Made by a program: the position numbers and the translations under genes. The notes beneath the pieces were generated by a model. The model saw nothing but the letters and a program-made list of their open reading frames with translations. It was not told the DNA's origin and searched no databases. 64,000 nt of DNA from contig CAVONQ010000010.1 in the NCBI GenBank assembly GCA_963697335.1, positions 1 to 64,000 on the forward strand. The letters are read 5' to 3'. This DNA comes from an uncultured cyanobacterium (GTDB taxonomy: Bacteria > Cyanobacteriota > Cyanobacteriia > PCC-6307 > Cyanobiaceae). Of this stretch, positions 1-64,000 are shown piece after piece; position 1 is the stretch's first letter, and the number at the start of each line of letters is the position of its first letter.

Positions 1-475
1 AGCATTGGGGATTGACAAAGCTATTTCTGCCACGGAGATTAGCAGTGAAAAAGTTCGGAGCTACATGCAGCTGGAAAAACTGTGGCGGATGATGGATGCA
101 CTGGGACTCTGTGTGTTTGGCTATGCCCCGCGGGGTGTGATACCGCTGGATGTCATGATTCAATCCTTAAATGCGATAACAGGATGGGACACAGATATTG
201 ATGAACTGTTGACCGCTGCCGAGAGAGCTTCCATGCTGGCACGTGCATTTAACAGTCGTGAGGGATTTACCATTAAAGATGATCGGCTGCCAAAACGGCT
301 CTTCAATCCGAAGCCCGATGGTCCCGGTTCCGGCAAGAAGATATTTGAAGAAGATGACTTTGATAAAGCCATTGCTTTGTACTACGAGATGATCGATTGT
401 GATCCTGAAACCGGCCGACCCCGTCATGGAAAATTGATTGAGTTAGGCCTTGACTGGGTAGAAGAATTGTTGTGA
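1..475 (+). CDS. Aldehyde ferredoxin oxidoreductase, C-terminal part (5' end outside window)
   Basis: DALGLCVF, TGWD, ERxxxLARAFNSREG, DDRLPKR and the terminal GRPxxxKLxELGL motif match AOR C-terminal domains. Confidence 0.85.
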   Translation, partial: ALGIDKAISATEISSEKVRSYMQLEKLWRMMDALGLCVFGYAPRGVIPLDVMIQSLNAITGWDTDIDELLTAAERASMLARAFNSREGFTIKDDRLPKRLFNPKPDGPGSGKKIFEEDDFDKAIALYYEMIDCDPETGRPRHGKLIELGLDWVEELL

Positions 476-482
476 TCTAAAA

Positions 483-595
483 CCGCCACCTCAGGTGGCG
501 GCCCGGCAAGGTTCAATAATCCGGTGAACATAAATCGAACGATATGTTAAAGCCCCCTATAGGGGGCTTCTCTGAGGCCAGCCGCTTCGCGGGTG
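483..595. repeat. Cluster of three GC-rich hairpins, possibly an IS200/IS605-type end remnant or REP-like element
   Basis: ccgccacct-c-aggtggcgg (483-501), perfect 20-bp palindrome aagccccctatagggggctt (550-569), imperfect cagccgc-ttc-gcgggtg (579-595). Confidence 0.45.
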
Positions 596-628
596 CAGGC
601 GCTCGGTTTACCATGATAGGGGGGCAAT

Positions 629-1619
629 ATGGACAAACCGAACTGGAATCCAGGCACACTTTTGGGACTTTCCGGCCAGTACTGGAAAACATGCACGCTG
701 CATGCTGCCGTAAAGCTGGATATATTTACGACCATCGGCGATGGCGCCATGAGCGGGCAAACGATTGCGCGGAAAATCAGCGCCGATGCCGATGCTGCTG
801 ATCGTCTGCTCAACGCCCTTGCGGCAATGGGACTTCTCGAGAAAAGAAGATGATACCTTTCTCAACGTGGATGCCGCCGGCCGGTTTTTGCGGAAAGATT
901 CCAAGGCCTATCTGGGCTTTATGATCTTGCACCACCATCACCTGGTGGATTCCTGGTCCAAGATGGACCAGGCCGTTCTTACGGGCAAGCCGGTTCGAAC
1001 CCGCTCATCGTTCAATGATGAATCGGTTCGCGAGGCCTTTCTCATGGGGATGTTCAACAATGCCATGCTGCAGGCGCCCCACCTGGTTGAGACCTTTGAT
1101 TTGTCGGCTTATGGAAACCTGCTGGACATGGGCGGTGGCCCGGGCACCTATGCGATTCATTTTTGCCTGCAGAATCCGCAGTTGAAGGCCGTTGTCTTTG
1201 ATCTGCCCACCACCCGGCCCTTTGCGGAAAAAACCATCGCTCAATTCGGGCTGAGCGATCGCATTTCGTTTATGGCGGGCGATTATGTCACGGAACCGAT
1301 GCAGGGCCGATACGATGTCGTCTGGATGTCGCATATTCTGCACGGCGAGGGACCGGCGGATTGTCAAAACATGATCCAAAAGGCTGCCACGATGCTGACA
1401 TCCGGCGGCATGTTGTTGCTGCATGATTTCATTCTGGACGACACCAGAGACGGTCCTTTGTTTCCGACCCTTTTTTCCATGAACATGCTTCTGGGTACCC
1501 CCGAAGGAAGATCCTATACGGAACAGGAATTAGTGGAGATGATGAAGCAGGCCGGGTTGGGGGACATCCAGCGGACGCCTTATCGTGGCCCCACCGAATC
1601 AGGGATTCTGTCCGGCTAA
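629..1619 (+). pseudogene. SAM-dependent O-methyltransferase (family 2, N-terminal dimerisation domain), frameshifted near 845
   Basis: ORF 629-853 (LHAAVKLDIF...RLLNALAAMGLL) continues in the frame of ORF 765-1619 (LLDMGGGPG, VVFDLP, AGDY, SHILH); the shift lies in gaaaagaaga and may be a sequencing error. Confidence 0.8.
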
Positions 1620-1651
1620 AAAAGCATAACATTCAACAACAGGGGGAACAC

Positions 1652-2185
1652 ATGGGACCATTGAAAGTTAAAATTGAAAATATTCTGTATGCAACCGATC
1701 TTTCCGAAAGTGCCCACTACGCGTTTTCATATGCCGTCAGTCTGGCAGATCAGTACGGCGCCAGGATAACTTTTCTGAATGTTTTACCGGAGACCCCGTC
1801 TATCGTCGAAAGCAGCGGAGCCATCGGATATATCGGCCAGGCGCGATGGAAGGAATTGGAAGACAGCCATCTTCAGGAAGCCAAGGACGTGCTGATCGGG
1901 AAAAGAAAGGATCACCTTCTGGTCCGGGAAATTCTCGGTCAATTCAGCGAAAAAGCCAGATATAATAGTGAGCGCGCGGCTGAAGGTGACGAGATTATCG
2001 TCGAACAAGGGGATCCTGTGGATGTGATTCTGGAGGTTGCCAAGGAGAAAAATTGTGATCTGATTGTCATGGGGACCCATGGCAGGGGAACCCTGGCCGA
2101 GGCCCTGATGGGCAGCACCGTCAAACAGGTGATCCGCCGTTCGACCACGCCGGTGCTGGTGGTGAGGCTGCCGAAGGATTTGTAG
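1652..2185 (+). CDS. Universal stress protein (UspA family)
   Basis: ILYATDLS N-terminus, CDLIVMGTHGRG, MGSTVKQVIRRSTTPVLVV. Confidence 0.9.
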   Translation: MGPLKVKIENILYATDLSESAHYAFSYAVSLADQYGARITFLNVLPETPSIVESSGAIGYIGQARWKELEDSHLQEAKDVLIGKRKDHLLVREILGQFSEKARYNSERAAEGDEIIVEQGDPVDVILEVAKEKNCDLIVMGTHGRGTLAEALMGSTVKQVIRRSTTPVLVVRLPKDL

Positions 2186-2195
2186 ACGCGTGTCC

Positions 2196-2223
2196 TTGTT
2201 ACATCTTGTTACAAACTGTTACC
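2196..2223. promoter_or_regulatory. Three direct repeats TGTTAC at 10-bp period (GTAAC-N5-GTAAC on the minus strand); OmpR/CpxR-type binding site upstream of the Spy-like gene
   Basis: ttgttacatc ttgttacaaa ctgttacc; resembles the CpxR GTAAA-N5-GTAAA box, and a cognate regulator is encoded downstream. Confidence 0.6.
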
Positions 2224-2343
2224 CCATAGAAAAGCATTTCTCCAAAAATATGATTATCCTCCCCTTAACAACGTGACACGATTGAGTTAACCGTGCCACG
2301 CTGAACGTCGACAATAACCATAGACGACAAAAAGGGGGGAATT

Positions 2344-2787
2344 ATGGTAAGAACACTAACCATCATCGCATTGATTGCAGTTCTGGGATTGGGCTCGGCA
2401 TTTTTTGTGGGATGCCGGCATCCCGGTCACCAAAGGGGCGCTGCTTTTATGATGGACTACATGGCAGAAGCCCTGGATCTGACTGAGGCACAGCAGGCTA
2501 TGGCCAATTCGTACAAGGATGAAATTTTAGCCAAGGTCAAGGCCAAGCATTCGGAAAAGAAAAAATTACACGACGAACTCAAGATCCAGCTGAGCAGCGA
2601 TGCAATCGACACGGTTCGCGTCAAGGAGCTCGTGGCCGAACACCGGGCCGGAATGGATGACGTGATAGACCTTGTGGTGGATCGGATAGCGGAATTTCAC
2701 GCAACTCTGTCGCCTGAACAGCGCGAAAAACTTGTGAGCAAGCTGGAGAAGTTCGAAAAGCGACACCAAGCTGAGTGGGGACAGTAA
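2344..2787 (+). CDS. Spy/CpxP-family periplasmic protein (possible lipoprotein)
   Basis: Signal peptide with FVGC, LDLTEAQQ and LSPEQREKL (LTxxQ) motifs. Confidence 0.85.
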   Translation: MVRTLTIIALIAVLGLGSAFFVGCRHPGHQRGAAFMMDYMAEALDLTEAQQAMANSYKDEILAKVKAKHSEKKKLHDELKIQLSSDAIDTVRVKELVAEHRAGMDDVIDLVVDRIAEFHATLSPEQREKLVSKLEKFEKRHQAEWGQ

Positions 2788-2826
2788 ACCGGATATGTCG
2801 TAAAATATTCGGCGTGGATCGGTGGA

Positions 2827-2866
2827 TGCTGTTCGGCAGAGAAGATATCTGTTTTGCCGAACAGCA
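2827..2866 (+). terminator. Strong stem-loop between the Spy-like gene and the response regulator
   Basis: 12-bp perfect inverted repeat tgctgttcggca / tgccgaacagca. Confidence 0.5.
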
Positions 2867-2895
2867 GTAATATTGTAATACCATGGGACGATGCC

Positions 2896-3585
2896 ATGAT
2901 GCATAAGATTCTCATCATAGACGATGATAAGAAACTGAACCAGCTGCTGGTGACCTTTTTGGGAGAATTCGGTTTCAACGTCTTCACGGCAACACGACCG
3001 AGCATTGGTCTCAAACTGCTGAAAAAGGAAGCGCCTGACCTGGTCATCCTGGATATCATGCTGCCGGAAATGGATGGTTTTCAGGTATGCAAAACCATTC
3101 GTGAGACCCATAGTGTGCCCATCATCATGCTGACCGCCAGAGGGGAAACCACCGACAGGATTGTGGGGCTTGAACTGGGAGCCGATGATTATCTGCCCAA
3201 ACCGTTTGAGCCACGGGAACTGGTGGCCCGTATTCATTCGGTGATACGCCGGGCAAGCGGGGTGGATGAGAACCGCCCGCTATCGTTCGGTCCCCTGAAA
3301 ATCGATTTTGCCAGGCGTAGCGCCCGTCTGAACAATGATTTGCTGGATTTGACCACCAACGAATTTACCGCACTGGCGTTGCTGGTAAAAAATGCGGGCA
3401 AAGTGCTCGACAGGGATCAGATACTACAGGAACTGAGAGGGATGGATTCAGAAGCGTTCAATCGTTCCGTGGATATCACCATGAGCCGTCTGCGGCAAAA
3501 ACTGAAAGACGACCCCAGGGCACCGGATTATATCAAAACCGTATGGGGTGCCGGGTATGTGTTTATCGGCAAGGGTGAGCCATAA
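2896..3585 (+). CDS. OmpR/CpxR-family response regulator
   Basis: KILIIDDD, LVILDIMLP, GADDYLPKPF and a winged-helix C-terminus (IKTVWGAGY); start set at ATG 2896. Confidence 0.92.
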   Translation: MMHKILIIDDDKKLNQLLVTFLGEFGFNVFTATRPSIGLKLLKKEAPDLVILDIMLPEMDGFQVCKTIRETHSVPIIMLTARGETTDRIVGLELGADDYLPKPFEPRELVARIHSVIRRASGVDENRPLSFGPLKIDFARRSARLNNDLLDLTTNEFTALALLVKNAGKVLDRDQILQELRGMDSEAFNRSVDITMSRLRQKLKDDPRAPDYIKTVWGAGYVFIGKGEP

Positions 3586-3651
3586 GCCATAAGCGGTAAG
3601 CAGTTACCGGTAAGTCAGCTTAAAGCTTATTGCTTACAGCTTATGCCTTAG
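3581..3651. repeat. Heptamer-periodic inverted repeat (TAAGC units facing GCTTA units)
   Basis: cataagc cataagc ggtaagc ... gcttaaa gcttatt gcttaca gcttatg. Confidence 0.6.
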
Positions 3652-3669
3652 GACCCCGTACAATACAAT

Positions 3670-5001
3670 GTGAGATTCAGCCAAATCATGCACTCCCACT
3701 GGTTTAAAAAAATATTCAACTCCGTTTTCACCAAAATGGTGATGGTCATCCTGATCGCCGGCATCGCCATCAATGTTGCCCTATGGGGTTTTTTCTGGGC
3801 TTACCGGGCCATGGCAGGACGGCCCTTTCACAGCAATATCCATCAATATCTCAATTATGTCATCGAGGATCTGGGCACACCCCCCAGTTACGAGCGTGCC
3901 GGTGTGATAGCTCGTCAGGCAGGACTTCAAATTCACTTTCAAGGCCCTGACACCTCCTGGTCCACAACTCTCAATGCCATTGATCGCCGCAGAATCCATT
4001 TTCGTACATGGGGTGACAAGCCGAATATCCGCGGGGGGATGTCCCACGGTCGCTTCTATATTGAATACCGGCACGACAGGGGTGATTTTATTTTTGAACT
4101 GTCGGGTGAATACGAAAAAAATCCGGCCCTGAAATGGATTCACGGTCTCATCGTATTATCCATCACATTGATTTTACTGGGTGCTTTTGTGTTGATGCGA
4201 AGGATTCTGCGACCCATCAAGTGGCTGGATGCGGGTGTAAAAGAAGTCAGTCGCGGCAATCTGAAACATCGGGTTCCCGTTACGAAATCGGATGAACTCG
4301 GCCAGTTGTCTCAGGCTTTCAACGCCATGACCCAACGCCTAAACGAGATGCTCACCGCCAAGGAACAACTGCTGCGGGATGTCAGTCATGAACTGCGCTC
4401 ACCCTTGACCCGCATGAAAGTAGCGCTTGAATTCGTAAAAGAGAGCCGGACCAGGGAACTGGTGCAATCGGACATCCAGGAAATGGAGGGGATGATTACC
4501 CATATTCTGGATACCGCCCGCATGCATCATGACCACAGGCGCCTTAAGCTCCAGAAAATCGATCTCACTGAAGTCATCGATGCTGTGGTTGCTATCTATC
4601 GTCGGCAGCAGCCCGGTGTCATTTTCAGCGGGACATCATCTTCGGTTTTCTGTATGGCAGATCCTGAGCAGATCAGCATCGTTTTGAAAAATATTCTGGA
4701 CAACGCCATCAAATATTCCCAAAAAGACAGTAAACCCGTTCGAATTTCCACATATACCAAGGATGAATGGGCTGTCATCGAGATCGAGGATAACGGCATT
4801 GGCATTGAACCGGAAGCCTTGGGATATATCTGGGAGCCATTCTACCGGGCCGACAAATCACGATCCAGGGATACCGGCGGGTACGGTTTGGGGCTCAGCC
4901 TGTGTAAAACCATCATCGAAGCCCATGGCGGCACCATAGACCTTCGCAGCATACCCGGCAAAGGCACCACTGTTTCCTTGGCACTTTTTTCCAAAAAATA
5001 A
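3670..5001 (+). CDS. HAMP-domain sensor histidine kinase (CpxA-like)
   Basis: Two TM segments, HAMP, H-box DVSHELRSPL, N/G boxes (NAIKYS, DNGIGI, GYGLGL). Confidence 0.92.
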   Translation: MRFSQIMHSHWFKKIFNSVFTKMVMVILIAGIAINVALWGFFWAYRAMAGRPFHSNIHQYLNYVIEDLGTPPSYERAGVIARQAGLQIHFQGPDTSWSTTLNAIDRRRIHFRTWGDKPNIRGGMSHGRFYIEYRHDRGDFIFELSGEYEKNPALKWIHGLIVLSITLILLGAFVLMRRILRPIKWLDAGVKEVSRGNLKHRVPVTKSDELGQLSQAFNAMTQRLNEMLTAKEQLLRDVSHELRSPLTRMKVALEFVKESRTRELVQSDIQEMEGMITHILDTARMHHDHRRLKLQKIDLTEVIDAVVAIYRRQQPGVIFSGTSSSVFCMADPEQISIVLKNILDNAIKYSQKDSKPVRISTYTKDEWAVIEIEDNGIGIEPEALGYIWEPFYRADKSRSRDTGGYGLGLSLCKTIIEAHGGTIDLRSIPGKGTTVSLALFSKK

Positions 5002-5288
5002 AAGCCCATGAAACTGAAGTGACGCCTGGCGACACTGCCCACTATCCCCGCGGCAGCCATTTCTTTTAATCGTGTAACCGGAAAAACAATATTCAGATCC
5101 TTATCTGCATCCCGATGATCATAGTAGTCGTGTGTGATCAGGTAATCTTCTTCTATGGTTTGAGCGTCAATTATTCTATACGTGGGATCCCCGATGGGGT
5201 CGCGCATGTTAAAGGGTTCGTGAAGGGTGTGGTGGACACCGGCCGTTGTTATAAGTGCTATCTTGGATTTGTCCAATGCTGTTTTCAA
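5002..5288 (-). pseudogene. Truncated glycine/betaine/sarcosine/D-proline reductase selenoprotein B-family gene
   Basis: KIALITTAGVH, GDPTYRII, HDYYDHRDADKDLNIVFP, HFSFMG; similarity stops abruptly at the convergent kinase stop codon. Confidence 0.7.
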
Positions 5289-5476
5289 GGATTTGTTGGG
5301 GCTGGAAAAGCGACAATGTTGCGCTTCATAAATTCGCTTGACGGATTCATGTGTATAAAAATTATACGATTTTTATTTTTAACAAGAAAATATGTTTACA
5401 ATTTATACGCAAGCCTTAACTTGCGTTATGGGATTTACCTGAGCTGAAATGCTTGGGCTAACTGAAAGGACATATC

Positions 5477-7270
5477 ATGCTGCAACCATCCAAAGGTGGC
5501 CTGCGCACGGGGATGCAGACATCACCCTGGATCATTCTGGGCTTGACCGTCATCTTACTCATTGTCGTGCTGGTGCTGGCATTTCAAAATACCAACCGGG
5601 AACGGCGCTACATGTCGGAGCTTATGAGCGCCAAGGGCGCGGCCCTCATTCGAGCCGTGGAAGCAGGTGCCCGAACGGGGATGATGGGAATGAGGTGGGG
5701 TGGGCGACAGATACAGCGACTGATCGAGGAAACCGCCCGCCTGCCGGACGTTCTCTATATGGCGGTCATTGATCAAAATGGCCGGGCGGTTGCTCACAGC
5801 GACCCGACAAAAATCGATCAGCCTTTTGATCAGCATCGCCGGATAACACATCTTGGACCGGATGAACTTGAAAATTGGGAGTTGGTGACCCTCAGTAACC
5901 AGCAGCGAATATTTGAGGTTCATCGGCATTTTCGCCCCTTGAGGTTTGACGGAAGCAAACCCTTTGGCCATATGCAGTCAATGAACCAGCGGCACGGCCT
6001 GCGATCCGACTCTGCCGAGGATTGGTTTTCTGCCGACAAACGCCAAAAGCTGTTGATTATCATAGGGCTGGATGTCACCCCATTTGAAGAGGCAATCCAG
6101 AGCGATATTCGAACAACGGTGGTACTGTCTGTCATCATGCTTGTTTTAGGGTTTGGCGGGTTTGTGTCATTGTTTTGGATGTACAGTTATCGGGGTGCCA
6201 GGAAGTCTTTGCAGGACACCAGTGCTTTTGCCCACGAGGTGGTCAGTCATCTGCCTGTCGGTTTGATCGCCACGGACCGGTCGGGAAGGATAACTTTTTT
6301 CAATGCAGCGGCTGAAAAAATCACTGGTCTGAAAAAAAACACTGCCTTGAACGCGCGTCCGGAAACAATCCTGCCGGATGGATTGTGCGGTCTGCAACAA
6401 AGACTTGATCAGGGGGAGACGATTTCCGAACAGGAAATGGAATGCGATTTTTCAGGAACCAAGCAGGCGGCCGTCAGTGTCAGTGCCGCCCGTATCACGA
6501 ATGACTCGAAAGATTTCGTCGGGCAGGTTCTCATATTGAGGGACTTGAGCGAAATTCGCCGTTTACAGGATGAAATACACCGCCAGGAAAAACTGGCTGC
6601 CATGGGTGGCCTGGCTGCCGGTGTAGCACACGAAGTCAGAAATCCATTAAGCTCCATCAAGGCATTGGCCACGTTTTTCGCCGGACAGTTTGCCGAAGGC
6701 AGCCAGGCCCGGGAAGCGGCAGGGGTCATGATACAGGAGGTGGACCGCTTAAACCGGGTGATCACCGAATTATTGGATTTTGCAAGACCCTCGGATCTGA
6801 AAAGGCAGCCGAACGATATCGGTCTGCTGCTGTCTCGTTCCATACAACTGATTCAGCAGGATGCAAGCAACAAGAACGTCGATATCGAGCTGCATACGGA
6901 AACAGGTATCTGTTCCCCATGGATAGATTCGGACCGGCTGGCCCAGTGCCTGTTAAACCTTTATATCAATGCCATCCAGGCCATGCAAAACGGCGGAACC
7001 CTGACCGTGTCATGCACTTCAGCCGGTGCCGGGCATGTCAACATCACTGTCAAGGATAGCGGCTCGGGGATTTCTGCTGATCAGCTTAGAAAAATCTTCG
7101 ATCCTTATTTTACAACCAAAAAAAGGGGAACCGGGCTGGGTTTGGCCATCGTCTATAAAATTGTCGAGGCCCATCAGGGACAAATAGCAGTTCATAGCAC
7201 CATCGGTGAAGGGACTTCATTTACAATCACGATTCCATGTCAACAGAATCAAGCCACGGAGAGGTCATGA
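5477..7270 (+). CDS. PAS-containing sensor histidine kinase, ZraS/HydH-like
   Basis: LIRAVEAGARTGMMG periplasmic motif, PAS domain, LAAGVAHEVRNPL, FDPYFTTK..GTGLGL. Confidence 0.88.
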   Translation: MLQPSKGGLRTGMQTSPWIILGLTVILLIVVLVLAFQNTNRERRYMSELMSAKGAALIRAVEAGARTGMMGMRWGGRQIQRLIEETARLPDVLYMAVIDQNGRAVAHSDPTKIDQPFDQHRRITHLGPDELENWELVTLSNQQRIFEVHRHFRPLRFDGSKPFGHMQSMNQRHGLRSDSAEDWFSADKRQKLLIIIGLDVTPFEEAIQSDIRTTVVLSVIMLVLGFGGFVSLFWMYSYRGARKSLQDTSAFAHEVVSHLPVGLIATDRSGRITFFNAAAEKITGLKKNTALNARPETILPDGLCGLQQRLDQGETISEQEMECDFSGTKQAAVSVSAARITNDSKDFVGQVLILRDLSEIRRLQDEIHRQEKLAAMGGLAAGVAHEVRNPLSSIKALATFFAGQFAEGSQAREAAGVMIQEVDRLNRVITELLDFARPSDLKRQPNDIGLLLSRSIQLIQQDASNKNVDIELHTETGICSPWIDSDRLAQCLLNLYINAIQAMQNGGTLTVSCTSAGAGHVNITVKDSGSGISADQLRKIFDPYFTTKKRGTGLGLAIVYKIVEAHQGQIAVHSTIGEGTSFTITIPCQQNQATERS

Positions 7271-8658
7271 TGCGTTCGCCTAAAACAACTAAAATATTGA
7301 TTGTGGACGACGATCCCGGTCATCTGGTTTCACTCAAAACCATCATTCGCAGCTGGGGATATAAGACTGAAACAGCCGATGACGGAGATGTTGCTGTGGA
7401 CGTGGTGAAATCCGGACCTATGGATCTTATTCTGATGGACGTTCGTATGGCAACCATGAGCGGCATCGAAGCGCTTAAGCAGATCAAAGCCTACAACCCC
7501 ACGATTCCCGTTATTATCATGACGGCCTATTCATCCGTGGACACGGCGGTGGAGGCTTTGAAATCAGGAGCTTACGATTATCTGATCAAACCGCTGGATT
7601 TTGAAGTCCTCAAACTCACCATCGAGCGGGCCGGCGAGCACGCCGGACTCAAGGAAGAAAACAGGGTTTTAAAGGAACATCTGCAAGGGAGTTATAACCT
7701 TGAAAACATCATCGGCAGGAGTCAGCCGATGAAGAACCTGTTGGAGATGGTATCCATGGTGGCTCCTTCAGAGGCGACCGTGTTAATCACCGGCGAAAGC
7801 GGCACCGGCAAGGAATTGATTGCCCGATCCCTGCATTTCAACAGCCCGCGCCGGGAAAAACCCCTGGTGGTGGTCAATTGTGCGGCCATTGCGGAAACAC
7901 TGCTCGAGTCAGAGCTCTTCGGGCACGAAAAGGGTTCTTTCACGGGTGCGGACAAACGCCGTGAAGGCCGATTTTTCATGGCCAATCACGGCACCATCTT
8001 TCTGGATGAAATTGGAGAAATGCCCTCCACGATGCAGGCCAAGCTTTTGCGGGTTCTTCAGGAAAGGGAGATCCAGCGTGTGGGCGGTGAGGAGACCATC
8101 AACGTGGATGTGAGGGTGGTTGCCGCCACCAACCGTGACCTGGAATCCGATGTCGCTCAGGGGCATTTCCGGGAAGATCTTTTTTACCGCTTGAACGTCA
8201 TGTCCTTGAATGTGCCGCCACTAAGAAGAAGGCAGGAGGATATCCCTGTATTGGCTCAGCATTTCCTTGAAAAATTTGCCGCTAAAAACCGCAAATCTGT
8301 TAAAGGATTTGTTCCCTTGGCCATGGATATGCTGCTCAATTATTCCTGGCCCGGAAACGTCAGGGAACTGGAAAACGCCATGGAGCGGGCCGTCATTCTG
8401 CTTTCCGGGGAGTATATTACCGAGAAACAGTTACCGCTGAATATCACCGAAAAATACCCTGACCTTGAAGCATCGGCAGCCATTGCGGCACCCGTAACGG
8501 ACGGCACGCGTTCGTTGGAGGAAATTGAAAAAGAGGCTGTACTTGCCACCCTGAAAGCCAGCGACGGAAATAAAGCCGAAGCCGCCCGCCGTTTAGGGGT
8601 CACCCGAAAGACCCTGCACAATAAATTGAAAAGCTATGGACTTGGTAAAGAAACTTAA
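7267..8658 (+). CDS. Sigma54-dependent response regulator, ZraR/HydG-like
   Basis: Receiver domain, GESGTGKE, GSFTGA (GAFTGA variant), FLDEIGE, Fis-type HTH; ATGA overlap with the kinase. Confidence 0.92.
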   Translation: MMRSPKTTKILIVDDDPGHLVSLKTIIRSWGYKTETADDGDVAVDVVKSGPMDLILMDVRMATMSGIEALKQIKAYNPTIPVIIMTAYSSVDTAVEALKSGAYDYLIKPLDFEVLKLTIERAGEHAGLKEENRVLKEHLQGSYNLENIIGRSQPMKNLLEMVSMVAPSEATVLITGESGTGKELIARSLHFNSPRREKPLVVVNCAAIAETLLESELFGHEKGSFTGADKRREGRFFMANHGTIFLDEIGEMPSTMQAKLLRVLQEREIQRVGGEETINVDVRVVAATNRDLESDVAQGHFREDLFYRLNVMSLNVPPLRRRQEDIPVLAQHFLEKFAAKNRKSVKGFVPLAMDMLLNYSWPGNVRELENAMERAVILLSGEYITEKQLPLNITEKYPDLEASAAIAAPVTDGTRSLEEIEKEAVLATLKASDGNKAEAARRLGVTRKTLHNKLKSYGLGKET

Positions 8659-8771
8659 TCCGGTTTGCCGCTATAGTATGTATTCTCCGGGTTTTTTTTA
8701 CACGCTTACGGTAACTGCAGGGAATTGGCACCCAGATCTTCCATTCTGAAAAAAATAAAACAAAATAAACA

Positions 8772-8829
8772 AATCAGATAGTTAAATTCGATATTCACTA
8801 TCAGTGGGTATCGTTGGCACAGACATTGC
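8772..8829 (+). promoter_or_regulatory. IHF site plus sigma54 -24/-12 promoter
   Basis: aatcagatagtta (8772-8784) fits WATCARN4TTR; TGGCAC-agaca-TTGC (8815-8829) is a perfect sigma54 consensus. Confidence 0.85.
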
Positions 8830-8907
8830 GTTGCATGTGTATACATCAGCACTCTTTCGGCGGTGTTTGATCTACAACGAGAAATAGACTTAGAAAGGAA
8901 AATTGAA

Positions 8908-9258
8908 ATGAACCGAAACACTTCAACACTTCTCAGCCTGGGTGTGTCCGCCGTCCTGATTGCCGTCGGCGTATGGTTTCTTTACAATCACAATATAGGT
9001 TTCTGGCCCGGACACGGTCGCTGGGCCATGGGAGGGCACGGTATGATGGGAGGCGGTATGGGAATCGTTATGATTATATTCTGGATGGTCCTGATTGCGG
9101 CTGTGGTACTGCTGCTCTCAGGGGCGGTCAACGGACTGCGTGGCACTAAACGAAATCAGGAGGGCACGTCATCTTTGGAAATCCTTAAGCAGCGCTACGC
9201 CCGCGGTGAGATCGACAAAACTGAATTTGAAGAAAAGCAGCGCGATCTATTAATTTAA
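8908..9258 (+). CDS. SHOCT-domain membrane protein
   Basis: Two hydrophobic segments, GMMGG linker, C-terminal LEILKQRYARGEIDKTEFEE. Confidence 0.85.
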   Translation: MNRNTSTLLSLGVSAVLIAVGVWFLYNHNIGFWPGHGRWAMGGHGMMGGGMGIVMIIFWMVLIAAVVLLLSGAVNGLRGTKRNQEGTSSLEILKQRYARGEIDKTEFEEKQRDLLI

Positions 9259-9291
9259 AGAAGTATTTTTATACAACGCTGGAGGTGCAAC

Positions 9292-9546
9292 ATGACAACC
9301 CAAAACAATCAACACGCTTATATAGATCCAGTATGTCGGATGAAAGTTGCCACGACAGGCAAGGTGCCGCCTTTTACATTTCATGCTGATATATACTATT
9401 TTTGTGCCGAAGCTTGCCGGGAGGCGTTTATTTCCGACCCGGACAAATATTTAGAGGCGGAAGCACCCAAGAAAAAAGGAATATGGGGAAGGTACCTGGA
9501 CCGACTCAACAAATCAACGGGTGGCAAACCCCAATGCTGTCATTAA
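9292..9546 (+). CDS. YHS-domain metal-binding protein
   Basis: IDPVCRMKV...YYFCAEACREAFISDPDKY, C-terminal CCH. Confidence 0.88.
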   Translation: MTTQNNQHAYIDPVCRMKVATTGKVPPFTFHADIYYFCAEACREAFISDPDKYLEAEAPKKKGIWGRYLDRLNKSTGGKPQCCH

Positions 9547-9574
9547 CCAAAAACAACCCAAGGAGGAAACAAAA

Positions 9575-10072
9575 ATGTTTAGACTCAGAAATGTTATTAT
9601 CACCATCGTTTCAATCGCAGTACTCGGAATCGGCATCAGCGCTTTTGCTCACGGCGGAATGGGCTGGGGCGGTGGATGGGGGCATCATCGTGGCGGTATG
9701 TATTGTCAAGGTGACGAAGATAACGGGAACATGAGCCGGATGAGTCCGGAAACATACAAGCAGTTCGAGCAGAATAGAGAGGCGTTTTTCAATGAGACCC
9801 GGGATATCCGGACCAGCCTCTTTGAAAAAGAGCGTGAGCTGCAGAACGAATTGGTAAAAGATGAGCCGGATGTGGCCCAGGCATCCCGTTTACAAAAAGA
9901 AATTTCTGATCTGCAGTCCCAGTTCGATCAGAAGCGCATCGAGCATATGGTTGAAATGCGGAAGCTCAACCCGAACGCCGGCCGTGGTTATAACTCCGGT
10001 GGCCGCATGATGGGATCCGGCGGCCCCATGATGGGATATGGTTATAACGGCGGAGGCGGCAACTGCTGGTAG
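9575..10072 (+). CDS. ZraP-like periplasmic heavy-metal sensor/chaperone
   Basis: aggagg RBS, signal peptide, Gly/His/Met-rich termini, coiled-coil core (LQKEISDLQSQFDQKR). Confidence 0.8.
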   Translation: MFRLRNVIITIVSIAVLGIGISAFAHGGMGWGGGWGHHRGGMYCQGDEDNGNMSRMSPETYKQFEQNREAFFNETRDIRTSLFEKERELQNELVKDEPDVAQASRLQKEISDLQSQFDQKRIEHMVEMRKLNPNAGRGYNSGGRMMGSGGPMMGYGYNGGGGNCW

Positions 10073-10104
10073 CAATCCTGATAAACATTGAAACATTATT
10101 TGCG

Positions 10105-10133
10105 ACAGGGCGGTCATCCAATGATCGCCCTGT
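10105..10133 (+). terminator. Stem-loop after the ZraP-like gene
   Basis: acagggcggtcat-cca-atgatcgccctgt inverted repeat. Confidence 0.5.
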
Positions 10134-10178
10134 TGAAATTTGGTTGCATGAAATGGCTTTTCGACAAAGGAGTTTATC

Positions 10179-10370
10179 ATGAAAAATACACACAATGATT
10201 TATGGATCGAAGGCGGAAATAACAGAAGCAGTTTCTGAAACTGGCCGGTTATGGAACCCTTGGCCTGATGACAGGTGGTGTCTGGCCGCTGTTAGGTCAA
10301 TCAGCGGCAGAACAACCTGGAGCACGAAGACATGGGCATGATGCGCAATTACTATGTCAGAGGTGTATAA
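10179..10370 (+). pseudogene. Multicopper oxidase (CueO/CopA type) remnant: TAT leader fused to the extreme C-terminus
   Basis: RBS + ATG, frameshifted NR(x)QFLKLAGYGTLGL TAT leader, then in another frame NLEHEDMGMMRNYYVRGV-stop (end of the HCHxLEHEDxGMM copper motif). Confidence 0.75.
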
Positions 10371-10445
10371 AACGCCAACTCTGAAAACAGTGTGACCGGT
10401 AATGTTAGCGGCAGAAAAATGCCATAGGCGTAATCGCCGGGAAAA

Positions 10446-11018
10446 TCACGCCATATAGGTCGTTTTATCCGTAAAACTCTTCCTGGGTGTGGGAGCAGGA
10501 TCCCCAGCAGCCCTGCCGAGGCATACCAGTGCCAGGGGGATCTTGTCTGAGGCCAGATGGAGAAGTTTCTGAAGTTTGTCTCTGTCGAACAGGGTAAACC
10601 AGACCGATCCGATACCCAGGGCATGTGCGGTCAGCAGCATGTTTTGTACGGCAGCCGCACAGGCGTGTTCGTAGGCTCTGGCTCCTCCCTCCATAAACTG
10701 ATCGACACCCGACTTTTTGGGATCCCCGGTGACCGCAATGATGACGGGGGCCGACAGCAGAAATTCAACGCTGTACTTTCCCAACCATCCCCAAGCACTT
10801 TTTTGAACACCCTGTTCCCGGCTTCTTTCCGCTTCCGCGAAAATGTTATTCTTCACTTCGCTGTTGGAAATGACCACAAAGCTCCAGGGCTGGGCATTCA
10901 GGGGGGAGGGCGCCCAGGTGGCCGCATCCAGAATTTTCTCCAGGTGTTCCTTCTCGATGGGTTTGTCTGAAAAGCTTCTGCAGCTCCTTCTCTCTTTTAT
11001 GGCGGTCATGATGTCCAT
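10446..11018 (-). CDS. Nitroreductase family protein
   Basis: IKERRSCRSF, WAPSPLNAQPWSFVV, AVQNMLLTAHALGIGSVW. Confidence 0.9.
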   Translation of the reverse strand: MDIMTAIKERRSCRSFSDKPIEKEHLEKILDAATWAPSPLNAQPWSFVVISNSEVKNNIFAEAERSREQGVQKSAWGWLGKYSVEFLLSAPVIIAVTGDPKKSGVDQFMEGGARAYEHACAAAVQNMLLTAHALGIGSVWFTLFDRDKLQKLLHLASDKIPLALVCLGRAAGDPAPTPRKSFTDKTTYMA

Positions 11019-11060
11019 GGTGATTCCTTTCTTTAAATCCGAAGCACGAAATTCGAAATC

Positions 11061-12045
<985 letters not shown>

Positions 12046-12065
12046 CGGGATAGTACCGCAGCGAT

Positions 12066-15000
12066 CCCAACCTGCTCTCGGCCACCTCCACCCTGGAGAT
12101 GGGCATCAACATCGGTGATCTCTCCACCGTGCTGCTGGCCTCGGTGCCACCGGAGCCCGCCAACTACCTCCAGCGCATCGGCCGCGCCGGCCGCCGCGAT
12201 GGCAATGCCGTGGTCGGCACCATCGTCACCGGCACCGCCCACGACCTCTATTTCTTCTCCGATCCCCGCGAGATGCTGCAGGGGCTGGTGAGCCCACCCG
12301 GCTGCTATCTCGACGCCGCCGCGATCCTCAAACGCCAGCTGCTGGCCTACACGATCGATCGCTGGGTGCAGAGCGGCATCACCGCGGAGGCGCTTCCGCG
12401 CAAGCTCAAGCCCGTGCTCGATGCCGTGGAGCAGGCCGGCAAGGAAGCCATCATCCCCGAGCGCTTCCCTTACACCTGGTTGCGCTGGTGCCATGCCGAG
12501 CAGTCGGCCCTGCTCGATCGCTTCCTGGGGCTCTTCGATGAACAGCTGCAGGAGCCCAGCCGTCAGGAGCTGCGGGCCTACTTCCTCAGCTCCCCCGATG
12601 CCGGCGAGTCGGGTGCCTTCACGGCGCCTTTTGCCAGAGGCCTGATCGTGCGGCTCGAGGAGCTGATCGCGGAGCGCAAGCGCCTGCGCAACGAGGCCAC
12701 CAAACTGCGCGAGCGCTTCAACAAGCTCGCCGCCATCCCGGAGACCTCTCTGCTGGAGCAGCAGCGGGACGACAAAGACTCGATCCGGCGCGAGCAGATC
12801 GCCTACAACCAGCTGCGCAAGGACCTCGATGGCCGCCCCCTGCTGGCCATGCTCACCGACGAGGGCTTCCTGCCCAACTACGCCTTCCCGGAAGCCGGCG
12901 TCACGCTCAAGTCGGTGCTCTGGCGCCGCCTGCCCGCCCGCGGCGGTGGTGCCCGCCGCACCGAGGAGCTGCCGACCCTCAGCTACGAGCGGCCGGCCAA
13001 CGTGGCCATCCGTGAGCTCGGTGCCCGACGGCCAGTTCTATGCCCAGGGCCGGCGGGTGAAGGTGGATCAGATCGATCCCAACCTCAACAAACCGGAGCG
13101 CTGGCGGTTCTGCCCCTCCTGCTCCTACGCCTGCCGCGAAACCGACGATGACTACAACCGCAAGGAGTGCCCCCGTTGCGGCCACAGCGGCTACGCCGAC
13201 CATGGTCAGGTCAAGGAGATGGCCCGCCTGCGCCAGGTGCAGGCCACCACGGAAGACGCCCGCAGCCGCTTCGGGGATGACACCGACGAGCGCAATCCAC
13301 TCTTCTTCCACCGCGAACTGCTGATCCTTCCCGATCTGGCCCGCCGCGAGATCTCCCTGGCTGTCGACGACGAGGAGTTCCCCTTCGGCGCCGAATACCT
13401 GGCCAGCACCACCTTCCGCGAGATCAACTTCGGGGAGCTCACACCCATCGGAACCACCCACACCATCGCCGGCAAACCCCTGCGGGTGAGGGGCTTCGAG
13501 CTCTGCCGCAGTTGCGGCAAGGTGCAACGCGGCCCCGCCAGGGCCTCCAACCACACCTGGGCCTGCACCTTCCGCGACAGGCCCGACAACGCCCAGCTCC
13601 GCAATCTCCTGTTCATGTACCGGGAGTTCAGCTCAGAGGCCCTGCGCTTCCTCCTGCCCGGTGCCAGCTTCTGGGATGAGGAGGGCCAGCCCTCTTTCGT
13701 GGGTGCGCTTCATCTGGGCCTGCGCCATCGCTTCGGCGGCAAGGTGGATCACCTGCGCTCCGCCCTCGGAGAAGAACCCCAGCCCGGCAGCCAGCAGCGC
13801 AAAACCTTTCTCTATCTCTTTGATTCCGTCCCTGGCGGCACGGGCTATGTGCGCCAGTTGATGGAGCAGGGCGGCAAGGATCTGCGCGAGGTGTTCCAGG
13901 GCTCGCTCGCGGCTCTGCAGGCCTGCCCCTGCAGCGACGGCTGCTACCGCTGCATCTTCATGTACCGCCAGCGCTTTGATCGCGAGCGCACCAGCAAACG
14001 CCGTGCCATCGAGCAGCTGCAGGCGATCCTGCGTCGCTGGGACGACCTGCAGGCCACCGACCGCAGCCTTTCGGAGATCACGATCAACAGCCGGGCCGAG
14101 AGCGAACTGGAGCTGCGCTTCCTCGAGGCCCTGCGCACCGGCAAGGGTGCCCCTGATGGCGTGCCGGTGGTGCTCAAGCAGGACGTGATCCATGGCCGCA
14201 TCGGCTATCTCCTCAAGATCGGCAGCGGGCCAGCGGCCACCACCTGGAAGGTGGAGCAGCAGGTGCCCCTGGGTGAGGGCGAAGGCGTAGCGGAGTTCTC
14301 CCGCGCCGACTTCCTGCTCACCCCCACCGCTGGCGGCAAGCCGATCGCCATCTACACCGACGGCTGGGAGTTCCACCGATGCCGCCTCGCCGATGACGCT
14401 CGCCAGCGCATGGCCCTGCAGCGCAGCGGCCGTTACTTGATCTGGTCGCTCAGCTGGAACGATGTGGTGGAAAAACTGCCCAGCGCCCAGTCCCCGCTCG
14501 AACCCAATGGCTTGGCAGTGGGCGTGCTGCCGGCCTTCGCCACCAAGCCGGAGACGTTCACCGATCGCTGGTGGCCCGAGGCGCTGCTCCAGAGCCTTCC
14601 TCAGCCGCCCCTGCTGATGCCCCGCGAGGTGCAGGGAGCCAACAGCCTGCAGCTGCTGATGGCCTACCTGACCAACCCATCGGAGCGCCTGTGGCAGGGG
14701 CTGGCACAGCTGTTCTGCCTGGCCCAGGGCAGTGCTGCCGCCCTCGATTCCCCTGAGATCCAGCAGGCCATCGCCGATCAGGCGTTAGCCGATCACGTGG
14801 ACGAGTGGCAGGGCACCGAGCCTGGTCGTCGGCTGGGCCAGTTCCTGGCCATTGCCCCAGGCCTGAGTGCACTGAACCTGCTGGATCAGGCGCGCCATGG
14901 CAGCCGGCACCCTGCCGCCAGCTTCCGCACCATCCACTTCGATCCCGAACCCGCCAGCTCGGACCAGCAGCAGCAGTCCGCCTGGCAGGAGTGGCTGCGT

Positions 15001-15483
15001 CAGGGCAACCTCTTCCAGTTCCTGCCCCATTTCCTCCTGTCCACCCCTGGCTGGTCCGGAGCGGAACAAACCGCCGCCGTGGATCCCTCCACCGTGTGGG
15101 TGGCTGGACTGGCGGGAGCAAACGGCGGGGGAGCATCCACCGCGAGCAATCCACGAGCTGCAGCGCCAGTGGCAAGAAGCGCTCGATCTGGCGGACTCAG
15201 CTGCAATGCCCGTGCTCGAGGCATTGCGTGACCTTCTCCTGCAGGGGCAGATCCCCTTCCCGGATCTCGGCTACGAGCTGGAGGGAGCCAGAGGAGACGT
15301 TGCTGGCCGATGGCCGATCTGGCCTGGCCCCAACAGCGCCTGGCCTTGGTGCTGGAGTCAGGCGATCAACCAGATTTTGAGGCCGCTGGCTGGCAATGCT
15401 GGCTGGCTGAGGACCCACCCGATGAGACGGCCAGCGCTTTGATCGAACGCCTTCAGACCTGCCCCGTCCCCCTCCCCCGATGA
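12066..15483 (+). CDS. Large DEAD/DEAH-box (SF2) helicase with DUF1998 domain and nuclease-like C-terminal region; 5' end missing, frameshifts near 13020, 15140 and 15305
   Basis: ATSTLEMGINIG, NYLQRIGRAGR, FLPNYAFPE, LFDSVPGGTGY...CPCSDGCYRC, RADFLL..IYTDGWEFH; the stitched frame ends at TGA 15481-15483, overlapping the next ATG. Confidence 0.8.
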
Positions 15484-17681
15484 GCGAATCCCGCATCACC
15501 GTTGCCCTCTCCACCGGCTTCCTCAAGGCCCTCAACCAGTTGCCGGAGAAGGCTCGCGGCAAGGTGGCGGCGTTCATCTCCAAGTTCCGCGACAATCCGC
15601 GCAGCCCTGGCCTCAACTACGAGCGCATCGAAGGCGGCAAGGATCCGCTGATCCGCTCGATCCGGGTCGATCAGGACATCCGCTGCATCCTGCGGGCGCC
15701 CGAGCAGGGAGACACCTACGTGCTGCTCTGGATCGACAAACACGACGACGCCTACAACTGGGCGCGGCGCAAGACCTGCCATGTGAACCGGGTCTCCGGT
15801 GCCCTGCAGATCGTCGATGTGGAGGCGGCCGAAACTGCCGTGGAGGAGGCGAGCGCATCGATCCGGCAGCGAAGCGGCTGGCCACAGCGCCCACCGTCAC
15901 CGCCCATCCCGGAGAGCGGCACCCGCCGCACGATCCGGCTTCGCTGTTCGCCCACTGCGACGATGACCAGCTCATGCTGCTCGGCGTTCCCGAGGCACTG
16001 CTGCCGGCCGTTCGTGCAGTCCAGAGCGAAGAGGCCCTGGCGCGGCTGATCGAGTGGGTGCCCCAGGATTGCGTCGATGGCCTGATCCTGCTGGCCGAGG
16101 GAAAGCCGATCGAGGCGGTGATCGAGGAGCTGGAGCGCCAGCGGCCCGCCCACATCGATCCCGAGGATGTGGCCACGGCGTTGGCCACACCCGAGAGCCA
16201 GGCGGAGTTTCTCGTCATCACCGACGACGACGAGCTGGAGGCCATGCTCTCGGCGCCGCTGGAGCAGTGGCGGGTGTTCCTGCATCCCAGCCAGCGACGA
16301 CTGGTGAATCGCGACTGGAACGGCCCGGTGAGGGTTCTGGGCGGCGCCGGCACAGGCAAGACGGTGGTGGCCATGCATCGCGCCCGCTGGCTGGCCAATC
16401 GCTTGCTCGCCTCTGGTGCCCCGGGCCAGGTGCTGTTCACCACGTTCACCCGCAACCTCGCCACCGACATCCGCAGCAACCTCGCCAAGATCTGCAGCCC
16501 GGAGGAGCTCCGGCGCATCGAGGTCATCCACCTCGATGGCTGGGTGATGACCTTCCTCAAGAATCAGGGTCTGCAGGTGCGGGTCTTCAACGACGAAGCC
16601 CGTGATGCCTGCTGGAGCCTCGCCATGGATGTGGCCGACCCTGCCCTGGGCCTGGAGGAGCGCTTCTACCGGGAGGAGTGGAAAGACGTGGTGCTGGCCA
16701 ATGGCTGCCGCACCCGTGACGACTACCTGGCGGCCCGGAGGATCGGCCGCGGCACCCGGCTGAGCAAGCAGCAGCGGGCTCAGATCTGGCCGGTGTTCGA
16801 TGCCCTGCGCGCTGAGTTCCGCCAGCGCGGGCTCTGGGAACCAGAAGAGGCCAAAACCGCAGCGGCGGATCTGCTGCGCAATGCCGACCAGGGCGGCCGC
16901 TACGTGGCGGTGGTGGTGGATGAGGCCCAGGACCTCGATGTCGCCTCGTTCTCGCTGATCCGGGTCCTGGCCGGCGAGCCCCATGCCAACGATCTCTTCA
17001 TCGTGGGCGATCCCCACCAGCGCATCTACGGCAAGCCGATCGTGCTCAGCCGCTGCGGCATCGATGTGCGCGGCCGCTCCCGCAAGCTGCGCATCAACTA
17101 CCGCACCACCGAGGAGACCCGCGCCTGGGCCACTGCTGTGCTTGGAGGGGGTCGACTTCGACGACCTTGATGGCGGCAACGACCCCAGCAGCGATTACCG
17201 CTCGCTGCTCCACGGCGAGAAGCCCGTGCTGCGGGGCTTCGAGGACCTGCTGACGAACAGCGCTTCCTACAGGACGCTCTCACCCAGCTCCGCGCGAGCC
17301 GATGGCAACCTTGCCTCCACCTGCGTGACCCTGCGGACCAAATCGGCCCGCGACCGGCTCGCCCAGGCCCTGGAAAAGGCGGGGTTCTCCGTTCGGCTGA
17401 TTGAGGCCAATGAAGCCGACGACCCCAGCGATCCTGCCCTGCGCGTGGCCACGATGCATCGCGTCAAAGGGCTGGAGTTCGATCAGGTCTTCATCCCCGA
17501 GCTCACAGCCGACCAGATGCCCTACCGCTTGGAATTGAACCGGCGGCCGGATCTGGTCTCGCGTGAGCTGTTCGAGCAGCAAGAGCGATCGCTTTTGCAT
17601 GTCGCGGCCACCCGAGCAAAGAAGAGGGTGGTCGTGACCTACAGCGGCAAGCCATCGTCATTTCTGACGCCAGGAGGCTGA
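15480..17681 (+). CDS. UvrD-like SF1 helicase with N-terminal RelE-like domain; frameshifts near 15900, 17150 and 17270
   Basis: KFRDNPRSPGLNYERI...SIRVDQDIR N-terminus; GGAGTGKT, VVDEAQD, VGDPHQRIY, INYRTT, TMHRVKGLEF, VAATRAK. Confidence 0.82.
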
Positions 17682-17734
17682 GCTAAGGGCCGGAGAACAC
17701 AGCATTCAGGCGGGAAGTGTTTTGACTTCTCCCC

Positions 17735-18646
17735 CTAGCTGCCCTGACACCCAGGGAAGATCAAATCCGCCGCCTGCCGCGCATCACTCAGCACCTGAAA
17801 GAGCACGCTGGGCGATTCCTTCAGCAGCTCGATCCAGTGGCCGAGATAGGCAGCGTGGCTCTCGATCTGGCAGCCGATCTCCAGCCGCTGGCCGAGTAGC
17901 ACGGCGCCGAGCTCGGCGACCAGCTCCTCGCGGGCGTAGAGGGGGCAGCCCATGCGGCCACCAAGATCCCGGTTGAGCCGGGACTCGTGGCCCGTGGAGT
18001 GGATGGCTTCGTGGGCCCAGGTGGCATAGAGCGCTGCGCTGGAGTGGAAGGCGGCGCGATCAGGCAGCTGGATGCGATCGATGGCCGGGGCATAGAAGGC
18101 GCGATCGCCGCCATGGCCGACGGGCACGCCCCAGGCGGAGAGGCTGGCTTCTGCCCTGGCGAGCCGCTCGGGCTCTGGCCGCACCTGGGGCGATTCGCTG
18201 GCCTGGCGGCTGGCGATCAGGCCATCGAGGGCCTCGCCCTGCAGATCGGCGGCATTGAAGATCGCCACGGGGCGGAAGCTGGCCCAGCTGCGGAGCACCT
18301 TCTCGCCGCCTTCTGCTTCCTCCTCGCGGGAGTGCAGCTGGGGCCTCAGGATGCGGACGGCCTTGGAGCCCTTCTTGGGCACGATGCCGAGCTTCTTGGC
18401 CTCGCCGAAGCCGCACCAGAAGGGCAGTGCTGAGCCACGAAGGTGCATGCCCAGGGTGAGCAGGATGGGATTGGCGCCGCTGTAGCGCTGGCCGGAGAGC
18501 AGATTGACGTGATGGCCGCCGCCTGTGGCATCCCAGGGCCGGCGCCAGGGGTTGGCGCCCCGCTCCATCAGGGCGATGAGATCGGCGACCATTGCCTCCT
18601 GGGGAGAGGGACCGGAGTGGGCGCGGCGTGAACGGGAGCTGGCCAT
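17735..18646 (-). CDS. ardC: ArdC-like antirestriction protein (DUF1738 ssDNA-binding + zincin-like domain), copy 1
   Basis: PWRRPW, YSGANPILL, AFYAPAIDRIQLP, HEAIHSTGHESRLNR, YAREELVAELG, HAAYLGHW. Confidence 0.88.
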   Translation of the reverse strand: MASSRSRRAHSGPSPQEAMVADLIALMERGANPWRRPWDATGGGHHVNLLSGQRYSGANPILLTLGMHLRGSALPFWCGFGEAKKLGIVPKKGSKAVRILRPQLHSREEEAEGGEKVLRSWASFRPVAIFNAADLQGEALDGLIASRQASESPQVRPEPERLARAEASLSAWGVPVGHGGDRAFYAPAIDRIQLPDRAAFHSSAALYATWAHEAIHSTGHESRLNRDLGGRMGCPLYAREELVAELGAVLLGQRLEIGCQIESHAAYLGHWIELLKESPSVLFQVLSDARQAADLIFPGCQGS

Positions 18647-19618
18647 GGCAGGCGGAGCGTGGGCCGACCATGAGGCATCCCTCGCGACGGTTTTCAGCTC
18701 TCGTGAGCCTTAGGAGCTTGCTGAAAAACCCGGCCATCTCTGCGAAAATGGGCCAACTGCCCAGTCCAGATGCGAGGTCACCGGGAGCGCAGCGGCTCCC
18801 TGTTCTCCTACGTGTCGATTGAGGAGCGGATCCCGACCAGTCATCCGCTGCGGCGGATTCGGAAACTGGCGGATCAGGCTCTCGATCGACTCAATCCCAC
18901 CTTCTGTGAGCTCTACGCCGCAGAGGGCCGGCCCTCGGTGCCGCCAGAGCAGCTGCTGCTGGCCTCGTTGCTGCAGGCGTTCTACGGGATCCGCTCGGAG
19001 CGGCTGCTGCTCGAGCAGCTCCACTACAACCTGCTGTTCCGCTGGTTTGTGGGGCTGAGCCCGGATGATCCGATCTGGCACCCCACCACGTTCACCAAGA
19101 ACAGGGAGCGGCTGCTCAATGACGAGGTCATGGGGCGCTTCCTGGAGAAGCTGATGGGTGCTCCGGAGGTCAAGCCGCTGCTCAGTGACGAGCACTTCTC
19201 AGTCGATGGCACCTTGCTGCAGGCCTGGGCCTCCCATGCCTCGCTGGAGCGGATCGATGGGCAGGACGATCCACCGCCGCCGCCGTCAGGCCCTGGCGAG
19301 GGCTTTGGCGCTCCAAAGCCCGGCAAGAAACGGGCCAAGGGTGATTTCCGCGGCATCAAGCTCAGCAACAAGACCCATCGCTCCGGCGTCGATCCCGACG
19401 CGCTGCTGTGCCGTAAATCCAAGGCCCATCCGGCGCTACCCAGCTACCGGGGGCACGTGCTCATGGACAACCGCCATGCCCTGATCGTCGATTGCAGCGT
19501 GACGCAGGCGACGGGCACTGGGGAGCGGGATGCCGCGAAAGCGATGGCGGCGTCGTCCCGGTGCCCACCAGAAGACGATCGGTGCCGACAAGAACTACGA
19601 CTGTGATGATCCTGGCAA

Positions 19619-19775
19619 CCCCATCATCAGCAGATCTGACCCGAACTACGACCGGCCTGGTCAGCTCAGTGCCTTTCTTAGTGATCTGTCGATCTGCATT
19701 GATGGGGCCGATCAACAGGGAAGGTTCGTGACCTGATACGAGCCTGGTCGAGAGGCCCCATCACAGTCCTGTCCG
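19619..19775 (+). ncRNA. Predicted IS110 bridge RNA (target-binding and donor-binding loops)
   Basis: gaactacgac 19643-19652 = target left flank 19592-19601; atacgagc 19736-19743 = element end 21043-21050; catcacagtc 19759-19768 = reverse complement of left junction 19599-19608; enclosing stems present. Confidence 0.75.
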
Positions 19776-19817
19776 TCTTCCCCGCTGATCGCTCCTCCCC
19801 ACCACCATCTGGCAGCG

Positions 19818-20900
19818 ATGGCTCCACCAACCTTGACACAGTCCGACTCTCTGCGGACTCCTGATGTCGTGATCGGCGTTGACACCCACAAGGACATCCA
19901 TGTGGCTGTGGCCCTGGCCCCCAATGGCGGCAGGCTCGGCGATTGCCGGATTCCCACAACCCGCAAGGGCTATGACGAGCTGATCACCTGGTCGGAGCAT
20001 TTCGGCTACGCACCGGTCTTTGCCGTCGAGGGCACCGGTTCGTTCGGAGCCGGGCTGTGCCGCGAGCTTGTCGATGCTGGCTACGAGGTCGTCGAGGTGA
20101 ACCGCCCCGATCGCTCCACCAGACGCCGCCTCGGCAAGGACGACGCCATCGACGCCGAGGCCGCTGCCCGAGCGTGGATCGCTGGCACGGCGACGGTGAC
20201 GCCCAAGGCAGGCTCCGAGAGGGTGGAGATGATCCGGATGCTCAAGTGCGCCAAGGATTCGGCCACCGACAGCCGCACCCGGGCGATCAACCAGATCAAG
20301 GCGATCCTGGTGACCGCTCCGGCTGCACTGCGTGAGCGGCTGGAGCATCTGCACCGCGGCGCCCTGATCCGGGCCTGCGCGGCCCTGAGGCCCGGCCTGC
20401 TGGATGCCCCAGTGGCGGCGGCCAAACGGGCACTGCGCAGCCTGGCTCGCCGTGTTCAGGCCCTGGAAGCGGAAATCGCCGAGTTGCGGGACGACCTCGA
20501 TCAGCTCACCCAGGCTGTTTGCCCTGCCCTGCGCCAGACCTTTGGCGTGGGAGTCGACAACGCCGCCACCCTGCTCACTGCGGCTGGCGACAACCCGGAG
20601 CGCCTGCGCAGCGATGCTGGTTTCGCGGCGCTCTGCGGCGTCAATCCCCTGCCGGCAAGCTCAGGCAAGACCAACCGCCATCGCCTGAATCGGGGAGGGA
20701 ACCGCCAGGCCAACGCGGCCCTGCACCGCATCGCCGTGGTGCGGCTGCGATGGGATGAGCAGACCCAGTCCTACGCCGAGCGCCGAACAGAGCAGGGGCT
20801 CTCGAAACCGGAGATCCTGCGCTGCCTCAAGCGTTTCATTGCCCGCGAGGTGTTCCGAATCCTCATGGGCGGTCCAGCTGTGCGGCTGAAGAAGGTGTGA
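19818..20900 (+). CDS. IS110 recombinase/transposase (DEDD RuvC-like + C-terminal Ser domain)
   Basis: IGVDTHKD, AVEGTG, KDDAIDAEAAA, PLPASSG, RLNRGGNRQANAAL. Confidence 0.93.
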   Translation: MAPPTLTQSDSLRTPDVVIGVDTHKDIHVAVALAPNGGRLGDCRIPTTRKGYDELITWSEHFGYAPVFAVEGTGSFGAGLCRELVDAGYEVVEVNRPDRSTRRRLGKDDAIDAEAAARAWIAGTATVTPKAGSERVEMIRMLKCAKDSATDSRTRAINQIKAILVTAPAALRERLEHLHRGALIRACAALRPGLLDAPVAAAKRALRSLARRVQALEAEIAELRDDLDQLTQAVCPALRQTFGVGVDNAATLLTAAGDNPERLRSDAGFAALCGVNPLPASSGKTNRHRLNRGGNRQANAALHRIAVVRLRWDEQTQSYAERRTEQGLSKPEILRCLKRFIAREVFRILMGGPAVRLKKV

Positions 20901-21778
20901 GTCCACAAGGGGCACCAGCCCAGGCTCCCGCCAACCAGGCCGCCCGCTGCCCCGTTGCGGGCGGCCTGGTTGGCGGATGGAGAGCCGGACGCATCTCCGT
21001 CATGGCATCGCCGAAATGCTGCGCCAAGGGGGTTGACGATCTATACGAGCATCACCAAGGGATTCGTCGCCGAGATGCGCCGCATCGGCGTCACACCTCA
21101 CGTGGCTCAGAACACCGCCCGCTCTGGTGGTTCCGCCATCGATGGCCGCACCACCCGCCACGAGGGCTACGCCAAGTCGATCAATGCCCGCCGCGGCATC
21201 GAGAAGGTGTTTGGCTGGATCAAACAGTGGGGCGGCCTGCGCCAGTTCAAGGTGCGCGGCACCGAGAAGGTGAGTGCGGTGTTTGGCCTGCACGTGATCG
21301 CCTACAACCTGATCCGCCTGGGCAACCTGCTCAAACCGGCGATGGCGACGGCATGAACAGGTGGTTGCCCAGAGGTGTGGCCAGGTGGCCGCGATCAGGG
21401 AGCCCAAAAGGGGCAAAACACGCCAAAATCGGGAGTTCTGAGCCGCTGAAACGCTGAAAACCAGCCCGAAAGGAGCTGCATCAGCTCTCAGGAGGGGAAA
21501 ACGCGGCTTCTCAGGCTGGTTTTTCCGCAAACTCCTAGAGGCTCCCAGGGAATGATGCTGGCAAGCGTAACCCAGCGATTGTTCGGATCGAGCATGCCCC
21601 CAAGGGGGGCATGAAAGTCACCTCTCCTCAATGGATAGCTGACCGTTGTGCTGAAAAACGTACATTTTCAGGTCAGCAAATTCTTCTAGCCCACTAATGG
21701 CTGATCTGCTCTCATTCTAGCGTGAGACCCTGACTGGAATCCACTGCGCCGCAGGTGATCTAGGTTCCACAGCAAGCT

Positions 21779-22303
21779 CTATTTATCGCTGCCAAGCGGA
21801 AGAGAGCTGATTGTGGCGCAGTAAGTGTCTGCAACTGCCTGAGCTGTCGGGTCCTGAGAGGTTGGCATCCATCCTTTCCTCCGAAGACCCGCACTTCGGC
21901 GATCGCCTTTTCTGTCAAAAGTCATGTCTCTGCAGTCAAGCAAATACTCAAACCAGCCTGCTTGCTCGCCACCAGGAGATCCCGGGGAGTAACTAGGCGC
22001 TACGTATCCAATGCGATTGCAACTGGTGTATGATCCAATGGTGCTGCAACTAACATAGCCGGGATTGCCCGGGTTATAGTTGCCAGAGGAGCCGGAGTAG
22101 GAGTTTGTGCTCCTCCCTCTGAAGCTGATATATCTGCCGTATTTTCCCCTTACTCTTGCCTGGGCAATCGAGCCCTTGTCGTAGCTGAATTGAGGAGGGG
22201 CCTGAACTGGAACCTCTTGGGCGTAGCCGACCTCCGAGCCAACCAAGGAACTGAAAACGAAGGCCAGGCTCACGAGCCGGCGTAAAGGCGACTGGATTGG
22301 CAT
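21779..22303 (-). CDS. Hypothetical secreted protein, lower GC
   Basis: Signal-peptide-like start MPIQSPLRRLVSLAFVF...YAQ, Gly/Ser/Tyr-rich with Cys pairs. Confidence 0.55.
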   Translation of the reverse strand: MPIQSPLRRLVSLAFVFSSLVGSEVGYAQEVPVQAPPQFSYDKGSIAQARVRGKYGRYISFRGRSTNSYSGSSGNYNPGNPGYVSCSTIGSYTSCNRIGYVAPSYSPGSPGGEQAGWFEYLLDCRDMTFDRKGDRRSAGLRRKGWMPTSQDPTAQAVADTYCATISSLPLGSDK

Positions 22304-22373
22304 GGGGAAAGTCTCGACCACACACACGACAACATAGTCGTAGCCTCGGAGGCGTACCGGTTCCGGCTTCGTA

Positions 22374-22844
22374 AGAGTCCGCTCGAAAACCCGGCCATCT
22401 CTGCGAAAATGGGCCAACTGCCCAGCCCAGATGCGAGGTCACCGGGAGCGCAGCGGCTCCCTGTTCTCCTACGTGTCGATCGAGGAGCGGATCCCGGCCA
22501 GTCATCCGCTGCGGCGGATTCGGAAACTGGCGGATCAGGCTCTCGATCGACTCAATCCCACCTTCTGTGAGCTCTACGCCGCAGAGGGCCGTCCCTCAGT
22601 GCCGCCAGAGCAGCTGCTGCTGGCCTCGTTGCTGCAGGCGTTCTACGGGATCCGCTCGGAGCGGTTGCTGCTGGAGCAGCTCCACTACAACCTGCTGTTC
22701 CGCTGGTTTGTGGGCCTGAGCCCGGATGATCCGATCTGGCACCCCACCACATTCACCAGGAACAGGGAGCGCCTTCTCAATGACGACGTCATGGGGCGCT
22801 TCCTGGAGAAGCTGATGGGTGCTCCGGAGGTCAAGCCGCTGCTC
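22374..22844 (+). mobile_element. Second, 3'-truncated copy of the IS5 element
   Basis: Near-identical to 18713-19183 including MRGHRERSG...; identity stops after ccgctgctc; degenerate left TIR. Confidence 0.88.
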
Positions 22845-23019
22845 GCCACCTGCTAACCGGGTGATCCTGGGCATGCCATCTGGGTGAGCGATGGACGGCG
22901 GGCAGAGCTGATCGTTGCAGGATCCAGAGACCGGCTGGACGCTCCGCTTCCGCTGGTTCACGGACGGCAACTGGCTTCACCGACTGGAGGTCATCCGGGG
23001 CCGGGCGATGGGGTGATGG

Positions 23020-23196
23020 TCAATCACTGGTCAGATCCTGCAACGCATTCGCCAGGTCCTCGGGAAGGTTGCCGTCGAGCCCAAGCTCCCTGCAGGCTTC
23101 GGGATCGCGTAACAGAGGCGCCAGGCCTGCCTTCATGGCGCGGTCGATCGTTTCGTCTGCGATCAGTTCCCAGCGCTTGCGGGCGATGTCATCCAT
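23020..23196 (-). CDS. Small hypothetical protein (58 aa)
   Basis: ORF read by hand: MDDIARKRWELIADETIDRAMKAGLAPLLRDPEACRELGLDGNLPEDLANALQDLTSD. Confidence 0.35.
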   Translation of the reverse strand: MDDIARKRWELIADETIDRAMKAGLAPLLRDPEACRELGLDGNLPEDLANALQDLTSD

Positions 23197-24019
23197 GGGC
23201 CAGGTGGGCGATCACGTCGAGGTGCAGCCGTCACCAGGCCGTCGGCAAAGGCACGAGACCAGCTTAAGGGTGGAGTGATGACCTCAAAAGGGATCGACAG
23301 GCGGCAGTGTGTTGCAATTTTCGGGGGTCGGGACACCAAGTGCATTGGTTGACCATTGGGTCCCTCTCCCACTACATATCCAACGGGCGCACTTGTAGTA
23401 GCTCATGTCAGGTGAGAGAGTTTCTGTGTACTTCCTATTCTGCAGTATGAGCAAAGGCGATGCTGCCGGTTCCGCACAAGCTATGTGCCAAGCCCCAAGC
23501 CTATTTTTGCCGGCCTTGCAATGTTGAAGGTCTGCCACGTCCTTATCCTCCTGAGTAATAGTGCTGTCTACCTAAAAATAAGTAACTGGCGCTGATGTGC
23601 CAGCATATCTTCATACTTTTTTGCAATACAGTCATTCTTTGCGGCGCCGCCTTTACCACCCGGCTTAGCGGTTGAGGCAATCACGGTCCAGGGGCAGGCT
23701 CACCAGGCCATGGGCAGCGCCACCAGCAGGTCAGCTCGGCGCCCCCCATGGCTCAGGCATCGGGGCAAAACCAGATCGCTGACCAGCTTCTGTGGTTGCC
23801 GCACCGGCAATACCGTCAACTCAGGCATGGGGTGAGTCTGGGGCGCAGGTGGTGCATCAGGTGCAGGCTCAAGTATCACCCGCTCGGGTGAACCAGGATT
23901 CTCGGATTGGTTGATCGCCACCGGAGCCGTGCGGGCGCCGTGTGTGGCGGCAGCGATCGGTATGGCGGGCTGGGGCGGTGCCTGCGTGGCAGAGGCTCGG
24001 GGGCAGGGTGAGCAGCGGC

Positions 24020-24199
24020 TCAACTAAGCCGGTCGCAATCCGCGTGAGCTGCATGCAGCTCCTCGAGCGGGCATCGGATCAGCCAGGCCAGATCCTCAAG
24101 GCCGAGCAAGGGTGCCGTGGTGGACCTGATCTCGGTGACCGTGACTGGGTGGCCCAGGGAGGAGCCACCGCGCTCGACGTGAACCAGATACTCGGCCAT
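24020..24199 (-). CDS. Small hypothetical protein (59 aa) downstream of hairpin repeat A
   Basis: MAEYLVHVERGGSSLGHPVTV...; ATG lies 43 nt from the GCAAGGG arm, similar to cassettes B and D. Confidence 0.45.
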   Translation of the reverse strand: MAEYLVHVERGGSSLGHPVTVTEIRSTTAPLLGLEDLAWLIRCPLEELHAAHADCDRLS

Positions 24200-24230
24200 G
24201 GGTGAGGCGCGCGAAGGACGCGAACGAGCA

Positions 24231-24304
24231 GCGCGGGGAGGGCAAGGGGCGGAGAGCGCAGCGAGCCGCCTTGCGCAGCCCTTGCCCCGCCGCGCACCGT
24301 GAAG
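24231..24304 (-). repeat. Hairpin repeat A (GCAAGGG...CCCTTGC), single-stranded-promoter-like
   Basis: gcgcgg..gcaaggg gcgg-agagcgcagcgag-ccgc cttgcgcag cccttgc..ccgcgc..tgaag. Confidence 0.75.
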
Positions 24305-24383
24305 CGGGCCGCCGCCGCCTCCTGTTGCCTTGATCCGAAGGCCTTCGCTCGAAAGCCGGGGCGCCAGGCCCCGGCGCCGCTGC

Positions 24384-24773
24384 TCAGGCCGCCACCACGG
24401 CCGCGCTCGGCAGGGCCACCCCGAAGCGCCAGAGCACGGAGCGGGCGTGCTCGGCCTGCTGCTCGCTGAGGGCCTGCCAGCCGCCGCTGACGGGATCGGG
24501 GCAGATGCCTGCCGCCCGGCCGTGGATCAGCGAACCGCCGAGCAGCGGCCAGTGGAAGCTCGGCTGGCAGTGCTGCTCAGCCCAGAGCCCGCCGTGGGCC
24601 AGCCAGATCGGGCCGACACGGCTGGCGGTGACGGCATCGACCGGGCAGCCGCAGAACCAGGCGAGCACGTGGGCGGGGAGCTCGCTGGTGGGCACCACCA
24701 GCACCTGGAAGCGGGTGTGCGGCATGCCGCGTGAATCGCTGGTGCGGCTGAGCAGAAGCGTGTGTGGAGCCAT
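24384..24773 (-). CDS. Hypothetical protein downstream of hairpin repeat B
   Basis: ORF from ATG 24773 (MAPHTLLL...), 42 nt from the GCAAGGG arm. Confidence 0.55.
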   Translation of the reverse strand: MAPHTLLLSRTSDSRGMPHTRFQVLVVPTSELPAHVLAWFCGCPVDAVTASRVGPIWLAHGGLWAEQHCQPSFHWPLLGGSLIHGRAAGICPDPVSGGWQALSEQQAEHARSVLWRFGVALPSAAVVAA

Positions 24774-24803
24774 GGCGAAAACGCCGGAGGACTTCACGGA
24801 TCA

Positions 24804-24877
24804 CCACGGCGAGGGCAAGGGCCGCTGAGCGCAGCGAGGCGGCCTGCACCGCCCTTGCGCCGCCGTGGACCGTGAAG
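24804..24877 (-). repeat. Hairpin repeat B
   Basis: ccacggcg..gcaaggg ccgc-tgagcgcagcgag-gcgg..cccttgc..cgccgtgg..tgaag. Confidence 0.75.
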
Positions 24878-25002
24878 AAGGCCGCCGCCCTCTCCATCGC
24901 GACCGGCCGTTTTTCTCACCCTGTTTGGCAGTTGCTGGCGTTGCCGCTGAGCTGCTGGCAATAGGTGGTGACGTGACTGGGGGGTTCGCCCCGGGAGTGA
25001 CC

Positions 25003-25902
25003 ATGGGCCTGACCTTGATCGAGGCGATGAAGCACGAGACGCGGGTCGATCGGCTCGCTGTCACCAAGACCTTCGCCGAAGGTGAGCTTCTGCGCCGTTT
25101 GACGTTCCGCAATCTCTCTGGCGGTGCTCTCAAGTTCGCCAAGGAGGTGAAGATGCCTCGGGTGGGCTTTCGTGCGGTGAACGAGGGCTACCGGCGCAGC
25201 TACGGCGCCATCGCCAACGACACCGAGTTTGTGCACCTGTTCGGCGGCGATCTCGATGTGGACCGCTCGATCGTGGACCTGAACGGCCCGGAGGCTCGTG
25301 CCAGCCAGACGGAGCAGAAGGTGCGTTCGATGCGCCTCACCTTGGAGGCGGCGATCATCAACGGTGACGACACTTTCGACCCTCGGGCGTTCAACGGCCT
25401 CAGCAAGCGCCTGGTGCCGGCTGGGCCTCGGACGATTGACAACGAGGGCGGCACCGTGAAGCTCACCAAGCTCGAGGAGCTGGTGGACTCGGTGAACGCC
25501 AACGGCGGTGAGAAGGTGCTGATCACCAGCAAGGCTGGCCGGCGCCAGATCAGCCACGCCAGCCGTGAGGCCGGTGGCGATCTGTATCAGGTCATGGACG
25601 GCCGCCACTACTTCGAGGACAGCGAGATCCTGGTGGTGGATGAGGATGCCAACGGTCATCCGGTGCTGGGCTTCGGAGAGGCCGGCAGCACCACCAGTTT
25701 TTACTGCTGCGCCTTCGGCGATGAGCTCGTGACCGGCCTGCAGGGTCCCTTTGAGGGGCGCTACGGCATCTCTGTACGGGATTTCGGCGAAGTGTCTGAC
25801 GCCCCGGTGTTCCGCACCCGTGTGGATTGGTACGTCGGCTTTGCTGTGTGCCACGACCGAGCCGCAGCGCGGCTGTTCAACATTGGCCCGGCCGTGAGCT
25901 GA
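25003..25902 (+). CDS. Phage-type major capsid protein (HK97 fold predicted)
   Basis: MGLTLIEAMK, P.VGFRAVNEGY, FGGDLDVDR, INGD....AFNGLSKRL, RTRVDWYVG.....AAARL motifs typical of this capsid family. Confidence 0.82.
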   Translation: MGLTLIEAMKHETRVDRLAVTKTFAEGELLRRLTFRNLSGGALKFAKEVKMPRVGFRAVNEGYRRSYGAIANDTEFVHLFGGDLDVDRSIVDLNGPEARASQTEQKVRSMRLTLEAAIINGDDTFDPRAFNGLSKRLVPAGPRTIDNEGGTVKLTKLEELVDSVNANGGEKVLITSKAGRRQISHASREAGGDLYQVMDGRHYFEDSEILVVDEDANGHPVLGFGEAGSTTSFYCCAFGDELVTGLQGPFEGRYGISVRDFGEVSDAPVFRTRVDWYVGFAVCHDRAAARLFNIGPAVS

Positions 25903-25941
25903 GGCGGACTTTCTGATCACCATTCCTCTGAGGACACGACC

Positions 25942-26388
25942 ATGGCCAAACTTCTCGATGCCGCCACCACCCTGATGGGGTGGGTCAATTACTCCGCGAC
26001 TCCCCACGAGGAGGAGCGGGTGATTGCGCAGGCCACCACTGTGAAGCTCACGACTCCGCTTGACCTGGCGGACACCTTCACCTTCGTGGCCTCCCATCCC
26101 GGCCACGTTGCTGCTGTCACCTTCACCCTGCAGGTGGCTCCGGAACTGCTGGATGGAACGATGGGCACCTGGGTGCAGGCCGCCCAGGTGGCGGTTCCCG
26201 CCGGCGGCGGTCGCGTCGAAGCGCCGCTGAACGGCAGTCTGCTGAGCGTGGCGTCTGCTGATCTCAGTGACGTGGCTCCGGGCCACATGCTCTACGCCCG
26301 CGTCACCGCTACGGTCCCCGCCGCCCAGCCGGAGGATCCGCCTGTGGCCGCCAATCCTTCTGGCGCCTACGCCGGACTCACCTATTGA
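25942..26388 (+). CDS. Putative capsid decoration/cement protein
   Basis: 148 aa, beta-strand rich (VTFTLQVA, YARVTATV), directly after the capsid gene. Confidence 0.5.
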   Translation: MAKLLDAATTLMGWVNYSATPHEEERVIAQATTVKLTTPLDLADTFTFVASHPGHVAAVTFTLQVAPELLDGTMGTWVQAAQVAVPAGGGRVEAPLNGSLLSVASADLSDVAPGHMLYARVTATVPAAQPEDPPVAANPSGAYAGLTY

Positions 26389-26398
26389 GGCTGGCCCG

Positions 26399-26860
26399 AT
26401 GACAAGCGATCTGATGGTGCCCAGCGGGATGCTGCGAATCTCCAGGCAGGGTGAGGTGGACCGTGTGATCTACCCGGTGCACGCGGACGGCTGGCGTCAG
26501 CAGGGCTGGACGGTGCATCCGCCGGTGCTGGACTCAGAGGATGAGCAGGAGCCGCCGCAGCCGTTGGCAATGGATGGCACGCTGCTGTCTCAAGACGGCG
26601 CCGACCTGGGGGGCGAGGGGGAGGCCGAGCCGCCTTTCCCCGAGCCGATCGACCTTGAGCGCCTGACCAAGGCGCAGATCGAGCAGGTGATGCTTGATCG
26701 CTACGGCGTGAACCTGGACACCAGCCACACCCGCGCTCAGCTGATCGCCGCGGCCCAGGCGGTGATCTCTGCTGCACCTGCTGCTGAGGCGGACCCCCAG
26801 GAAGAGCCCGAGGCCCGCGACGGCGAGGTGGGCGCCGTGGTGCCCCAGCTGCTGATCTGA
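26399..26860 (+). CDS. Acidic head-associated protein with HeH/Rho-N-like helix-extension-helix motif
   Basis: IDLERLTKAQIEQVMLDRYGVNLDTSHTRAQLIAAA; such genes commonly follow capsid genes. Confidence 0.55.
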   Translation: MTSDLMVPSGMLRISRQGEVDRVIYPVHADGWRQQGWTVHPPVLDSEDEQEPPQPLAMDGTLLSQDGADLGGEGEAEPPFPEPIDLERLTKAQIEQVMLDRYGVNLDTSHTRAQLIAAAQAVISAAPAAEADPQEEPEARDGEVGAVVPQLLI

Positions 26861-26884
26861 GCGCCCCCTTCAGGTGCAGAGCCC

Positions 26885-26916
26885 GCCGGCCGAGGACCCT
26901 TGGGTTCTTGGCCGGC
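26885..26916 (+). terminator. GC-rich hairpin between head genes and fibre genes
   Basis: gccggccgaggacc-cttg-ggttcttggccggc followed by attt. Confidence 0.5.
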
Positions 26917-26964
26917 ATTTCTGCATGGCTGCTGGCAAAGGGGAGTAGCCCTCCCGCGTGAGTG

Positions 26965-27759
26965 ATGCCCTACCCGCTTCCCTCCTCGCCGGCGCAGAAC
27001 GGAGATCGAGTGCGGCTTCTGCCGCCCGTTGGCTGCCCTGGCGGCGAGGAGTGGGTGGTGCCCCACCAGGCGCGGCGCTGGCTGGAGCTGGGCTTTCGCC
27101 TTGGCCCGGTGCCTGCGGCATCGCTGGAGCTGTTCTGGATGCCCTCGCCCAGGCGCTGGAACGAGGACGCGGCCACCGCGGCCATTGAGCTGAGCGTGGA
27201 TCCCCGCGGCGTGCCGATGCAGGACCTGACGGTGCTCTGGGGTGACGGCACCACCGAGTTGGTGCCCTGGAGCGTTGGCCGGCCCGACATCCCAAAGCTG
27301 CGGCACGTCTACCAGGAGCGCCAGGACCTGACCGTGTCGGTGACGATGGGCCTCAACCTGGCCCAGCTGGAGGTGGCACTGCTGGGCTGCCCGCTGCCGC
27401 CGAGCCTGATGCTGGGCACCAGGCCCCCTGGCGCCGGCGGCGTGACGGGCCTGGCCGGCGTGGAGCCGCTGGTGCCTGGCGATGGCCTCGAGGGCCAGGC
27501 CTACAACGGCACCGCCACGGAGGTGTGGCGATTGCGGTTGCACCCGCAGGGCGGACTGGGGCTGCTGCCGAGCCCCATCGATGGCAAGCCGGCGCTGTCG
27601 GTGATGTTCGGCTCCGGTTCGGCCAGCCGCGGCACCCGTTGGTACGGCGCCGAAGGACCGCCGACGCCGGAGTGGATGGAGCTGGTGCAGCCACCCCCGG
27701 CGCCGGGTGATTTCTACCTCGATCGGGTGTCGGGCCTGGTCTACGAGCTGGTGGCCTGA
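26965..27759 (+). CDS. PKD-like domain protein ending in a fibre-junction motif (putative fibre adaptor)
   Basis: LTVLWGDGTTE..RHVYQ (PKD-like); C-terminal RGTRWYGAEGPP...GDFYLDRVSGLVYEL. Confidence 0.55.
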   Translation: MPYPLPSSPAQNGDRVRLLPPVGCPGGEEWVVPHQARRWLELGFRLGPVPAASLELFWMPSPRRWNEDAATAAIELSVDPRGVPMQDLTVLWGDGTTELVPWSVGRPDIPKLRHVYQERQDLTVSVTMGLNLAQLEVALLGCPLPPSLMLGTRPPGAGGVTGLAGVEPLVPGDGLEGQAYNGTATEVWRLRLHPQGGLGLLPSPIDGKPALSVMFGSGSASRGTRWYGAEGPPTPEWMELVQPPPAPGDFYLDRVSGLVYELVA

Positions 27760-27761
27760 CG

Positions 27762-28745
27762 ATGGCCTGGGCCAACACGGGCGATTCGCTGCTGGGCCCC
27801 CCGGGGCAGCCGGGACCAGCAGGCCCCCAGGGCGATCCTGGCCCTCAAGGTCCAGCGGGGCCAGAAGGCCCACCGGGGCCGTTGGCCGGCACGCCGGTGG
27901 AGGCACCCTGGGTCGACCTCGAGGAGGAGGACGAGGAGGCCCCTGTACCCCCGCCGCGTCGACTGCGCACCTTCACGCGGCTCCGAGCTGGCCGTGTGAT
28001 GTTGATTCAGCGGGGCCCCAATGGGTCGCGCACGGCCCTGCAACCGGCCCTGTTCGACAACTTTGTGTGGAGGGTCTTTCCCAGTGCGACCTCGACGATT
28101 TCATCTGTAGGTGGCAACCACACGACCTTGGGCACGATTAGCCACCCGTTGCCGGATCCCAACTACGGCTGGATGACTAACGTGCAGACGATCAGTCAAG
28201 TTGGCTTCGCTGCTGGCACCAGAAATCGTGATGAGCTGTGGCGCCGGGGTGATGGCACCGGCTACGGCGGCTTCTTCTTTTCCGCTCGCGTTGCGTTTCC
28301 TGACAGTACCTACGACTCCGATGGCGGCGGCACGGGCACGCGCATCTTCATCGGCTTCACGAACCAGACATTTAACACTACTGCCGCTTCCGATGAGCCC
28401 CCGGGTCACTTCTGTGGCTTCTTTCGGCGTGCCACTGAAGGCGGTGCTACTGATCAGAACTGGCAGTTCGCCACGAAGAACGGCAGCACCATGACGCTGG
28501 AGAATACGGGCCTGGCTTTTACTCCCCAGCGGGCTCTCGACTTTCAGATCTACGTGCCGCCCCATGGTGATGAGATCGGCTGGGCAATCCAGGACTTGAC
28601 GACGGGCAACCGCTTCAAGGGCAGCCAGACGCAGACACTTCCAGGGCCGACAGTCCAACTGTTTGCCGGTATCCAGCTCAGAACGTCGGACGCGAGGATC
28701 CGCAACATCCGCTTTCAGGGTTTGTACTGCGAGAGCGACCGCTGA
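27762..28745 (+). CDS. Collagen-like fibre protein with beta-rich (lectin-like) C-terminal tip
   Basis: (G-X-Y)n N-terminus [29 protein letters not shown]; Thr/Gly/Phe-rich C-domain. Confidence 0.7.
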   Translation: MAWANTGDSLLGPPGQPGPAGPQGDPGPQGPAGPEGPPGPLAGTPVEAPWVDLEEEDEEAPVPPPRRLRTFTRLRAGRVMLIQRGPNGSRTALQPALFDNFVWRVFPSATSTISSVGGNHTTLGTISHPLPDPNYGWMTNVQTISQVGFAAGTRNRDELWRRGDGTGYGGFFFSARVAFPDSTYDSDGGGTGTRIFIGFTNQTFNTTAASDEPPGHFCGFFRRATEGGATDQNWQFATKNGSTMTLENTGLAFTPQRALDFQIYVPPHGDEIGWAIQDLTTGNRFKGSQTQTLPGPTVQLFAGIQLRTSDARIRNIRFQGLYCESDR

Positions 28746-28785
28746 CGGTGGCGCCTGGCAATAGAAGGCAGATCGGCGTTGCCTG

Positions 28786-30030
28786 ATGGCCTGGACAAAC
28801 ACCGGCTCGATTCGTGGACCCCAAGGTGTGCCTGGTCCCAGCGGCTCAGCGGGGCCTGCGGGCAGCCCTGGCCCCGAGGGCCCTGCTGGCCCCCAGGGCG
28901 TAGCGGGAGCACCAGGGGAAGCTGGCGCGGCCGGGAGCATCGGACCGGCGGGGCCTGCAGGGCCGACTGGGCCAGCCGGCGAGACTGGCCCGCAGGGCCC
29001 TGCCGGCACGGGCATCAACCTGAAGGGCTCGGTGGCGACCTTCTCGGCCCTGCCGACCAGTGGGCAGCAGCAGGGCGATGCCTATGTGGTGCAGGACGAA
29101 GGCGAGACGCTCTACGTCTGGGACGCCGCGACCACTGACTGGATCAACGCCGGCGAGATCCGGGGACCAGCGGGCGCAGCCGGTGCAGCGGGTCCTGCAG
29201 GTCCTGCTGGGCCAGCAGGGCCCCAGGGCGATCCCGGCGCGACAGGCCCAACCGGTCCCCAGGGCCTCCAGGGCGCGGCCGGGCCAGCGGGGAGCATCGG
29301 GCCGGCCGGTCCGCGCGGCACCGGCTGGTTTGTGGGCAGCGGGCCGCCGCCTGCTTCCATCCCTGGCGCGGTCAGCGGTGACCTCTACCTCGATTCGAGC
29401 AGCGGCGCTGTGTACCAGCTGCAGGGGTTTGCAGTGGGCGACCTGCCGGCGATTGGCGCGAGCTTCCAGGGCGGCTTCTACGCCGGGTTGATCTCGGCCA
29501 CAGCGGATGGAGCGCCGACCCATGCGCTGGTGATTGCGCCGGTGTCCACGGGTCAAACCAGCCTGGCCAGCAAGACAACCAACACAAGCACGCCCGGTAC
29601 TGACAGTGTCTTTGATGGCCTGGCTAACAGCGAGAGCATGAACAATGCCCTGCACCCTGCGGCGCAATGGGCCCGTGCGCTGACAATCGGTGGCTTCACT
29701 GATTGGTATGTTCCTGCTCGCGATGAGCTGGAGATCATCTATCGGCGCTTCAAGCCAAGCAACCCCCCAGCGAATGTGACTAATGCTGGAGCCAATGCCT
29801 ATGCAGTACCGCCAACCAGCAACTACACATTCTCAGTTCCAGCTGCCACGGCTGTTGCTGACTATCAGCCTGGCCAGGCTCAGGCTTTCCCTGCCACCTT
29901 CCTCCTTACTTCGACTGAGTTTGCGGCCGGCGCGATGTTTGTGAAGTCCTTCTCGGATGGCAGCTCGACGCAATCCAACAAGAACAATCCGCTGACCGTG
30001 CGGGCGATCCGCAAGGTCCTGGTGTTCTGA
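28786..30030 (+). CDS. Collagen-like fibre protein with DUF1566/C-type-lectin-like C-terminal domain
   Basis: Two collagen tracts; [46 protein letters not shown]. Confidence 0.75.
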
Positions 30031-30033
30031 GCC

Positions 30034-30441
30034 ATGCCGTGGATCCAGCGTGAGGCGCAACGACGGCTGACGGAGCAGCAGGAACTGAGCACCATGGCTG
30101 GGCCAGTGCTGAGGCCCCTGCGCTTTGAGCTGCTGGGTAGCGCTGGCCTGCTGCTCAAGGTCCGCTGTGACCATCCGGCCTGGCTGAGCTTCTATGTCAG
30201 CGAGGCGGCCCTGGTGGCGGACGGCGGGCGGCCCCAGGGCCAGGACCCGGCGCCCAGCTCGGGCGTGGTGTGTGATCTGTTGTTCACGGCCGGGATGCTG
30301 GAGCTGCTGCTGCCGCCGGGGGTGAGCTGGGCGAACCAGGACAGCCCTCTGGCCCCGGTGCTGCATGGGGTGCTGCGCACGGAGCTGGAGGCGCCGGCGA
30401 CGGTGAGCCTGGCGGTGGATGCCCTGGCGCTGAGCTTCTGA
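30034..30441 (+). CDS. Phage fibre-associated structural domain protein
   Basis: LLKVRCDHPAWLSFY......D..R....DPAPSSGVVCD resembles a domain I recall from cyanophage fibre proteins. Confidence 0.5.
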   Translation: MPWIQREAQRRLTEQQELSTMAGPVLRPLRFELLGSAGLLLKVRCDHPAWLSFYVSEAALVADGGRPQGQDPAPSSGVVCDLLFTAGMLELLLPPGVSWANQDSPLAPVLHGVLRTELEAPATVSLAVDALALSF

Positions 30442-30615
30442 TGGCAAGGTGCCGCGGCCGGGCCGGCACCGGTGTCCCCTGGCCCCGCGCCACCGGCTGA
30501 CCGGGGTTGCACACCTTCCTGGGGGCGCCATGACCTGCAACCTGATCCGCCTGCGCTGTGAGCGCAGCTACGGCCCCTCTGGCGAGGCCCTGCAGCCGCA
30601 GGCGTGGCCTGGGCC

Positions 30616-30885
30616 TCAGCTCGCGGCCCTGGCCTCGATGCTGCGCTCGCGGGCAGCCTCGAGGGTGGCATCGATCTCGCCGGTGCGGGCGAGGAACTGC
30701 TCGATGGCGGGCAGCAGCTCCTCCTCCAGCAGGGCGAGCTCCTCTTCCCCGTAGGGGTGATCGATCCAGAGGCGGCGGATCGGCCGACCCCTGTGCTGCT
30801 CGAGCAGCCGCCGCAGGGAGGTGTGGCATGACTGCACCACGGCGACGGGATCCTGACGGGTGAGGGAATCGAGCTGGAAGGACAT
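30616..30885 (-). CDS. Hypothetical protein (89 aa) downstream of hairpin repeat C
   Basis: MSFQLDSLTRQDPVAVVQSCH...LWIDHPYGEEEL; GC3-rich codon usage. Confidence 0.55.
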   Translation of the reverse strand: MSFQLDSLTRQDPVAVVQSCHTSLRRLLEQHRGRPIRRLWIDHPYGEEELALLEEELLPAIEQFLARTGEIDATLEAARERSIEARAAS

Positions 30886-30931
30886 GGCGGGCAGGCGCCT
30901 GGTGGGCGCGGTGACGGGACGCGAAGCGAAG

Positions 30932-31005
30932 CCGCCGGGATGGCAAGGGCCGCCGAGCGCAGCGATGGCGGCTTGCGCAGCCCTTGCCCCCGGCGGACGC
31001 TGAAG
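30932..31005 (-). repeat. Hairpin repeat C
   Basis: ccgccggg..gcaaggg ccgcc-gagcgcagcgat-ggcgg cttgcgcag cccttgc..cccggcgg..tgaag. Confidence 0.75.
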
Positions 31006-31051
31006 CAGCCCGGCACAGCCCTGGGATGGGGCCATGCCGGGCCCGCAGGCC

Positions 31052-32005
31052 TCAGGCCGCCACCGGCTGCGCCGCTGCGGCATTGGGCTCCCGATCGGGC
31101 GCCGGAGCCTCGGGGCAGATCAGATCCACGGCCTGGCGTGCCTCGCTGACCAGCTGGAGCAGCAGCCTGGGTGACTCGCGCAGCACGGAGATCCAGCTCT
31201 CCAGATAGGCGGCGTGATTGGTGAGCTCACAGCCGATCTGCAGCCGCTGCCCCAGCAGGACGCTGCCCAGCTCTGCGACCAGCTCCTCCCGGGCATAGGG
31301 CCTGGAGCCGAAGCCGCCTGAGAGATCCCGCTTGAGGCGGGACTCGTGGCCGGTGGAGTGGATGGCCTCGTGGCCCCAGGTGGCGTAGAGCGCTGCAGCG
31401 CCGTGGAAGCTCTGGCGCCCTGGCAGCTGGATCTGATCGGTGGCCGGGACATAGAAGGCCCGCTCACCGCCCCAGCCGACCGGCACCGGCCAGGCTGCGA
31501 GGATCTCCTCGGCTTGGCTGATCGGCTCGATGGCCGGCCGCTCTGGGGCCTGGGGCATGCGGGCCTGGATCAGGCCGGCGAGGGCCTCACCCTGCAGATC
31601 GGAGACATTGAACACCGGCACCGGGCGATAGCTGGCCCAGCTGTGGAGCACCTTCTCGCCGCCTTTCTCCTCCTCGCGGCAGTGCAGCTGGGGCCGGAGG
31701 ATGCGGACGGACTTGCTGCCCTTGAGCGGCACGATGCCGAGCTTCTTGGCCTCGGCGAAGCCGCACCAGAAGGGCAGCGACGAGCCGCGCATGGCCATGC
31801 CCAGCTCCAGCAGGATTGGGTTGCCGCCTCGATAGGCGCGGCCGGTGAGCAGATTGATGTGGACGCCGCCGCCTGTGCAATCCCAGGGCTTCCGCCAGGG
31901 CGTGGTGCCGGCCTCGAGCAGCTCGATCAGATCGCGCACCATGGCCTCCTCGGGCGAGGGGCCATCGAACTTCTTGCGGCGGTGCGTGGTGGTGGATGCG
32001 GCCAT
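31052..32005 (-). CDS. ardC: ArdC-like antirestriction protein, copy 2
   Basis: PWRKPW, YRGGNPILL, HEAIHSTGHESRLKR, YAREELVAELGS; paralog of 17735-18646. Confidence 0.9.
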   Translation of the reverse strand: MAASTTTHRRKKFDGPSPEEAMVRDLIELLEAGTTPWRKPWDCTGGGVHINLLTGRAYRGGNPILLELGMAMRGSSLPFWCGFAEAKKLGIVPLKGSKSVRILRPQLHCREEEKGGEKVLHSWASYRPVPVFNVSDLQGEALAGLIQARMPQAPERPAIEPISQAEEILAAWPVPVGWGGERAFYVPATDQIQLPGRQSFHGAAALYATWGHEAIHSTGHESRLKRDLSGGFGSRPYAREELVAELGSVLLGQRLQIGCELTNHAAYLESWISVLRESPRLLLQLVSEARQAVDLICPEAPAPDREPNAAAAQPVAA

Positions 32006-32036
32006 GGGACAGGGCGCAAAGGACGCCGAAGTGACC

Positions 32037-32115
32037 GCGCGGACAGCGCAAGGGCGGGAGGCCCGCCAGGGCCGAGCGCTTGCGTAGCCCTTGCGCCATT
32101 CCGCGCACACTGAGG
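32037..32115 (-). repeat. Hairpin repeat D upstream of ardC copy 2
   Basis: gcgcgga..gcaaggg..cttgcgtag cccttgc..tccgcgc..tgagg; ATG 43 nt from the GCAAGGG arm. Confidence 0.7.
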
Positions 32116-32141
32116 CAACCAGCGCGCCCAACCCCCTGGCT

Positions 32142-32660
32142 TCAGGCAGCCTTCCTGCGCCTTTCGGCGGGGAGGGTGACGACCAGGCTGGTGGGAGGGA
32201 CGCCTGGAAGTCCGTAGAGGCCAGCAGCGACGCTCTGGAGATCGTCCAGGCGGAAGGTGCGGCCGATGTTGCGCAGCTCGATCACGTCCTTGGGTCCGAA
32301 GTTGTGGACGCGGAAGCGCTGCATGTGATTGAAGGGCCCGTGCTCCTTGGTGGTGTTGGCGAAGCTGAAGCTGTGGCTGCCGTCGCCCTTGAAGTCGATG
32401 ACCGAGTTGACCCGCTTGGTGATCGCTCCGGCCTGGGGCCCGAACTCGATGTGATCGGCGCCCTTGATGCTCCAGCTGGCGGCCATGGCGCGGTCGATCG
32501 ACACCTTGCTGACCGGGCCTTTGAGCCTGATGCGGATGCGGTTGATGACGGGCTGACCGGCCCAGCCGTTGTTGCCGCGCAGGATGAGGCGATCGCCCTT
32601 GCTGGAGAGGCTGGCGTTGATCCAGTTGGGCAGGCCGCTGACGAAGTCGTTGGGGTCCAT
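32142..32660 (-). CDS. Hypothetical protein
   Basis: 172-aa ORF with host-like codon usage; no family recognised. Confidence 0.6.
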   Translation of the reverse strand: MDPNDFVSGLPNWINASLSSKGDRLILRGNNGWAGQPVINRIRIRLKGPVSKVSIDRAMAASWSIKGADHIEFGPQAGAITKRVNSVIDFKGDGSHSFSFANTTKEHGPFNHMQRFRVHNFGPKDVIELRNIGRTFRLDDLQSVAAGLYGLPGVPPTSLVVTLPAERRRKAA

Positions 32661-32718
32661 GGGGAAGCTCCGGTGCGGGCGTGAAGGCGTCCCGCTGTAG
32701 AGCTCTTGCCTGCTGCGC

Positions 32719-33036
32719 TCAGGCCTGCTCGGCCAGCCAGTGGAGAGCGGAGCGAATCACCTCGGCGTGGCAGGGCAGCGGAGCGCACCAGCACATCAGC
32801 TCCAGCCGGCCGGCCCGGGCCCGCCCGAGCAGCTGCTCGAGCTCCTGGTGCTGGATCGAGCCGGGCTCCTGCAACCGCCCCCAGAGCCAGCGCCGGTAGC
32901 GGGCGATCACCTCAGCGCGGCTGCCATTGCGGCCGAGCTGGAAGGGATTGCCGAGCGGGCTTGGCCGGCCCACATAGGCCTGGCCGGGCAGGGGATCAGA
33001 GAGCCCTCGCCGGGCCTTGCCGATCGTGATTTCCAT
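32719..33036 (-). CDS. DUF4326 domain protein
   Basis: YVGRPSPLGNPF, RAEVIARYRRWL, LMCWCAPLPCHAEVI. Confidence 0.85.
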   Translation of the reverse strand: MEITIGKARRGLSDPLPGQAYVGRPSPLGNPFQLGRNGSRAEVIARYRRWLWGRLQEPGSIQHQELEQLLGRARAGRLELMCWCAPLPCHAEVIRSALHWLAEQA

Positions 33037-33201
33037 GGCGCCTCCGCCGGTGTGCGCCCTGACCACGCTGCCGAAGGTGGCGATGCTGAGGGGTGGCGCC
33101 GGTGGACGCCATGGACATGCGATCCGCAGCGGGGCGTGAGTGCACAGCCCTGAACGGTCAGGCCGGATCGGTCGACCGGTGCTTCCGCCAATCCTGCCTG
33201 T

Positions 33202-33221
33202 TTGCGTACATCTTGCGTACA
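33202..33221. repeat. Direct repeat TTGCGTACA x2, candidate integrase arm-type site
   Basis: ttgcgtaca-tc-ttgcgtaca about 30 bp from the tRNA 3' end. Confidence 0.5.
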
Positions 33222-33250
33222 AGCCCCAGGCCCAATCCCTGAGAAGTCAA

Positions 33251-33324
33251 TCGGGGCGACAGGATTCGAACCTGCGACCTAGTGCTCCCAAAGCACCCGC
33301 GCTACCAAGCTGCGCCACGCCCCG
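33251..33324 (-). tRNA. trnP: tRNA-Pro (anticodon UGG)
   Basis: cggggcgtggcgcagcttggtagcgcgggtgctTTGGGAgcactaggtcgcaggttcgaatcctgtcgccccga folds as a cloverleaf; loop tt-TGG-ga. Confidence 0.95.
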
Positions 33325-33368
33325 TCGGGGCAGAGTTTACCGCTCGGTGCCGCTCAGCTCTGTGCTGC

Positions 33369-34178
33369 TCAGCCCAGGGCCCCTGCCCCATCGGCAGCCG
33401 GCAGCACCTGCCGGTAGCCGTTGGCCTCGATCAGCTGCAGGGGGGTGTCGAAGAGGTCGCTCAAGGGGCCGGCCTGGAGCAGCTCGGCCGCTGGGCCATC
33501 CCCTACCAGCTGCCCCTGGCGCAGCAGCAGGCAGCGGCTGATCTCAGGAATGATCGCCTCGATCTGGTGGGTCACCAGCAGCAGGGTGGTGCCGCGGCGG
33601 GTCAGGTCCCTGAGGATGGCGAGCAGCTGGTGGCGGGCCTTGAGATCGAGGCCGTTGGTGGGCTCATCGAGCACCAGCACCTCGGGGTCGTGCACCAGGG
33701 CCCGGGCCAGCAGCAGGCGGCGTCGCTGGCCATCGGAGAGCTCCCGGAAGGGCCGTTCGGCCAGATCCGCCAGGTGCAGCTCGGCCATCAGCTCCGCCAC
33801 CCGCCGCTGCTGGGCGGCGCTGGGCTGCTGGCTGCGGCCCAGGCCAACGGAGCCGAAGAAACCGGAGAGCACCACATCCCGCCCCCTCACCCCGCCGCTG
33901 TAGTAGGCCTGCAGCTGCTCTGACACCAGGCCGATGCGGCTGCGCAGGGCCCAGAGGTTCACGGTATCGCTGCCGAAGATCCGCAGCCAGGAGCCCGGCT
34001 GCACCACCGGGTACAGGCTGCGGCAGAGCAGCTTGATCAGGGAGCTCTTGCCGGAGCCGTTCGGGCCCAGGATCACCGTGTGTTCGCCGGGGAACAGCTG
34101 CAGGCTGAGGTTCTCGAACACTGGCCGCGGGCCCAGGTAGGCGGTCACGGCACGCAGGTCGAGGTAGGGCTCTGCCAT
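33369..34178 (-). CDS. ABC transporter ATP-binding protein (ModF-like)
   Basis: GPNGSGKS, LSDGQRRR, VLDEPT. Confidence 0.9.
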   Translation of the reverse strand: MAEPYLDLRAVTAYLGPRPVFENLSLQLFPGEHTVILGPNGSGKSSLIKLLCRSLYPVVQPGSWLRIFGSDTVNLWALRSRIGLVSEQLQAYYSGGVRGRDVVLSGFFGSVGLGRSQQPSAAQQRRVAELMAELHLADLAERPFRELSDGQRRRLLLARALVHDPEVLVLDEPTNGLDLKARHQLLAILRDLTRRGTTLLLVTHQIEAIIPEISRCLLLRQGQLVGDGPAAELLQAGPLSDLFDTPLQLIEANGYRQVLPAADGAGALG

Positions 34179-34278
34179 CGGTGTCGGAGCCCTGCAGGCG
34201 CTGATGTTGCGATTCTGGCGGTCAGCGATCGGCGCCTCGGCCGGCTCTGCTTAGCGTTGGCTTGCCTCGCCCGCGCCC

Positions 34279-35166
34279 ATGGCCCGCACCGCCCTGCGCC
34301 TGGCAAGCAACGTGCCCGGCCCCTTCTACGTCGACTCCAACTGCATCGACTGCGGCACCTGCTGGCAGTGGGATCCCCACCACTTCGCCCCCACCGGCAG
34401 CAGCTCCCACGTGGTGCACCAGCCGGAGGGGGAGCCGGAGATCGCCCAGGCCCTGCTGGCCCTGCAGGCCTGCCCGGTGGCGGCGATCGGGGCCACCACG
34501 GAGCTGTTGCGCCACACCCCGGCCGAGGGCTTCCCGGCCTTGCTGTTCTCCCACCCGGCCGGCGACATCTATTACTGCGGCTGGACGTCGCGCCGCAGCT
34601 TCGGGGCCAGCAGCTATCTGGTGGTGCGCCCCGAGGGCAATGTGCTGATCGACAGCCCCCGCTTCAACGGCCACCTGGCCCGCCGCCTGGAGGCCCTTGG
34701 CGGCGTGGCGGCCATTCTGCTCACCCACCGCGACGACGTGGCCGACCACGCCCGCTGGGCCGAGCGCTTCGGGTGCCCCCGCTGGATTCACCGCGCCGAT
34801 GCCGATGCTGCCCCCGGCGCTGAGCAGTTGGTGGAGGGCCAGGCGCCGGAGCTGCTCGATCCCGGCCTGCGCCTGATCCCCACCCCCGGCCATACCGCCG
34901 GCTCGATGGTCGCCCTGCTGGGCGAGCAGATCCTGTTCAGCGGCGACCACCTCTGGTGGAGCCCGGGGCAGCGCGCCGTGGTGGCCTCGCGCACCTACTG
35001 CTGGTGGGACTGGCCCAGCCAGGTGGCCTCGGTGGAGCGGCTGCGGGATCTCGATGTGCGCTGGCTGCTGCCGGGCCATGGCGACCGCCACCCCTTTGAC
35101 GCCGGCGCCTGGGGACTAGCGATCGACTGCACACTGGCCTACTGCCGCGGGCTGGCGGCTGGCTGA
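34279..35166 (+). CDS. MBL-fold metallo-hydrolase with N-terminal ferredoxin
   Basis: CIDCGTC...CPVAAI; LTHRDDVADH, TPGHTAGS, FSGDH, LPGHG. Confidence 0.88.
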   Translation: MARTALRLASNVPGPFYVDSNCIDCGTCWQWDPHHFAPTGSSSHVVHQPEGEPEIAQALLALQACPVAAIGATTELLRHTPAEGFPALLFSHPAGDIYYCGWTSRRSFGASSYLVVRPEGNVLIDSPRFNGHLARRLEALGGVAAILLTHRDDVADHARWAERFGCPRWIHRADADAAPGAEQLVEGQAPELLDPGLRLIPTPGHTAGSMVALLGEQILFSGDHLWWSPGQRAVVASRTYCWWDWPSQVASVERLRDLDVRWLLPGHGDRHPFDAGAWGLAIDCTLAYCRGLAAG

Positions 35167-35201
35167 GGGCTGCTGCTGCTCATTCCAGCTCCTTACTGCC
35201 G

Positions 35202-35669
35202 CTACTGAATCGAGAGATCCAGTCGGTATGCCACGGTCTTGTCCGTGTCGCGGTCGTTGCCCATCAGGTACAGCCGAATCGTGTACTCGCCGCTGCTGGG
35301 CAGATTGATCCGTATCCAGTTCTCCGGCTGCATCGATCCCACGACAATGGCCTCCCCGCTGCTTCCCGGTGGCAGCACGTTGAAGTAGACGGTGCCATGG
35401 CCGTTGGTCTGGGCCCTGTCGACGGAGAGTTCGGCGAACAACTCCTGGCCGGCCTGGGCACTTAACCGGTAGTCGACGTAGCTGCGGCCCTGAAGGCTGC
35501 CGCTCAGCATGGTGCCGTAGTCCCCAGGACGGAACCTCACTGCTTCAGACTGCTGGGCCCGAACTTCAGCGAGAGGCAGCACCGCCGCCATGCCGACGGC
35601 GAGGCTGCCCAGCAGCAGCGCGACAGGGAGGGAAGGCAGGAAGGGGTGCCGCTGCAACTGGCGGAGCAT
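35202..35669 (-). CDS. Secreted protein with PPC-like beta domain
   Basis: Signal peptide, VRFRPG, VDYRLSAQAGQ, LPSSGEYTIRLYLM. Confidence 0.7.
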   Translation of the reverse strand: MLRQLQRHPFLPSLPVALLLGSLAVGMAAVLPLAEVRAQQSEAVRFRPGDYGTMLSGSLQGRSYVDYRLSAQAGQELFAELSVDRAQTNGHGTVYFNVLPPGSSGEAIVVGSMQPENWIRINLPSSGEYTIRLYLMGNDRDTDKTVAYRLDLSIQ

Positions 35670-35682
35670 GGTGGTGGCAGTG

Positions 35683-36723
35683 ATGACTTCAGATCTGGAC
35701 CTTACGAGCCGTCCCACCCCCACGCCGCGCCGCATCCTGCTCACCGGGGGCAGTTCCGGCATCGGCTTTGCGGCAGCCCGGCTGCTGCTGGAGCAGGGCC
35801 ATGGGCTGATCCTTCCCTGCCGGGATGCCGTCACCGCCGAGGCCACTGTCGCGCGGCTGCGGGAAGCCCTCGGCAGCGCCGAGCCGAGCCTTCCTGAACC
35901 TGCGCTCAGCGCCCCGGTGGCGGATCTGGCCGACCTCAGCAGCGTTGAGCGCTGCGCCGCCGCCTTGCTGGAGCGCGGCGAGCCCATCGACACCCTGGTG
36001 CTCAATGCCGGCCTCCAGGACAGTGGTGCCCCGCAGCCCCGCCGGTCCGCCCAGGGCTATGAGCTCACCATCGCCGTGAACCACCTGGCCCACCTGGCCC
36101 TTGCCCTGCGGCTGCTGCCCCTGCTCAAGGCCGGCCGGGACCCGCGGGTGGTGGTCACCGCCTCGGAGGTGCACGACCCCACCACCCCCGGCGGCCGGGT
36201 CGGCCCCCCGGCGGGCCTCGGCGACCTGGAGGGTCTGCGCTCGGGCCCCGGCTTCGAGATGGTGGCAGGAGGCCAGGCCTTTCAGGCCGACAAGGCCTAC
36301 AAGGACAGCAAGCTCTGCAACCTGCTCTTTGCCCGGGAGCTGGAGCGGCGTCTGCGCCAGCGGGGCACGCCGCTGCCGGTGCTGGCCTGGAGCCCCGGGC
36401 TGGTGATCCCGCGTGAGAACGGCGGCTTCTTTCGCTCCAGCCGCCGCCACAATGAACTGGGTCAACGCCTGTTCGCCCTGGTGGCCCGCGATCTGCTGCG
36501 GGTCACCGCCACTCCTGCCCAGGCCGGTGCCCTGCTGGCCCGCCTGGCCACCGATCCCGAGGAAGGCAGCCCCGGCTTCCGCTACCGCTGCAACCAGGTG
36601 CTGGGTCCGGGGCGGCTGCGCGAGGCCCTGGTGGAGCCCAGCGCCGAGGCCCACGATGACGCCCTGGCGGAGCGCCTCTGGACGATCAGTGCCGGCCTGG
36701 TGGGCTTGCCGCCGGAGGTATGA
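35683..36723 (+). CDS. SDR oxidoreductase, protochlorophyllide-reductase-like
   Basis: TGGSSGIG, LVLNAG, VNHLAH, TASEVH, YKDSK. Confidence 0.85.
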   Translation: MTSDLDLTSRPTPTPRRILLTGGSSGIGFAAARLLLEQGHGLILPCRDAVTAEATVARLREALGSAEPSLPEPALSAPVADLADLSSVERCAAALLERGEPIDTLVLNAGLQDSGAPQPRRSAQGYELTIAVNHLAHLALALRLLPLLKAGRDPRVVVTASEVHDPTTPGGRVGPPAGLGDLEGLRSGPGFEMVAGGQAFQADKAYKDSKLCNLLFARELERRLRQRGTPLPVLAWSPGLVIPRENGGFFRSSRRHNELGQRLFALVARDLLRVTATPAQAGALLARLATDPEEGSPGFRYRCNQVLGPGRLREALVEPSAEAHDDALAERLWTISAGLVGLPPEV

Positions 36724-37233
36724 GTGTGAAGCACTCTTTCCATCGGTGAAGAGGGATGTCGAGTGCGCCGCTGCATCTGGACACCACCACTGTTTGCTCC
36801 GAAGCTGTGCTCAACAGATCTCGGAGGCTCCTTTGGACGACACTCCGCCCAACCAGATGCCAGGAGCGAACTGACGTTCGGACCCTGCTCCAACAATCTC
36901 GAACCATTCCCGACTGTTCCAGTGCTCAACCATGTGCCCATGGCAGGGTTGATGCACACTCTTCCCGCACCGCCCACCGGCACGGTTCATCCCAGGCCAT
37001 CAGGTGCCCCAGAGTCACCGGAACGTCCATTTAGAGCCATGGCCCCAGGTGCCATTGTCAGGCAGCTCCGCCCCACAATTGAATACAACCGTTCTGACGA
37101 TCTGATCGATCGCGACATTGGGTGCTGAAGTGATCTTCGGCCCTAGCCAGAGAGACAAAGCCCGACGTGTGCAACGCCGGGCTTTGTTGTGGGCTCGATT
37201 GTGCGTGGGCAGGGCTGAGTTCGTGCAGCTGCC

Positions 37234-37680
37234 TCAGCGGTTCAGACGCTGCATCTGCCAGGTGACCAGCGTGCCGATGGGGCTCCACAGCAGGTAGGGC
37301 ACCAGCAGCAGCCAGGCAGCTGTGCCGAGGGGGGCAACAGTGATGCAGAGCGCGACGCCCCAGATCCAGCCCGCCATGCCCACCAGGGTGCCGTTGCGCA
37401 GGCTGCGGGTGCGGCCGATCACCAGGGTGTAGCTCTGCACCAGCACCAGCAGACCCAGGTAGCCGCCCATCAGTGCAAAGCTCCGGCTCGCCATCCAACC
37501 CAGCAGCGCCGACCCATAGAAACAGGCATAGATCGTGATCCAGATCACCGGGATCAGCCGCTCAAAGCTGAGCCAGGCGGGGCGCCGCTGCTGCAGAAAC
37601 CAGGCGAAGTCCTGGCGGGATGGATTCAGCAGCGAGGCCACAGCCACCATCGTCGCCAGGATCACAGCAGCAGCGAGCAC
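37234..37680 (-). CDS. tspO: TspO/MBR tryptophan-rich sensory protein
   Basis: WFxxxRRPAWL, IWITIY, LVPYLLWSP. Confidence 0.85.
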   Translation of the reverse strand: MLAAAVILATMVAVASLLNPSRQDFAWFLQQRRPAWLSFERLIPVIWITIYACFYGSALLGWMASRSFALMGGYLGLLVLVQSYTLVIGRTRSLRNGTLVGMAGWIWGVALCITVAPLGTAAWLLLVPYLLWSPIGTLVTWQMQRLNR

Positions 37681-37877
37681 AGGTGTTGTTGCGAGGAAGG
37701 GTGGAAGCGGTGGGCCCAGCCGTGCCGCTGGCCTGTTGATTCTCCCTCAGCCCAGGTCGTGAAGACAGCAGATCTGGAGGCTCTTTCGGACGATGCTCCA
37801 CCCGATCAGCCTCCACGGGATGGAGCCCCAGCGCTGCAGGAAGGCCCAGATGGAGGCACGATCCGGTGGAGGCGACC

Positions 37878-39239
37878 ATGGCTGTCAGCCGTCCCCGCCC
37901 AAGCAGTGCCCCCGTGAACACACCCCAGCATCCGATCACCCTGAGCCTGCGCGGCCGTCTGACGTTTGCGCTCAACCGGCTAGGCGAGAAGCTCTGGGCC
38001 AAGCCCCTTCTCCTGGTCCTGGTGTCGCTGCTGGCCGTGGGGCTGGCCCACCTGGCCGACCGCCTGGCGCCGGGGCTGTTGCTGCCCGACATCACCCAGG
38101 ACACCCTGGAAACGCTCCTGCGGATCATCTCCTCGAGCATGCTCGTGATCGCGGTTTTCGCGGTGGGCTCGATGCTGTCGGCCTATGCCTCCGCAGGCAC
38201 CACCGCCACTCCGAGGGCCCTCACCCTGGTGGTGGCCGATGACGTGTCGCAGTACGCCCTCTCCACGTTCATCGGTGCCTTCATCTTCGGCATCGTGGCC
38301 CTGATCGCCCTGATGAATGGCCTCTACGGCCGCACGGGCCGGTTCGCCCTGTTCCTGCTCACCCTGGCGGTATTCGCGGTGGTGGTGCTCAGCTTCGTGA
38401 CCTGGGTGGATCGCCTTGCCCGGCTGGGCCGGGTGACCAACACCATTGGCCGGGTGGAGGAGGCGGCCGCCATGGCCCTGCAGGATCGGGCCCGGCAGCC
38501 CACCTTGGGGGCAAGGGCCCTGGCCCGCTCGCCCGCAGCCGCTCCGGGCGCCGCAGCGGCTCAGCCGGTGCTGGCCAGCAGCGTCGGCTACCTCCAGCGC
38601 ATCGATCTCGGCTCCCTGCAGCTGCTGGCGAAGGCGAACGGGGCCGAGATCCGGGTGCTGCGCCTGCCGGGAGCCTTCATCACCACCACCCGGGTGCTGG
38701 CCCAGGTGGAGGCCGAGGCTCCCCTGCCGCCTGATCAGCTGCAGCGGATCGCCCACACCTTTCTGATCGGCAATCGCCGCACCTTTGACGACGACCCCCG
38801 CTTTGGCCTGGTGGTGCTCTCGGAAATCGCCAGCCGCGCCCTGTCGCCAGCCGTGAATGACCCCGGCACGGCCATCCATGTGATCGGCACCGTGGTGCGG
38901 CTGGTCACTGACTGGGCCCAGACCAGCCTCGAGGAGAGCCGTTCGTCGGCCTCGGCCCCCCGCTTCGGACACCTGTGGCTGCCTGAGCTGGCCCTGGACG
39001 ATCTGCTGGAGGATGCCTTCGCCGCCATGGCCCGCGATGGAGCGGCGTCGTTGGAGGTGGGCCTGCGCCTGCAGAAGGGCCTGCATCAGCTCAGCCTGCT
39101 GCCCCTGCCGGAGCTGCGCCAGGCGGCCATGCTCCAGGCCGAACTGGCCCTGGAGCATGGCGAGCTGGCCCTGCGGCTGGAGCGGGAGCGCGAGCGGCTG
39201 CGGCGGGCGGCCGCCTGGGTGTTGCCGCCGTCAGGCTGA
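37878..39239 (+). CDS. DUF2254 family membrane protein
   Basis: TATPRAL, FIGAFIF, DDPRFGLVVLSEIASRALSPAVNDPGTA. Confidence 0.85.
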   Translation: MAVSRPRPSSAPVNTPQHPITLSLRGRLTFALNRLGEKLWAKPLLLVLVSLLAVGLAHLADRLAPGLLLPDITQDTLETLLRIISSSMLVIAVFAVGSMLSAYASAGTTATPRALTLVVADDVSQYALSTFIGAFIFGIVALIALMNGLYGRTGRFALFLLTLAVFAVVVLSFVTWVDRLARLGRVTNTIGRVEEAAAMALQDRARQPTLGARALARSPAAAPGAAAAQPVLASSVGYLQRIDLGSLQLLAKANGAEIRVLRLPGAFITTTRVLAQVEAEAPLPPDQLQRIAHTFLIGNRRTFDDDPRFGLVVLSEIASRALSPAVNDPGTAIHVIGTVVRLVTDWAQTSLEESRSSASAPRFGHLWLPELALDDLLEDAFAAMARDGAASLEVGLRLQKGLHQLSLLPLPELRQAAMLQAELALEHGELALRLERERERLRRAAAWVLPPSG

Positions 39240-39267
39240 CGACCTGCCCGTCGCTCGGCTCCGCGAT

Positions 39268-39717
39268 TCACCAGGGCAGGGGAGTGCGCCCGACACCGAC
39301 ATTGCAGCCCACCTGGGATCCCAGCAGGGCGCCGAGTGGCACGGCCCAGGCTCGCCCCTCATCCTGGGAGGCCACATAGCCGGCGCCGCCACCCAGCAGG
39401 CCCCCCACCAGGCGACCGGTGTTGCAGCGCTGGGCATCGCGCTCCAGGTCGGCCCGCAGCTGGTCCACCCGGGATTCCCGGCGGTAGGGCACGGTCTGGA
39501 CCGGGACATTGGCGTAGCGCCTGGGGCTGCGCTCCACCGTGCGCACCACGGTGCGGGTCTGCCTGGCCGGCTGCTGTCTGACCGGCACCAGCACATAGGT
39601 GGGTTGTTGCCGCCAGCCGCGGGGGGCCGCCAGGGCTGCGGGGGCTGCGCTGAGGCTGAGCAGCCCGGCGGTGCCGAGCAGAAGGCAGAGGCGATGGCGA
39701 AGGGTGAGCTTGGTCAT
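39268..39717 (-). CDS. Secreted glycine-zipper protein
   Basis: Signal peptide, GRLVGGLLGGGAGY...LGALLGSQVGC. Confidence 0.7.
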   Translation of the reverse strand: MTKLTLRHRLCLLLGTAGLLSLSAAPAALAAPRGWRQQPTYVLVPVRQQPARQTRTVVRTVERSPRRYANVPVQTVPYRRESRVDQLRADLERDAQRCNTGRLVGGLLGGGAGYVASQDEGRAWAVPLGALLGSQVGCNVGVGRTPLPW

Positions 39718-39937
39718 GGTGGTGAACGGGTGAGGAGGGGTCCCTTTGGGGGATGACCTCACTCAACCGATCCCGTGTGTCTGGGCCGTGAACGGCTCCA
39801 GGCGCAGGTGTGACCGGATCCTTCCAGCGGCATGGGCCGCTCCTGCAGGAAGGGAGGCAGATCCTGGCCCGGCTCAGCCAGGTGGGCAGCCAGGCATCAA
39901 GCCCGATGCAGGGCCCGGTGGAGAGCGGCTGAGGCCG

Positions 39938-40351
39938 TCAGCTCAGCAGGGCGATGCAGTCGATCTCCACCCGGGCCCCCTTCGGCAGGGCCGCCACCTC
40001 CACGCAGGCGCGGGCCGGTGCCACCTCGCCGCTGAAGGTGGCGGCGTAGAGCGCGTTCACGGTGGCGAAATCGGCCAGATCCGCCAGGTACACCGTGGTG
40101 CGCACCACCTGGGCCGGTGTGGCCCCAGCCGCCGCCAGCACCGCCTCCAGGTTGCTCAGCACCTGGCGGGTTTCCGCCTCCACATCCCCGTCCCCCACCA
40201 GCGCGCCGCTGAGGGGATCCAGGGCGATCTGGCCTGAGCAGAACAGCAGCCCTCCGGCCTGCACAGCCTGGTTGTAGGGGCCCACCGGAGCGGGGGCCGC
40301 GGCGGTGTTGACGGCGATCGCCGTGGAAACGGAGGGCTGGGGGGTGGTCAT
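39938..40351 (-). CDS. RidA/YjgF family enamine deaminase
   Basis: APAPVGPYNQAV, CSGQIALDP, PARACVEVAALPKGARVEIDCIA. Confidence 0.92.
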   Translation of the reverse strand: MTTPQPSVSTAIAVNTAAAPAPVGPYNQAVQAGGLLFCSGQIALDPLSGALVGDGDVEAETRQVLSNLEAVLAAAGATPAQVVRTTVYLADLADFATVNALYAATFSGEVAPARACVEVAALPKGARVEIDCIALLS

Positions 40352-40397
40352 CGCTGGGCGGCTGGCTGCCAGGCGGATGACTCATCATGAGTCCTGC

Positions 40398-41522
40398 ATG
40401 CCCACCGGCCCCGAGGCCCCAGGACCCATCACCGCCACCCTCGCCGCCCCCTCGCCTGCCGACCCGCTGCACCCGTCCCATGTGGAGCTGAGCGGGCTGT
40501 GGCATCGCTACGCCGGCACCGAGGCCTTCACGTTGCGCGGCATCGATTTCCAGCTGCGCCCCGGCGAGTTGGTGGGCTTGCTGGGGCCCTCAGGCTGCGG
40601 CAAGACCACCCTGCTGCGGCTGATTGCCGGATTCGAGCGTCCGGAGCGCGGCGTCGTGATGATCGCCGGCCGCCAGGTGGCCGGCGAGCAGCGCTGGCTG
40701 GTGCCGGAGCGGCGCGGCGTGGGCATGGTGTTCCAGGACTACGCCCTGTTCCCGCACCTCAACGCCTGGCGCAACCTCTGCTTCGGCCTGCGCCGCGGCG
40801 AGGACACCGCCCGAGCCGCCTGGCTGCTGGAGCTGCTGGGGCTTGGCGGCCTGGAGCGCCGCTATCCCCACGAGCTCTCCGGCGGCCAGCGCCAGCGCCT
40901 GGCCCTGGCCCGGGCCCTGGCGCCACGGCCCTCGGTGGTACTGCTCGATGAGCCCTTCTCCAACCTCGACGTGGAGGTGCGCCTGCGCCTGCGGGCGGAG
41001 CTGCCCCAGGTGCTCAGCCAGTGCGGCGCCTGCGGCCTGATCGTGACCCACGACCCCGAGGAGGCCCTGGCGATCTGCGACCGGGTGGCCGTGCTCTGTG
41101 ACGGCGTGCTGCACCAGTGCGCCAGCCCCAGGGAGCTGGTGCAACGACCCGCGACCGCCTTCGTGGGCCGCTTCGTGCTGCAGGGCAACCTGTTGCCGGT
41201 GTGCGCCGCTCGCGGCCTGTTCACCACCCCCCTGGGCCAGCTCAGGCCCCTGGAGCCGATGGAGGCACAGCAGCCCGCTGAGGTGATGGTGAGTCCTGAG
41301 GCGATCGCCCTGGTGCCCGATCCCGCCGGAGAGGCCCGGGTGCTGGGCCGGGAGTTCCTGGGCCGGGAATGGCTCTACCAGCTCCGCCAGGGCGACCTTA
41401 ACCTGCGGCTGCGGCTGCCCCTGAACGAGGAGTACGGCCATGGCCAGCGCTGCCGGCTGCAGTTGCGCCCGGGCCACGGCGCCACCCTGTTTCCCCAGGG
41501 TCTGCCCCTGGAGGTGTGCTGA
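40398..41522 (+). CDS. futC: Fe3+ ABC transporter ATP-binding subunit (start uncertain)
   Basis: [39 protein letters not shown]-like tail. Confidence 0.8.
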
Positions 41523-41523
41523 C

Positions 41524-42303
41524 TCAGCCGCGCCAGTGGTCCTTCTGCTCCCTCAGCTGGGCCAGGCTGGCGGCATCAGGGGCCCGCAGGAAGAGGTTCG
41601 TGGCCAGCTCCAGGGCGATCTGGCTCGGCACCGTGGCCTGGCCCCGGGCCCGCTGCGCCAGCACATCCGCCAGCCGCTGCCGGATCGGCGTCGCCGCCGG
41701 GTCGTCGCTGGCCACCGTGGCGGCGGCCCAGCGCAGGTTGGCCTCCGTGTACTCATGGGCGCACCACACCCAGGTGGAGCCGGGCAGGGCCGCCAGCCGC
41801 TGCAGGGAGGCCTGCATCTGGGCCGGGCTGCCCTCGAACAGCCGGCCGCAACCGCCGGCGAACAGGGTGTCGCCGCAGAACAGGTGGCCGGCCCTGGGGA
41901 ACCAATAGGCGAGGTGGGCCCGGGTGTGGCCCGGCACCGCCAGCACCTCCACCGGCTCTTCCAGCACGGTGAGCTGATCGCCATCCGCCACCCCCTGGGT
42001 CTGGAAGGGGATGCGCTCAAGGTCGTCGCGGGCGGCCACCACGGCGCAGCCGGGCCAGCGACGCAGCAGCCCGGGGCTGCCGCCGATGTGGTCGCTGTGG
42101 TGGTGGGTCTGAAGGATGGTGACGAGCTCCAGGCCCCGTGCCTCCAGGCGCTGCTGGATGGGCCCATCGACCGCGGGGTCCACCACCACGGCCTGCCCGC
42201 CCCGGCTCAGCAGCATCACGTAGTTGTCGTTGAGCACGGGGATCAGCTCCACCGCCAGCGTCTGCTGCTGCTGCGGCCCCACCTGAGGGGAAGCCACCGT
42301 CAT
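41524..42303 (-). CDS. gloB: Hydroxyacylglutathione hydrolase (glyoxalase II)
   Basis: [44 protein letters not shown]. Confidence 0.93.
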
Positions 42304-42374
42304 TGGCCCGACTCCTGCGGGGCTCTCTCGGCGATTCGGGCCCATCGTTACAGTCCGAACAGAGACGTGTCTCC

Positions 42375-43052
42375 ATGATCACCGTTGCCCTGGCCAAGGG
42401 TGCCCTGCTGAAGGATTCGGTGCGTCGCTTCGCCGCCGCCGGCCTTGATTTTTCCGCCGTGCTCGAGCCGGGCAACCGCCTGCTGATGGTGCCCAGTGCC
42501 TGCGGCTCGGCCCGGGCCCTGCTGGTGCGCAACGCCGATGTGCCGGTCTATGTGGCCTATGGCCAGGCCCAGCTGGGAGTGGTGGGCTACGACGTGCTGC
42601 GGGAGCACCAGCTGCCCGTGGCCCAGCTGGTGGACCTGGGCTTCGGCGGCTGCCGCATGAGTGTGGCCGTCAAGGCCAGCAGCCCCTACCGCCGCGCCGC
42701 CGACCTGCCGGCCCATTGCCGCGTGGCCAGCAAGTTCACCCGCTGCGCCGAGGCCTACTTCGAAGCCCTGGATCTGCCGGTGGAGCTGATCCATCTGGCC
42801 GGCTCGGTCGAACTGGGGCCGATCACCGGCATGAGTGAGGCGATCGTCGATCTGGTGGCCACCGGTCGCACCCTCAAGGACAACGGCCTGATCGCCATCG
42901 AAGATCTGTTCCAGTCCACGGCCCGGCTGGTGGGCCACCCCCTGGCCCTGCGCCTTGACGGTGGCGCCCTGCAGACGATCGTGGACAGGATTGCAGCTGT
43001 TGCCACGACCCCGGCCACTGCCCCAGCTCCGGCCGCGGCCGGCGTGGCCTGA
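42375..43052 (+). CDS. hisG: ATP phosphoribosyltransferase, short form
   Basis: [48 protein letters not shown]. Confidence 0.95.
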
Positions 43053-44851
43053 TGGCGGCTCTAGACCGCGAACGGCTGCTGCGGCTGCTGCCCTACCTGG
43101 GCCGCGACAAGCGCCGCCTGCTGCTCACCCTGACCCTGCTGATCCCGGTGGCCACGGCCGCGGCCATCCAGCCGCTCCTTGTGGGCCAGGCGATCGCGGT
43201 GCTGCGGGGTGAGCCCACCCTGGCCTTCCTCAGCGGCATGCCGGTGGACCAGGCCCTGCGGCTGCTGGTGATCGTGCTGCTGGCGGCGGTGCTGCTCAGG
43301 CTGGGTCTGCAGGGCCTGCAGAGCTACAGCGTTCAGGCCGTGGGCCAGCGGCTCACCGCCCGCATCCGCGACGACCTCTTCGCCCATGCGATGGCGCTGT
43401 CGCTGCGCTTTCATGACCGCACGCCCGTGGGCAAGCTGCTCACCCGGCTCACCAGTGATGTCGATGCCCTTGCCGAGGTCTTCGGCAGCGGCGCCGTGGG
43501 GGTGCTGGCCGATCTGGTGACCCTGCTGGTGATCGCCGTGACCATGCTCAGCATCGAGTGGCGCCTGGCGCTGCTGCTGCTCTCCTCCCAGGTGCCCGTG
43601 GTGCTGGGGATGCTGTGGCTGCAGAAGCGCTACCGCCGGGCCAACTACCGGGTGCGCGAAGAGCTCAGCGCCCTCAACGCCGACCTGCAGGAAAACCTGC
43701 AGGGGCTGGAGGTGGTGCAGATGTTCCGCCGCGAGGACGTCAACAGCGCCCGCTTTGCCCGCACCACCGACGCCTACCGCCGTGCCGTGACGGGCACGAT
43801 CCTCTACGACAGCTCCATCTCCGCCTTCATCGAATGGGTGGCCCTGGTGGCCGTGGCCGTGGTGCTGGCGGCCGGTGGCAGCATGGTGTCGGGCGGCCTG
43901 CTCGGTCTGGGCACCCTCACCACGTTCATCCTCTACTCCCAGCGGCTGTTCGACCCTCTGCGCCAACTGGCGGAGCGCTTCACCCAGATCCAGGGGGGGC
44001 TGACGGCGGTGGAGCGCATCGGCGAACTGCTGGAGCAGCCGATCGAGATCCAGGAGCTTCCCGCCGCCCAGCGTTCGGCGGCGGCCCATCGCTCGGGGGG
44101 CCAGCGCAGCAGCGCCGGCGAGGTGGTGTTCGAGCACGTGTCCTTCGCCTACCGCGAGGACGACCCGATCCTCACGGATCTCTCCTTCCGCATCGCTCCC
44201 GGCGAGCATGTCGCCCTGGTGGGTCCCACCGGATCCGGCAAGACCACGGTGATCCGGTTGCTGTGCCGCCTCTACGAGCCCCAGAGCGGCCGCATCCTGC
44301 TCGATGGCGTGGACATCCGCGAGCTGCCGATCCCCACCCTGCGGCAGCGCCTCGGCGTGGTGCTGCAGGACACGTTCCTGTTCAGCGGCAACGTGGCCGA
44401 CAACCTGCGCCTCGATGCGCCCATCTCCAGCGACGACCTGGTGCGTCTGTGTGGCGAGCTGGGCCTGGCGGAGCTGCTGCGGCGTCTGCCGGAGGGGCTG
44501 GCCACGGAGCTGCGCGAGCGGGGCGGCAATCTCTCCTCCGGCGAGCGCCAGCTGCTGGCGGTGGCCCGGGTGGCGATTCGCGATCCCTCCGTGCTGGTGA
44601 TGGATGAGGCCACCGCCTTCATGGATCCCTCCACTGAAGCCACCCTGCAGCGCGACCTCGATCGCCTGCTCCAGCAGCGCACGGCGATCGTGATCGCGCA
44701 TCGCCTCGCCACCGTGGAGGCCGCCGATCGCATCCTGGTGCTGCAGCGGGGCCGGGTGATCGAGGAGGGCACCCATCGTCAGCTGCGCGACTCCGGTGGC
44801 CTCTACGCCCGCCTCGCCGAGCTGCAGGACAAGGGCCTGGCGGCCCTCTAG
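43052..44851 (+). CDS. ABC exporter, fused permease/ATPase
   Basis: TM domain then GPTGSGKT, LSSGERQ, MDEATA. Confidence 0.92.
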   Translation: MAALDRERLLRLLPYLGRDKRRLLLTLTLLIPVATAAAIQPLLVGQAIAVLRGEPTLAFLSGMPVDQALRLLVIVLLAAVLLRLGLQGLQSYSVQAVGQRLTARIRDDLFAHAMALSLRFHDRTPVGKLLTRLTSDVDALAEVFGSGAVGVLADLVTLLVIAVTMLSIEWRLALLLLSSQVPVVLGMLWLQKRYRRANYRVREELSALNADLQENLQGLEVVQMFRREDVNSARFARTTDAYRRAVTGTILYDSSISAFIEWVALVAVAVVLAAGGSMVSGGLLGLGTLTTFILYSQRLFDPLRQLAERFTQIQGGLTAVERIGELLEQPIEIQELPAAQRSAAAHRSGGQRSSAGEVVFEHVSFAYREDDPILTDLSFRIAPGEHVALVGPTGSGKTTVIRLLCRLYEPQSGRILLDGVDIRELPIPTLRQRLGVVLQDTFLFSGNVADNLRLDAPISSDDLVRLCGELGLAELLRRLPEGLATELRERGGNLSSGERQLLAVARVAIRDPSVLVMDEATAFMDPSTEATLQRDLDRLLQQRTAIVIAHRLATVEAADRILVLQRGRVIEEGTHRQLRDSGGLYARLAELQDKGLAAL

Positions 44852-44958
44852 GGCCCGCAAGCGACAAAGGCAAAGGGTGGCCATTGGTAGTCGTGGCTGC
44901 CACGCGAGGTTCAAGTGAGGGGCTAGGACGTTTTCATTGCTGGTGAATCCCCTTGTCC

Positions 44959-45963
44959 ATGAATGACGTTGATCTGCTCAAGAGCGCCGCACCGATGATG
45001 GACGGGAGTGAGAAACAGAGCAAAAAGGATAAGAAGGAAAAGAAAGTCGAGAAAAAAGCCAAGTCCAAGAACCCTGGCAAAGCCAAGGGCGGCAAGGGCA
45101 AGAACGATAAAAAAGGGCTCTCTGCTGATAGGTACAAGCCTTCTCCGATCTTCGACGACTTCTCCAAGGATTCAGAAGGCCGTCTACCCAAGCTCGATCG
45201 CAAGTACTACGAGAAAGAGCTGGCCAGGTTGCAGGTGGAGCTGGTCAAGATGCAGTACTGGATCAAGCACGTGGGCTATCGGGTTGTGCTGCTGTTCGAG
45301 GGCAGGGATGCGGCCGGCAAGGGCGGCACGATCAAGCGCATCACCGAGCCCTTGAACCCCCGCGGCTGCAACGTGGTGGCTCTGGGAACCCCCTCTGATC
45401 AACAGAAGACCCAGTGGTATTTCCAGCGCTATGTGGAGAACTTCCCTTCCGCTGGGGAAATCGTGTTGTTTGACCGCAGTTGGTACAACCGCGCCGGGGT
45501 TGAGAAGGTGATGGGCTTCTGCACGCCAGAGCAGGTGGAGGAGTTCATGCTCTCCTGCCCGGAGTTCGAGCGCATGCTGGTGCGCAGTGGCATCGTGCTG
45601 ATCAAATACTGGTTCTCCGTCAGCGATGACGAGCAGGAGGCCCGTTTCCGCTCACGGCTGGAAGACCCTGCCCGCCGCTGGAAGCTGAGTCCCATGGACC
45701 TGGAGTCACGCGACCGGTGGGTCGAGTTTTCAAAAGCCAAGGATGAGATGTTTGCCCACACCAACATCCCGGAAGCACCTTGGTTCACGGTGGAGGCCAA
45801 TGACAAGCGCCGGGCCCGGCTCAATTGCATCAGCCATCTGCTCAGCAAGATCCCCTACGAGGACATGACCCCCGACGCGATCGAATTGCCCCCTCGCAAG
45901 AGTGGCAGCGATTATCAGCGCCCCCCCATGAACGAGCAGTTCTTCGTGCCTACCGTCTACTGA
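44959..45963 (+). CDS. ppk2: Polyphosphate kinase 2
   Basis: FEGRDAAGKGG, FDRSWYNRAGVE, WKLSPMD. Confidence 0.93.
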   Translation: MNDVDLLKSAAPMMDGSEKQSKKDKKEKKVEKKAKSKNPGKAKGGKGKNDKKGLSADRYKPSPIFDDFSKDSEGRLPKLDRKYYEKELARLQVELVKMQYWIKHVGYRVVLLFEGRDAAGKGGTIKRITEPLNPRGCNVVALGTPSDQQKTQWYFQRYVENFPSAGEIVLFDRSWYNRAGVEKVMGFCTPEQVEEFMLSCPEFERMLVRSGIVLIKYWFSVSDDEQEARFRSRLEDPARRWKLSPMDLESRDRWVEFSKAKDEMFAHTNIPEAPWFTVEANDKRRARLNCISHLLSKIPYEDMTPDAIELPPRKSGSDYQRPPMNEQFFVPTVY

Positions 45964-45969
45964 TCTGAC

Positions 45970-46767
45970 CTACTCCGCCACAGGAGGAGATGGCCGAGGC
46001 GGGGCGATCTGATCCAGCCACGGGCCGATCGTGTCGGCCAGCTCCCGGGGCCGCCCAAGCATCGGCAGATGGCCGGCCCCCGCCAACACCCTCAGATCGT
46101 GCTGGCGGGCGTAGCCTGCCAGGTGGCGTACGTACCGCGGTTCCATCACCCGGTCGTTGCTGCCGGCGATCCAGAGGCTGGGCACCGTGAGGGCGGCGGT
46201 GAGCCCGGGCAGCTGTTGCACGGAGCTACGCCGCATGCTGCAGGCCAGCAGCCCCTGGGCGGCCCGCCGATCCGCCAGCAGGGGGCTGCGCAGCGGGCCG
46301 CTGCCGGGCACGTGAACCAGCCAGCGGGGCCTCAGCTGCAGAAACAGCGCCCCACCCCGCCGCACCTGGGCAAAGGGCCGCGGCTGGTACACCCCGCCGC
46401 CCACCGCGATCTGCACCACCCCTGTCAGCCGGCTGCCGAGGCACCCGGCGGCATGGAGGACCAAGCTGCCACCGAGCGAGTGGCCCATCAGCACCACCGG
46501 CCGGCCGTCCTTGGCCTGCCGAAGGGCCTGCTCGGCCACCCAGGCGCCGTAGCTGGCCAGGCTCGCCTGCAGCCCCCGGGGCCTTTCCCGGCCGCCGAAG
46601 CCGGGCAGATCCGGCGCCCAGATCTCCCACTCTGGCCCCAGCTCCGCCGCCAGACGATCCCAGAGCCGCCCTGCCAGCAACCAGCCGTGCAGAGCCACGA
46701 TCAGGGGCTTTTGCCCTGCCGGGAATCGCTCTGGGGCGATCCGTGGTGGAGCGGAAGCTGCTGCCAT
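45970..46767 (-). CDS. Alpha/beta hydrolase
   Basis: LHGWL, PDLPGFG, GHSLGG, AGHLPM. Confidence 0.88.
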   Translation of the reverse strand: MAAASAPPRIAPERFPAGQKPLIVALHGWLLAGRLWDRLAAELGPEWEIWAPDLPGFGGRERPRGLQASLASYGAWVAEQALRQAKDGRPVVLMGHSLGGSLVLHAAGCLGSRLTGVVQIAVGGGVYQPRPFAQVRRGGALFLQLRPRWLVHVPGSGPLRSPLLADRRAAQGLLACSMRRSSVQQLPGLTAALTVPSLWIAGSNDRVMEPRYVRHLAGYARQHDLRVLAGAGHLPMLGRPRELADTIGPWLDQIAPPRPSPPVAE

Positions 46768-46802
46768 CAGTCAGGATCGTGGCATCCCGCCATCGCTGTT
46801 CC

Positions 46803-47291
46803 GTGGATCCGGCCCTCCAGCTCACCACGCTCTATGGGGAGCAGCACCGGCTCTGCCCCACGCCCAAGAGCCAGGTGTCGCTGGTGCTGAGTGCCGAACG
46901 GGAGATCGATCTGATCGAGCTGGAGCAGCTGTGTGACGCCGTGGGCTGGAGCCGCCGGCCGCTGCGTCGGGTGCGCAAGGCCCTCCAGCACAGCCTGCTG
47001 CGGGTGGGACTCTGGCGCCATGATCCCCGCCTGCCGAAGTTGGTGGGTTTTGCCCGTTGCACCGGCGATGGGGTGGTGGAAGCCACGGTCTGGGACGTGG
47101 CCGTGCATCCCCACTACCAGGGCCTGGGGCTGGGCAAGGCGCTGATGGTCTACGTGCTCGATCAGCTGCGCAGCATGCAGGTGGATCGCGTCACCCTGTT
47201 CGCCGATCCCCAGGTGGTGGCCTTTTACCGGGCCCAGGGTTGGGATCTGGAGCCCCTGGAGCGTCGCTGCGCCTTCTGGTACGCGCCCTAG
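46803..47291 (+). CDS. GNAT acetyltransferase (Ycf52-like)
   Basis: CDAVGWSRRP, VGFARCTGDG, WDVAVHPHYQGLGLGK. Confidence 0.88.
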   Translation: MDPALQLTTLYGEQHRLCPTPKSQVSLVLSAEREIDLIELEQLCDAVGWSRRPLRRVRKALQHSLLRVGLWRHDPRLPKLVGFARCTGDGVVEATVWDVAVHPHYQGLGLGKALMVYVLDQLRSMQVDRVTLFADPQVVAFYRAQGWDLEPLERRCAFWYAP

Positions 47292-47994
47292 GGCTGCCCG
47301 CCTCGATGCCGTAGTACAGGTGGGCGAGGGTCTCGGCATCGGCGCCGTGGCGCCAGGCCCGCCGCAGGCGGGCATTGTCGAGGGTGGTGCGCCAGACCCC
47401 GCGGCTGCGCCAGCGGCGTTCGTCCACCCGCACGGCGCCACCGAGGCTCCGCAGGCGCCCACGACGTCGCAGGCGCTGCACCAGGTCGAGGTCCTCCATC
47501 AGGGGCAGGGGCCTGAGGCCACCGCTGGCCCAGTAGTGCTGCAGGGGCAGCAGCAGCCCCTGGTCGCCATAGGGCAGCTGGCGCCAGCGGCTGCGCAGGT
47601 TCACGCCAAGCTCCACCAGCCGCAGGGCCAGGCCGCGCCCGCCGATCCCCAGCTCGAAGTACCAGGCCTCCGCAGGCCTCTGCCGCGCCTGCCCCAGCCG
47701 CGCGGCCCAGTCCGGCGGCAGGCGCACGTCGGCATGGAGCAGCAGCAACCACGGTCCACGGGCCTCCCGGGCGCCGAGGGCCAGCTGGCGGCCACGCCCC
47801 GGCGCGCTGCGCAGCAGTCGCGCTCCTGCCAACTGTGCCAGTTCTGGGGTGCCGTCCTGGCTGCCGCCATCCACCACCAGCACCTCGCGCACCAGGGCCG
47901 GGGCGCTGGCCAGCTGGGCCAGCAGGCCCGCCAGGGCATGGCCCTCATTGCGGGTGGCCAGCACCACGCTCAGCCAGGGTGAGGAGTCGGCCAC
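47191..47994 (-). CDS. GT2 glycosyltransferase, TIGR04283 type
   Basis: VVDGGSQDGT, GRGRQL, LLHADV, LPYGDQGL, PLMED. Confidence 0.85.
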   Translation of the reverse strand: MADSSPWLSVVLATRNEGHALAGLLAQLASAPALVREVLVVDGGSQDGTPELAQLAGARLLRSAPGRGRQLALGAREARGPWLLLLHADVRLPPDWAARLGQARQRPAEAWYFELGIGGRGLALRLVELGVNLRSRWRQLPYGDQGLLLPLQHYWASGGLRPLPLMEDLDLVQRLRRRGRLRSLGGAVRVDERRWRSRGVWRTTLDNARLRRAWRHGADAETLAHLYYGIEAGSPRARTRRRSDAPGAPDPNPGPGKRPPPGDRRTG

Positions 47995-47997
47995 GGT

Positions 47998-48648
47998 TCA
48001 GCGCCAGGCCCGCAGATCGTCGGCGCGGTCGAGGTCCCGGCGCAGGGGCAGCAGACGCGGCTCGATGCCCAGGGCGGCTGCCGCCGCCAGGGTCTGCGTC
48101 AGCACCTGGGCACTGCCCCAGGGGATGCCCGCTAGCAGTTCGGCCCGGGCCTGGGTCAGGCCGAGCAGCCAGTAGCCGCCGTCGCCTGCAGGCCCCAGCA
48201 CCAGGGAGGGGGTTCCCGGCCTGCCCGCGCCCAGGGCCTCGAAGGCGGACTCCAGATCGGCAGCTTCCAGGGTCGGCAGGTCACTGCCGATCAGCACCAC
48301 CCGCTGGGCCCCCTCCGCCAGCGCCCGCAACACCTGGCGCTGCAGGCGCACCCCGAGGCTGCCCGCCCCCTGGTCGGTGGAGCCATCGCAGCCCAGGCAG
48401 CCCGCCCAGCGCCGCCGCTGTCGCTCCCCCAGGCCCTGGGCCGCCAGCACCAGGCGGCAGCCCACCCGGCTGCGGGTGCGGCGGGCCACCGCGAAGGTGT
48501 GGGCCGTGAGGCGCTCCTGAATGGCGGCCGCCCGCCCGACGCCCAGGCCCCTGGCCAGCCGGCTCTTGCAGCGCCCGGGCGCCGGCCAGCGGGCCAGCAC
48601 CACCAGCTGCAGTGCCCCTGACGGGCCCCCCTGGCTGGCCTGGATCAC
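47998..48648 (-). CDS. TIGR04282/DUF2064 family transferase
   Basis: ARWPAPGRCKSRLA, QGAGSLG, LIGSDLP, LGPAGDGGYWLLG, DLDRADDL. Confidence 0.85.
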   Translation of the reverse strand: MIQASQGGPSGALQLVVLARWPAPGRCKSRLARGLGVGRAAAIQERLTAHTFAVARRTRSRVGCRLVLAAQGLGERQRRRWAGCLGCDGSTDQGAGSLGVRLQRQVLRALAEGAQRVVLIGSDLPTLEAADLESAFEALGAGRPGTPSLVLGPAGDGGYWLLGLTQARAELLAGIPWGSAQVLTQTLAAAAALGIEPRLLPLRRDLDRADDLRAWR

Positions 48649-48657
48649 GCCGGCCGC

Positions 48658-49797
48658 TCAGTTCTGCCGCGGCAGCTCGGCGGGTCGCAGGGTCAGGTTG
48701 GTGGTGGCGCTGCCGCGGCGCACCACCACCTCGAGGGCATCGCCCACCTTGCCCTGATCCACGGCCAGCTGCACCTCCGAGGGGTTGCGCACCCGGCGCC
48801 CGCCCACAGACTCGATCAGGTCGCAGGGCTTGAGGCCCCCCTTGGCGGCCGGGCTGTTCTGCATCACATCCACCACCACCACGCCATTGGCCTCCGGCAG
48901 CCGGCACTGGTCGGTGGTGGCGTTGATCTCCCGCGCCAGCTGGGGGGTGAGGGCCTGGAGCCGCACACCGATGTAGGGGTGGCTGGCGAAGCCGCGCTCA
49001 ATGATCTGGGCGGCGATCTGGCGGGCCACATTGATCGGCACCGCGAAGCTCAGGCCCGCGCCCGGTGCCTGGCGGATGGCGGTGTTGATGCCGATCACCT
49101 GGCCCCGGTCGTTGATCAGGGGCCCGCCGCTGTTGCCCGGGTTCACGGCGGCGTCGGTCTGGATGTAAGGCACCCGCTGGCCCTCGCCGACGGCGTTGGT
49201 GCGCTGGATGGCGCTGATGATGCCGGCCGTCACAGTGTTATCGAGCCCCAGGGGGTTGCCGATGGCGATCGCCCATTCGCCCGGCCGCAGCTTGGCGGAG
49301 TCCCCCAGGGGCGCCACGGGCAGGTCTGTGGCCACCACCTTCACCACCGCCACATCCGTGAGCGGATCGCTGCCGAGCACCTTGCCGGTGAGGCTGCGGC
49401 CGTCGGGCAGGGTCACGGTCACCTCGCTGGCCCCATCCACCACATGGGCATTGGTGAGCAGCACCCCGTCGGAGCGGGTGATGAAGCCGGAGCCCTGGCC
49501 CTGCTGCTCCTGGATGGTGGGTCCGCGGCCGAACAGGCCCCCCAGCGGATTGATCACCCGTTTGGTGGTGTCGATCCGCACCACGGCGGGTCCCACCTTC
49601 GCCACGGCGTCCACGATCACGTTGTTGCCGGGCTGCAGGGGCGGCACGGGGGCGGCGTCGCTGATGCGCACGTTGCCCTGATCGGGCTGGCCGGGCAGCT
49701 GGGGCAGATTCGGCAGTCGGGGCAGGCCACTGGCGCAGCCTGTGAGCAGCAACGTGCCGATCAGTCCGGCACTGGGCCAGGGGCGGAAGCAGGGCAT
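48658..49797 (-). CDS. HtrA/Deg-family serine protease with PDZ domain
   Basis: [32 protein letters not shown]. Confidence 0.92.
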
Positions 49798-49915
49798 GGT
49801 CGACTCAGGGGGACGGCTGGTGGGAGGGGGGTTGCCCCGGTGGGTCTGGGGCACATTTAAGACGGAGCGGGGGCGGGTGATCTGCCTATATTCGGCACCC
49901 GCGTGGGGGCCCTTG

Positions 49916-51313
<1,398 letters not shown>

Positions 51314-51329
51314 GCCCAGGCGCTTCGCT

Positions 51330-51863
51330 TCACATGCAGCCTTGAACCGAGATGCGGTAGCTGAAGCCGAGGGCCCCCGGGTCGTCGCTAGCTCCCACCT
51401 TGAAGTTCATCTGGCTGGCCTGCTTTTCAGGCACAGCAGGGAAGGGACCGAACTCCTGTCCCTTGCCGATCGGCGGATTCATCGTGGCATTGATCACCTG
51501 CAGGCTGGTGCCATCGGTGAACTTCATGAATCCCTCCACGGGATACTTCGCATTGGCATCGGAAGAGTTGGCCGTGAAGAAGAACTTGTAGTTCCTGTAG
51601 GGGCGATCCACGATGAAATCGGTGTTCCAATTCGTTCTGCCGAGCAGCTTGGCCCTTCCCACGGTTTTGGATACCACGGGATTGCTGCCATCGCCACCGA
51701 TCGGCTGGAGAAATGTGCAGGTTTCGGCCCGCACCGTGGTGGCGGAAGCCAGGGTGAGGGTGAGGGCTGCGACTGAACCGCGGACCAGAGACTGCAGAAG
51801 CTGCTGGTTGGATGACTTGATCACTGCGAAGAGAGGCTGCACAGCAGGGTTGAAGGTGTTCAT
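51330..51863 (-). CDS. Conserved hypothetical secreted protein
   Basis: Signal-like segment, CTFLQPIGG, GRTNWNTDF, YRISVQGC. Confidence 0.65.
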   Translation of the reverse strand: MNTFNPAVQPLFAVIKSSNQQLLQSLVRGSVAALTLTLASATTVRAETCTFLQPIGGDGSNPVVSKTVGRAKLLGRTNWNTDFIVDRPYRNYKFFFTANSSDANAKYPVEGFMKFTDGTSLQVINATMNPPIGKGQEFGPFPAVPEKQASQMNFKVGASDDPGALGFSYRISVQGCM

Positions 51864-52005
51864 GCTTGACTGTAAATCGCGGCCTGCCTGTTGGCTGTCT
51901 GCTGTTATGAGTGCGATGGAGGTTGCTCATAGCAGCCCCCCGCCAGGACAGCCTCATGGGGCCCGGGTAGAATGGGATTTGCCCTGCCGTTGTCCCATTT
52001 CCAGC

Positions 52006-52284
52006 ATGAAGCAATCCCTGCCATCGAACCTGATGGCTTCCATGGGCCACGTCTTCGGGGCGGCAGCTCTGGCCGCTGCACTCGGCGGCAGCTTGGGCGC
52101 CGGCCCCGCCCGGGCCCAGACCCAGACCTGGCAGCGGCAAGGCGCCCCGCCACCGGCCGGCTCCCAGGTGGTGCCGGAGAATTGCACCACGGACAGCGAT
52201 GGCACCATCTCCTGCGGGACCCGCCTGGAGGGGGATGAACGGCGTCGCCCGGCCGCTCCCCGCATCGATCTCTTCCCGAACTGA
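52006..52284 (+). CDS. Small hypothetical secreted protein
   Basis: Ala-rich signal ending ARA-Q, NCTTDSDGTISC. Confidence 0.5.
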   Translation: MKQSLPSNLMASMGHVFGAAALAAALGGSLGAGPARAQTQTWQRQGAPPPAGSQVVPENCTTDSDGTISCGTRLEGDERRRPAAPRIDLFPN

Positions 52285-52311
52285 GTGCGCCTGCCGAACC
52301 GGCCCCGTCCT

Positions 52312-53226
52312 TCAGGTGAGGGGACGGGCGGGATCCAGGCCCTCCACTTCCCCCTGAAACACCCTGGAGGCCGTGATGTCCTCGGCCTCCAGCGTCATCA
52401 GATCCAACTTGGTGAGGGCGTTGCCCATGCCACTGAACAGCCGGTTGGCCTGGCGCATGCGGGCGCGATCGATGGCGTTGCGGATTGAGCGGGCATTGGC
52501 GAAGAAGGGCAGCTTCATGCGGCGCTGGATGTAGTCCGCGAAGGCGGAGCGGGCTTCATCGCTGAAACGGTAGTTCTCGGCAGCCAAGATCAACTGGGCG
52601 ATCGCCAGCAGCTCCTTGGCGCTGTAGTCGGGGAAGTCGATGTGGTTGGCCACCCGCGACGAAAGACCGGGGTTGGATTGGTAGAAGATGTCCATCCGAT
52701 CCTTGTAGCCCGCGAAGATCACCACCAGATCGTCGCGCTGACTCTCCATCACCTGCAGCAGGATCTCGATCGCCTCTGCCCCATAATCCCTCTCATTTTC
52801 AGGGCGGTAGAGGTAGTAGGCCTCGTCGATGAACAGCACCCCCCCCATGGCTTTCTTGAGCATCTCCCTGGTCTTGGGAGCGGTGTGGCCGATGTACTGC
52901 CCCACCAGGTCATCGCGGGTGGCGGTGATCACATGGCCCTTGCGCACATAGCCCAGCCCGTGCAGGATCTTGCTCATCCGCTCGGCCACGGTGGTCTTGC
53001 CGGTGCCCGGCCGACCGGTGAAGGACATGTGCAGCGAGGGCGGCGCCGTTTCCAGCCCCACTTGCTGGCGGGCCCGGTTCACCACCAGCAGGGCGGCGAT
53101 CTCACGGATGCGGGCCTTCACCGGCCGCAGGCCGATCAGGTCGCGGTCGAGTTCATCCAGCACCTCCTGCACCCCGGCTCCCTCGTAGGCCGCCCGCAGG
53201 TCCACCGACAGGCCCAGATCGGTCAC
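52312..53226 (-). CDS. cbbX: CbbX AAA+ protein (Rubisco-activase family)
   Basis: [47 protein letters not shown]. Confidence 0.95.
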
Positions 53227-53507
53227 GGGCCACTCTCAGCCGGAGGGGCGGCCGGGCAGAGGGCATCGATGGCGGCGGTGAACGCCTCGTCCTCAGGTCC
53301 GATCAGCTCCTGCTCGGGCTCAGGCCGCAGGGTGAGGTTCACATAGGTTCGCCCGAAGCTGATGTCCGGATAGCGGCCCAGCCGGTCGCAGAGATCGTTC
53401 AGTTGCTCCAGGAAGGCGCGGGTTGCCCCGTAGTCGCCGAACTCGATACGCCGCTCCAGGCGCTCGGCGCGGTCGGGCTTGGGCCGGGGAGTCCAGGTCT
53501 GCTCCAT
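53223..53507 (-). CDS. Pterin-dehydratase-like Rubisco assembly factor (acRAF/Raf2 type)
   Basis: [28 protein letters not shown]; carboxysome context. Confidence 0.8.
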
Positions 53508-53516
53508 GGTCAGACC

Positions 53517-54692
53517 CTAGGCCAGCGCTGGGTTGGGGCGGACCCAGCGGCTCTCCGCCAGGCAGTCGGTGCGGGCGGCCGCCAGGCGCCTGGCCCAGGC
53601 ACCGGCGTAGGCCAGGTTGGCGGCCTGCTGGCTCGCCTCGCTGCAGGCCAGCCCGTGGGGCATGGTGCCCTGGATAGCGGCCTCGGTCACACAGAACATC
53701 GCCTTCTGGAAGCTGCGGCAGATGTTCACGTGGATGTCGCCCTCACCGCGGCCGTGCTGGTCGTACCAGCGATGTAGGGCCTCGGGCAGATGGCGGAGCA
53801 TGTCCTGCATCAGCAGGCTGGGGGGGATGCCCGCCCCCATGGTTGGCAGCGGATCGGCAAACAGGGCGCCATAGGCGAAGCGGGCCTGGTCGGTGGAAAT
53901 CTGCTGGGCCTGGGCGTTGAAGCTCACGGTGCCGAAGAACGGCGTCCCGCGCAGGAACACCGCCTCCACATAGGGCACCGCCACATCCATCAGAAAGCTG
54001 AGGCCGGCCTCGGGGGGCAGCACCCAGTGCCGCTGGCCGCCGAGCTCCACGGCGTAGGTGATGGGAGCGCTGGCTGCCCGCACCAGGCCCTGCCGGATGT
54101 ACTCCACCACAGCGGCCATCGTGCCGATCCGGCCCTCGCGTTCCTCGGTGGCCAGGGCCAGGAACAGATCACTCATCACCCGCCAGAACTGGCCGAGCGC
54201 ATGGGTGGTGGCGGCACTGCGGATCAGCTCCGGCAGGAAGCCCGGGAACAGGGGATGGAGCAGGGCCAGCAGGGGATCGCCCTGACGCTTGGCGGCGATG
54301 ATGCCGGCGCAGCCGGCGGCGAAGTCGGTGGAGTCAAGGTAGACATCCAGCCCGCCCGTGCCGTGCCAGAGCATGGTCTTCATGCAGTACTCGGCATACT
54401 CGTAATTGATGCGGTCGTGCCGCAGGTTGCGCCAGATCCGGGCCGGGCTCGGATCCCCATCCAGATACTTGAACAGGGGCAAGGGATTGAGAAACTGGCG
54501 CTCGGCCTGAAAGATCAGGTTGGTGCTGTAGGCATCCAGCACGGCGCCATAGCTCTCCAGCACCCCCACCACCTGCAGCCGCTGGTCCGCCGAGTCGGCC
54601 ACCAGGGTCTGGCCGCTGAGCAGCCGCTGGCACAGCTCAGCCGTTGTGAGCCTGTCGCCCTTCACGGTGAGATCGGCCGGAATCACAGGCAT
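53517..54692 (-). CDS. cupB: CO2 hydration protein
   Basis: HDRINYEYAEYCMK, DPLPTMGAGIPPSLLMQDM, SFQKAMFCVT; follows ndhF4/D4. Confidence 0.85.
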   Translation of the reverse strand: MPVIPADLTVKGDRLTTAELCQRLLSGQTLVADSADQRLQVVGVLESYGAVLDAYSTNLIFQAERQFLNPLPLFKYLDGDPSPARIWRNLRHDRINYEYAEYCMKTMLWHGTGGLDVYLDSTDFAAGCAGIIAAKRQGDPLLALLHPLFPGFLPELIRSAATTHALGQFWRVMSDLFLALATEEREGRIGTMAAVVEYIRQGLVRAASAPITYAVELGGQRHWVLPPEAGLSFLMDVAVPYVEAVFLRGTPFFGTVSFNAQAQQISTDQARFAYGALFADPLPTMGAGIPPSLLMQDMLRHLPEALHRWYDQHGRGEGDIHVNICRSFQKAMFCVTEAAIQGTMPHGLACSEASQQAANLAYAGAWARRLAAARTDCLAESRWVRPNPALA

Positions 54693-56233
54693 CAGCCCAG
54701 GCCCCCGGAGGCCAGCTGCGCGGCCAGGGCCGGCAGCTGCGCCATGGCGGTGGTGGTGGCCTCACTCAGGTGCCCCAGGCCACCGGGCGCCAGACCGAGC
54801 ACCACCACGCCGAGGGCCAGGGCGATGGCCGGCACCGTCTCGCGCGCTGCTACGGCGGGCAGCTGGATGTCGAGCCGGCTGGACTCGAGCGGATCCTCGG
54901 CGGCGGTGATGGCCAGCCGGCCGAAGAAGGCCCGGTTCACCAGCAGCAGGAAGTACACCGCCGTGAGCCCGGAGCCCACCATGCAGCAGAGGGTGGCCAC
55001 CGGGTAGGCGCCGAGGCTGCCCCGAAACACCAGGAACTCGGCGATGAAGCCCGCCATGCCGGGCATGCCGGCACTTGCCATCACGGCCAGGATCATCAGC
55101 GATCCCGTGAGCGCCAGACCTCGCTCGGGGTTGAGCAGACCCTTCAGCACCGTCAGGTCGCGGCTGCCCGTCTTGCGGTACACGATCCCCACCAGCAGAA
55201 ACAGCAGGGCTGAAATCAGGCCATGGCTCACCATCTGGAACTGGGTGCCCAGCAGGCTCACCGGCGATGCTGCCGCCGCCGCCAGCAGGATGTAGCCCAT
55301 GTGCCCCACGGAGCTGTAGGCCACCATCCGCTTCATGTCCTGCTGGGCGATCGCCGCCAGCGACCCGAACACCACAGAGATCGCCGCCCATACCGCCAAT
55401 CCCGGCGCCAGCACCGCCCAGGCCTCAGGGAACAGCCCCATGCCGAAGCGCAGCAGGCCGTAGGTGCCCAGCTTCAGCAGCACGCCCGCCAGCAGCACCG
55501 ACACCGGCGTGGAGGCCTGGGTGTGGGCATCGGGCAGCCAGGTGTGGAATGGCACCAGCGGCATCTTGATGCCGAATCCCACCAGCAGCGCCAGCAGCAG
55601 CACGATCTGGCTGCCCAGTCCAAGTTGCTGGGAGGTCACTGCCGTGGGGCTGAAGTCCACGGTTCCGGTGAGCAGGGCCAGGCCCAGAAAGGCTGCCAGG
55701 ATCAGCATGCCGGAGATGGCCGTGAAGATGAGGAACTTGGTGGCCGCGTAGGCCCGCCCGGCGCCCCCCCAGATGGAGATCAACAGCCATAGGGGGATCA
55801 GTTCGAGCTCGTAGAAGAGCACGAACAGCAGCAGGTTGTCGGCCAGGAAGGCCCCGTTCACGGCCCCGCTGATCAGCAGCAGCAGGGCGAAGTAGAGGCG
55901 CGGCCGGCGGCTCAGGTCGCGGCTGCAGACCACGGCCACCAGGCTGAGGCCGGCGTTCATCAGCACCAGCGGCAGCGACAGCCCATCCACCCCGAGCCGG
56001 TACTCGAGGCCCAGGTCGGGCAGCCAGGTGTGCACCTCCTGCAGCTGCAGGCCGCTCTGGCCGGGGTCGAAGGCCAGCACCACGGCCAGGCTGAGGCCCA
56101 GCTGCAGGCTGAGCAGGGCGATGCTGGCCTGCCGCAGCCGGGCGGCAGTGGCAGGTTGGGGCCAGGCCAGCAGGCCCAGGCCGCCGGCCAGGGGCAGCAG
56201 CAGCAGCAAGGAGAGCAGGGGCAGGGCGCTCAT
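54692..56233 (-). CDS. ndhD4: NDH-1 subunit D4 (CO2 uptake)
   Basis: GVDGLSLPL, FYELELIP, PFHTWLPDAH, YSSVGHMG. Confidence 0.88.
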   Translation of the reverse strand: MSALPLLSLLLLLPLAGGLGLLAWPQPATAARLRQASIALLSLQLGLSLAVVLAFDPGQSGLQLQEVHTWLPDLGLEYRLGVDGLSLPLVLMNAGLSLVAVVCSRDLSRRPRLYFALLLLISGAVNGAFLADNLLLFVLFYELELIPLWLLISIWGGAGRAYAATKFLIFTAISGMLILAAFLGLALLTGTVDFSPTAVTSQQLGLGSQIVLLLALLVGFGIKMPLVPFHTWLPDAHTQASTPVSVLLAGVLLKLGTYGLLRFGMGLFPEAWAVLAPGLAVWAAISVVFGSLAAIAQQDMKRMVAYSSVGHMGYILLAAAAASPVSLLGTQFQMVSHGLISALLFLLVGIVYRKTGSRDLTVLKGLLNPERGLALTGSLMILAVMASAGMPGMAGFIAEFLVFRGSLGAYPVATLCCMVGSGLTAVYFLLLVNRAFFGRLAITAAEDPLESSRLDIQLPAVAARETVPAIALALGVVVLGLAPGGLGHLSEATTTAMAQLPALAAQLASGGLG

Positions 56234-58107
56234 GGGCCGCCTCGGCTGAGCCAGGCCAGGGAGGCGGCCAGCGTCACGATCGCCACCACGGCGGTGAGCA
56301 GATACGACTGCAGCTGCCCGCTCACCCCCAGCTTCAGACCCTCGGCGCTCTGCAGCGAGAGGCGACCGAAACCATTCACCACCCCATTCACCAGGCGTCG
56401 ATCCAGCCAGTCGCTGAGGCGGGCCAGGGCCGCCACCAGGGCCACCAGCGTGCTGCGGTAGGCCGCCTCGCTGTAGAAGTCGAAGGCCAGCAGGTCCTGC
56501 AGGCCGCGCAGGGCCTGGGGGCTGGAGCGGCTCCGCACCCCATCGAGCGGCAGCCGCGCGCCGATCCCCACCCCCAACAGCCCACTGCCCACCACCGCCA
56601 GGCCGATGGGCCAGGGGAACGAGGCCAGGCCAGGCACTGGATCCAGCCGGGCCAGCAGCAGGGGGGTGAGCAGCACCAGCACGCTGAGACTCACCATCGG
56701 CAGGGCCATCAGCCAGACCACCTCCGGCGTGCGGCGGGTCTTGGGCATCGCGGGCCCCAGAAACACGCTGCGGAACACCCGGCAGAGGTTCACCGCTGTG
56801 AGGGCATTGGTGATCAGGAGCACGGCGGCGAAGGCGGGAGTGTCAGCCAGCAGAGCCTCCACGCCCAGGCCGAAGCACCAGAAGCAGCCCAGGGGCAGCA
56901 GCCCCACCAGGCCGGCGCTCCCCACCACAAAGGCGGTGGCGGTGGCCGGCATGCGGCTGCCGATGCCGCCCAGCTCGGTGAGGTCCTGGCAGTTGGTGGC
57001 GGCGATCACGCTGCCCACCCCCATGAACAGCAGCGCCTTGGCCAGGGCGTGGGAGAACAGCAGCAGCAGGGCGATGCCGGGCTGCTGCAGGGCGATGGCA
57101 ATGAACACCAGCCCCACGTAGGAGGTGGTGCCGTAGGAGCAGGCGCGCTTGAGGTCCACCTGGGCCAGGGCCACGAGGGCTCCGGCCAGGGCGCTGATCG
57201 TGCCCACCGCCAGCAGCACGTCCGTGGCCACCGGGGAGAGCAGCAGCAGCGGCATCAGCTTGAGCAGCACCAGGGCTCCGGCGGTGACCACCGCTGAGTT
57301 GCGCAGGATCGAGGCCGGGTTGGGGCCCTCCATGGCCTCATCGAGCCAGAGGTGCATCGGGAACTGGGCGCACTTGCCCATCGGTCCGGCGATCAGCCCC
57401 AGGCCCAGCAGGGTGCCGGCCAGGGGGGTGAGGCTGCCGTCGGCGTGGGCGGCCGCGGCCCAGCTGTAGAGATCGGTGAACTCCATCGATCCGGCCCAGG
57501 CCGAGAGCGCCACCACCCCCATCAGCAGCAGCACATCGCCCACCCGCTTGGTGAGGAAGGCGTCGCGGGCCGCCGTGACCACCAGCGGCTGGGCATACCA
57601 GAACCCCACCAGCAAATAGGTGGAGAGGGTGAGCATCTCCAGCAGGAAATAGCTCATGAACAGATTGCTGCTCAGCACCACCCCACAGAGGGCGCCTTCA
57701 AAGAAGCCCACCAGGCCGTAGAAGCGCGCCAGCGACCACTCCTTGTCGAGGTAGCCGAGGGCAAACACCTGGGCCAGCAGGCTGAGCAGCGTCACCAGGG
57801 CCAGGGCCGCCAGGTTGGTGGGCGAGAGGTCGAAGCCCAGGCTGAGGCTGAGGTCGGCGGCGGAAAACCACGGGATGGCCAGATGGGCAGGGCCGTGGAG
57901 GTTCACCTCCCAGGCCACCAGGGCGCCGTGGACCACGGCCAGCAGGGTGACCAGCAGGTTGAGGTAGGCGGCCGGCCGGGGACCCTGGCGCGGCAACCAG
58001 CCCCAGGCCCAGGGCAGCGAGAGCAGCATGCCGCTGAACCCATAGAGCGGGATCAGCCAGGCCAACTGAAGCGAAAGAGGTAGGGATGGGCTCAATGGCT
58101 CGACCAT
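56230..58107 (-). CDS. ndhF4: NDH-1 subunit F4 (CO2 uptake)
   Basis: GPRPAAYLN, ARDAFLTKRVGD, HLWLDEAMEGPNPASILRN. Confidence 0.9.
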   Translation of the reverse strand: MVEPLSPSLPLSLQLAWLIPLYGFSGMLLSLPWAWGWLPRQGPRPAAYLNLLVTLLAVVHGALVAWEVNLHGPAHLAIPWFSAADLSLSLGFDLSPTNLAALALVTLLSLLAQVFALGYLDKEWSLARFYGLVGFFEGALCGVVLSSNLFMSYFLLEMLTLSTYLLVGFWYAQPLVVTAARDAFLTKRVGDVLLLMGVVALSAWAGSMEFTDLYSWAAAAHADGSLTPLAGTLLGLGLIAGPMGKCAQFPMHLWLDEAMEGPNPASILRNSAVVTAGALVLLKLMPLLLLSPVATDVLLAVGTISALAGALVALAQVDLKRACSYGTTSYVGLVFIAIALQQPGIALLLLFSHALAKALLFMGVGSVIAATNCQDLTELGGIGSRMPATATAFVVGSAGLVGLLPLGCFWCFGLGVEALLADTPAFAAVLLITNALTAVNLCRVFRSVFLGPAMPKTRRTPEVVWLMALPMVSLSVLVLLTPLLLARLDPVPGLASFPWPIGLAVVGSGLLGVGIGARLPLDGVRSRSSPQALRGLQDLLAFDFYSEAAYRSTLVALVAALARLSDWLDRRLVNGVVNGFGRLSLQSAEGLKLGVSGQLQSYLLTAVVAIVTLAASLAWLSRGGP

Positions 58108-58162
58108 CAGGCGGCCCGGAGCCGGGGGGACTCAGTACCGCTGCTCCCCTGCAGGGGCTGGC

Positions 58163-58639
58163 TCAGAAACGGGCCCGATCGAGGTCTGGGCCCGGATGAG
58201 CGCCCAGCTGGCCCAGCCAAGTGGCCAGCTCCTCGCCATGGGATTGCTCCTCGCGCCACAGTTCACGGAAGAAGGCTTCATTCTCCCCGTCCCCGATCTG
58301 AACGCAGAAGCGCACGGCCTCGGCGTAATGATTGATGAGGTCGGCTTCCTGGACGCTGTTGTGCCGCAGCAACCCCAGCAGGTCGGGGGCGTGGGCGACC
58401 GGATGCAACTGGGAGGCCGCAGGAGCCACTCCGAGGCGGAGCATGCGCTGCACCAGCTTTTCGGCGTGCCGGAGTTCTTCCACGGTTTCTTCGCGGAAGC
58501 GCTTGGCGGCCTCAGCATCGCCCCAGAGCTCCAGCAGGGAGGCCTGGGTCATGTATTGCTGCACGGCCGAGAGCTCGAGGCTCAGGGCGCGACCCAGATA
58601 GCCCAGGACGCGCGGGTGGGCGGCGTCCATCGGCATCAC
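58163..58639 (-). CDS. Bacterioferritin-like protein of the alpha-carboxysome locus
   Basis: LGRALSLELSAVQQY, EELRHAE, EEQSH. Confidence 0.85.
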   Translation of the reverse strand: MMPMDAAHPRVLGYLGRALSLELSAVQQYMTQASLLELWGDAEAAKRFREETVEELRHAEKLVQRMLRLGVAPAASQLHPVAHAPDLLGLLRHNSVQEADLINHYAEAVRFCVQIGDGENEAFFRELWREEQSHGEELATWLGQLGAHPGPDLDRARF

Positions 58640-59292
58640 AGGCGGCGGATGGCCTCAGTGCTCTGCAGGGCCGGCTCCACCTCGGTGTGGGGGCGGGCAA
58701 TGATGTGGGCAGCCACCAGGCCATCACCCACCCGCTCGCAGGCGTCGGCACCGGCGCGCACCGCTGCGTTCACGGCGCCGGTTTCGCCACGCACCATCAC
58801 GGTGACGTAGCCGCCACCGACGAACTCGCGGGCCACCATGGTGACCTCAGCGGCCTTGGTCATGGCGTCGGCCGCCTCGATGGCAGGCACCAGGCCGCGG
58901 GTTTCAATCATGCCGAGGGCGATGCCGTGAACGGTGGGAGCCATGGGGGAAGTTGCGGAGGAGGAGGAAGAGGCGGGGGGCCGGGTGCCACTGGAGCCAC
59001 CGGAGCGGCGGCTGGAGCGGCTGCTGCTGGAGCGCGGACTGGTGCTGGAGGCGGGCGGCAGAGCCCTGGACCGGCTGGTGGCGCTGGCTGCGGAGCGAAC
59101 TGTGGAGGGCTTCGCAGTTGCTGCAGCTGGGGCGCTGCTGGACTTCACGGCGCTGGTGTTCGGTGAGCCGGTGGCGGCTGCCGGGGGTGGGCTGACGGGA
59201 GTGGGTGCTGGCGTGGGGGTGGCGCTGCTGGTGTCACCGGCGCCCTCTGAGGCGGCGGACTTGCCGGTCGATCGGGTGGTCGGTGTGGCCAT
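58636..59292 (-). CDS. csoS1E: BMC shell protein with long Ser/Ala/Thr-rich N-terminal extension
   Basis: GIALGMIETRGLVPAIEAADAMTKAAEV...HIIARPH after about 115 aa of low-complexity sequence. Confidence 0.85.
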   Translation of the reverse strand: MATPTTRSTGKSAASEGAGDTSSATPTPAPTPVSPPPAAATGSPNTSAVKSSSAPAAATAKPSTVRSAASATSRSRALPPASSTSPRSSSSRSSRRSGGSSGTRPPASSSSSATSPMAPTVHGIALGMIETRGLVPAIEAADAMTKAAEVTMVAREFVGGGYVTVMVRGETGAVNAAVRAGADACERVGDGLVAAHIIARPHTEVEPALQSTEAIRRL

Positions 59293-59370
59293 GGCGGGGC
59301 GCGGGGGGACGGGAACAGGGAGAGATCAGCAAACCGGCCGCCCTGATGGAAGCAGCCGCCGGAGCGTCAG

Positions 59371-59622
59371 CTAGCCATCGGGTTCCCAGAAATCAATGAT
59401 TCCGGCGATGGTCAGATCGATCTGGGCTTCAGGGACCCCACAGGCGAAGCGGGCGGCGGAGCCGCTGGAGGTGAACACCCAGTTGCCCACGGAGGCCCCG
59501 ACGGGATCCACGGCCACCGCGATCTTGCCTTTGACGTTGCGCAGCACCCTGAGGTTCCAGTGGCCCATGCCACCGACCCGCTGGGTGCAGACGAGGGAGC
59601 CGGTCACCTGCATGATCTCCAT
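59371..59622 (-). CDS. csoS4B: Carboxysome vertex pentamer B
   Basis: MEIMQV..LVCTQRV, VAVDPVG, SGSAARFA, DLTIAGIIDFW. Confidence 0.92.
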   Translation of the reverse strand: MEIMQVTGSLVCTQRVGGMGHWNLRVLRNVKGKIAVAVDPVGASVGNWVFTSSGSAARFACGVPEAQIDLTIAGIIDFWEPDG

Positions 59623-59924
59623 CAGCCGGCCCCTCCTGCCGCAGGGCTGGTGCCCGTGGCAGGCGGGGCCGGCTTGGGGGCGTCGGGGTCCCAGTGGTCG
59701 ATGATCCCCACGATCGTGAGGTCGCTGGGGTACGACTTGCTGCCGGCGGCTTCCCGGGCCGCCGAACTGCCCACGCAGATCACCCAGTCACCGGGGATGC
59801 AGCCCACGGCGTCCACCGCCACTTTCTTGGTGCTGCCATCCAGCACCACCTGCAGCAGCTTGTGTTCGAAACCGGGGATGCGGTTGGTGGACACCAGGGG
59901 TTTGAGCACTTTGCAGATCAGCAT
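59622..59924 (-). CDS. csoS4A: Carboxysome vertex pentamer A
   Basis: MLICKVLKPLVSTNRIP, VAVDAVGCIPGDWV, YPSDLTIVGIIDHW. Confidence 0.93.
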   Translation of the reverse strand: MLICKVLKPLVSTNRIPGFEHKLLQVVLDGSTKKVAVDAVGCIPGDWVICVGSSAAREAAGSKSYPSDLTIVGIIDHWDPDAPKPAPPATGTSPAAGGAG

Positions 59925-59925
59925 C

Positions 59926-61650
59926 TCAATGGCCTCCTGGTGCGGCAAAGACGATGGTGGACGCCACCACCTCGGCAGGGATGTGGCGATCCTGATCGCG
60001 GATGGTCAGCAGGGCGTGCAGCAGGCCCTGCTGGCAGAGTTCGGCATAGCGGCCCTCGATGGCGGCCTGCACCCGCTGGCAATGGCGTACCGCCCGCTCC
60101 CGCGCCCCGGGCACCTGGCCGTGGTAGTCGAAGCGCACCACCACCGGCACCGGCAGCCCCCGCGATACGTTCAGCCCCCGGAAGATCTTGACGCCCACAT
60201 CCAGGTCGGCGGCGCCCTCTTCCACGGTGTCCATGTAGGCGAAGTAGGTGAGGTTGCGCAGGTGGATTTCCTTGAAACCGATCCCCACGCCGATGAACCG
60301 CTCCGCGTGGCTGGCGTCGTCGTAGGCGCCGCCATGGAACTGGCGCACGTAGTCGATCTGGGAGATGTTGTGCTCGAGCAGGCGGGCCACGAGGCTCACC
60401 ATGCCGGGGTCAGGGGCCGAGGCCGCGGCCTGGCGCACCAGCTCCTGCAGCCGCTGGCGGGCCTGCTCGGGGTCCAGGTCGGCGGTGGCGGCATAGACGT
60501 CCTGGGCATCGAGCCAGCGCTCGAGGTTGGTGCTGCCATCCATGCCCGGCACGTGCACCCGGATGGCATCGGTGTCGGTGTCGATGCCCAGCAGCAGCAG
60601 ATCCACCGAGGCGCCGCAGCAGAAGCTGTTCTCCACCGCCTGCTGGAAGTCCTGCAGGCGGTGGAGCCCACAGGAGGCTGCCAGGCTGTCATTGCTGCCG
60701 TGGGCGGCGCAGCCCTCATGGCTCGGATCCCTGGAACTGAAGTGGTACATCGCCACCTTCAGGTAGCGGGTGTCGGCATGGGCGGGATTGGGGATCCCCT
60801 CCCGATAGCGGAGGTGCTCGGTCTTCACCCAGCGGTTCACCGTGTTCTCCACATCAAAGAGGGCACCGGCATGGGGCCTGCGCCGCACGGAACTGAAGGG
60901 CAGCCTCAGGCCGTAGGCGATGGCATGGCCCAGGCGGCCGTCGGCACAGGGGGTGATGTCGAGCAGGTGGAAGCCACACTCCAGCAGGAATTCATTGAAG
61001 GCCTGGGCGGCTTCACTGCCAGCCTGGCCGCCGAGGGGATCCCGATTGAAAAAGGCGGCGCTGGTCTGCTCGTAGGTCTCGAATACGCACCAGGCAAACA
61101 GGGTGCGCATGTCGAGCTGGCTCACCCAGGCGGTTTCCAGAATCGGCAGGGGCAGGGCATAGCCCAGCTGGTCCTGGGCGATCGCCTGGGCCTGGTCCAC
61201 GAAGTTGTCCTCGTGCTGGAGGGCCGACAGCTGCTTGAGCACAGGCACGATGCGGTCAAAGGCCTGCTTGACCCCCTCGTCGTAGGCCTGCAGGGCCCGG
61301 TTGGCGCCCAGATCGGTGAGCGGATGGGTGCTGGAGCCGCTCCCTGGGCTGGTCGCCGGCCGGCTCGCGAGGACGCGGCTGAAGCCTGCTGTTCGCGTAC
61401 CCGGTTTGCCCAGGCTGGAGATGTTGGGACCTGAGGGCCGGGTCCGCTGGCTCCGGCTGGGGCCGCTGGGTGTTGCTGGAGGCCGGACGGCCTGCATGGC
61501 TGCCCTGGCGCGGGTGCCGCGCAGGGGCACCGTGGGCTGGGGGCTGTTGTCAGCAGGAGGCATGCCCGGATCCCTGCTGGATCCCGGGCGGCGGCGCTGG
61601 GCTGTGGGGGCGAGCGAAGCGGCGCTGGGGCGGGAAGATCGGCGGGGCAT
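59926..61650 (-). CDS. csoSCA: Carboxysome beta-class carbonic anhydrase
   Basis: HPLTD, ITPCADGRL, HFSSRDPSHEGCAAHGSND, HLRNLTYFAY. Confidence 0.95.
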   Translation of the reverse strand: MPRRSSRPSAASLAPTAQRRRPGSSRDPGMPPADNSPQPTVPLRGTRARAAMQAVRPPATPSGPSRSQRTRPSGPNISSLGKPGTRTAGFSRVLASRPATSPGSGSSTHPLTDLGANRALQAYDEGVKQAFDRIVPVLKQLSALQHEDNFVDQAQAIAQDQLGYALPLPILETAWVSQLDMRTLFAWCVFETYEQTSAAFFNRDPLGGQAGSEAAQAFNEFLLECGFHLLDITPCADGRLGHAIAYGLRLPFSSVRRRPHAGALFDVENTVNRWVKTEHLRYREGIPNPAHADTRYLKVAMYHFSSRDPSHEGCAAHGSNDSLAASCGLHRLQDFQQAVENSFCCGASVDLLLLGIDTDTDAIRVHVPGMDGSTNLERWLDAQDVYAATADLDPEQARQRLQELVRQAAASAPDPGMVSLVARLLEHNISQIDYVRQFHGGAYDDASHAERFIGVGIGFKEIHLRNLTYFAYMDTVEEGAADLDVGVKIFRGLNVSRGLPVPVVVRFDYHGQVPGARERAVRHCQRVQAAIEGRYAELCQQGLLHALLTIRDQDRHIPAEVVASTIVFAAPGGH

Positions 61651-61657
61651 GGGCAAC

Positions 61658-64000
61658 TCAGCCGCGGGCCCCACCGGAGACGGTGATCAGGGATCCGGCC
61701 TGGGTGTTGCCGCTGGAGCCGGTCACCCGGCTCACCGGTTCGGGCACCGTGTCGTTGCGCTTGGGCTCGGCACCAGGCATGGCGCTCATGGGGCCGACGC
61801 GGGTGGGGTTGCGGCGGCGGGCGGAACGGCCCTCGGTGCCGGTCACATGTTTGCCCCGGTCCCAGTCGTCGCCAGTGATGTTGAGCCCAGCGGAGATGCC
61901 TTCACCGGTGACCCTGGAGGTGGGTCGCACATCCTGGTCCATGCTCACGGGAGCAGGGGCCGGCGAGACCTGGATGGGCCCGCGGGAGAGCTGGGTGCCC
62001 TTGCGATCGAAGCGGAACTGTTCGGTGCCGGTGACCTGGCCGGCGGCCAGGTCAAAAGGGCCGGTGATGCGCCCTCCCTGTTCGTAGGAGTTGCCGGTGA
62101 CTCCGCCGCCCTGCTGGCGCGCTGTCTGGGCGGCCCTGGCCGGCGACTGAACGCTGAACCGCTGCCAGGGGGCTGTTTCGAGGGGCTGGGGGTAGTCGGC
62201 GTCCTGGCTGCTGGCGGCACCACAGGCGGCAGCCAGCTGGTCGCCACCCACGTAGGGCGTGCCGGTGACGGGCTCACAGGCGCCTCGCCCGGCGCCGGTC
62301 ATCACACCGCCGATCCCGGGCTGGATCCCACTCATGCGGCTGGAGCCGCGCACGGGAGTGCGCTGACGGATCTCCCGCACGGCTGGAGTGGAGCAGTAGT
62401 CGGAGGCCTGCTCCAGGCCGGCGTAGGGGGTGCCGGTCACTGACTTGCAGGTGCCGGGCTCATCGCCGGTCACCTTGTCGCTGCGGCCGGTGCGGGTGCC
62501 GCTCACCACCTGGGCACGGTTGGTGACGCTGAAGCCCACCTTGGGGGCTTCAGGTTCAGGAACCGAGCCGCAGAAGGCGGCGTATTGCTGACTGCCGACA
62601 TATTCATCGCCGGTGACCAGGCGGCAGCTGCCGGGCTCGTCGCCGGTCACCCGCTGGCCACGACCCACGTGGGTGCCGGTGACACTGGTGCCCCGCAGCG
62701 TATGGAGCGAGTCCACCTTGGTGGGTGCCCGGCCGGGGGTCGGCGGTTCGGCGCCGAGGTACTGGTCGCCCGTGAGCTGCAGGCCTGAGCCTGGCTCATC
62801 GCCCGTGACCCGCTCGGAGCGTCCCACCATCACTCCGGAAACCGGTTGGCCGCCCAGGGTCTGGCTCCTGCCCACCTTGCGTGGACTGGATTGGGCTGTG
62901 CCGCAATAGGACGCCATCTGGTTGGCCGACACGTACTCGGTGCCGGTGACCAGCTTGCAGGTGCCGGGTTCGTCGCCGGTGACCTTTTCGGATCGGCCCA
63001 CCTCGTTGCCCGTCACCCGGTTGCCGTGGCTGGTGGCCGTGAGACGCACCTTGGCCGGCTGGCGGCTGGGAGCGTCGCTCTGGCAGAAGGTCTGGAACAC
63101 CTCCGCGCCCAGGTATTCGGTGCCGGTGATGGCGCGACAGGTGGCGGCCTCGTTGCCCGTGGTCTTGGGCGAGCGGTTGGCCTGGGTGCCGGTCACCACC
63201 TGGCCGGAGGTGGTTTCACTCATACCCACCTTCCAGTGGGCATCGGCCGTGGCGGCCTGCTGGGCGCCGTGGCGGTTGGGGCCGCAGGGGCGGGTGCCAC
63301 CACTGCGGCAGGAGCCGGCACTGCCCACCTTGGCCTTGAGTTCCCGTACCTTCTGGGCGAGCTCGCGGGTGCTGATGTCGGGATTGCCCTGGCGGGCCAG
63401 GGTGGCGGCGGTGCTGTTGGTGGGGGTGTTGGCGGATTTGCCGCGCTTGGAGAGGGCCTCCCGCCTGGCCAGCACCAGGGCCCGGCTGGGGTTGTGCTGG
63501 GCCTGGGCCCGCTTCATGGTGCGGCGCTCGGCGGCTCCGCCGCTGCCGGAGCCAATGCGCGAGCTCGACAGGCTGAGATTGGGGGAGGGGCGGCTGCCGG
63601 GGCTGGACGCCGTCGGGGCTGCTGGCGTGGCGTTGGCCGCTGGCTCGCTGCTGGTGGCAGAGCTGGTGCCGCGGGTCACGGTCAGGCCCAGATCCGTTCT
63701 GGTGCGATCGCGGGATGTGCTGGCCCGCTTGCCCTTCTGGGTGAGGGCCTCGCGGCGGGCCAGTGCCAGCTCCCGGCTGTGGTTCAGGACCCGTCTGGGG
63801 GGGGTGCTGCGCGGAGCGTCAGGGGCGCTCAGGGAAAAACTGGCACGGCTGGGGGCACATCTGGGATCAGCTGCAGGCTGACTGGCCTCGGCCACCGGAG
63901 CCGCAGTCTCGATCGATCGGGCCTGGCGCAGGTCCTCGACGGTGCGCACCCGGCTTGGGCTGGAGACGAATCTGCCAGCAGCCTTCTTGCCCCCTGTGGT
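61658..64000 (-). CDS. csoS2: Carboxysome scaffold CsoS2 (5' end outside window)
   Basis: N-repeats RELALARREAL, M-repeats VTG..GRS..VTGDEPG.C..VTG.EY, C-terminal ITVSGGARG. Confidence 0.95.
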   Translation of the reverse strand, partial: TTGGKKAAGRFVSSPSRVRTVEDLRQARSIETAAPVAEASQPAADPRCAPSRASFSLSAPDAPRSTPPRRVLNHSRELALARREALTQKGKRASTSRDRTRTDLGLTVTRGTSSATSSEPAANATPAAPTASSPGSRPSPNLSLSSSRIGSGSGGAAERRTMKRAQAQHNPSRALVLARREALSKRGKSANTPTNSTAATLARQGNPDISTRELAQKVRELKAKVGSAGSCRSGGTRPCGPNRHGAQQAATADAHWKVGMSETTSGQVVTGTQANRSPKTTGNEAATCRAITGTEYLGAEVFQTFCQSDAPSRQPAKVRLTATSHGNRVTGNEVGRSEKVTGDEPGTCKLVTGTEYVSANQMASYCGTAQSSPRKVGRSQTLGGQPVSGVMVGRSERVTGDEPGSGLQLTGDQYLGAEPPTPGRAPTKVDSLHTLRGTSVTGTHVGRGQRVTGDEPGSCRLVTGDEYVGSQQYAAFCGSVPEPEAPKVGFSVTNRAQVVSGTRTGRSDKVTGDEPGTCKSVTGTPYAGLEQASDYCSTPAVREIRQRTPVRGSSRMSGIQPGIGGVMTGAGRGACEPVTGTPYVGGDQLAAACGAASSQDADYPQPLETAPWQRFSVQSPARAAQTARQQGGGVTGNSYEQGGRITGPFDLAAGQVTGTEQFRFDRKGTQLSRGPIQVSPAPAPVSMDQDVRPTSRVTGEGISAGLNITGDDWDRGKHVTGTEGRSARRRNPTRVGPMSAMPGAEPKRNDTVPEPVSRVTGSSGNTQAGSLITVSGGARG

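Follow-up and report, generated by a model that had tools for sequence, protein, structure and literature searches.

The question raised by this locus is why one insertion sequence lies inside the transposase gene of another. The stretch analysed, 64,000 nucleotides of DNA from an uncultured cyanobacterium (the window), carries an IS110-group element embedded in an IS5-family element. An earlier note on this DNA had proposed that the inserted element encodes an RNA programmed against the very gene that it interrupts.

An IS110-group element interrupts an IS5-family transposase gene

The IS110-group element occupies positions 19602-21053 of the + strand (1452 bp). Its limits were set from the conservation of its ends among relatives, from uninterrupted IS5 copies and from a contig joint leading from 19600 to 21053 with omission of 1452 bases. 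The range given in the earlier note, 19592..21065, holds the element together with 10 nt of flank on its left and 12 nt on its right. Because the last C is common to the element and its target (core position 2), the boundary may be shifted by 1 nt. The main parts of the two elements are:

18710..19601, + strand: host IS5-family element, left part (repeat similarity from about 18710; Pfam DUF772)
19602..19610, + strand: right donor arm, start of the left end (invariant in 16/16 aligned relatives)
19818..20900, + strand: recombinase gene, 360 aa (Pfam PF01548, 82.5 bits; PF02371, 63.5 bits)
20927..20977, + strand: GC-rich inverted repeat beyond the recombinase stop codon (conserved in 5/6 aligned right ends)
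21033..21053, + strand: right terminus; a -35 hexamer TTGACG is at 21033-21038, the left donor arm at 21043-21053
21054..21535, + strand: host IS5, right part (Pfam DDE_Tnp_1_6 and DDE_Tnp_1; repeat similarity to about 21535)

The frame of the host transposase starts at 18770 and is shifted near 19551-19556, where metagenome contigs have extra letters behind 19551 and 19556. Its left part ends at the GAC codon of Asp279, and its right part resumes at the ACC codon of Thr280 and continues to 21356. The insertion between these codons is scarless (AAC TAC GAC on the left, ACC AAG GGA on the right) and, in agreement with the target named in the earlier note, directly follows Asp279, the last Asp of the motif GADKNYD. 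The empty site is documented by 18 uninterrupted IS5 copies in genome G022, which read GAC then ACC, and by a joint in the metagenome run X1 that omits exactly 1452 bases at a depth of 83.6. An intact relative of the interrupted gene (L139:1431-2570) scored 224.5 bits with the NCBIfam IS5 family model NF033581 (cut-off 140), and 194 bits with the IS1182 model, under the cut-off of 270 of the latter. Pfam domains in the IS5 transposase are DUF772 and DDE_Tnp_1, the second of which spans residues 224-365 and contains the site 279/280. A PDB sequence search with this protein found no relative; going by motif shapes, D147, D275 and E329 are candidate catalytic residues, and the target motif may thus contain the second catalytic Asp, as the earlier note had it.

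IS5 had been described as multicopy. This is true of G022, with 20 IS5 sites, and of the metagenomes, but not of the source genome, where four IS5 pieces are found, all broken, and a free exact target site is absent. The IS110-group element is present in the source genome as one copy only, and may therefore be stranded there.

The recombinase reached 166.5 bits with NCBIfam NF033542, 'IS110 family RNA-guided transposase' (cut-off 140), and matched the sequences of two solved structures, the ISCro4 transposase (PDB 9t56, E 1.2e-13) and IS621 (8wt6, E 3.6e-12). Alignment with ISCro4 identified the DEDD residues D22, E71, D109 and D112 together with Ser282, which are presumably equivalent to the corresponding IS621 residues. 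The gene is under purifying selection (dN/dS 0.149 as compared to the G022 copy). Among relatives, the recombinases are 68-91% identical while there are about six different guides, and the insertion sites differ correspondingly.

The left end measures 216 nt and the right end 153 nt, the longer non-coding end being the one upstream of the recombinase gene. The element ends are near-palindromic, forming a short terminal inverted repeat. The inverted repeat at 20927-20977 is probably a transcript-end hairpin; it is not followed by a T run, and no terminator-like site was found in that interval.

The left end encodes a predicted bridge RNA with two guide loops

From the sequence and from covariation, the left end is predicted to encode a bridge RNA with two guide loops, each enclosed by stems. 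This RNA would measure about 175 nt, roughly from 19617 to 19792. Its predicted parts, all on the + strand, are:

19619..19707: target-binding domain, with closing helix 19619-19623 with 19703-19707
19630-19640 with 19688-19697: target-domain loop stem (5/10 pairs changed on both sides)
19643..19652: left target guide GAACTACGAC, identical to the 10 nt of IS5 that adjoin the element on its left (19592-19601)
19653-19673: target-domain inner hairpin (folds in 13/16 relatives, with differing sequences)
19674..19682: right target guide, within TTTCTTAGTGAT (19674-19685), pairing with the top strand at 21054-21062
19683..19685: GAT, unchanged among relatives, complement of the last three bases of the element
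19709..19791: donor-binding domain (from fold and covariation)
19709-19716 with 19784-19791, 19720-19724 with 19776-19780, and 19728-19732 with 19771-19774: donor-domain outer stems
19736..19745: left donor guide, ATACGAGC at 19736-19743, identical to 21043-21052 except for one letter
19746-19749 with 19754-19757: donor-domain inner hairpin
19759..19766: right donor guide, complementary to the core C and to nucleotides 1-7 of the element
19767-19768: handshake bases, pairing with target positions 8 and 7

The fold was evaluated on 16 relatives. Its six helices comprise 35 pairs, and 91.4% of the cells were paired as compared to 29.6-41.9% when the partners were slid. The covariation score was 0.235 as compared to 0.039-0.098 in controls, and none of 500 shuffles reached the observed score. 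Ten pairs of the fold had changed on both sides among the relatives, and in the donor domain the two outermost stems account for five such pairs. During derivation of the structure, the guide columns were kept unpaired, a setting that favours a two-loop layout. The unconstrained consensus fold retained two helices only, one of which is an invariant alternative pairing 19700-19708 with 19754-19762, which would leave half of the right donor guide inaccessible. Because this alternative helix never varies, covariation neither supports nor excludes it. Overall, the earlier proposal that stems enclose both loops is borne out by the fold and its covariation in the 16 relatives. A search of 19400-21300 against Rfam returned no bridge-RNA family; the only matches were chance ones of microRNA type to the right-end hairpin.

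The target guides correspond to the insertion site

The left target guide is identical over 10/10 positions to the IS5 flank, exactly as first reported, and would pair with the bottom strand of the target. In 20000 dinucleotide shuffles of the left end, from which its first 10 nt had been removed, the flank 10-mer GAACTACGAC recurred once. We then compared left guides with left flanks among relatives: 13 of 23 distinct insertions matched at 8/9 positions or better, as compared to 3 of 448 cross-flank controls. All 13 matches lay at an offset of 39-42 in the left end. Across about six guide classes, the left guide tracked the left flank. Class C matched its own flanks at 6-7/9 positions only.

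The right target guide pairs with 21054-21062 through six Watson-Crick pairs and two G:U pairs, with a mismatch at the third position; this mismatch is present in classes A, B and E. From class to class, the right guide changes together with the right flank. Initially, the right guide had been read as 19674-19685. The pairing counts of that reading stand (nine Watson-Crick pairs, two G:U and one mismatch against 21051-21062), but 19683-19685 pairs with the right terminus of the element and not with the target. Under the scheme of PMC11208158, the GAT at 19683-19685 answers to the donor core (TC) and includes one handshake base, for the A of the donor. A compensatory change at the fourth position after the core had been considered from the right guides of the window and G022. 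It was weakened by the metagenome contig L148, which combines a G022-type guide with a window-type flank, this flank fitting the G022-type right guide no better than the window-type one.

Copies with the same guide recur at the same site

Copies of the same guide class also interrupt IS5 between the Asp and Thr codons in G022 (n=2), on metagenome contig L148 and in run X1, where a 1007-nt contig spans the same left junction with five differences. G022 holds three copies, 100% identical to each other and 91% identical to that of the window, of which two lie in IS5 and one in IS1595. The left flanks of the two IS5-borne copies belong to different subfamilies, with 99.9% and 82.8% identity to L139. 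The third copy sits inside an IS1595 transposase gene having the 12-nt site, with a match limited to 9 nt on the left and 3 on the right. On contig L147, only 17 nt of flank are present, and the 14 that adjoin the element equal those of IS5. Most same-guide copies therefore lie in IS5 (twice in G022, in L148 and in X1) and one in IS1595; the idea that they would mostly sit in other targets, which the earlier note had set against its own proposal, is not what was found.

In G022, all 13 exact 12-nt sites fall within IS5 or IS1595, and the 10 that are free divide into four in IS5 and six in IS1595. An IS5 variant with one mismatch in the site was unoccupied in all 14 G022 copies. Same-guide insertions are always in the sense orientation. 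The cyanobacterial relatives examined from guide classes B-E occupy intergenic sites.

Donor guides, handshake bases and core

Both donor-loop guides resemble the element's own ends, with a match of 8-10 nt to each. The equality of ATACGAGC with the element end holds at the positions first given, with recurrence at 21043-21050, but the guide extends further, to 19745, with one mismatch. Any 8-mer from the last 14 nt of the element recurred in 242 of 20000 dinucleotide shuffles of the left end. On the other side of the loop, CATCACAGTC (19759-19768) and the stretch across the left junction (19599-19608) are reverse complements without a mismatch; this confirms the earlier reading, and 21 of 20000 shuffles reproduced it. 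In classes A-D, the handshake bases 19767-19768 are TC; in class E they are GT, and they change with the last bases of the flank. Class E also shows one C-to-G change, which is matched in the left donor guide and in the right end. All four guide assignments fit the bridge-RNA scheme outlined in PMC11208158, and the covariation among relatives supports them.

The final base of the left flank is C in 23/23 insertions and the final base of the element is C in all 12 recovered right ends. The base preceding this core C is A, G, C or T in the flanks and T in the donors. Across these 23 left flanks and 12 right ends, an identical two-base core in the style of IS621 was not seen. A two-base AC core, AC being found at both junctions, was suggested by the only other long IS5 copy of the source genome (contig C6), which has a single AC. 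It was rejected because relatives differ after the right end; the 18 uninterrupted G022 copies, in which GAC and ACC are in frame, further rule it out. The same C6 copy is not supported as an excision footprint either. It also has a 230-bp deletion and is simply two bases short; ACAC slippage is the simpler explanation of the two-base loss. For IS621, the donor site reportedly remains intact after excision.

Predicted junction promoter and proposed mechanism

When the two ends of the element are joined, they yield TTGACG as a -35 box, 18 nt, and a TG-extended -10 box GATGAT (19605-19610), as judged by consensus match. At the integrated junction, only 3/6 bases match in the -35 position. No sigma-70-like site was found inside the integrated element. 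The promoter thus appears, from these motifs, to be complete only in the circular form. No back-joint of a circle was found among the assembled contigs of the metagenome runs examined, and one raw-read run gave no reads of the element. The sole RNA evidence is one metatranscriptome contig of 273 nt (19644-19916, depth 2.7), which could be DNA.

Taken together, we consider it very probable that this is an IS110-group insertion sequence with bridge-RNA guides matching a site in an IS5 transposase gene and its own joined ends; a mechanism like that of IS621 is likely. The scheme is modelled by homology to IS621, and expression, chemistry, promoter use and benefit to the element are presumed in it. 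The element would circularize, and the joined ends would complete the promoter, from which the bridge RNA and the recombinase would be produced. The bridge RNA would then hold the circle and the target together for strand exchange at the invariant C, and the base ahead of this C may differ between donor and target. The product would be a scarless, orientation-specific insertion splitting the DDE domain of the IS5 transposase.

Alternative explanations

It is possible, though we regard it as doubtful, that this guide class has specialised in parasitising other insertion sequences and did not merely land in one by chance. Its 12-nt site occurs in G022 only within two unrelated transposase genes. 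With entry in the sense orientation, transcription of the host IS could express the otherwise promoterless RNA and gene, and with the rival transposase destroyed but the ends of the IS intact, the composite could still move in trans. The choice of target may be adaptive, offering a safe site and killing a competitor, and the element may still be active or reprogrammable. An unlikely alternative history is that the window copy arrived as an IS5+IS110 composite with both IS5 ends kept, either inherited or mobilised in trans by IS5 transposases. The window would then hold one old insertion, not the outcome of repeated targeting. The divergence from G022 copy a is in line with such a history, being about equal in the IS5 flank (about 89-90% identity) and in the IS110 body (about 91%), as are the frameshift that marks the decay of the window's IS5 and the single copy of the IS110-group element in the source genome. 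However, the three 100%-identical G022 copies stand in three contexts, namely the left flanks of two IS5 subfamilies and an IS1595 gene, and therefore require recent separate insertions at the same sequence. Arrival as a composite would account for how the window copy came to be there, not for its specificity.

Could IS5 be an accidental or secondary target, reached through a short half-match, with some other sequence as the preferred site? An off-target insertion of IS621 by half-match has been reported (10.64898/2026.08.31.748434, as far as its account was drawn on here), and the IS1595 insertion matches at 9 nt on the left and 3 on the right only. Nevertheless, we find this reading barely plausible: the left guide matches IS5 at 10/10 positions and the right guide pairs at 8/9 including G:U, five IS5 placements are known, and G022 has no 12-nt site outside IS5 and IS1595. 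A different objection concerns the donor loop, where 19736-19745 and 19759-19768 might be conserved for structure or protein binding and owe their likeness to the element ends to the terminal inverted repeat. Because the ends are near-palindromic, a match to one is partly a match to the other; the alternative helix 19700-19708/19754-19762 arose when constraints were lifted; and covariation of the donor guides is thin (one C/G change), because these segments hardly vary. Still, that sole change occurs in the guide and the right end alike, the base pair of positions that follows the right donor guide varies with the target flank as expected of handshake bases, and the stems around the loop covary in a layout like that of IS621. 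A misreading of the donor loop is therefore very unlikely.

Targeting of the IS5 site by the bridge RNA is thus the reading that we retain, and the RNA-guided element in the IS5 transposase gene, with a guide matched to the spot, is confirmed as a real example of a transposon targeting a transposon. It leaves the known bridge-RNA mechanism unchanged. It provides a natural case of bridge-RNA retargeting, with about six guides among relatives, one class having shifted from intergenic sites into the coding sequence of other transposons. For the ecology of mobile elements, it points to RNA-guided competition among insertion sequences in small cyanobacterial genomes; if a dedicated parasite were involved, it would be a natural RNA-guided 'anti-transposon' shaping the IS5 load in picocyanobacteria. 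For tool building, it offers a GC-rich orthologue; natural insertions directly reveal its guides and handshake bases, the single core base that is shared and the position at which a mismatch is tolerated.

Comparison with known systems

In the full texts searched, no member of the IS110 family was reported to target the transposase gene of an IS5 element; supplementary tables of targets in the two 2024 papers on IS621 may list such cases. IS621 of E. coli, also of the IS110 group (Durrant et al. 2024, PMC11208160; Hiraizumi et al. 2024, PMC11208158), likewise combines a DEDD RuvC-like domain with a serine Tnp domain, and its left end, the longer one, encodes an RNA with one loop for the target and one for the donor. 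In both elements, the left guides have the sequence of the top strand and the right guides that of its complement, and each right guide is followed by handshake bases. Scarless insertion at a short core and a promoter completed at the circle junction, here predicted, are also common to both. In sequence, the two elements are only distantly related. The donor core is TC here, with only the C common to the 23 left flanks, whereas it is CT in IS621, with a nearly invariant T. Whereas IS621 naturally targets a REP element, the element described here targets a protein-coding site inside another insertion sequence. Moreover, unlike in IS621, its target guide leaves the third position after the core unpaired. 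The element is known from its sequence alone. The best sequence match among solved structures, over both domains, is the ISCro4 transposase (PDB 9t56), compared here by its PDB entry only.

ISPpu9/ISPpu10 and ISPa11, REP inserters of the IS110/IS1111 type, likewise land in a genomic repeat present in many copies, with a separate site for each guide class. They use the REP repeats of the host, whereas the class found in the window uses other insertion sequences. Targeting of a transposon by a transposon was already known, because the targets of IS4321/IS5075, members of the same superfamily, lie at Tn21 ends, that is, inside another transposable element. In IS4321/IS5075, the guide RNA is in the right end and the target is non-coding, namely the terminal repeat of a Tn3-type transposon. 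In contrast, the element described here has its target within the reading frame of the IS5 transposase and, in one case, within that of IS1595.

The element and its guide strings

By all features tested, the insertion is an IS110-group bridge-RNA element. It starts at 19602 and stops at 21053, boundaries common to its relatives from public genomes, and is present as a single copy in its own genome. The recombinase gene is as follows:

19818-20900: recombinase ORF, 360 aa, with Pfam DEDD_Tnp_IS110 and Transposase_20

The product scored 166.5 bits on the NCBIfam model 'IS110 family RNA-guided transposase' (cut-off 140) and matched the solved transposases ISCro4 (E 1.2e-13) and IS621 (E 3.6e-12). 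Comparison with the copy in G022, a complete genome of the same family and a different genus, gave a dS of 0.29 and a dN/dS of 0.149, showing that purifying selection acts on the recombinase. Directly 3′ of the stop codon, about 21 bp form a GC-rich inverted repeat (20927-20977) without a T run; five of the six right ends aligned conserve it. It caused microRNA matches in Rfam, which were rejected as spurious.

All four guides had been read in the left end by the earlier note, and each string lies at its stated position. The left target guide, 19643-19652, is the same 10 nt as the IS5 flank at 19592-19601 (10/10). Segment 19674-19685 pairs with the right junction, 21051-21062, through nine Watson-Crick and two G:U pairs, with one mismatch. 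String 19736-19743 is identical to the element end, 21043-21050, and 19759-19768 is the exact reverse complement of the left junction, 19599-19608. As a chance control, 20000 dinucleotide shuffles of the left end were searched: the flank 10-mer appeared in 1, the junction reverse complement in 21, and any 8-mer of the element's last 14 nt in 242.

To derive the bridge RNA fold, an alignment of 16 distinct left ends was used with the four guide segments held unpaired, a constraint that shaped the resulting structure. The consensus comprises six helices: a target-domain closing helix, a target-loop closing helix, three stacked donor-loop stems and a small hairpin inside the donor loop. Stems enclose both loops, as the earlier note stated. 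Standard pairs filled 91.4% of cells, as compared to 29.6-41.9% with partners slid by 1-3 columns. Both sides changed in 10 of the 35 pairs, and the covariation score was 0.235 versus 0.039-0.098 in the slid versions, a value reached by 0/500 shuffles. The target-loop inner hairpin forms in 13 of the 16 left ends with quite different letters. The unconstrained fold offers instead an invariant helix, 19700-19708/19754-19762, overlapping the right donor guide.

Guides vary together with their targets

About six guide classes can be distinguished among the relatives of the element. The final 9 nt of each left flank were slid along the left end of the same insertion. Of 23 distinct insertions, 13 had a best match of at least 8/9, and each of these matches lay at offset 39-42, where 19643-19652 is located; the other 10 gave 6-7 of 9. 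Control flanks from unlike insertions reached at least 8/9 in 3 of 448 trials. On the right side, the segment 5′ of an invariant GAT (19683-19685) is class-specific and pairs with the first right-flank bases. In classes A, B and E the third guide base regularly lacks a partner; in class D it is paired. The GAT itself complements the element's last three bases. In class E, a C to G change is found in both the donor guide (19736-19745) and the right end. Two class C copies (L096 and L110, in the family genome G260) carry an insertion of about 30 nt in the right-donor-guide region, at about +155 to +190 of the left end; their flanks match the guide at only 6/9.

Classes A-D have TC as the two bases 3′ of the right donor guide, and their flanks end in G, then A/G, then a final C; class E has GT there, and its flank ends in A then C. 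This pattern is that of the 'handshake' pairing between the loops reported for IS621 (PMC11208158). The final C is present in 23/23 left flanks and in all 12 recovered right ends, and is the sole base common to donor and target in every case. Donors have T directly before this C; in targets, any of the four bases can stand there. At the L017 / L091 left junction, the core C is preceded by T in the flank and by A in the guide and in two sister insertions, as would be expected if a mismatched two-base core had been resolved in favour of the donor.

The IS5 transposase gene as target

The interrupted gene was assigned to the IS5-family transposases through an intact relative (L139:1431-2570), which scored 224.5 bits on NF033581 (cut-off 140). 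At the insertion point, GAC is followed in frame by ACC in 18 uninterrupted IS5 copies of G022, and a metagenome contig joint from 19600 to 21053 (depth 83.6, 2 contigs) leaves out exactly 1452 bases. Therefore, the insertion is scarless, between the codons of Asp279 and Thr280 (GADKNYD-TKGF). The site falls within the Pfam DDE_Tnp_1 match (residues 224-365). Judged by motif shape, Asp275 of GADKNYD would be the second catalytic residue; no solved-structure relative of the IS5 transposase was found by sequence.

A 22-nt guide-bearing stretch was found in 2 of 401 sampled family genomes, once in the window genome and three times in G022. Copies a, b and c of G022 do not differ from each other (100% identity) and share 91% identity with the window copy. 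Copy a interrupts IS5 at the same site as in the window. Copy c is also inserted in IS5, and its left flank belongs to a different IS5 subfamily (99.9% vs 82.8% identity to L139). The right flanks of copies c (L149) and a (L116) are 99.8-99.9% identical over more than 2.7 kb, and this sharing beside differing left flanks suggests either recombination between IS110 copies or segmental duplication. Copy b interrupts an IS1595-type transposase gene (Pfam Zn_ribbon_IS1595 and DDE_Tnp_IS1595) at a codon run sharing the 12 nt AACTACGACACC. Copy a is triple-nested, with a 1.27-kb IS3-type element (Pfam HTH_21, rve and rve_3) at its stop codon in opposite orientation (L116:7699-8963).

A metagenome contig scan gave two further same-guide copies. 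One (L148) lies in IS5 with both junctions present; the other (L147) has a flank of only 17 nt, of which the element-adjoining 14 equal those of IS5. A 1007-nt contig of metagenome run X1 crosses the same left junction with 5 differences. Insertions of the other guide classes examined are intergenic.

Free 12-mer sites in G022 all lie in transposon genes (10/10; IS5 4, IS1595 6), and the 14 IS5 copies with one left-guide mismatch are all unoccupied. Among 395 genomes at least 90% complete, 4 had the 12-mer at least 7 times (33, 11, 10 and 7 copies); most had 0-2, the same as a reversed-pattern control. G260 (33) and G077 (11) are without an element of this guide class, and G260 has class C elements instead. 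In X1, word depths were about 100-650 for IS5 parts and 15-20 for the IS110 body; therefore, most IS5 copies of this community are unoccupied.

State of the element in the window genome

Joined in silico, the right and left ends give TTGACG, an 18-nt spacer and a TG-extended GATGAT; the integrated junction retains 3/6 in the -35. A strict scan found no promoter inside the element, and no back-joint of a circle junction was seen in the contig runs. One metatranscriptome contig covers 19644-19916 without differences at a depth of 2.7, a faint indication that the region is transcribed.

The window genome holds four IS5 pieces, all defective:

Interrupted copy: split by the IS110 element, also frameshifted
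22386-22844: second IS5 5′ fragment, 459 bp, same orientation as the interrupted copy
Contig C8: IS5 fragment
Contig C6: only other long copy, with a 230-bp internal deletion and two bases missing at the target

At two places, behind 19551 and behind 19556, X1 contigs have a single base that the window lacks; the interrupted IS5 copy has therefore undergone two single-base losses, breaking the frame upstream of the insertion. Fragment 22386-22844 shares 97% identity with the beginning of the interrupted copy and lies 0.85 kb downstream of it. The loss in C6 is exactly at the insertion point and leaves the right target without its initial two bases. It could represent imprecise loss of an earlier insertion; what is missing is one AC of an ACAC run (about 154129-154130; G000, L005/L123), and slippage is the simplest cause. 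The window genome has no unoccupied exact 12-nt site left, and the element, perhaps intact, may be stranded there.

A 303-aa protein with ArdC N-terminal and zincin-like metallopeptidase domains, of anti-restriction type, is encoded nearby (17735-18646, minus strand), which places the IS cluster inside or beside a larger mobile region.

Comparison with known systems

Overall, the element proposed in the earlier note is real and was well read from the sequence. A precedent for transposons that target other transposons exists in IS4321/IS5075, which insert at Tn21 ends. In the literature searched, no paper was found to describe an IS110-family element directed at the transposase gene of an IS5. 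Compared with IS621, the element differs in its donor core TC with one shared base, in tolerating an unpaired position in the right target guide, and in having its target within coding sequence. The kind of element is already known, and the IS5 transposase gene as its target is the interesting part.

Follow-up and report, generated by a model that had tools for sequence, protein, structure and literature searches.

Hairpin elements ahead of ardC and other early-type genes in a picocyanobacterial island as a candidate structure-specified initiation signal

What does a conserved hairpin do when it stands, in one orientation and time after time, directly ahead of genes in the same island? This question is raised by the window, i.e., the whole 64,000-nt stretch of contig CAVONQ010000010.1 from an uncultured member of the Cyanobiaceae, which carries four such elements (E1 to E4; Table 1). 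The initial annotation took them for single-stranded promoters akin to the Frpo/ssi promoters of plasmid leading regions, and from this it suggested that the island enters cells as single-stranded DNA and that three of the genes behind the elements encode anti-defence proteins. We propose that the element is a structure-specified initiation signal, closest to the hairpin promoters of phage N4 and to ssi signals, a reading to which we would assign a probability of roughly 45%.

The four elements lie where they had been reported, with 43, 42, 58 and 43 nt, respectively, between the CCCTTGC arm and the ATG of the minus-strand gene, and one of these genes is indeed ardC (ArdcN, 7e-19; MPTase-PolyVal, 1e-37). 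Each element is ~95 nt long, with a common GCAAGGG/CCCTTGC stem, covariation in both the outer and the inner stems, and a tail of GTCC; measured from the 3' end of the covariance model, the ATG follows after 13 nt (E1), 12 nt (E2 and E4) or 28 nt (E3). The copies differ in detail: E3 has CCAGG in place of the CCATGG of the others, the apical part of E4 is divergent (GGCCC-TGGC-GGGCC), and E1 and E2 have in common a 111-nt repeat of 77% identity. Two motifs described earlier can be read further. The TGA(A/G)G motif is present, but what had been called a tail forms one side of an additional outer helix (P1), and the gagcgcagcga loop and a 9-nt bulge each contain a GCGNAGC motif on the plus (i.e., template) strand.

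Table 1. Coordinates of the elements, their downstream genes and the surrounding island features in the window.
Feature	Position	Strand	Remarks
Element E1	24212..24306	minus	hairpin P1-P4 and GTCCTTC tail; covariance-model E 2.2e-22
Element E2	24785..24879	minus	divergent region between capsid gene and 129-aa gene; E 1.9e-20
Element E3	30914..31007	minus	between ardC and 89-aa gene; E 1.3e-20
Element E4	32018..32117	minus	heads ardC; E 1.9e-17
59-aa ORF behind E1	24020..24199	minus	no family match
129-aa ORF behind E2	24384..24773	minus	weak DUF3846 lead only
89-aa ORF behind E3	30616..30885	minus	no family match
ArdC-type anti-restriction protein behind E4	31052..32005	minus	ArdcN 7e-19 and zincin-like metallopeptidase 1.1e-37; phrog_7245 8.8e-65
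172-aa ORF upstream of E4, same strand	32142..32660	minus	no element of its own, no family match
DUF4326 gene	32719..33222	minus	conserved island backbone, adjoins tRNA; 2.9e-20
tRNA-Pro(TGG)	33251..33324	minus	right edge of island
Structural block	25003..30441	plus	strand opposite to elements; includes unknown genes; phrog_212 5e-52
Major capsid protein	25003-25902	plus	
Collagen-like tail-fibre proteins	27762-28745, 28786-30030	plus	
Motif CTGGCAATAG	24955..24964	plus	one of three copies; others at 26932 and 28755

The compensatory stem changes claimed for these copies held up when counted. Specifically, 94.8% of cells are paired in a 24-pair structure and 8 pairs have changed on both sides, while none of 500 shuffles equalled these pairing and covariation values. 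Across 108 distinct relatives, the paired cells make up 90.7% (68.3% in shuffles), and two-sided changes occur at 20 of the 24 pairs and in 510 cells (179 in shuffles), with the proviso that the copies are related by descent, so that such counts make the support look more independent than it is. The element is an imperfect hairpin of 95-150 nt with ~24-35 pairs. Its outermost helix, P0, is formed by the 5' flank and the bases directly before the ATG and encloses an internal loop with CCTCA on one side and GTCC opposite; inward of this loop follow the covarying helices P1 and P2, then the invariant GCAAGGG/CCCTTGC helix P3, and beyond it a junction motif and an apical hairpin, P4, of variable length. 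The calculated duplex energy of P0 averaged -20.1 kcal/mol for native flank-tail pairs and -16.7 kcal/mol for non-native partners, the native partner being the better one in 66 of 84 cases.

In the 2.58-Mb genome, a covariance-model search returned E1-E4 (E 2e-22 to 2e-17) and one weak match (E 0.027), and the strict core was found at the four sites and at one unrelated site. Given that the only strong copies in the genome are these four, all within 8 kb of one island, the element is not REP-like: the genome-wide occurrence regardless of gene starts, which the initial annotation had named as evidence against itself, was not seen. A REP/BIME-type repeat was also ruled out by the absence of the element from 18 of the 31 other genomes of the genus; it is present in the other 13, as well as in 36 of 150 sampled genomes of the family. 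These searches yielded 151 distinct copies and confirmed that the elements form a cyanobacterial family linked to gene starts. Wherever a contig or record had at least two matches (15 cases), these shared a strand, apart from weak echoes of the same palindromes on the opposite strand and from one further weak match (E 0.01), and island copies are oriented opposite to the capsid and tail genes. When the whole window was searched with Rfam, a tRNA alone reached the gathering score, and at E up to 5 no match between 23900 and 32300 overlapped the elements. Cultured-phage records gave no match to the element, and a blastn search of PLSDB (72,556 plasmid records) with E4 and its flanks gave only three matches of 22-41 nt, at chance level (E 0.4) and none of them in F-like plasmids. 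Judged by these comparisons, the element family is large and undescribed.

Its position relative to genes is regular. In 69 of the 84 distinct copies, an ATG or GTG lies 11-14 nt beyond the model end, and the GTCC box, which is the best conserved block, lies 15-19 nt upstream of the ATG, the 15-nt distance being kept even where the hairpin is 32-34 nt away. Grouping of the 126 downstream ORFs gave 7 main families, of which ArdC is the largest (29 ORFs); a Mu Gam-like protein follows the element in one relative, and element subtype tracks the downstream gene, not the upstream one. The element heads ArdC and other early-type genes, in their orientation. Relatives of the 129-aa ORF (129-212 aa) and of the 89-aa ORF (81-248 aa) stand behind elements in 16 and 23 instances, respectively. 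That these two and the 59-aa ORF are anti-defence proteins, as had been suggested, stays a guess: none of the three has a Pfam or PHROG match, and the sole lead is the weak one listed for the 129-aa ORF.

The setting of the elements is phage-like. The major capsid protein of the island is 40-42% identical to its counterparts in tailed dsDNA phages, and the structural block includes collagen-like tail fibres. Neither VirB4 (PF03135) nor a relaxase (PF03432) was found in the 98.8%-complete genome by a search with the profiles of these two families, and there were no transfer genes among 260 called island ORFs from other genomes. Given the capsid genes of tailed dsDNA phages together with the lack of this relaxase and of VirB4, the suggested entry of the island as single-stranded DNA lacks support. 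Copies of the CTGGCAATAG motif lie 30-48 nt upstream of plus-strand structural gene starts, which makes the motif a candidate late promoter, separate from the hairpins. The island in the window is decayed, with IS insertions and without the sigma factor of related islands, and its four copies may therefore be out of use.

The sequence signatures favour a hairpin formed by template-strand DNA. Helices P2, P3 and P4 contain 1806 Watson-Crick cells as against 12 G.T and 19 A.C, and pairs switch between C-G and U-A without G.U intermediates (e.g., pair 47-109: CG 40, UA 37, GC 25, GU 0). On the template strand, 146 of 151 elements contain the mini-hairpin-DNA motifs GCGNAGC/GCGNNAGC, which add up to 284 occurrences there; the sense strand has 28, compared with 16.6 +/- 4.4 in shuffles, and all four bases are found at the N of GCGNAGC. 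Apical loops of the type c-G(N1-2)A-g are likewise predicted in 68 of 118 cases on the template strand, but in only 1 of 118 on the sense strand. Since the extra-stable loops GCGNAGC, GCGNNAGC and c-GNA-g are a signature of the template strand only, we took it as the folding strand; it is also the strand that a single-stranded promoter, as first proposed, would need. According to PMC13037366, mini-hairpin-DNA motifs bind SSB poorly, are much less stable as RNA, and mark primase starts on the ssDNA of phages G4, St-1 and alpha3 and in RSF1010 ssiA, as well as occurring in N4 early promoters. By contrast, one position pair beside P3 has a conserved sense-orientation G.T (56 G.T vs 2 A.C in P2b), which implies an A.C mismatch on the template strand and counts against the DNA reading. 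The junction motif on the sense strand reads equally well as a C(GCRA)G loop of the GNRA type, with the variable position fitting R, and minimum free energies did not discriminate between the strands.

The conserved G.T and the GNRA-like junction would suit a structured 5' leader RNA, in which the hairpin forms in the mRNA, P0 hides the ribosome landing region, and a factor (e.g., RNase III-type cleavage, a helicase, or a protein reading CCUCA/GUCC or the GCRA loop) controls translation or mRNA life. We consider this the main alternative, if on the whole unlikely. Besides these two features, a leader RNA would account for the fixed distance to the start codon, for the burial of the pre-ATG stretch in P0, as in a leader for translational control, and for the link between element subtype and downstream gene; moreover, E1, E3 and E4 are each flanked by genes of the same strand, which makes readthrough from upstream possible. 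However, it leaves unexplained why G.U is nearly absent from such heavily covarying helices, and its apical loops would be U-N-C, without known stability in RNA, whereas their complements are classic DNA mini-hairpins. Also against it are the undetectable upstream promoter, even for divergent E2-type copies, the lack of an Rfam match, and the Firmicutes relatives described below, in which, beside the Rep gene, the strand transcribed would have the opposite orientation. The early RNase III sites of phage T7 are conserved irregular hairpins between early genes, one of them before the anti-restriction gene 0.3; they act as RNA, whereas our element is nearly without G.U and has its loop signature on the other strand.

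A structure-specified initiation signal, the reading we prefer, would work as DNA and not as RNA. The template strand of the downstream gene would fold into the hairpin, either while replication or entry leaves it single-stranded or through extrusion from the duplex under supercoiling, as in N4. RNA synthesis, by an RNA polymerase or a primase, would then begin close to the base of the hairpin, at about the position of the GTCC box, so that ArdC and its companion genes would be expressed from an mRNA with a short leader, without a -35/-10 promoter. No promoter-like sites were found on either strand between 23900 and 33400; TANNNT occurs in 5 of 151 elements in sense and 2 of 151 in antisense, and, with up to 2 mismatches allowed per hexamer, a -35/-10 pair was found in 2 of 84 copies on the sense strand and in 1 of 84 on the antisense strand. 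Because copies of the E2 type stand between divergent genes, they need a start of their own.

Several known systems resemble such a signal in part. Supercoiling extrudes the N4 hairpins, which form on the template strand and have a sheared G:A loop, and SSB stabilises them (PMC4496689). Like the N4 early promoters, the element is predicted to be a template-strand hairpin with a G-N-A loop, standing before early-type genes without -35/-10 boxes (in N4, early genes of a dsDNA phage), and the loop counts given above agree with the N4 loop. The full N4 arrangement (a stem of 5-7 bp, transcription starting ~8 nt downstream and a gene for the virion RNA polymerase) was not found: the element measures 95-150 nt and has a three-way apex, and whereas N4 brings a 3,500-aa virion RNA polymerase, the island pieces contain no N4-like giant RNA polymerase gene, their largest ORFs being ~1,000-1,160 aa. 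The origins of G4, St-1 and alpha3 and RSF1010 ssiA carry GCGNNAGC or related motifs on the copied strand (PMC13037366), and Firmicutes look-alikes of our element adjoin a rolling-circle Rep gene; the phage origins and ssiA are, however, single replication signals without a link to a start codon, whereas an island has several elements, each of them 12 nt upstream of a start codon. EGeRS1 of the Bacillus plasmid pLS20 is a GC-rich multi-hairpin repeat before ardC and four other establishment operons and, according to PMC8708921, has no sigma-A promoter. Compared by description, it is alike in concept only, being 400-600 bp long, and the transferred strand of pLS20 is the non-template one.

Closest to the initial annotation would be a promoter of the Frpo/ssi type in a conjugative leading region, where host sigma-70 polymerase reads -35 and -10 boxes rebuilt in a hairpin of the entering strand. 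In the leading regions of F and ColIb-P9, repeated hairpins of this type precede genes for anti-restriction and establishment, folding takes place on the template strand, and the hairpins may double as priming signals (PMC11541004). Our elements recall these single-stranded promoters in concept, being one-orientation repeats before ardC and small genes (ArdC in 29 of 126 cases, a Gam-like protein once) with template-strand DNA signatures. Nevertheless, Frpo rebuilds a sigma-70 -35 (TTGACA), a -10 (TATAAT) and an UP element, whereas the element is without -35/-10 boxes and is therefore not a Frpo homologue. Furthermore, Frpo lies beside oriT, and the islands, with their phage capsid and tail-fibre genes, have no detected transfer genes and only chance-level plasmid matches, making this a very improbable reading. 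A duplex promoter served by the ECF-like sigma factor of the islands, with GTC(C) as its -10 element and the hairpin as an insulator or terminator of upstream transcription, strikes us as improbable. ECF sigmas read a GTC -10 element, the GTCC box keeps its distance from the ATG independently of the hairpin, and a protein with sigma70_r2 and r4 (184-222 aa) is encoded in island pieces from 7 of 9 genomes; among the family genomes sampled, with the overlap counted by hand, 20 of 36 element-bearing but only 9 of 114 element-free genomes have the sigma gene. Yet 16 of those 36 genomes lack it, as does the present one, there is no conserved -35 at 16-17 nt upstream, where the covarying P2/P1 strand lies, covariation and strand-specific loops would be left unexplained, and the late-gene motif CTGGCAAWRG is a better candidate for the sigma. 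Least probable of all, in our view, is an attC-like site that recombines as a folded single strand and shuffles element-plus-gene cassettes. An imperfect palindrome that leaves bases unpaired and varies in the length of its centre, the varying order of gene modules among islands and the E1/E2 repeat would fit; however, the element covaries with the downstream gene, the 12-nt spacing to the ATG indicates gene expression, and the arms are unlike attC core sites. An integron attC site proper, which belongs to the upstream cassette, was rejected on the same link to the downstream gene and on the absence of an integron-type integrase beside the element arrays or in the island pieces, where a tyrosine recombinase gave one weak match (8e-6) in a single piece.

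The initiation signal that we propose may reach beyond cyanobacteria. Long hairpins beside rolling-circle Rep (PF23343) at three Firmicutes loci share the core and its mini-hairpin strand, the orientation on the Rep-coding strand being of the template type, and an Rfam search of these loci at E up to 0.1 gave no match. Because they were chosen by a 22-base pattern with ~10-30 chance matches expected in the collection (a rough estimate), their covariance scores are not independent evidence. It is conceivable, though we regard it as doubtful, that a module made up of GCAAGGG-junction-CCCTTGC and two mini-hairpin-DNA caps serves as a portable, consensus-free start signal, used by picocyanobacterial phage-like islands and by Firmicutes rolling-circle elements, in which a conserved host enzyme would read folded template DNA. 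If this is true, such a portable signal would fire anti-defence genes such as ardC upon DNA unwinding or supercoiling, before ordinary promoters work.

Four copies of a hairpin element of about 95 nt (E1 to E4; coordinates in the table) lie on the minus strand of the window, which is the initial 64 kb of contig C10 in a 2.58-Mb genome of 66-70% G+C. The arms GCAAGGG and CCCTTGC (helix P3) are common to all four, each contains an inner hairpin, and the outer stems vary between copies with compensating changes; the tail reads TTCG(G)CGTCCTT, and CCATGG follows 12-13 nt past the end of the covariance model in three of the four copies. The shared 24-pair structure was 94.8% paired across the four copies, with 8 pairs changed on both sides, and none of 500 shuffles scored as high. 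The elements recognised in the initial annotation are thus real. In a larger set of 108 distinct copies, 90.7% of cells were paired (68.3% in shuffles) and 20 of the 24 pairs showed two-sided changes. Nor do the elements behave as a genome-wide (REP-like) repeat, as their strict core was found in the whole genome only at the four element sites and at one unrelated site. The covariance model, which we made from the four window copies, recovered the same four elements in their own genome together with one weak match (E 0.027) on another contig. No Rfam family matched the elements, and literature searches (in part of listings and abstracts) turned up no account of them.

We used the covariance model for the later searches and took copy coordinates from it instead of from a regular-expression collection, which yielded only 16 copies. 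Within the genus, 13 of 31 further genomes had matches (E <= 1e-3), and in the wider family sample the model matched 36 of 150 other genomes, covering 18 of 64 genera with its own genus counted; small low-GC genomes within this 150-genome sample had no element. A single IMG/VR provirus record (L063) carried 7 copies, all on one strand. A pattern scan found at least 123 stretches in species-representative genomes (most of those among the matches listed being titled Cyanobium, Synechococcus, Vulcanococcus, Aphanothece or unnamed Cyanobacteriota) and 16 stretches in viral contigs. All 15 contigs or records with at least two matches had them on the same strand, the exceptions being weak opposite-strand echoes of the same palindromes and one separate weak match.

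The proposed connection between element and gene start held across the family: an ATG or GTG was found 11-14 nt past the 3' end of the model in 69 of 84 distinct copies (at exactly 12 nt in 47), and the examined range of 8-19 nt lacked a start codon in 12 of the 84. A GTCC box lies about 15 nt from the ATG, even in variants whose hairpin is 32-34 nt away. We also identified an outermost helix that the initial annotation does not describe, P0, which joins the 5' flank to the tail and to the bases preceding the ATG. Native P0 partners had a mean energy of -20.1 kcal/mol compared to -16.7 for non-native ones and paired better in 66 of 84 copies, with a p-value of 4e-9 that overstates the support because the copies are related. 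In the window, the minus-strand ORFs behind the elements encode proteins of 59, 129 and 89 aa without a family match and a 317-aa ArdC. When we clustered the 126 callable downstream ORFs (some loci of which overlap the same genomic place), ArdC was the largest family with 29 instances, in agreement with the link to ardC made in the initial annotation. It was followed by a family of 81-248 aa that includes the window's 89-aa protein (23 instances), one of 129-212 aa that includes the 129-aa protein (16), four more small families (14, 13, 11 and 11), one pair and 7 singletons. The sole family match apart from ArdC was in a singleton, to Sipho_Gp157 (5.8e-11) and a Mu Gam-like PHROG (1.3e-13). 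A protein atlas returned only a weak DUF3846 lead for the 129-aa protein (score 0.91, low recognition) and no match for the 89-aa protein. Element subtypes paired with downstream gene families. Two short GC-rich hairpins sit just past the stops of the 129-aa gene and ardC, before the next element, with no clear T run after either by eye.

Whether the element works as DNA or as RNA can be approached through its base pairs. Among P2, P3 and P4 (apical) cells we counted 1806 Watson-Crick, 12 G.T, 19 A.C and 57 other combinations, meaning that in helices which covary heavily G.T was about as rare as A.C; pairs switching between C-G and U-A contained no G.U at all, and an earlier G.U count (35 distinct sequences) had been dominated by one pair. 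G.U is usually tolerated in functional RNA helices, and it is tolerated neither by DNA hairpins nor by a cruciform that needs both strands folded. The strands also differed in their loops. We counted 284 occurrences of GCGNAGC or GCGNNAGC on the template strand (the one templating the downstream gene) and 28 on the sense strand, against 16.6 +/- 4.4 in shuffles; 146 of 151 distinct elements had one on the template strand, with all four bases represented at N. Similarly, c-G(N1-2)A-g apical loops were predicted in 68 of 118 cases for the template strand and in 1 of 118 for the sense strand. According to the available part of a 2026 review (PMC13037366), the very same sequences form mini-hairpin DNA of extraordinary stability, are far less stable in RNA form and are poorly bound by SSB; the review locates them in N4 early promoters, in RSF1010 ssiA and where primase starts on the ssDNA of phages G4/St-1/alpha3. 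In the accessible text of PMC4496689, the N4 template-strand hairpins have a sheared G:A loop, are extruded by supercoiling and are stabilised by SSB.

On these sequence patterns, the best-supported mechanism, to which we tentatively assign a probability of about 45%, is that a hairpin in the template DNA strand would mark the site where RNA synthesis starts. Its closest counterparts in logic would be N4 early promoters and ssi signals. The elements are not Frpo homologues, as no sigma-70-type promoter was detected inside or before them; this includes copies of the E2 type, which need a start of their own because they are sited in a divergent region. The lack of such a promoter also bears on the choice between DNA and RNA. 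A structured leader RNA is a serious rival, though one we consider less likely. It would accommodate several features that speak against a DNA form: the junction C-U-N-(A)-C-G-C-R-A-G can also be read, on the sense strand, as a loop of GNRA type, one pair beside P3 is a conserved G.T when taken in the sense orientation (56 vs 2), and P0 would suit a translational switch. Folding energy did not separate the strands, minimum free energy being lower on the sense strand in 40 of 84 copies with flanks and in 31 of 83 when the element was folded alone. Because the strands contrast (G.T is almost absent, and mini-hairpins are mostly on one strand), the choice between DNA and RNA is testable with few constructs. 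The closest published concept is the EGeRS1 repeat before ardC on pLS20, left unexplained in the part of that report available (PMC8708921).

Look-alikes also occur outside cyanobacteria. Firmicutes and Rhodothermales have long hairpins that contain the GCAAGGGCTNCGCRAG...CCCTTGC core (loci L113, L122, L081, L119, L138, L131 and L080), with mini-hairpins on the same strand as in the cyanobacterial elements. The pattern scan gave 8 Christensenella/Pumilibacter loci among the matches listed, several copies per genome in Enterococcus cecorum and E. columbae, a Clostridium MAG, a Rhodothermales MAG, and a Eubacteriales MAG with a 100-aa HNH gene 46 nt after the hairpin, oriented as in cyanobacteria. 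In three loci among the matches listed the hairpin lies beside a REP_ORF2-G2P (PF23343) rolling-circle initiator, two of them also adjoining a large serine recombinase, and on the Rep-coding strand the element has the template-type orientation. By our own estimate, about 10-30 chance matches to the core pattern are expected in 596 Gb, and we therefore regard singletons within coding regions as noise; covariance-model scores of these pattern hits are not independent evidence, since the hits were pre-selected. Searching a plasmid collection by blastn with Christensenella-type and Enterococcus-type hairpins gave no match, and no PF23343 Rep scored above the cut-off in 32 genomes of the genus.

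Coordinates of features in the window and in related records (L063, provirus record; L066 to L076, island pieces of related genomes)
Feature	Position	Strand
Hairpin elements (four copies)	24212-24306, 24785-24879, 30914-31007, 32018-32117	minus
Short GC-rich hairpins	24356-24378, 31010-31045	
tRNA-Pro	33251-33324	
Second ArdC gene, without hairpin element	17738-18646	minus
DUF772 transposase gene split by IS110-family insertion	18770-19603, 19818-20897, 20955-21353	
UvrD-type helicase, two overlapping frames	15974-17167, 16983-17678	
Helicase_C-only ORF	12099-13148	
CTGGCAAWRG before capsid, 265-aa and tail-fibre genes	24955, 26932, 28755	plus
Low-G+C block	1-12000	
IS110-type fragment	11416-11814	
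Defence cargo	L063:1626-11186, L070:65-7955, L067:6754-15333	
ECF-like sigma genes	L066:1787-2398, L069:11091-11657, L070:10172-10813, L071:11237-11902, L073:10668-11234, L075:10661-11212, L076:9176-9727	

The elements belong to an island whose contents in the window lie between about 12 kb and tRNA-Pro. Helicase fragments, a second ArdC, IS copies, DUF4326 and the minus-strand genes headed by the elements make up these contents, and the plus strand encodes collagen-like tail-fibre proteins together with a major capsid protein (phrog_212, 5e-52). The same layout was found in the provirus record and in island pieces from nine other genomes, one of these pieces having terminase and portal genes. 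Nothing we found shows that the island enters cells as ssDNA, as the initial annotation had inferred: no transfer genes were seen in the provirus record and the nine genomes' pieces, the window's own genome had no match to PF03135 or PF03432, and the window's capsid protein shares 40-42% identity with its counterparts in tailed dsDNA phages (e.g., cyanophage PSS2). Related islands also carry BREX, type I restriction-modification and DISARM-like genes and toxin-antitoxin pairs. Defence cargo adjoins element-bearing genes in L063, L070 and L067, the sets being DUF499, DUF3780 and an SNF2/PLD helicase; BREX (BrxA, BrxB, BrxC, methylase); and type I restriction-modification with GmrSD. The WH8016 'relic prophage' is another tRNA-Pro island, in the available part of whose description (10.1101/325100) hairpins are not mentioned. 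Directly upstream of the second ArdC gene lies the interrupted DUF772 gene, and the IS insertion may have displaced an element there. The two frames of the UvrD-type helicase suggest a frameshift, which together with the Helicase_C-only ORF points to a decaying island. Separately, the low-G+C block at the start of the contig (about 50%, compared to 66-70% in the rest) encodes an aldehyde ferredoxin oxidoreductase C-terminus, a sigma-54 activator, two histidine kinases and a nitroreductase, and has an IS110-type fragment at its edge; it represents foreign DNA or else a mis-join.

A backbone gene of the related islands is an ECF-like sigma factor that consists of regions 2 and 4 alone (184-222 aa). 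Of the nine genomes with island pieces, seven encode it there; across the family sample, 20 of 36 element-bearing and 9 of 114 element-free genomes had it (overlap counted by hand), and a search of the window's own genome did not find it. The motif CTGGCAAWRG, a candidate late promoter judging by its placement, precedes three plus-strand structural genes of the window by 30-48 nt (5 matches in the window vs 1.1 expected) and also capsid and tail genes of related islands (L064, L070, L072). It is more likely than the hairpin elements to be the target of the ECF-like sigma. For this motif as well as for the GTCC box, we rejected sigma-54-type and ECF-type readings, as no consistent second box was apparent by eye.

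Even if the element acted as RNA, it would be a large, strongly covarying cis element without any Rfam match. If the hairpin reading is true, start signals read by structure would reach beyond F-like plasmids and N4-like phages and would include those in phage-like islands of picocyanobacteria from fresh and brackish water. The covariance model, with its 151 distinct copies, would then provide a sequence handle on early or anti-defence gene sets; six of the seven gene families behind the element have no annotation.
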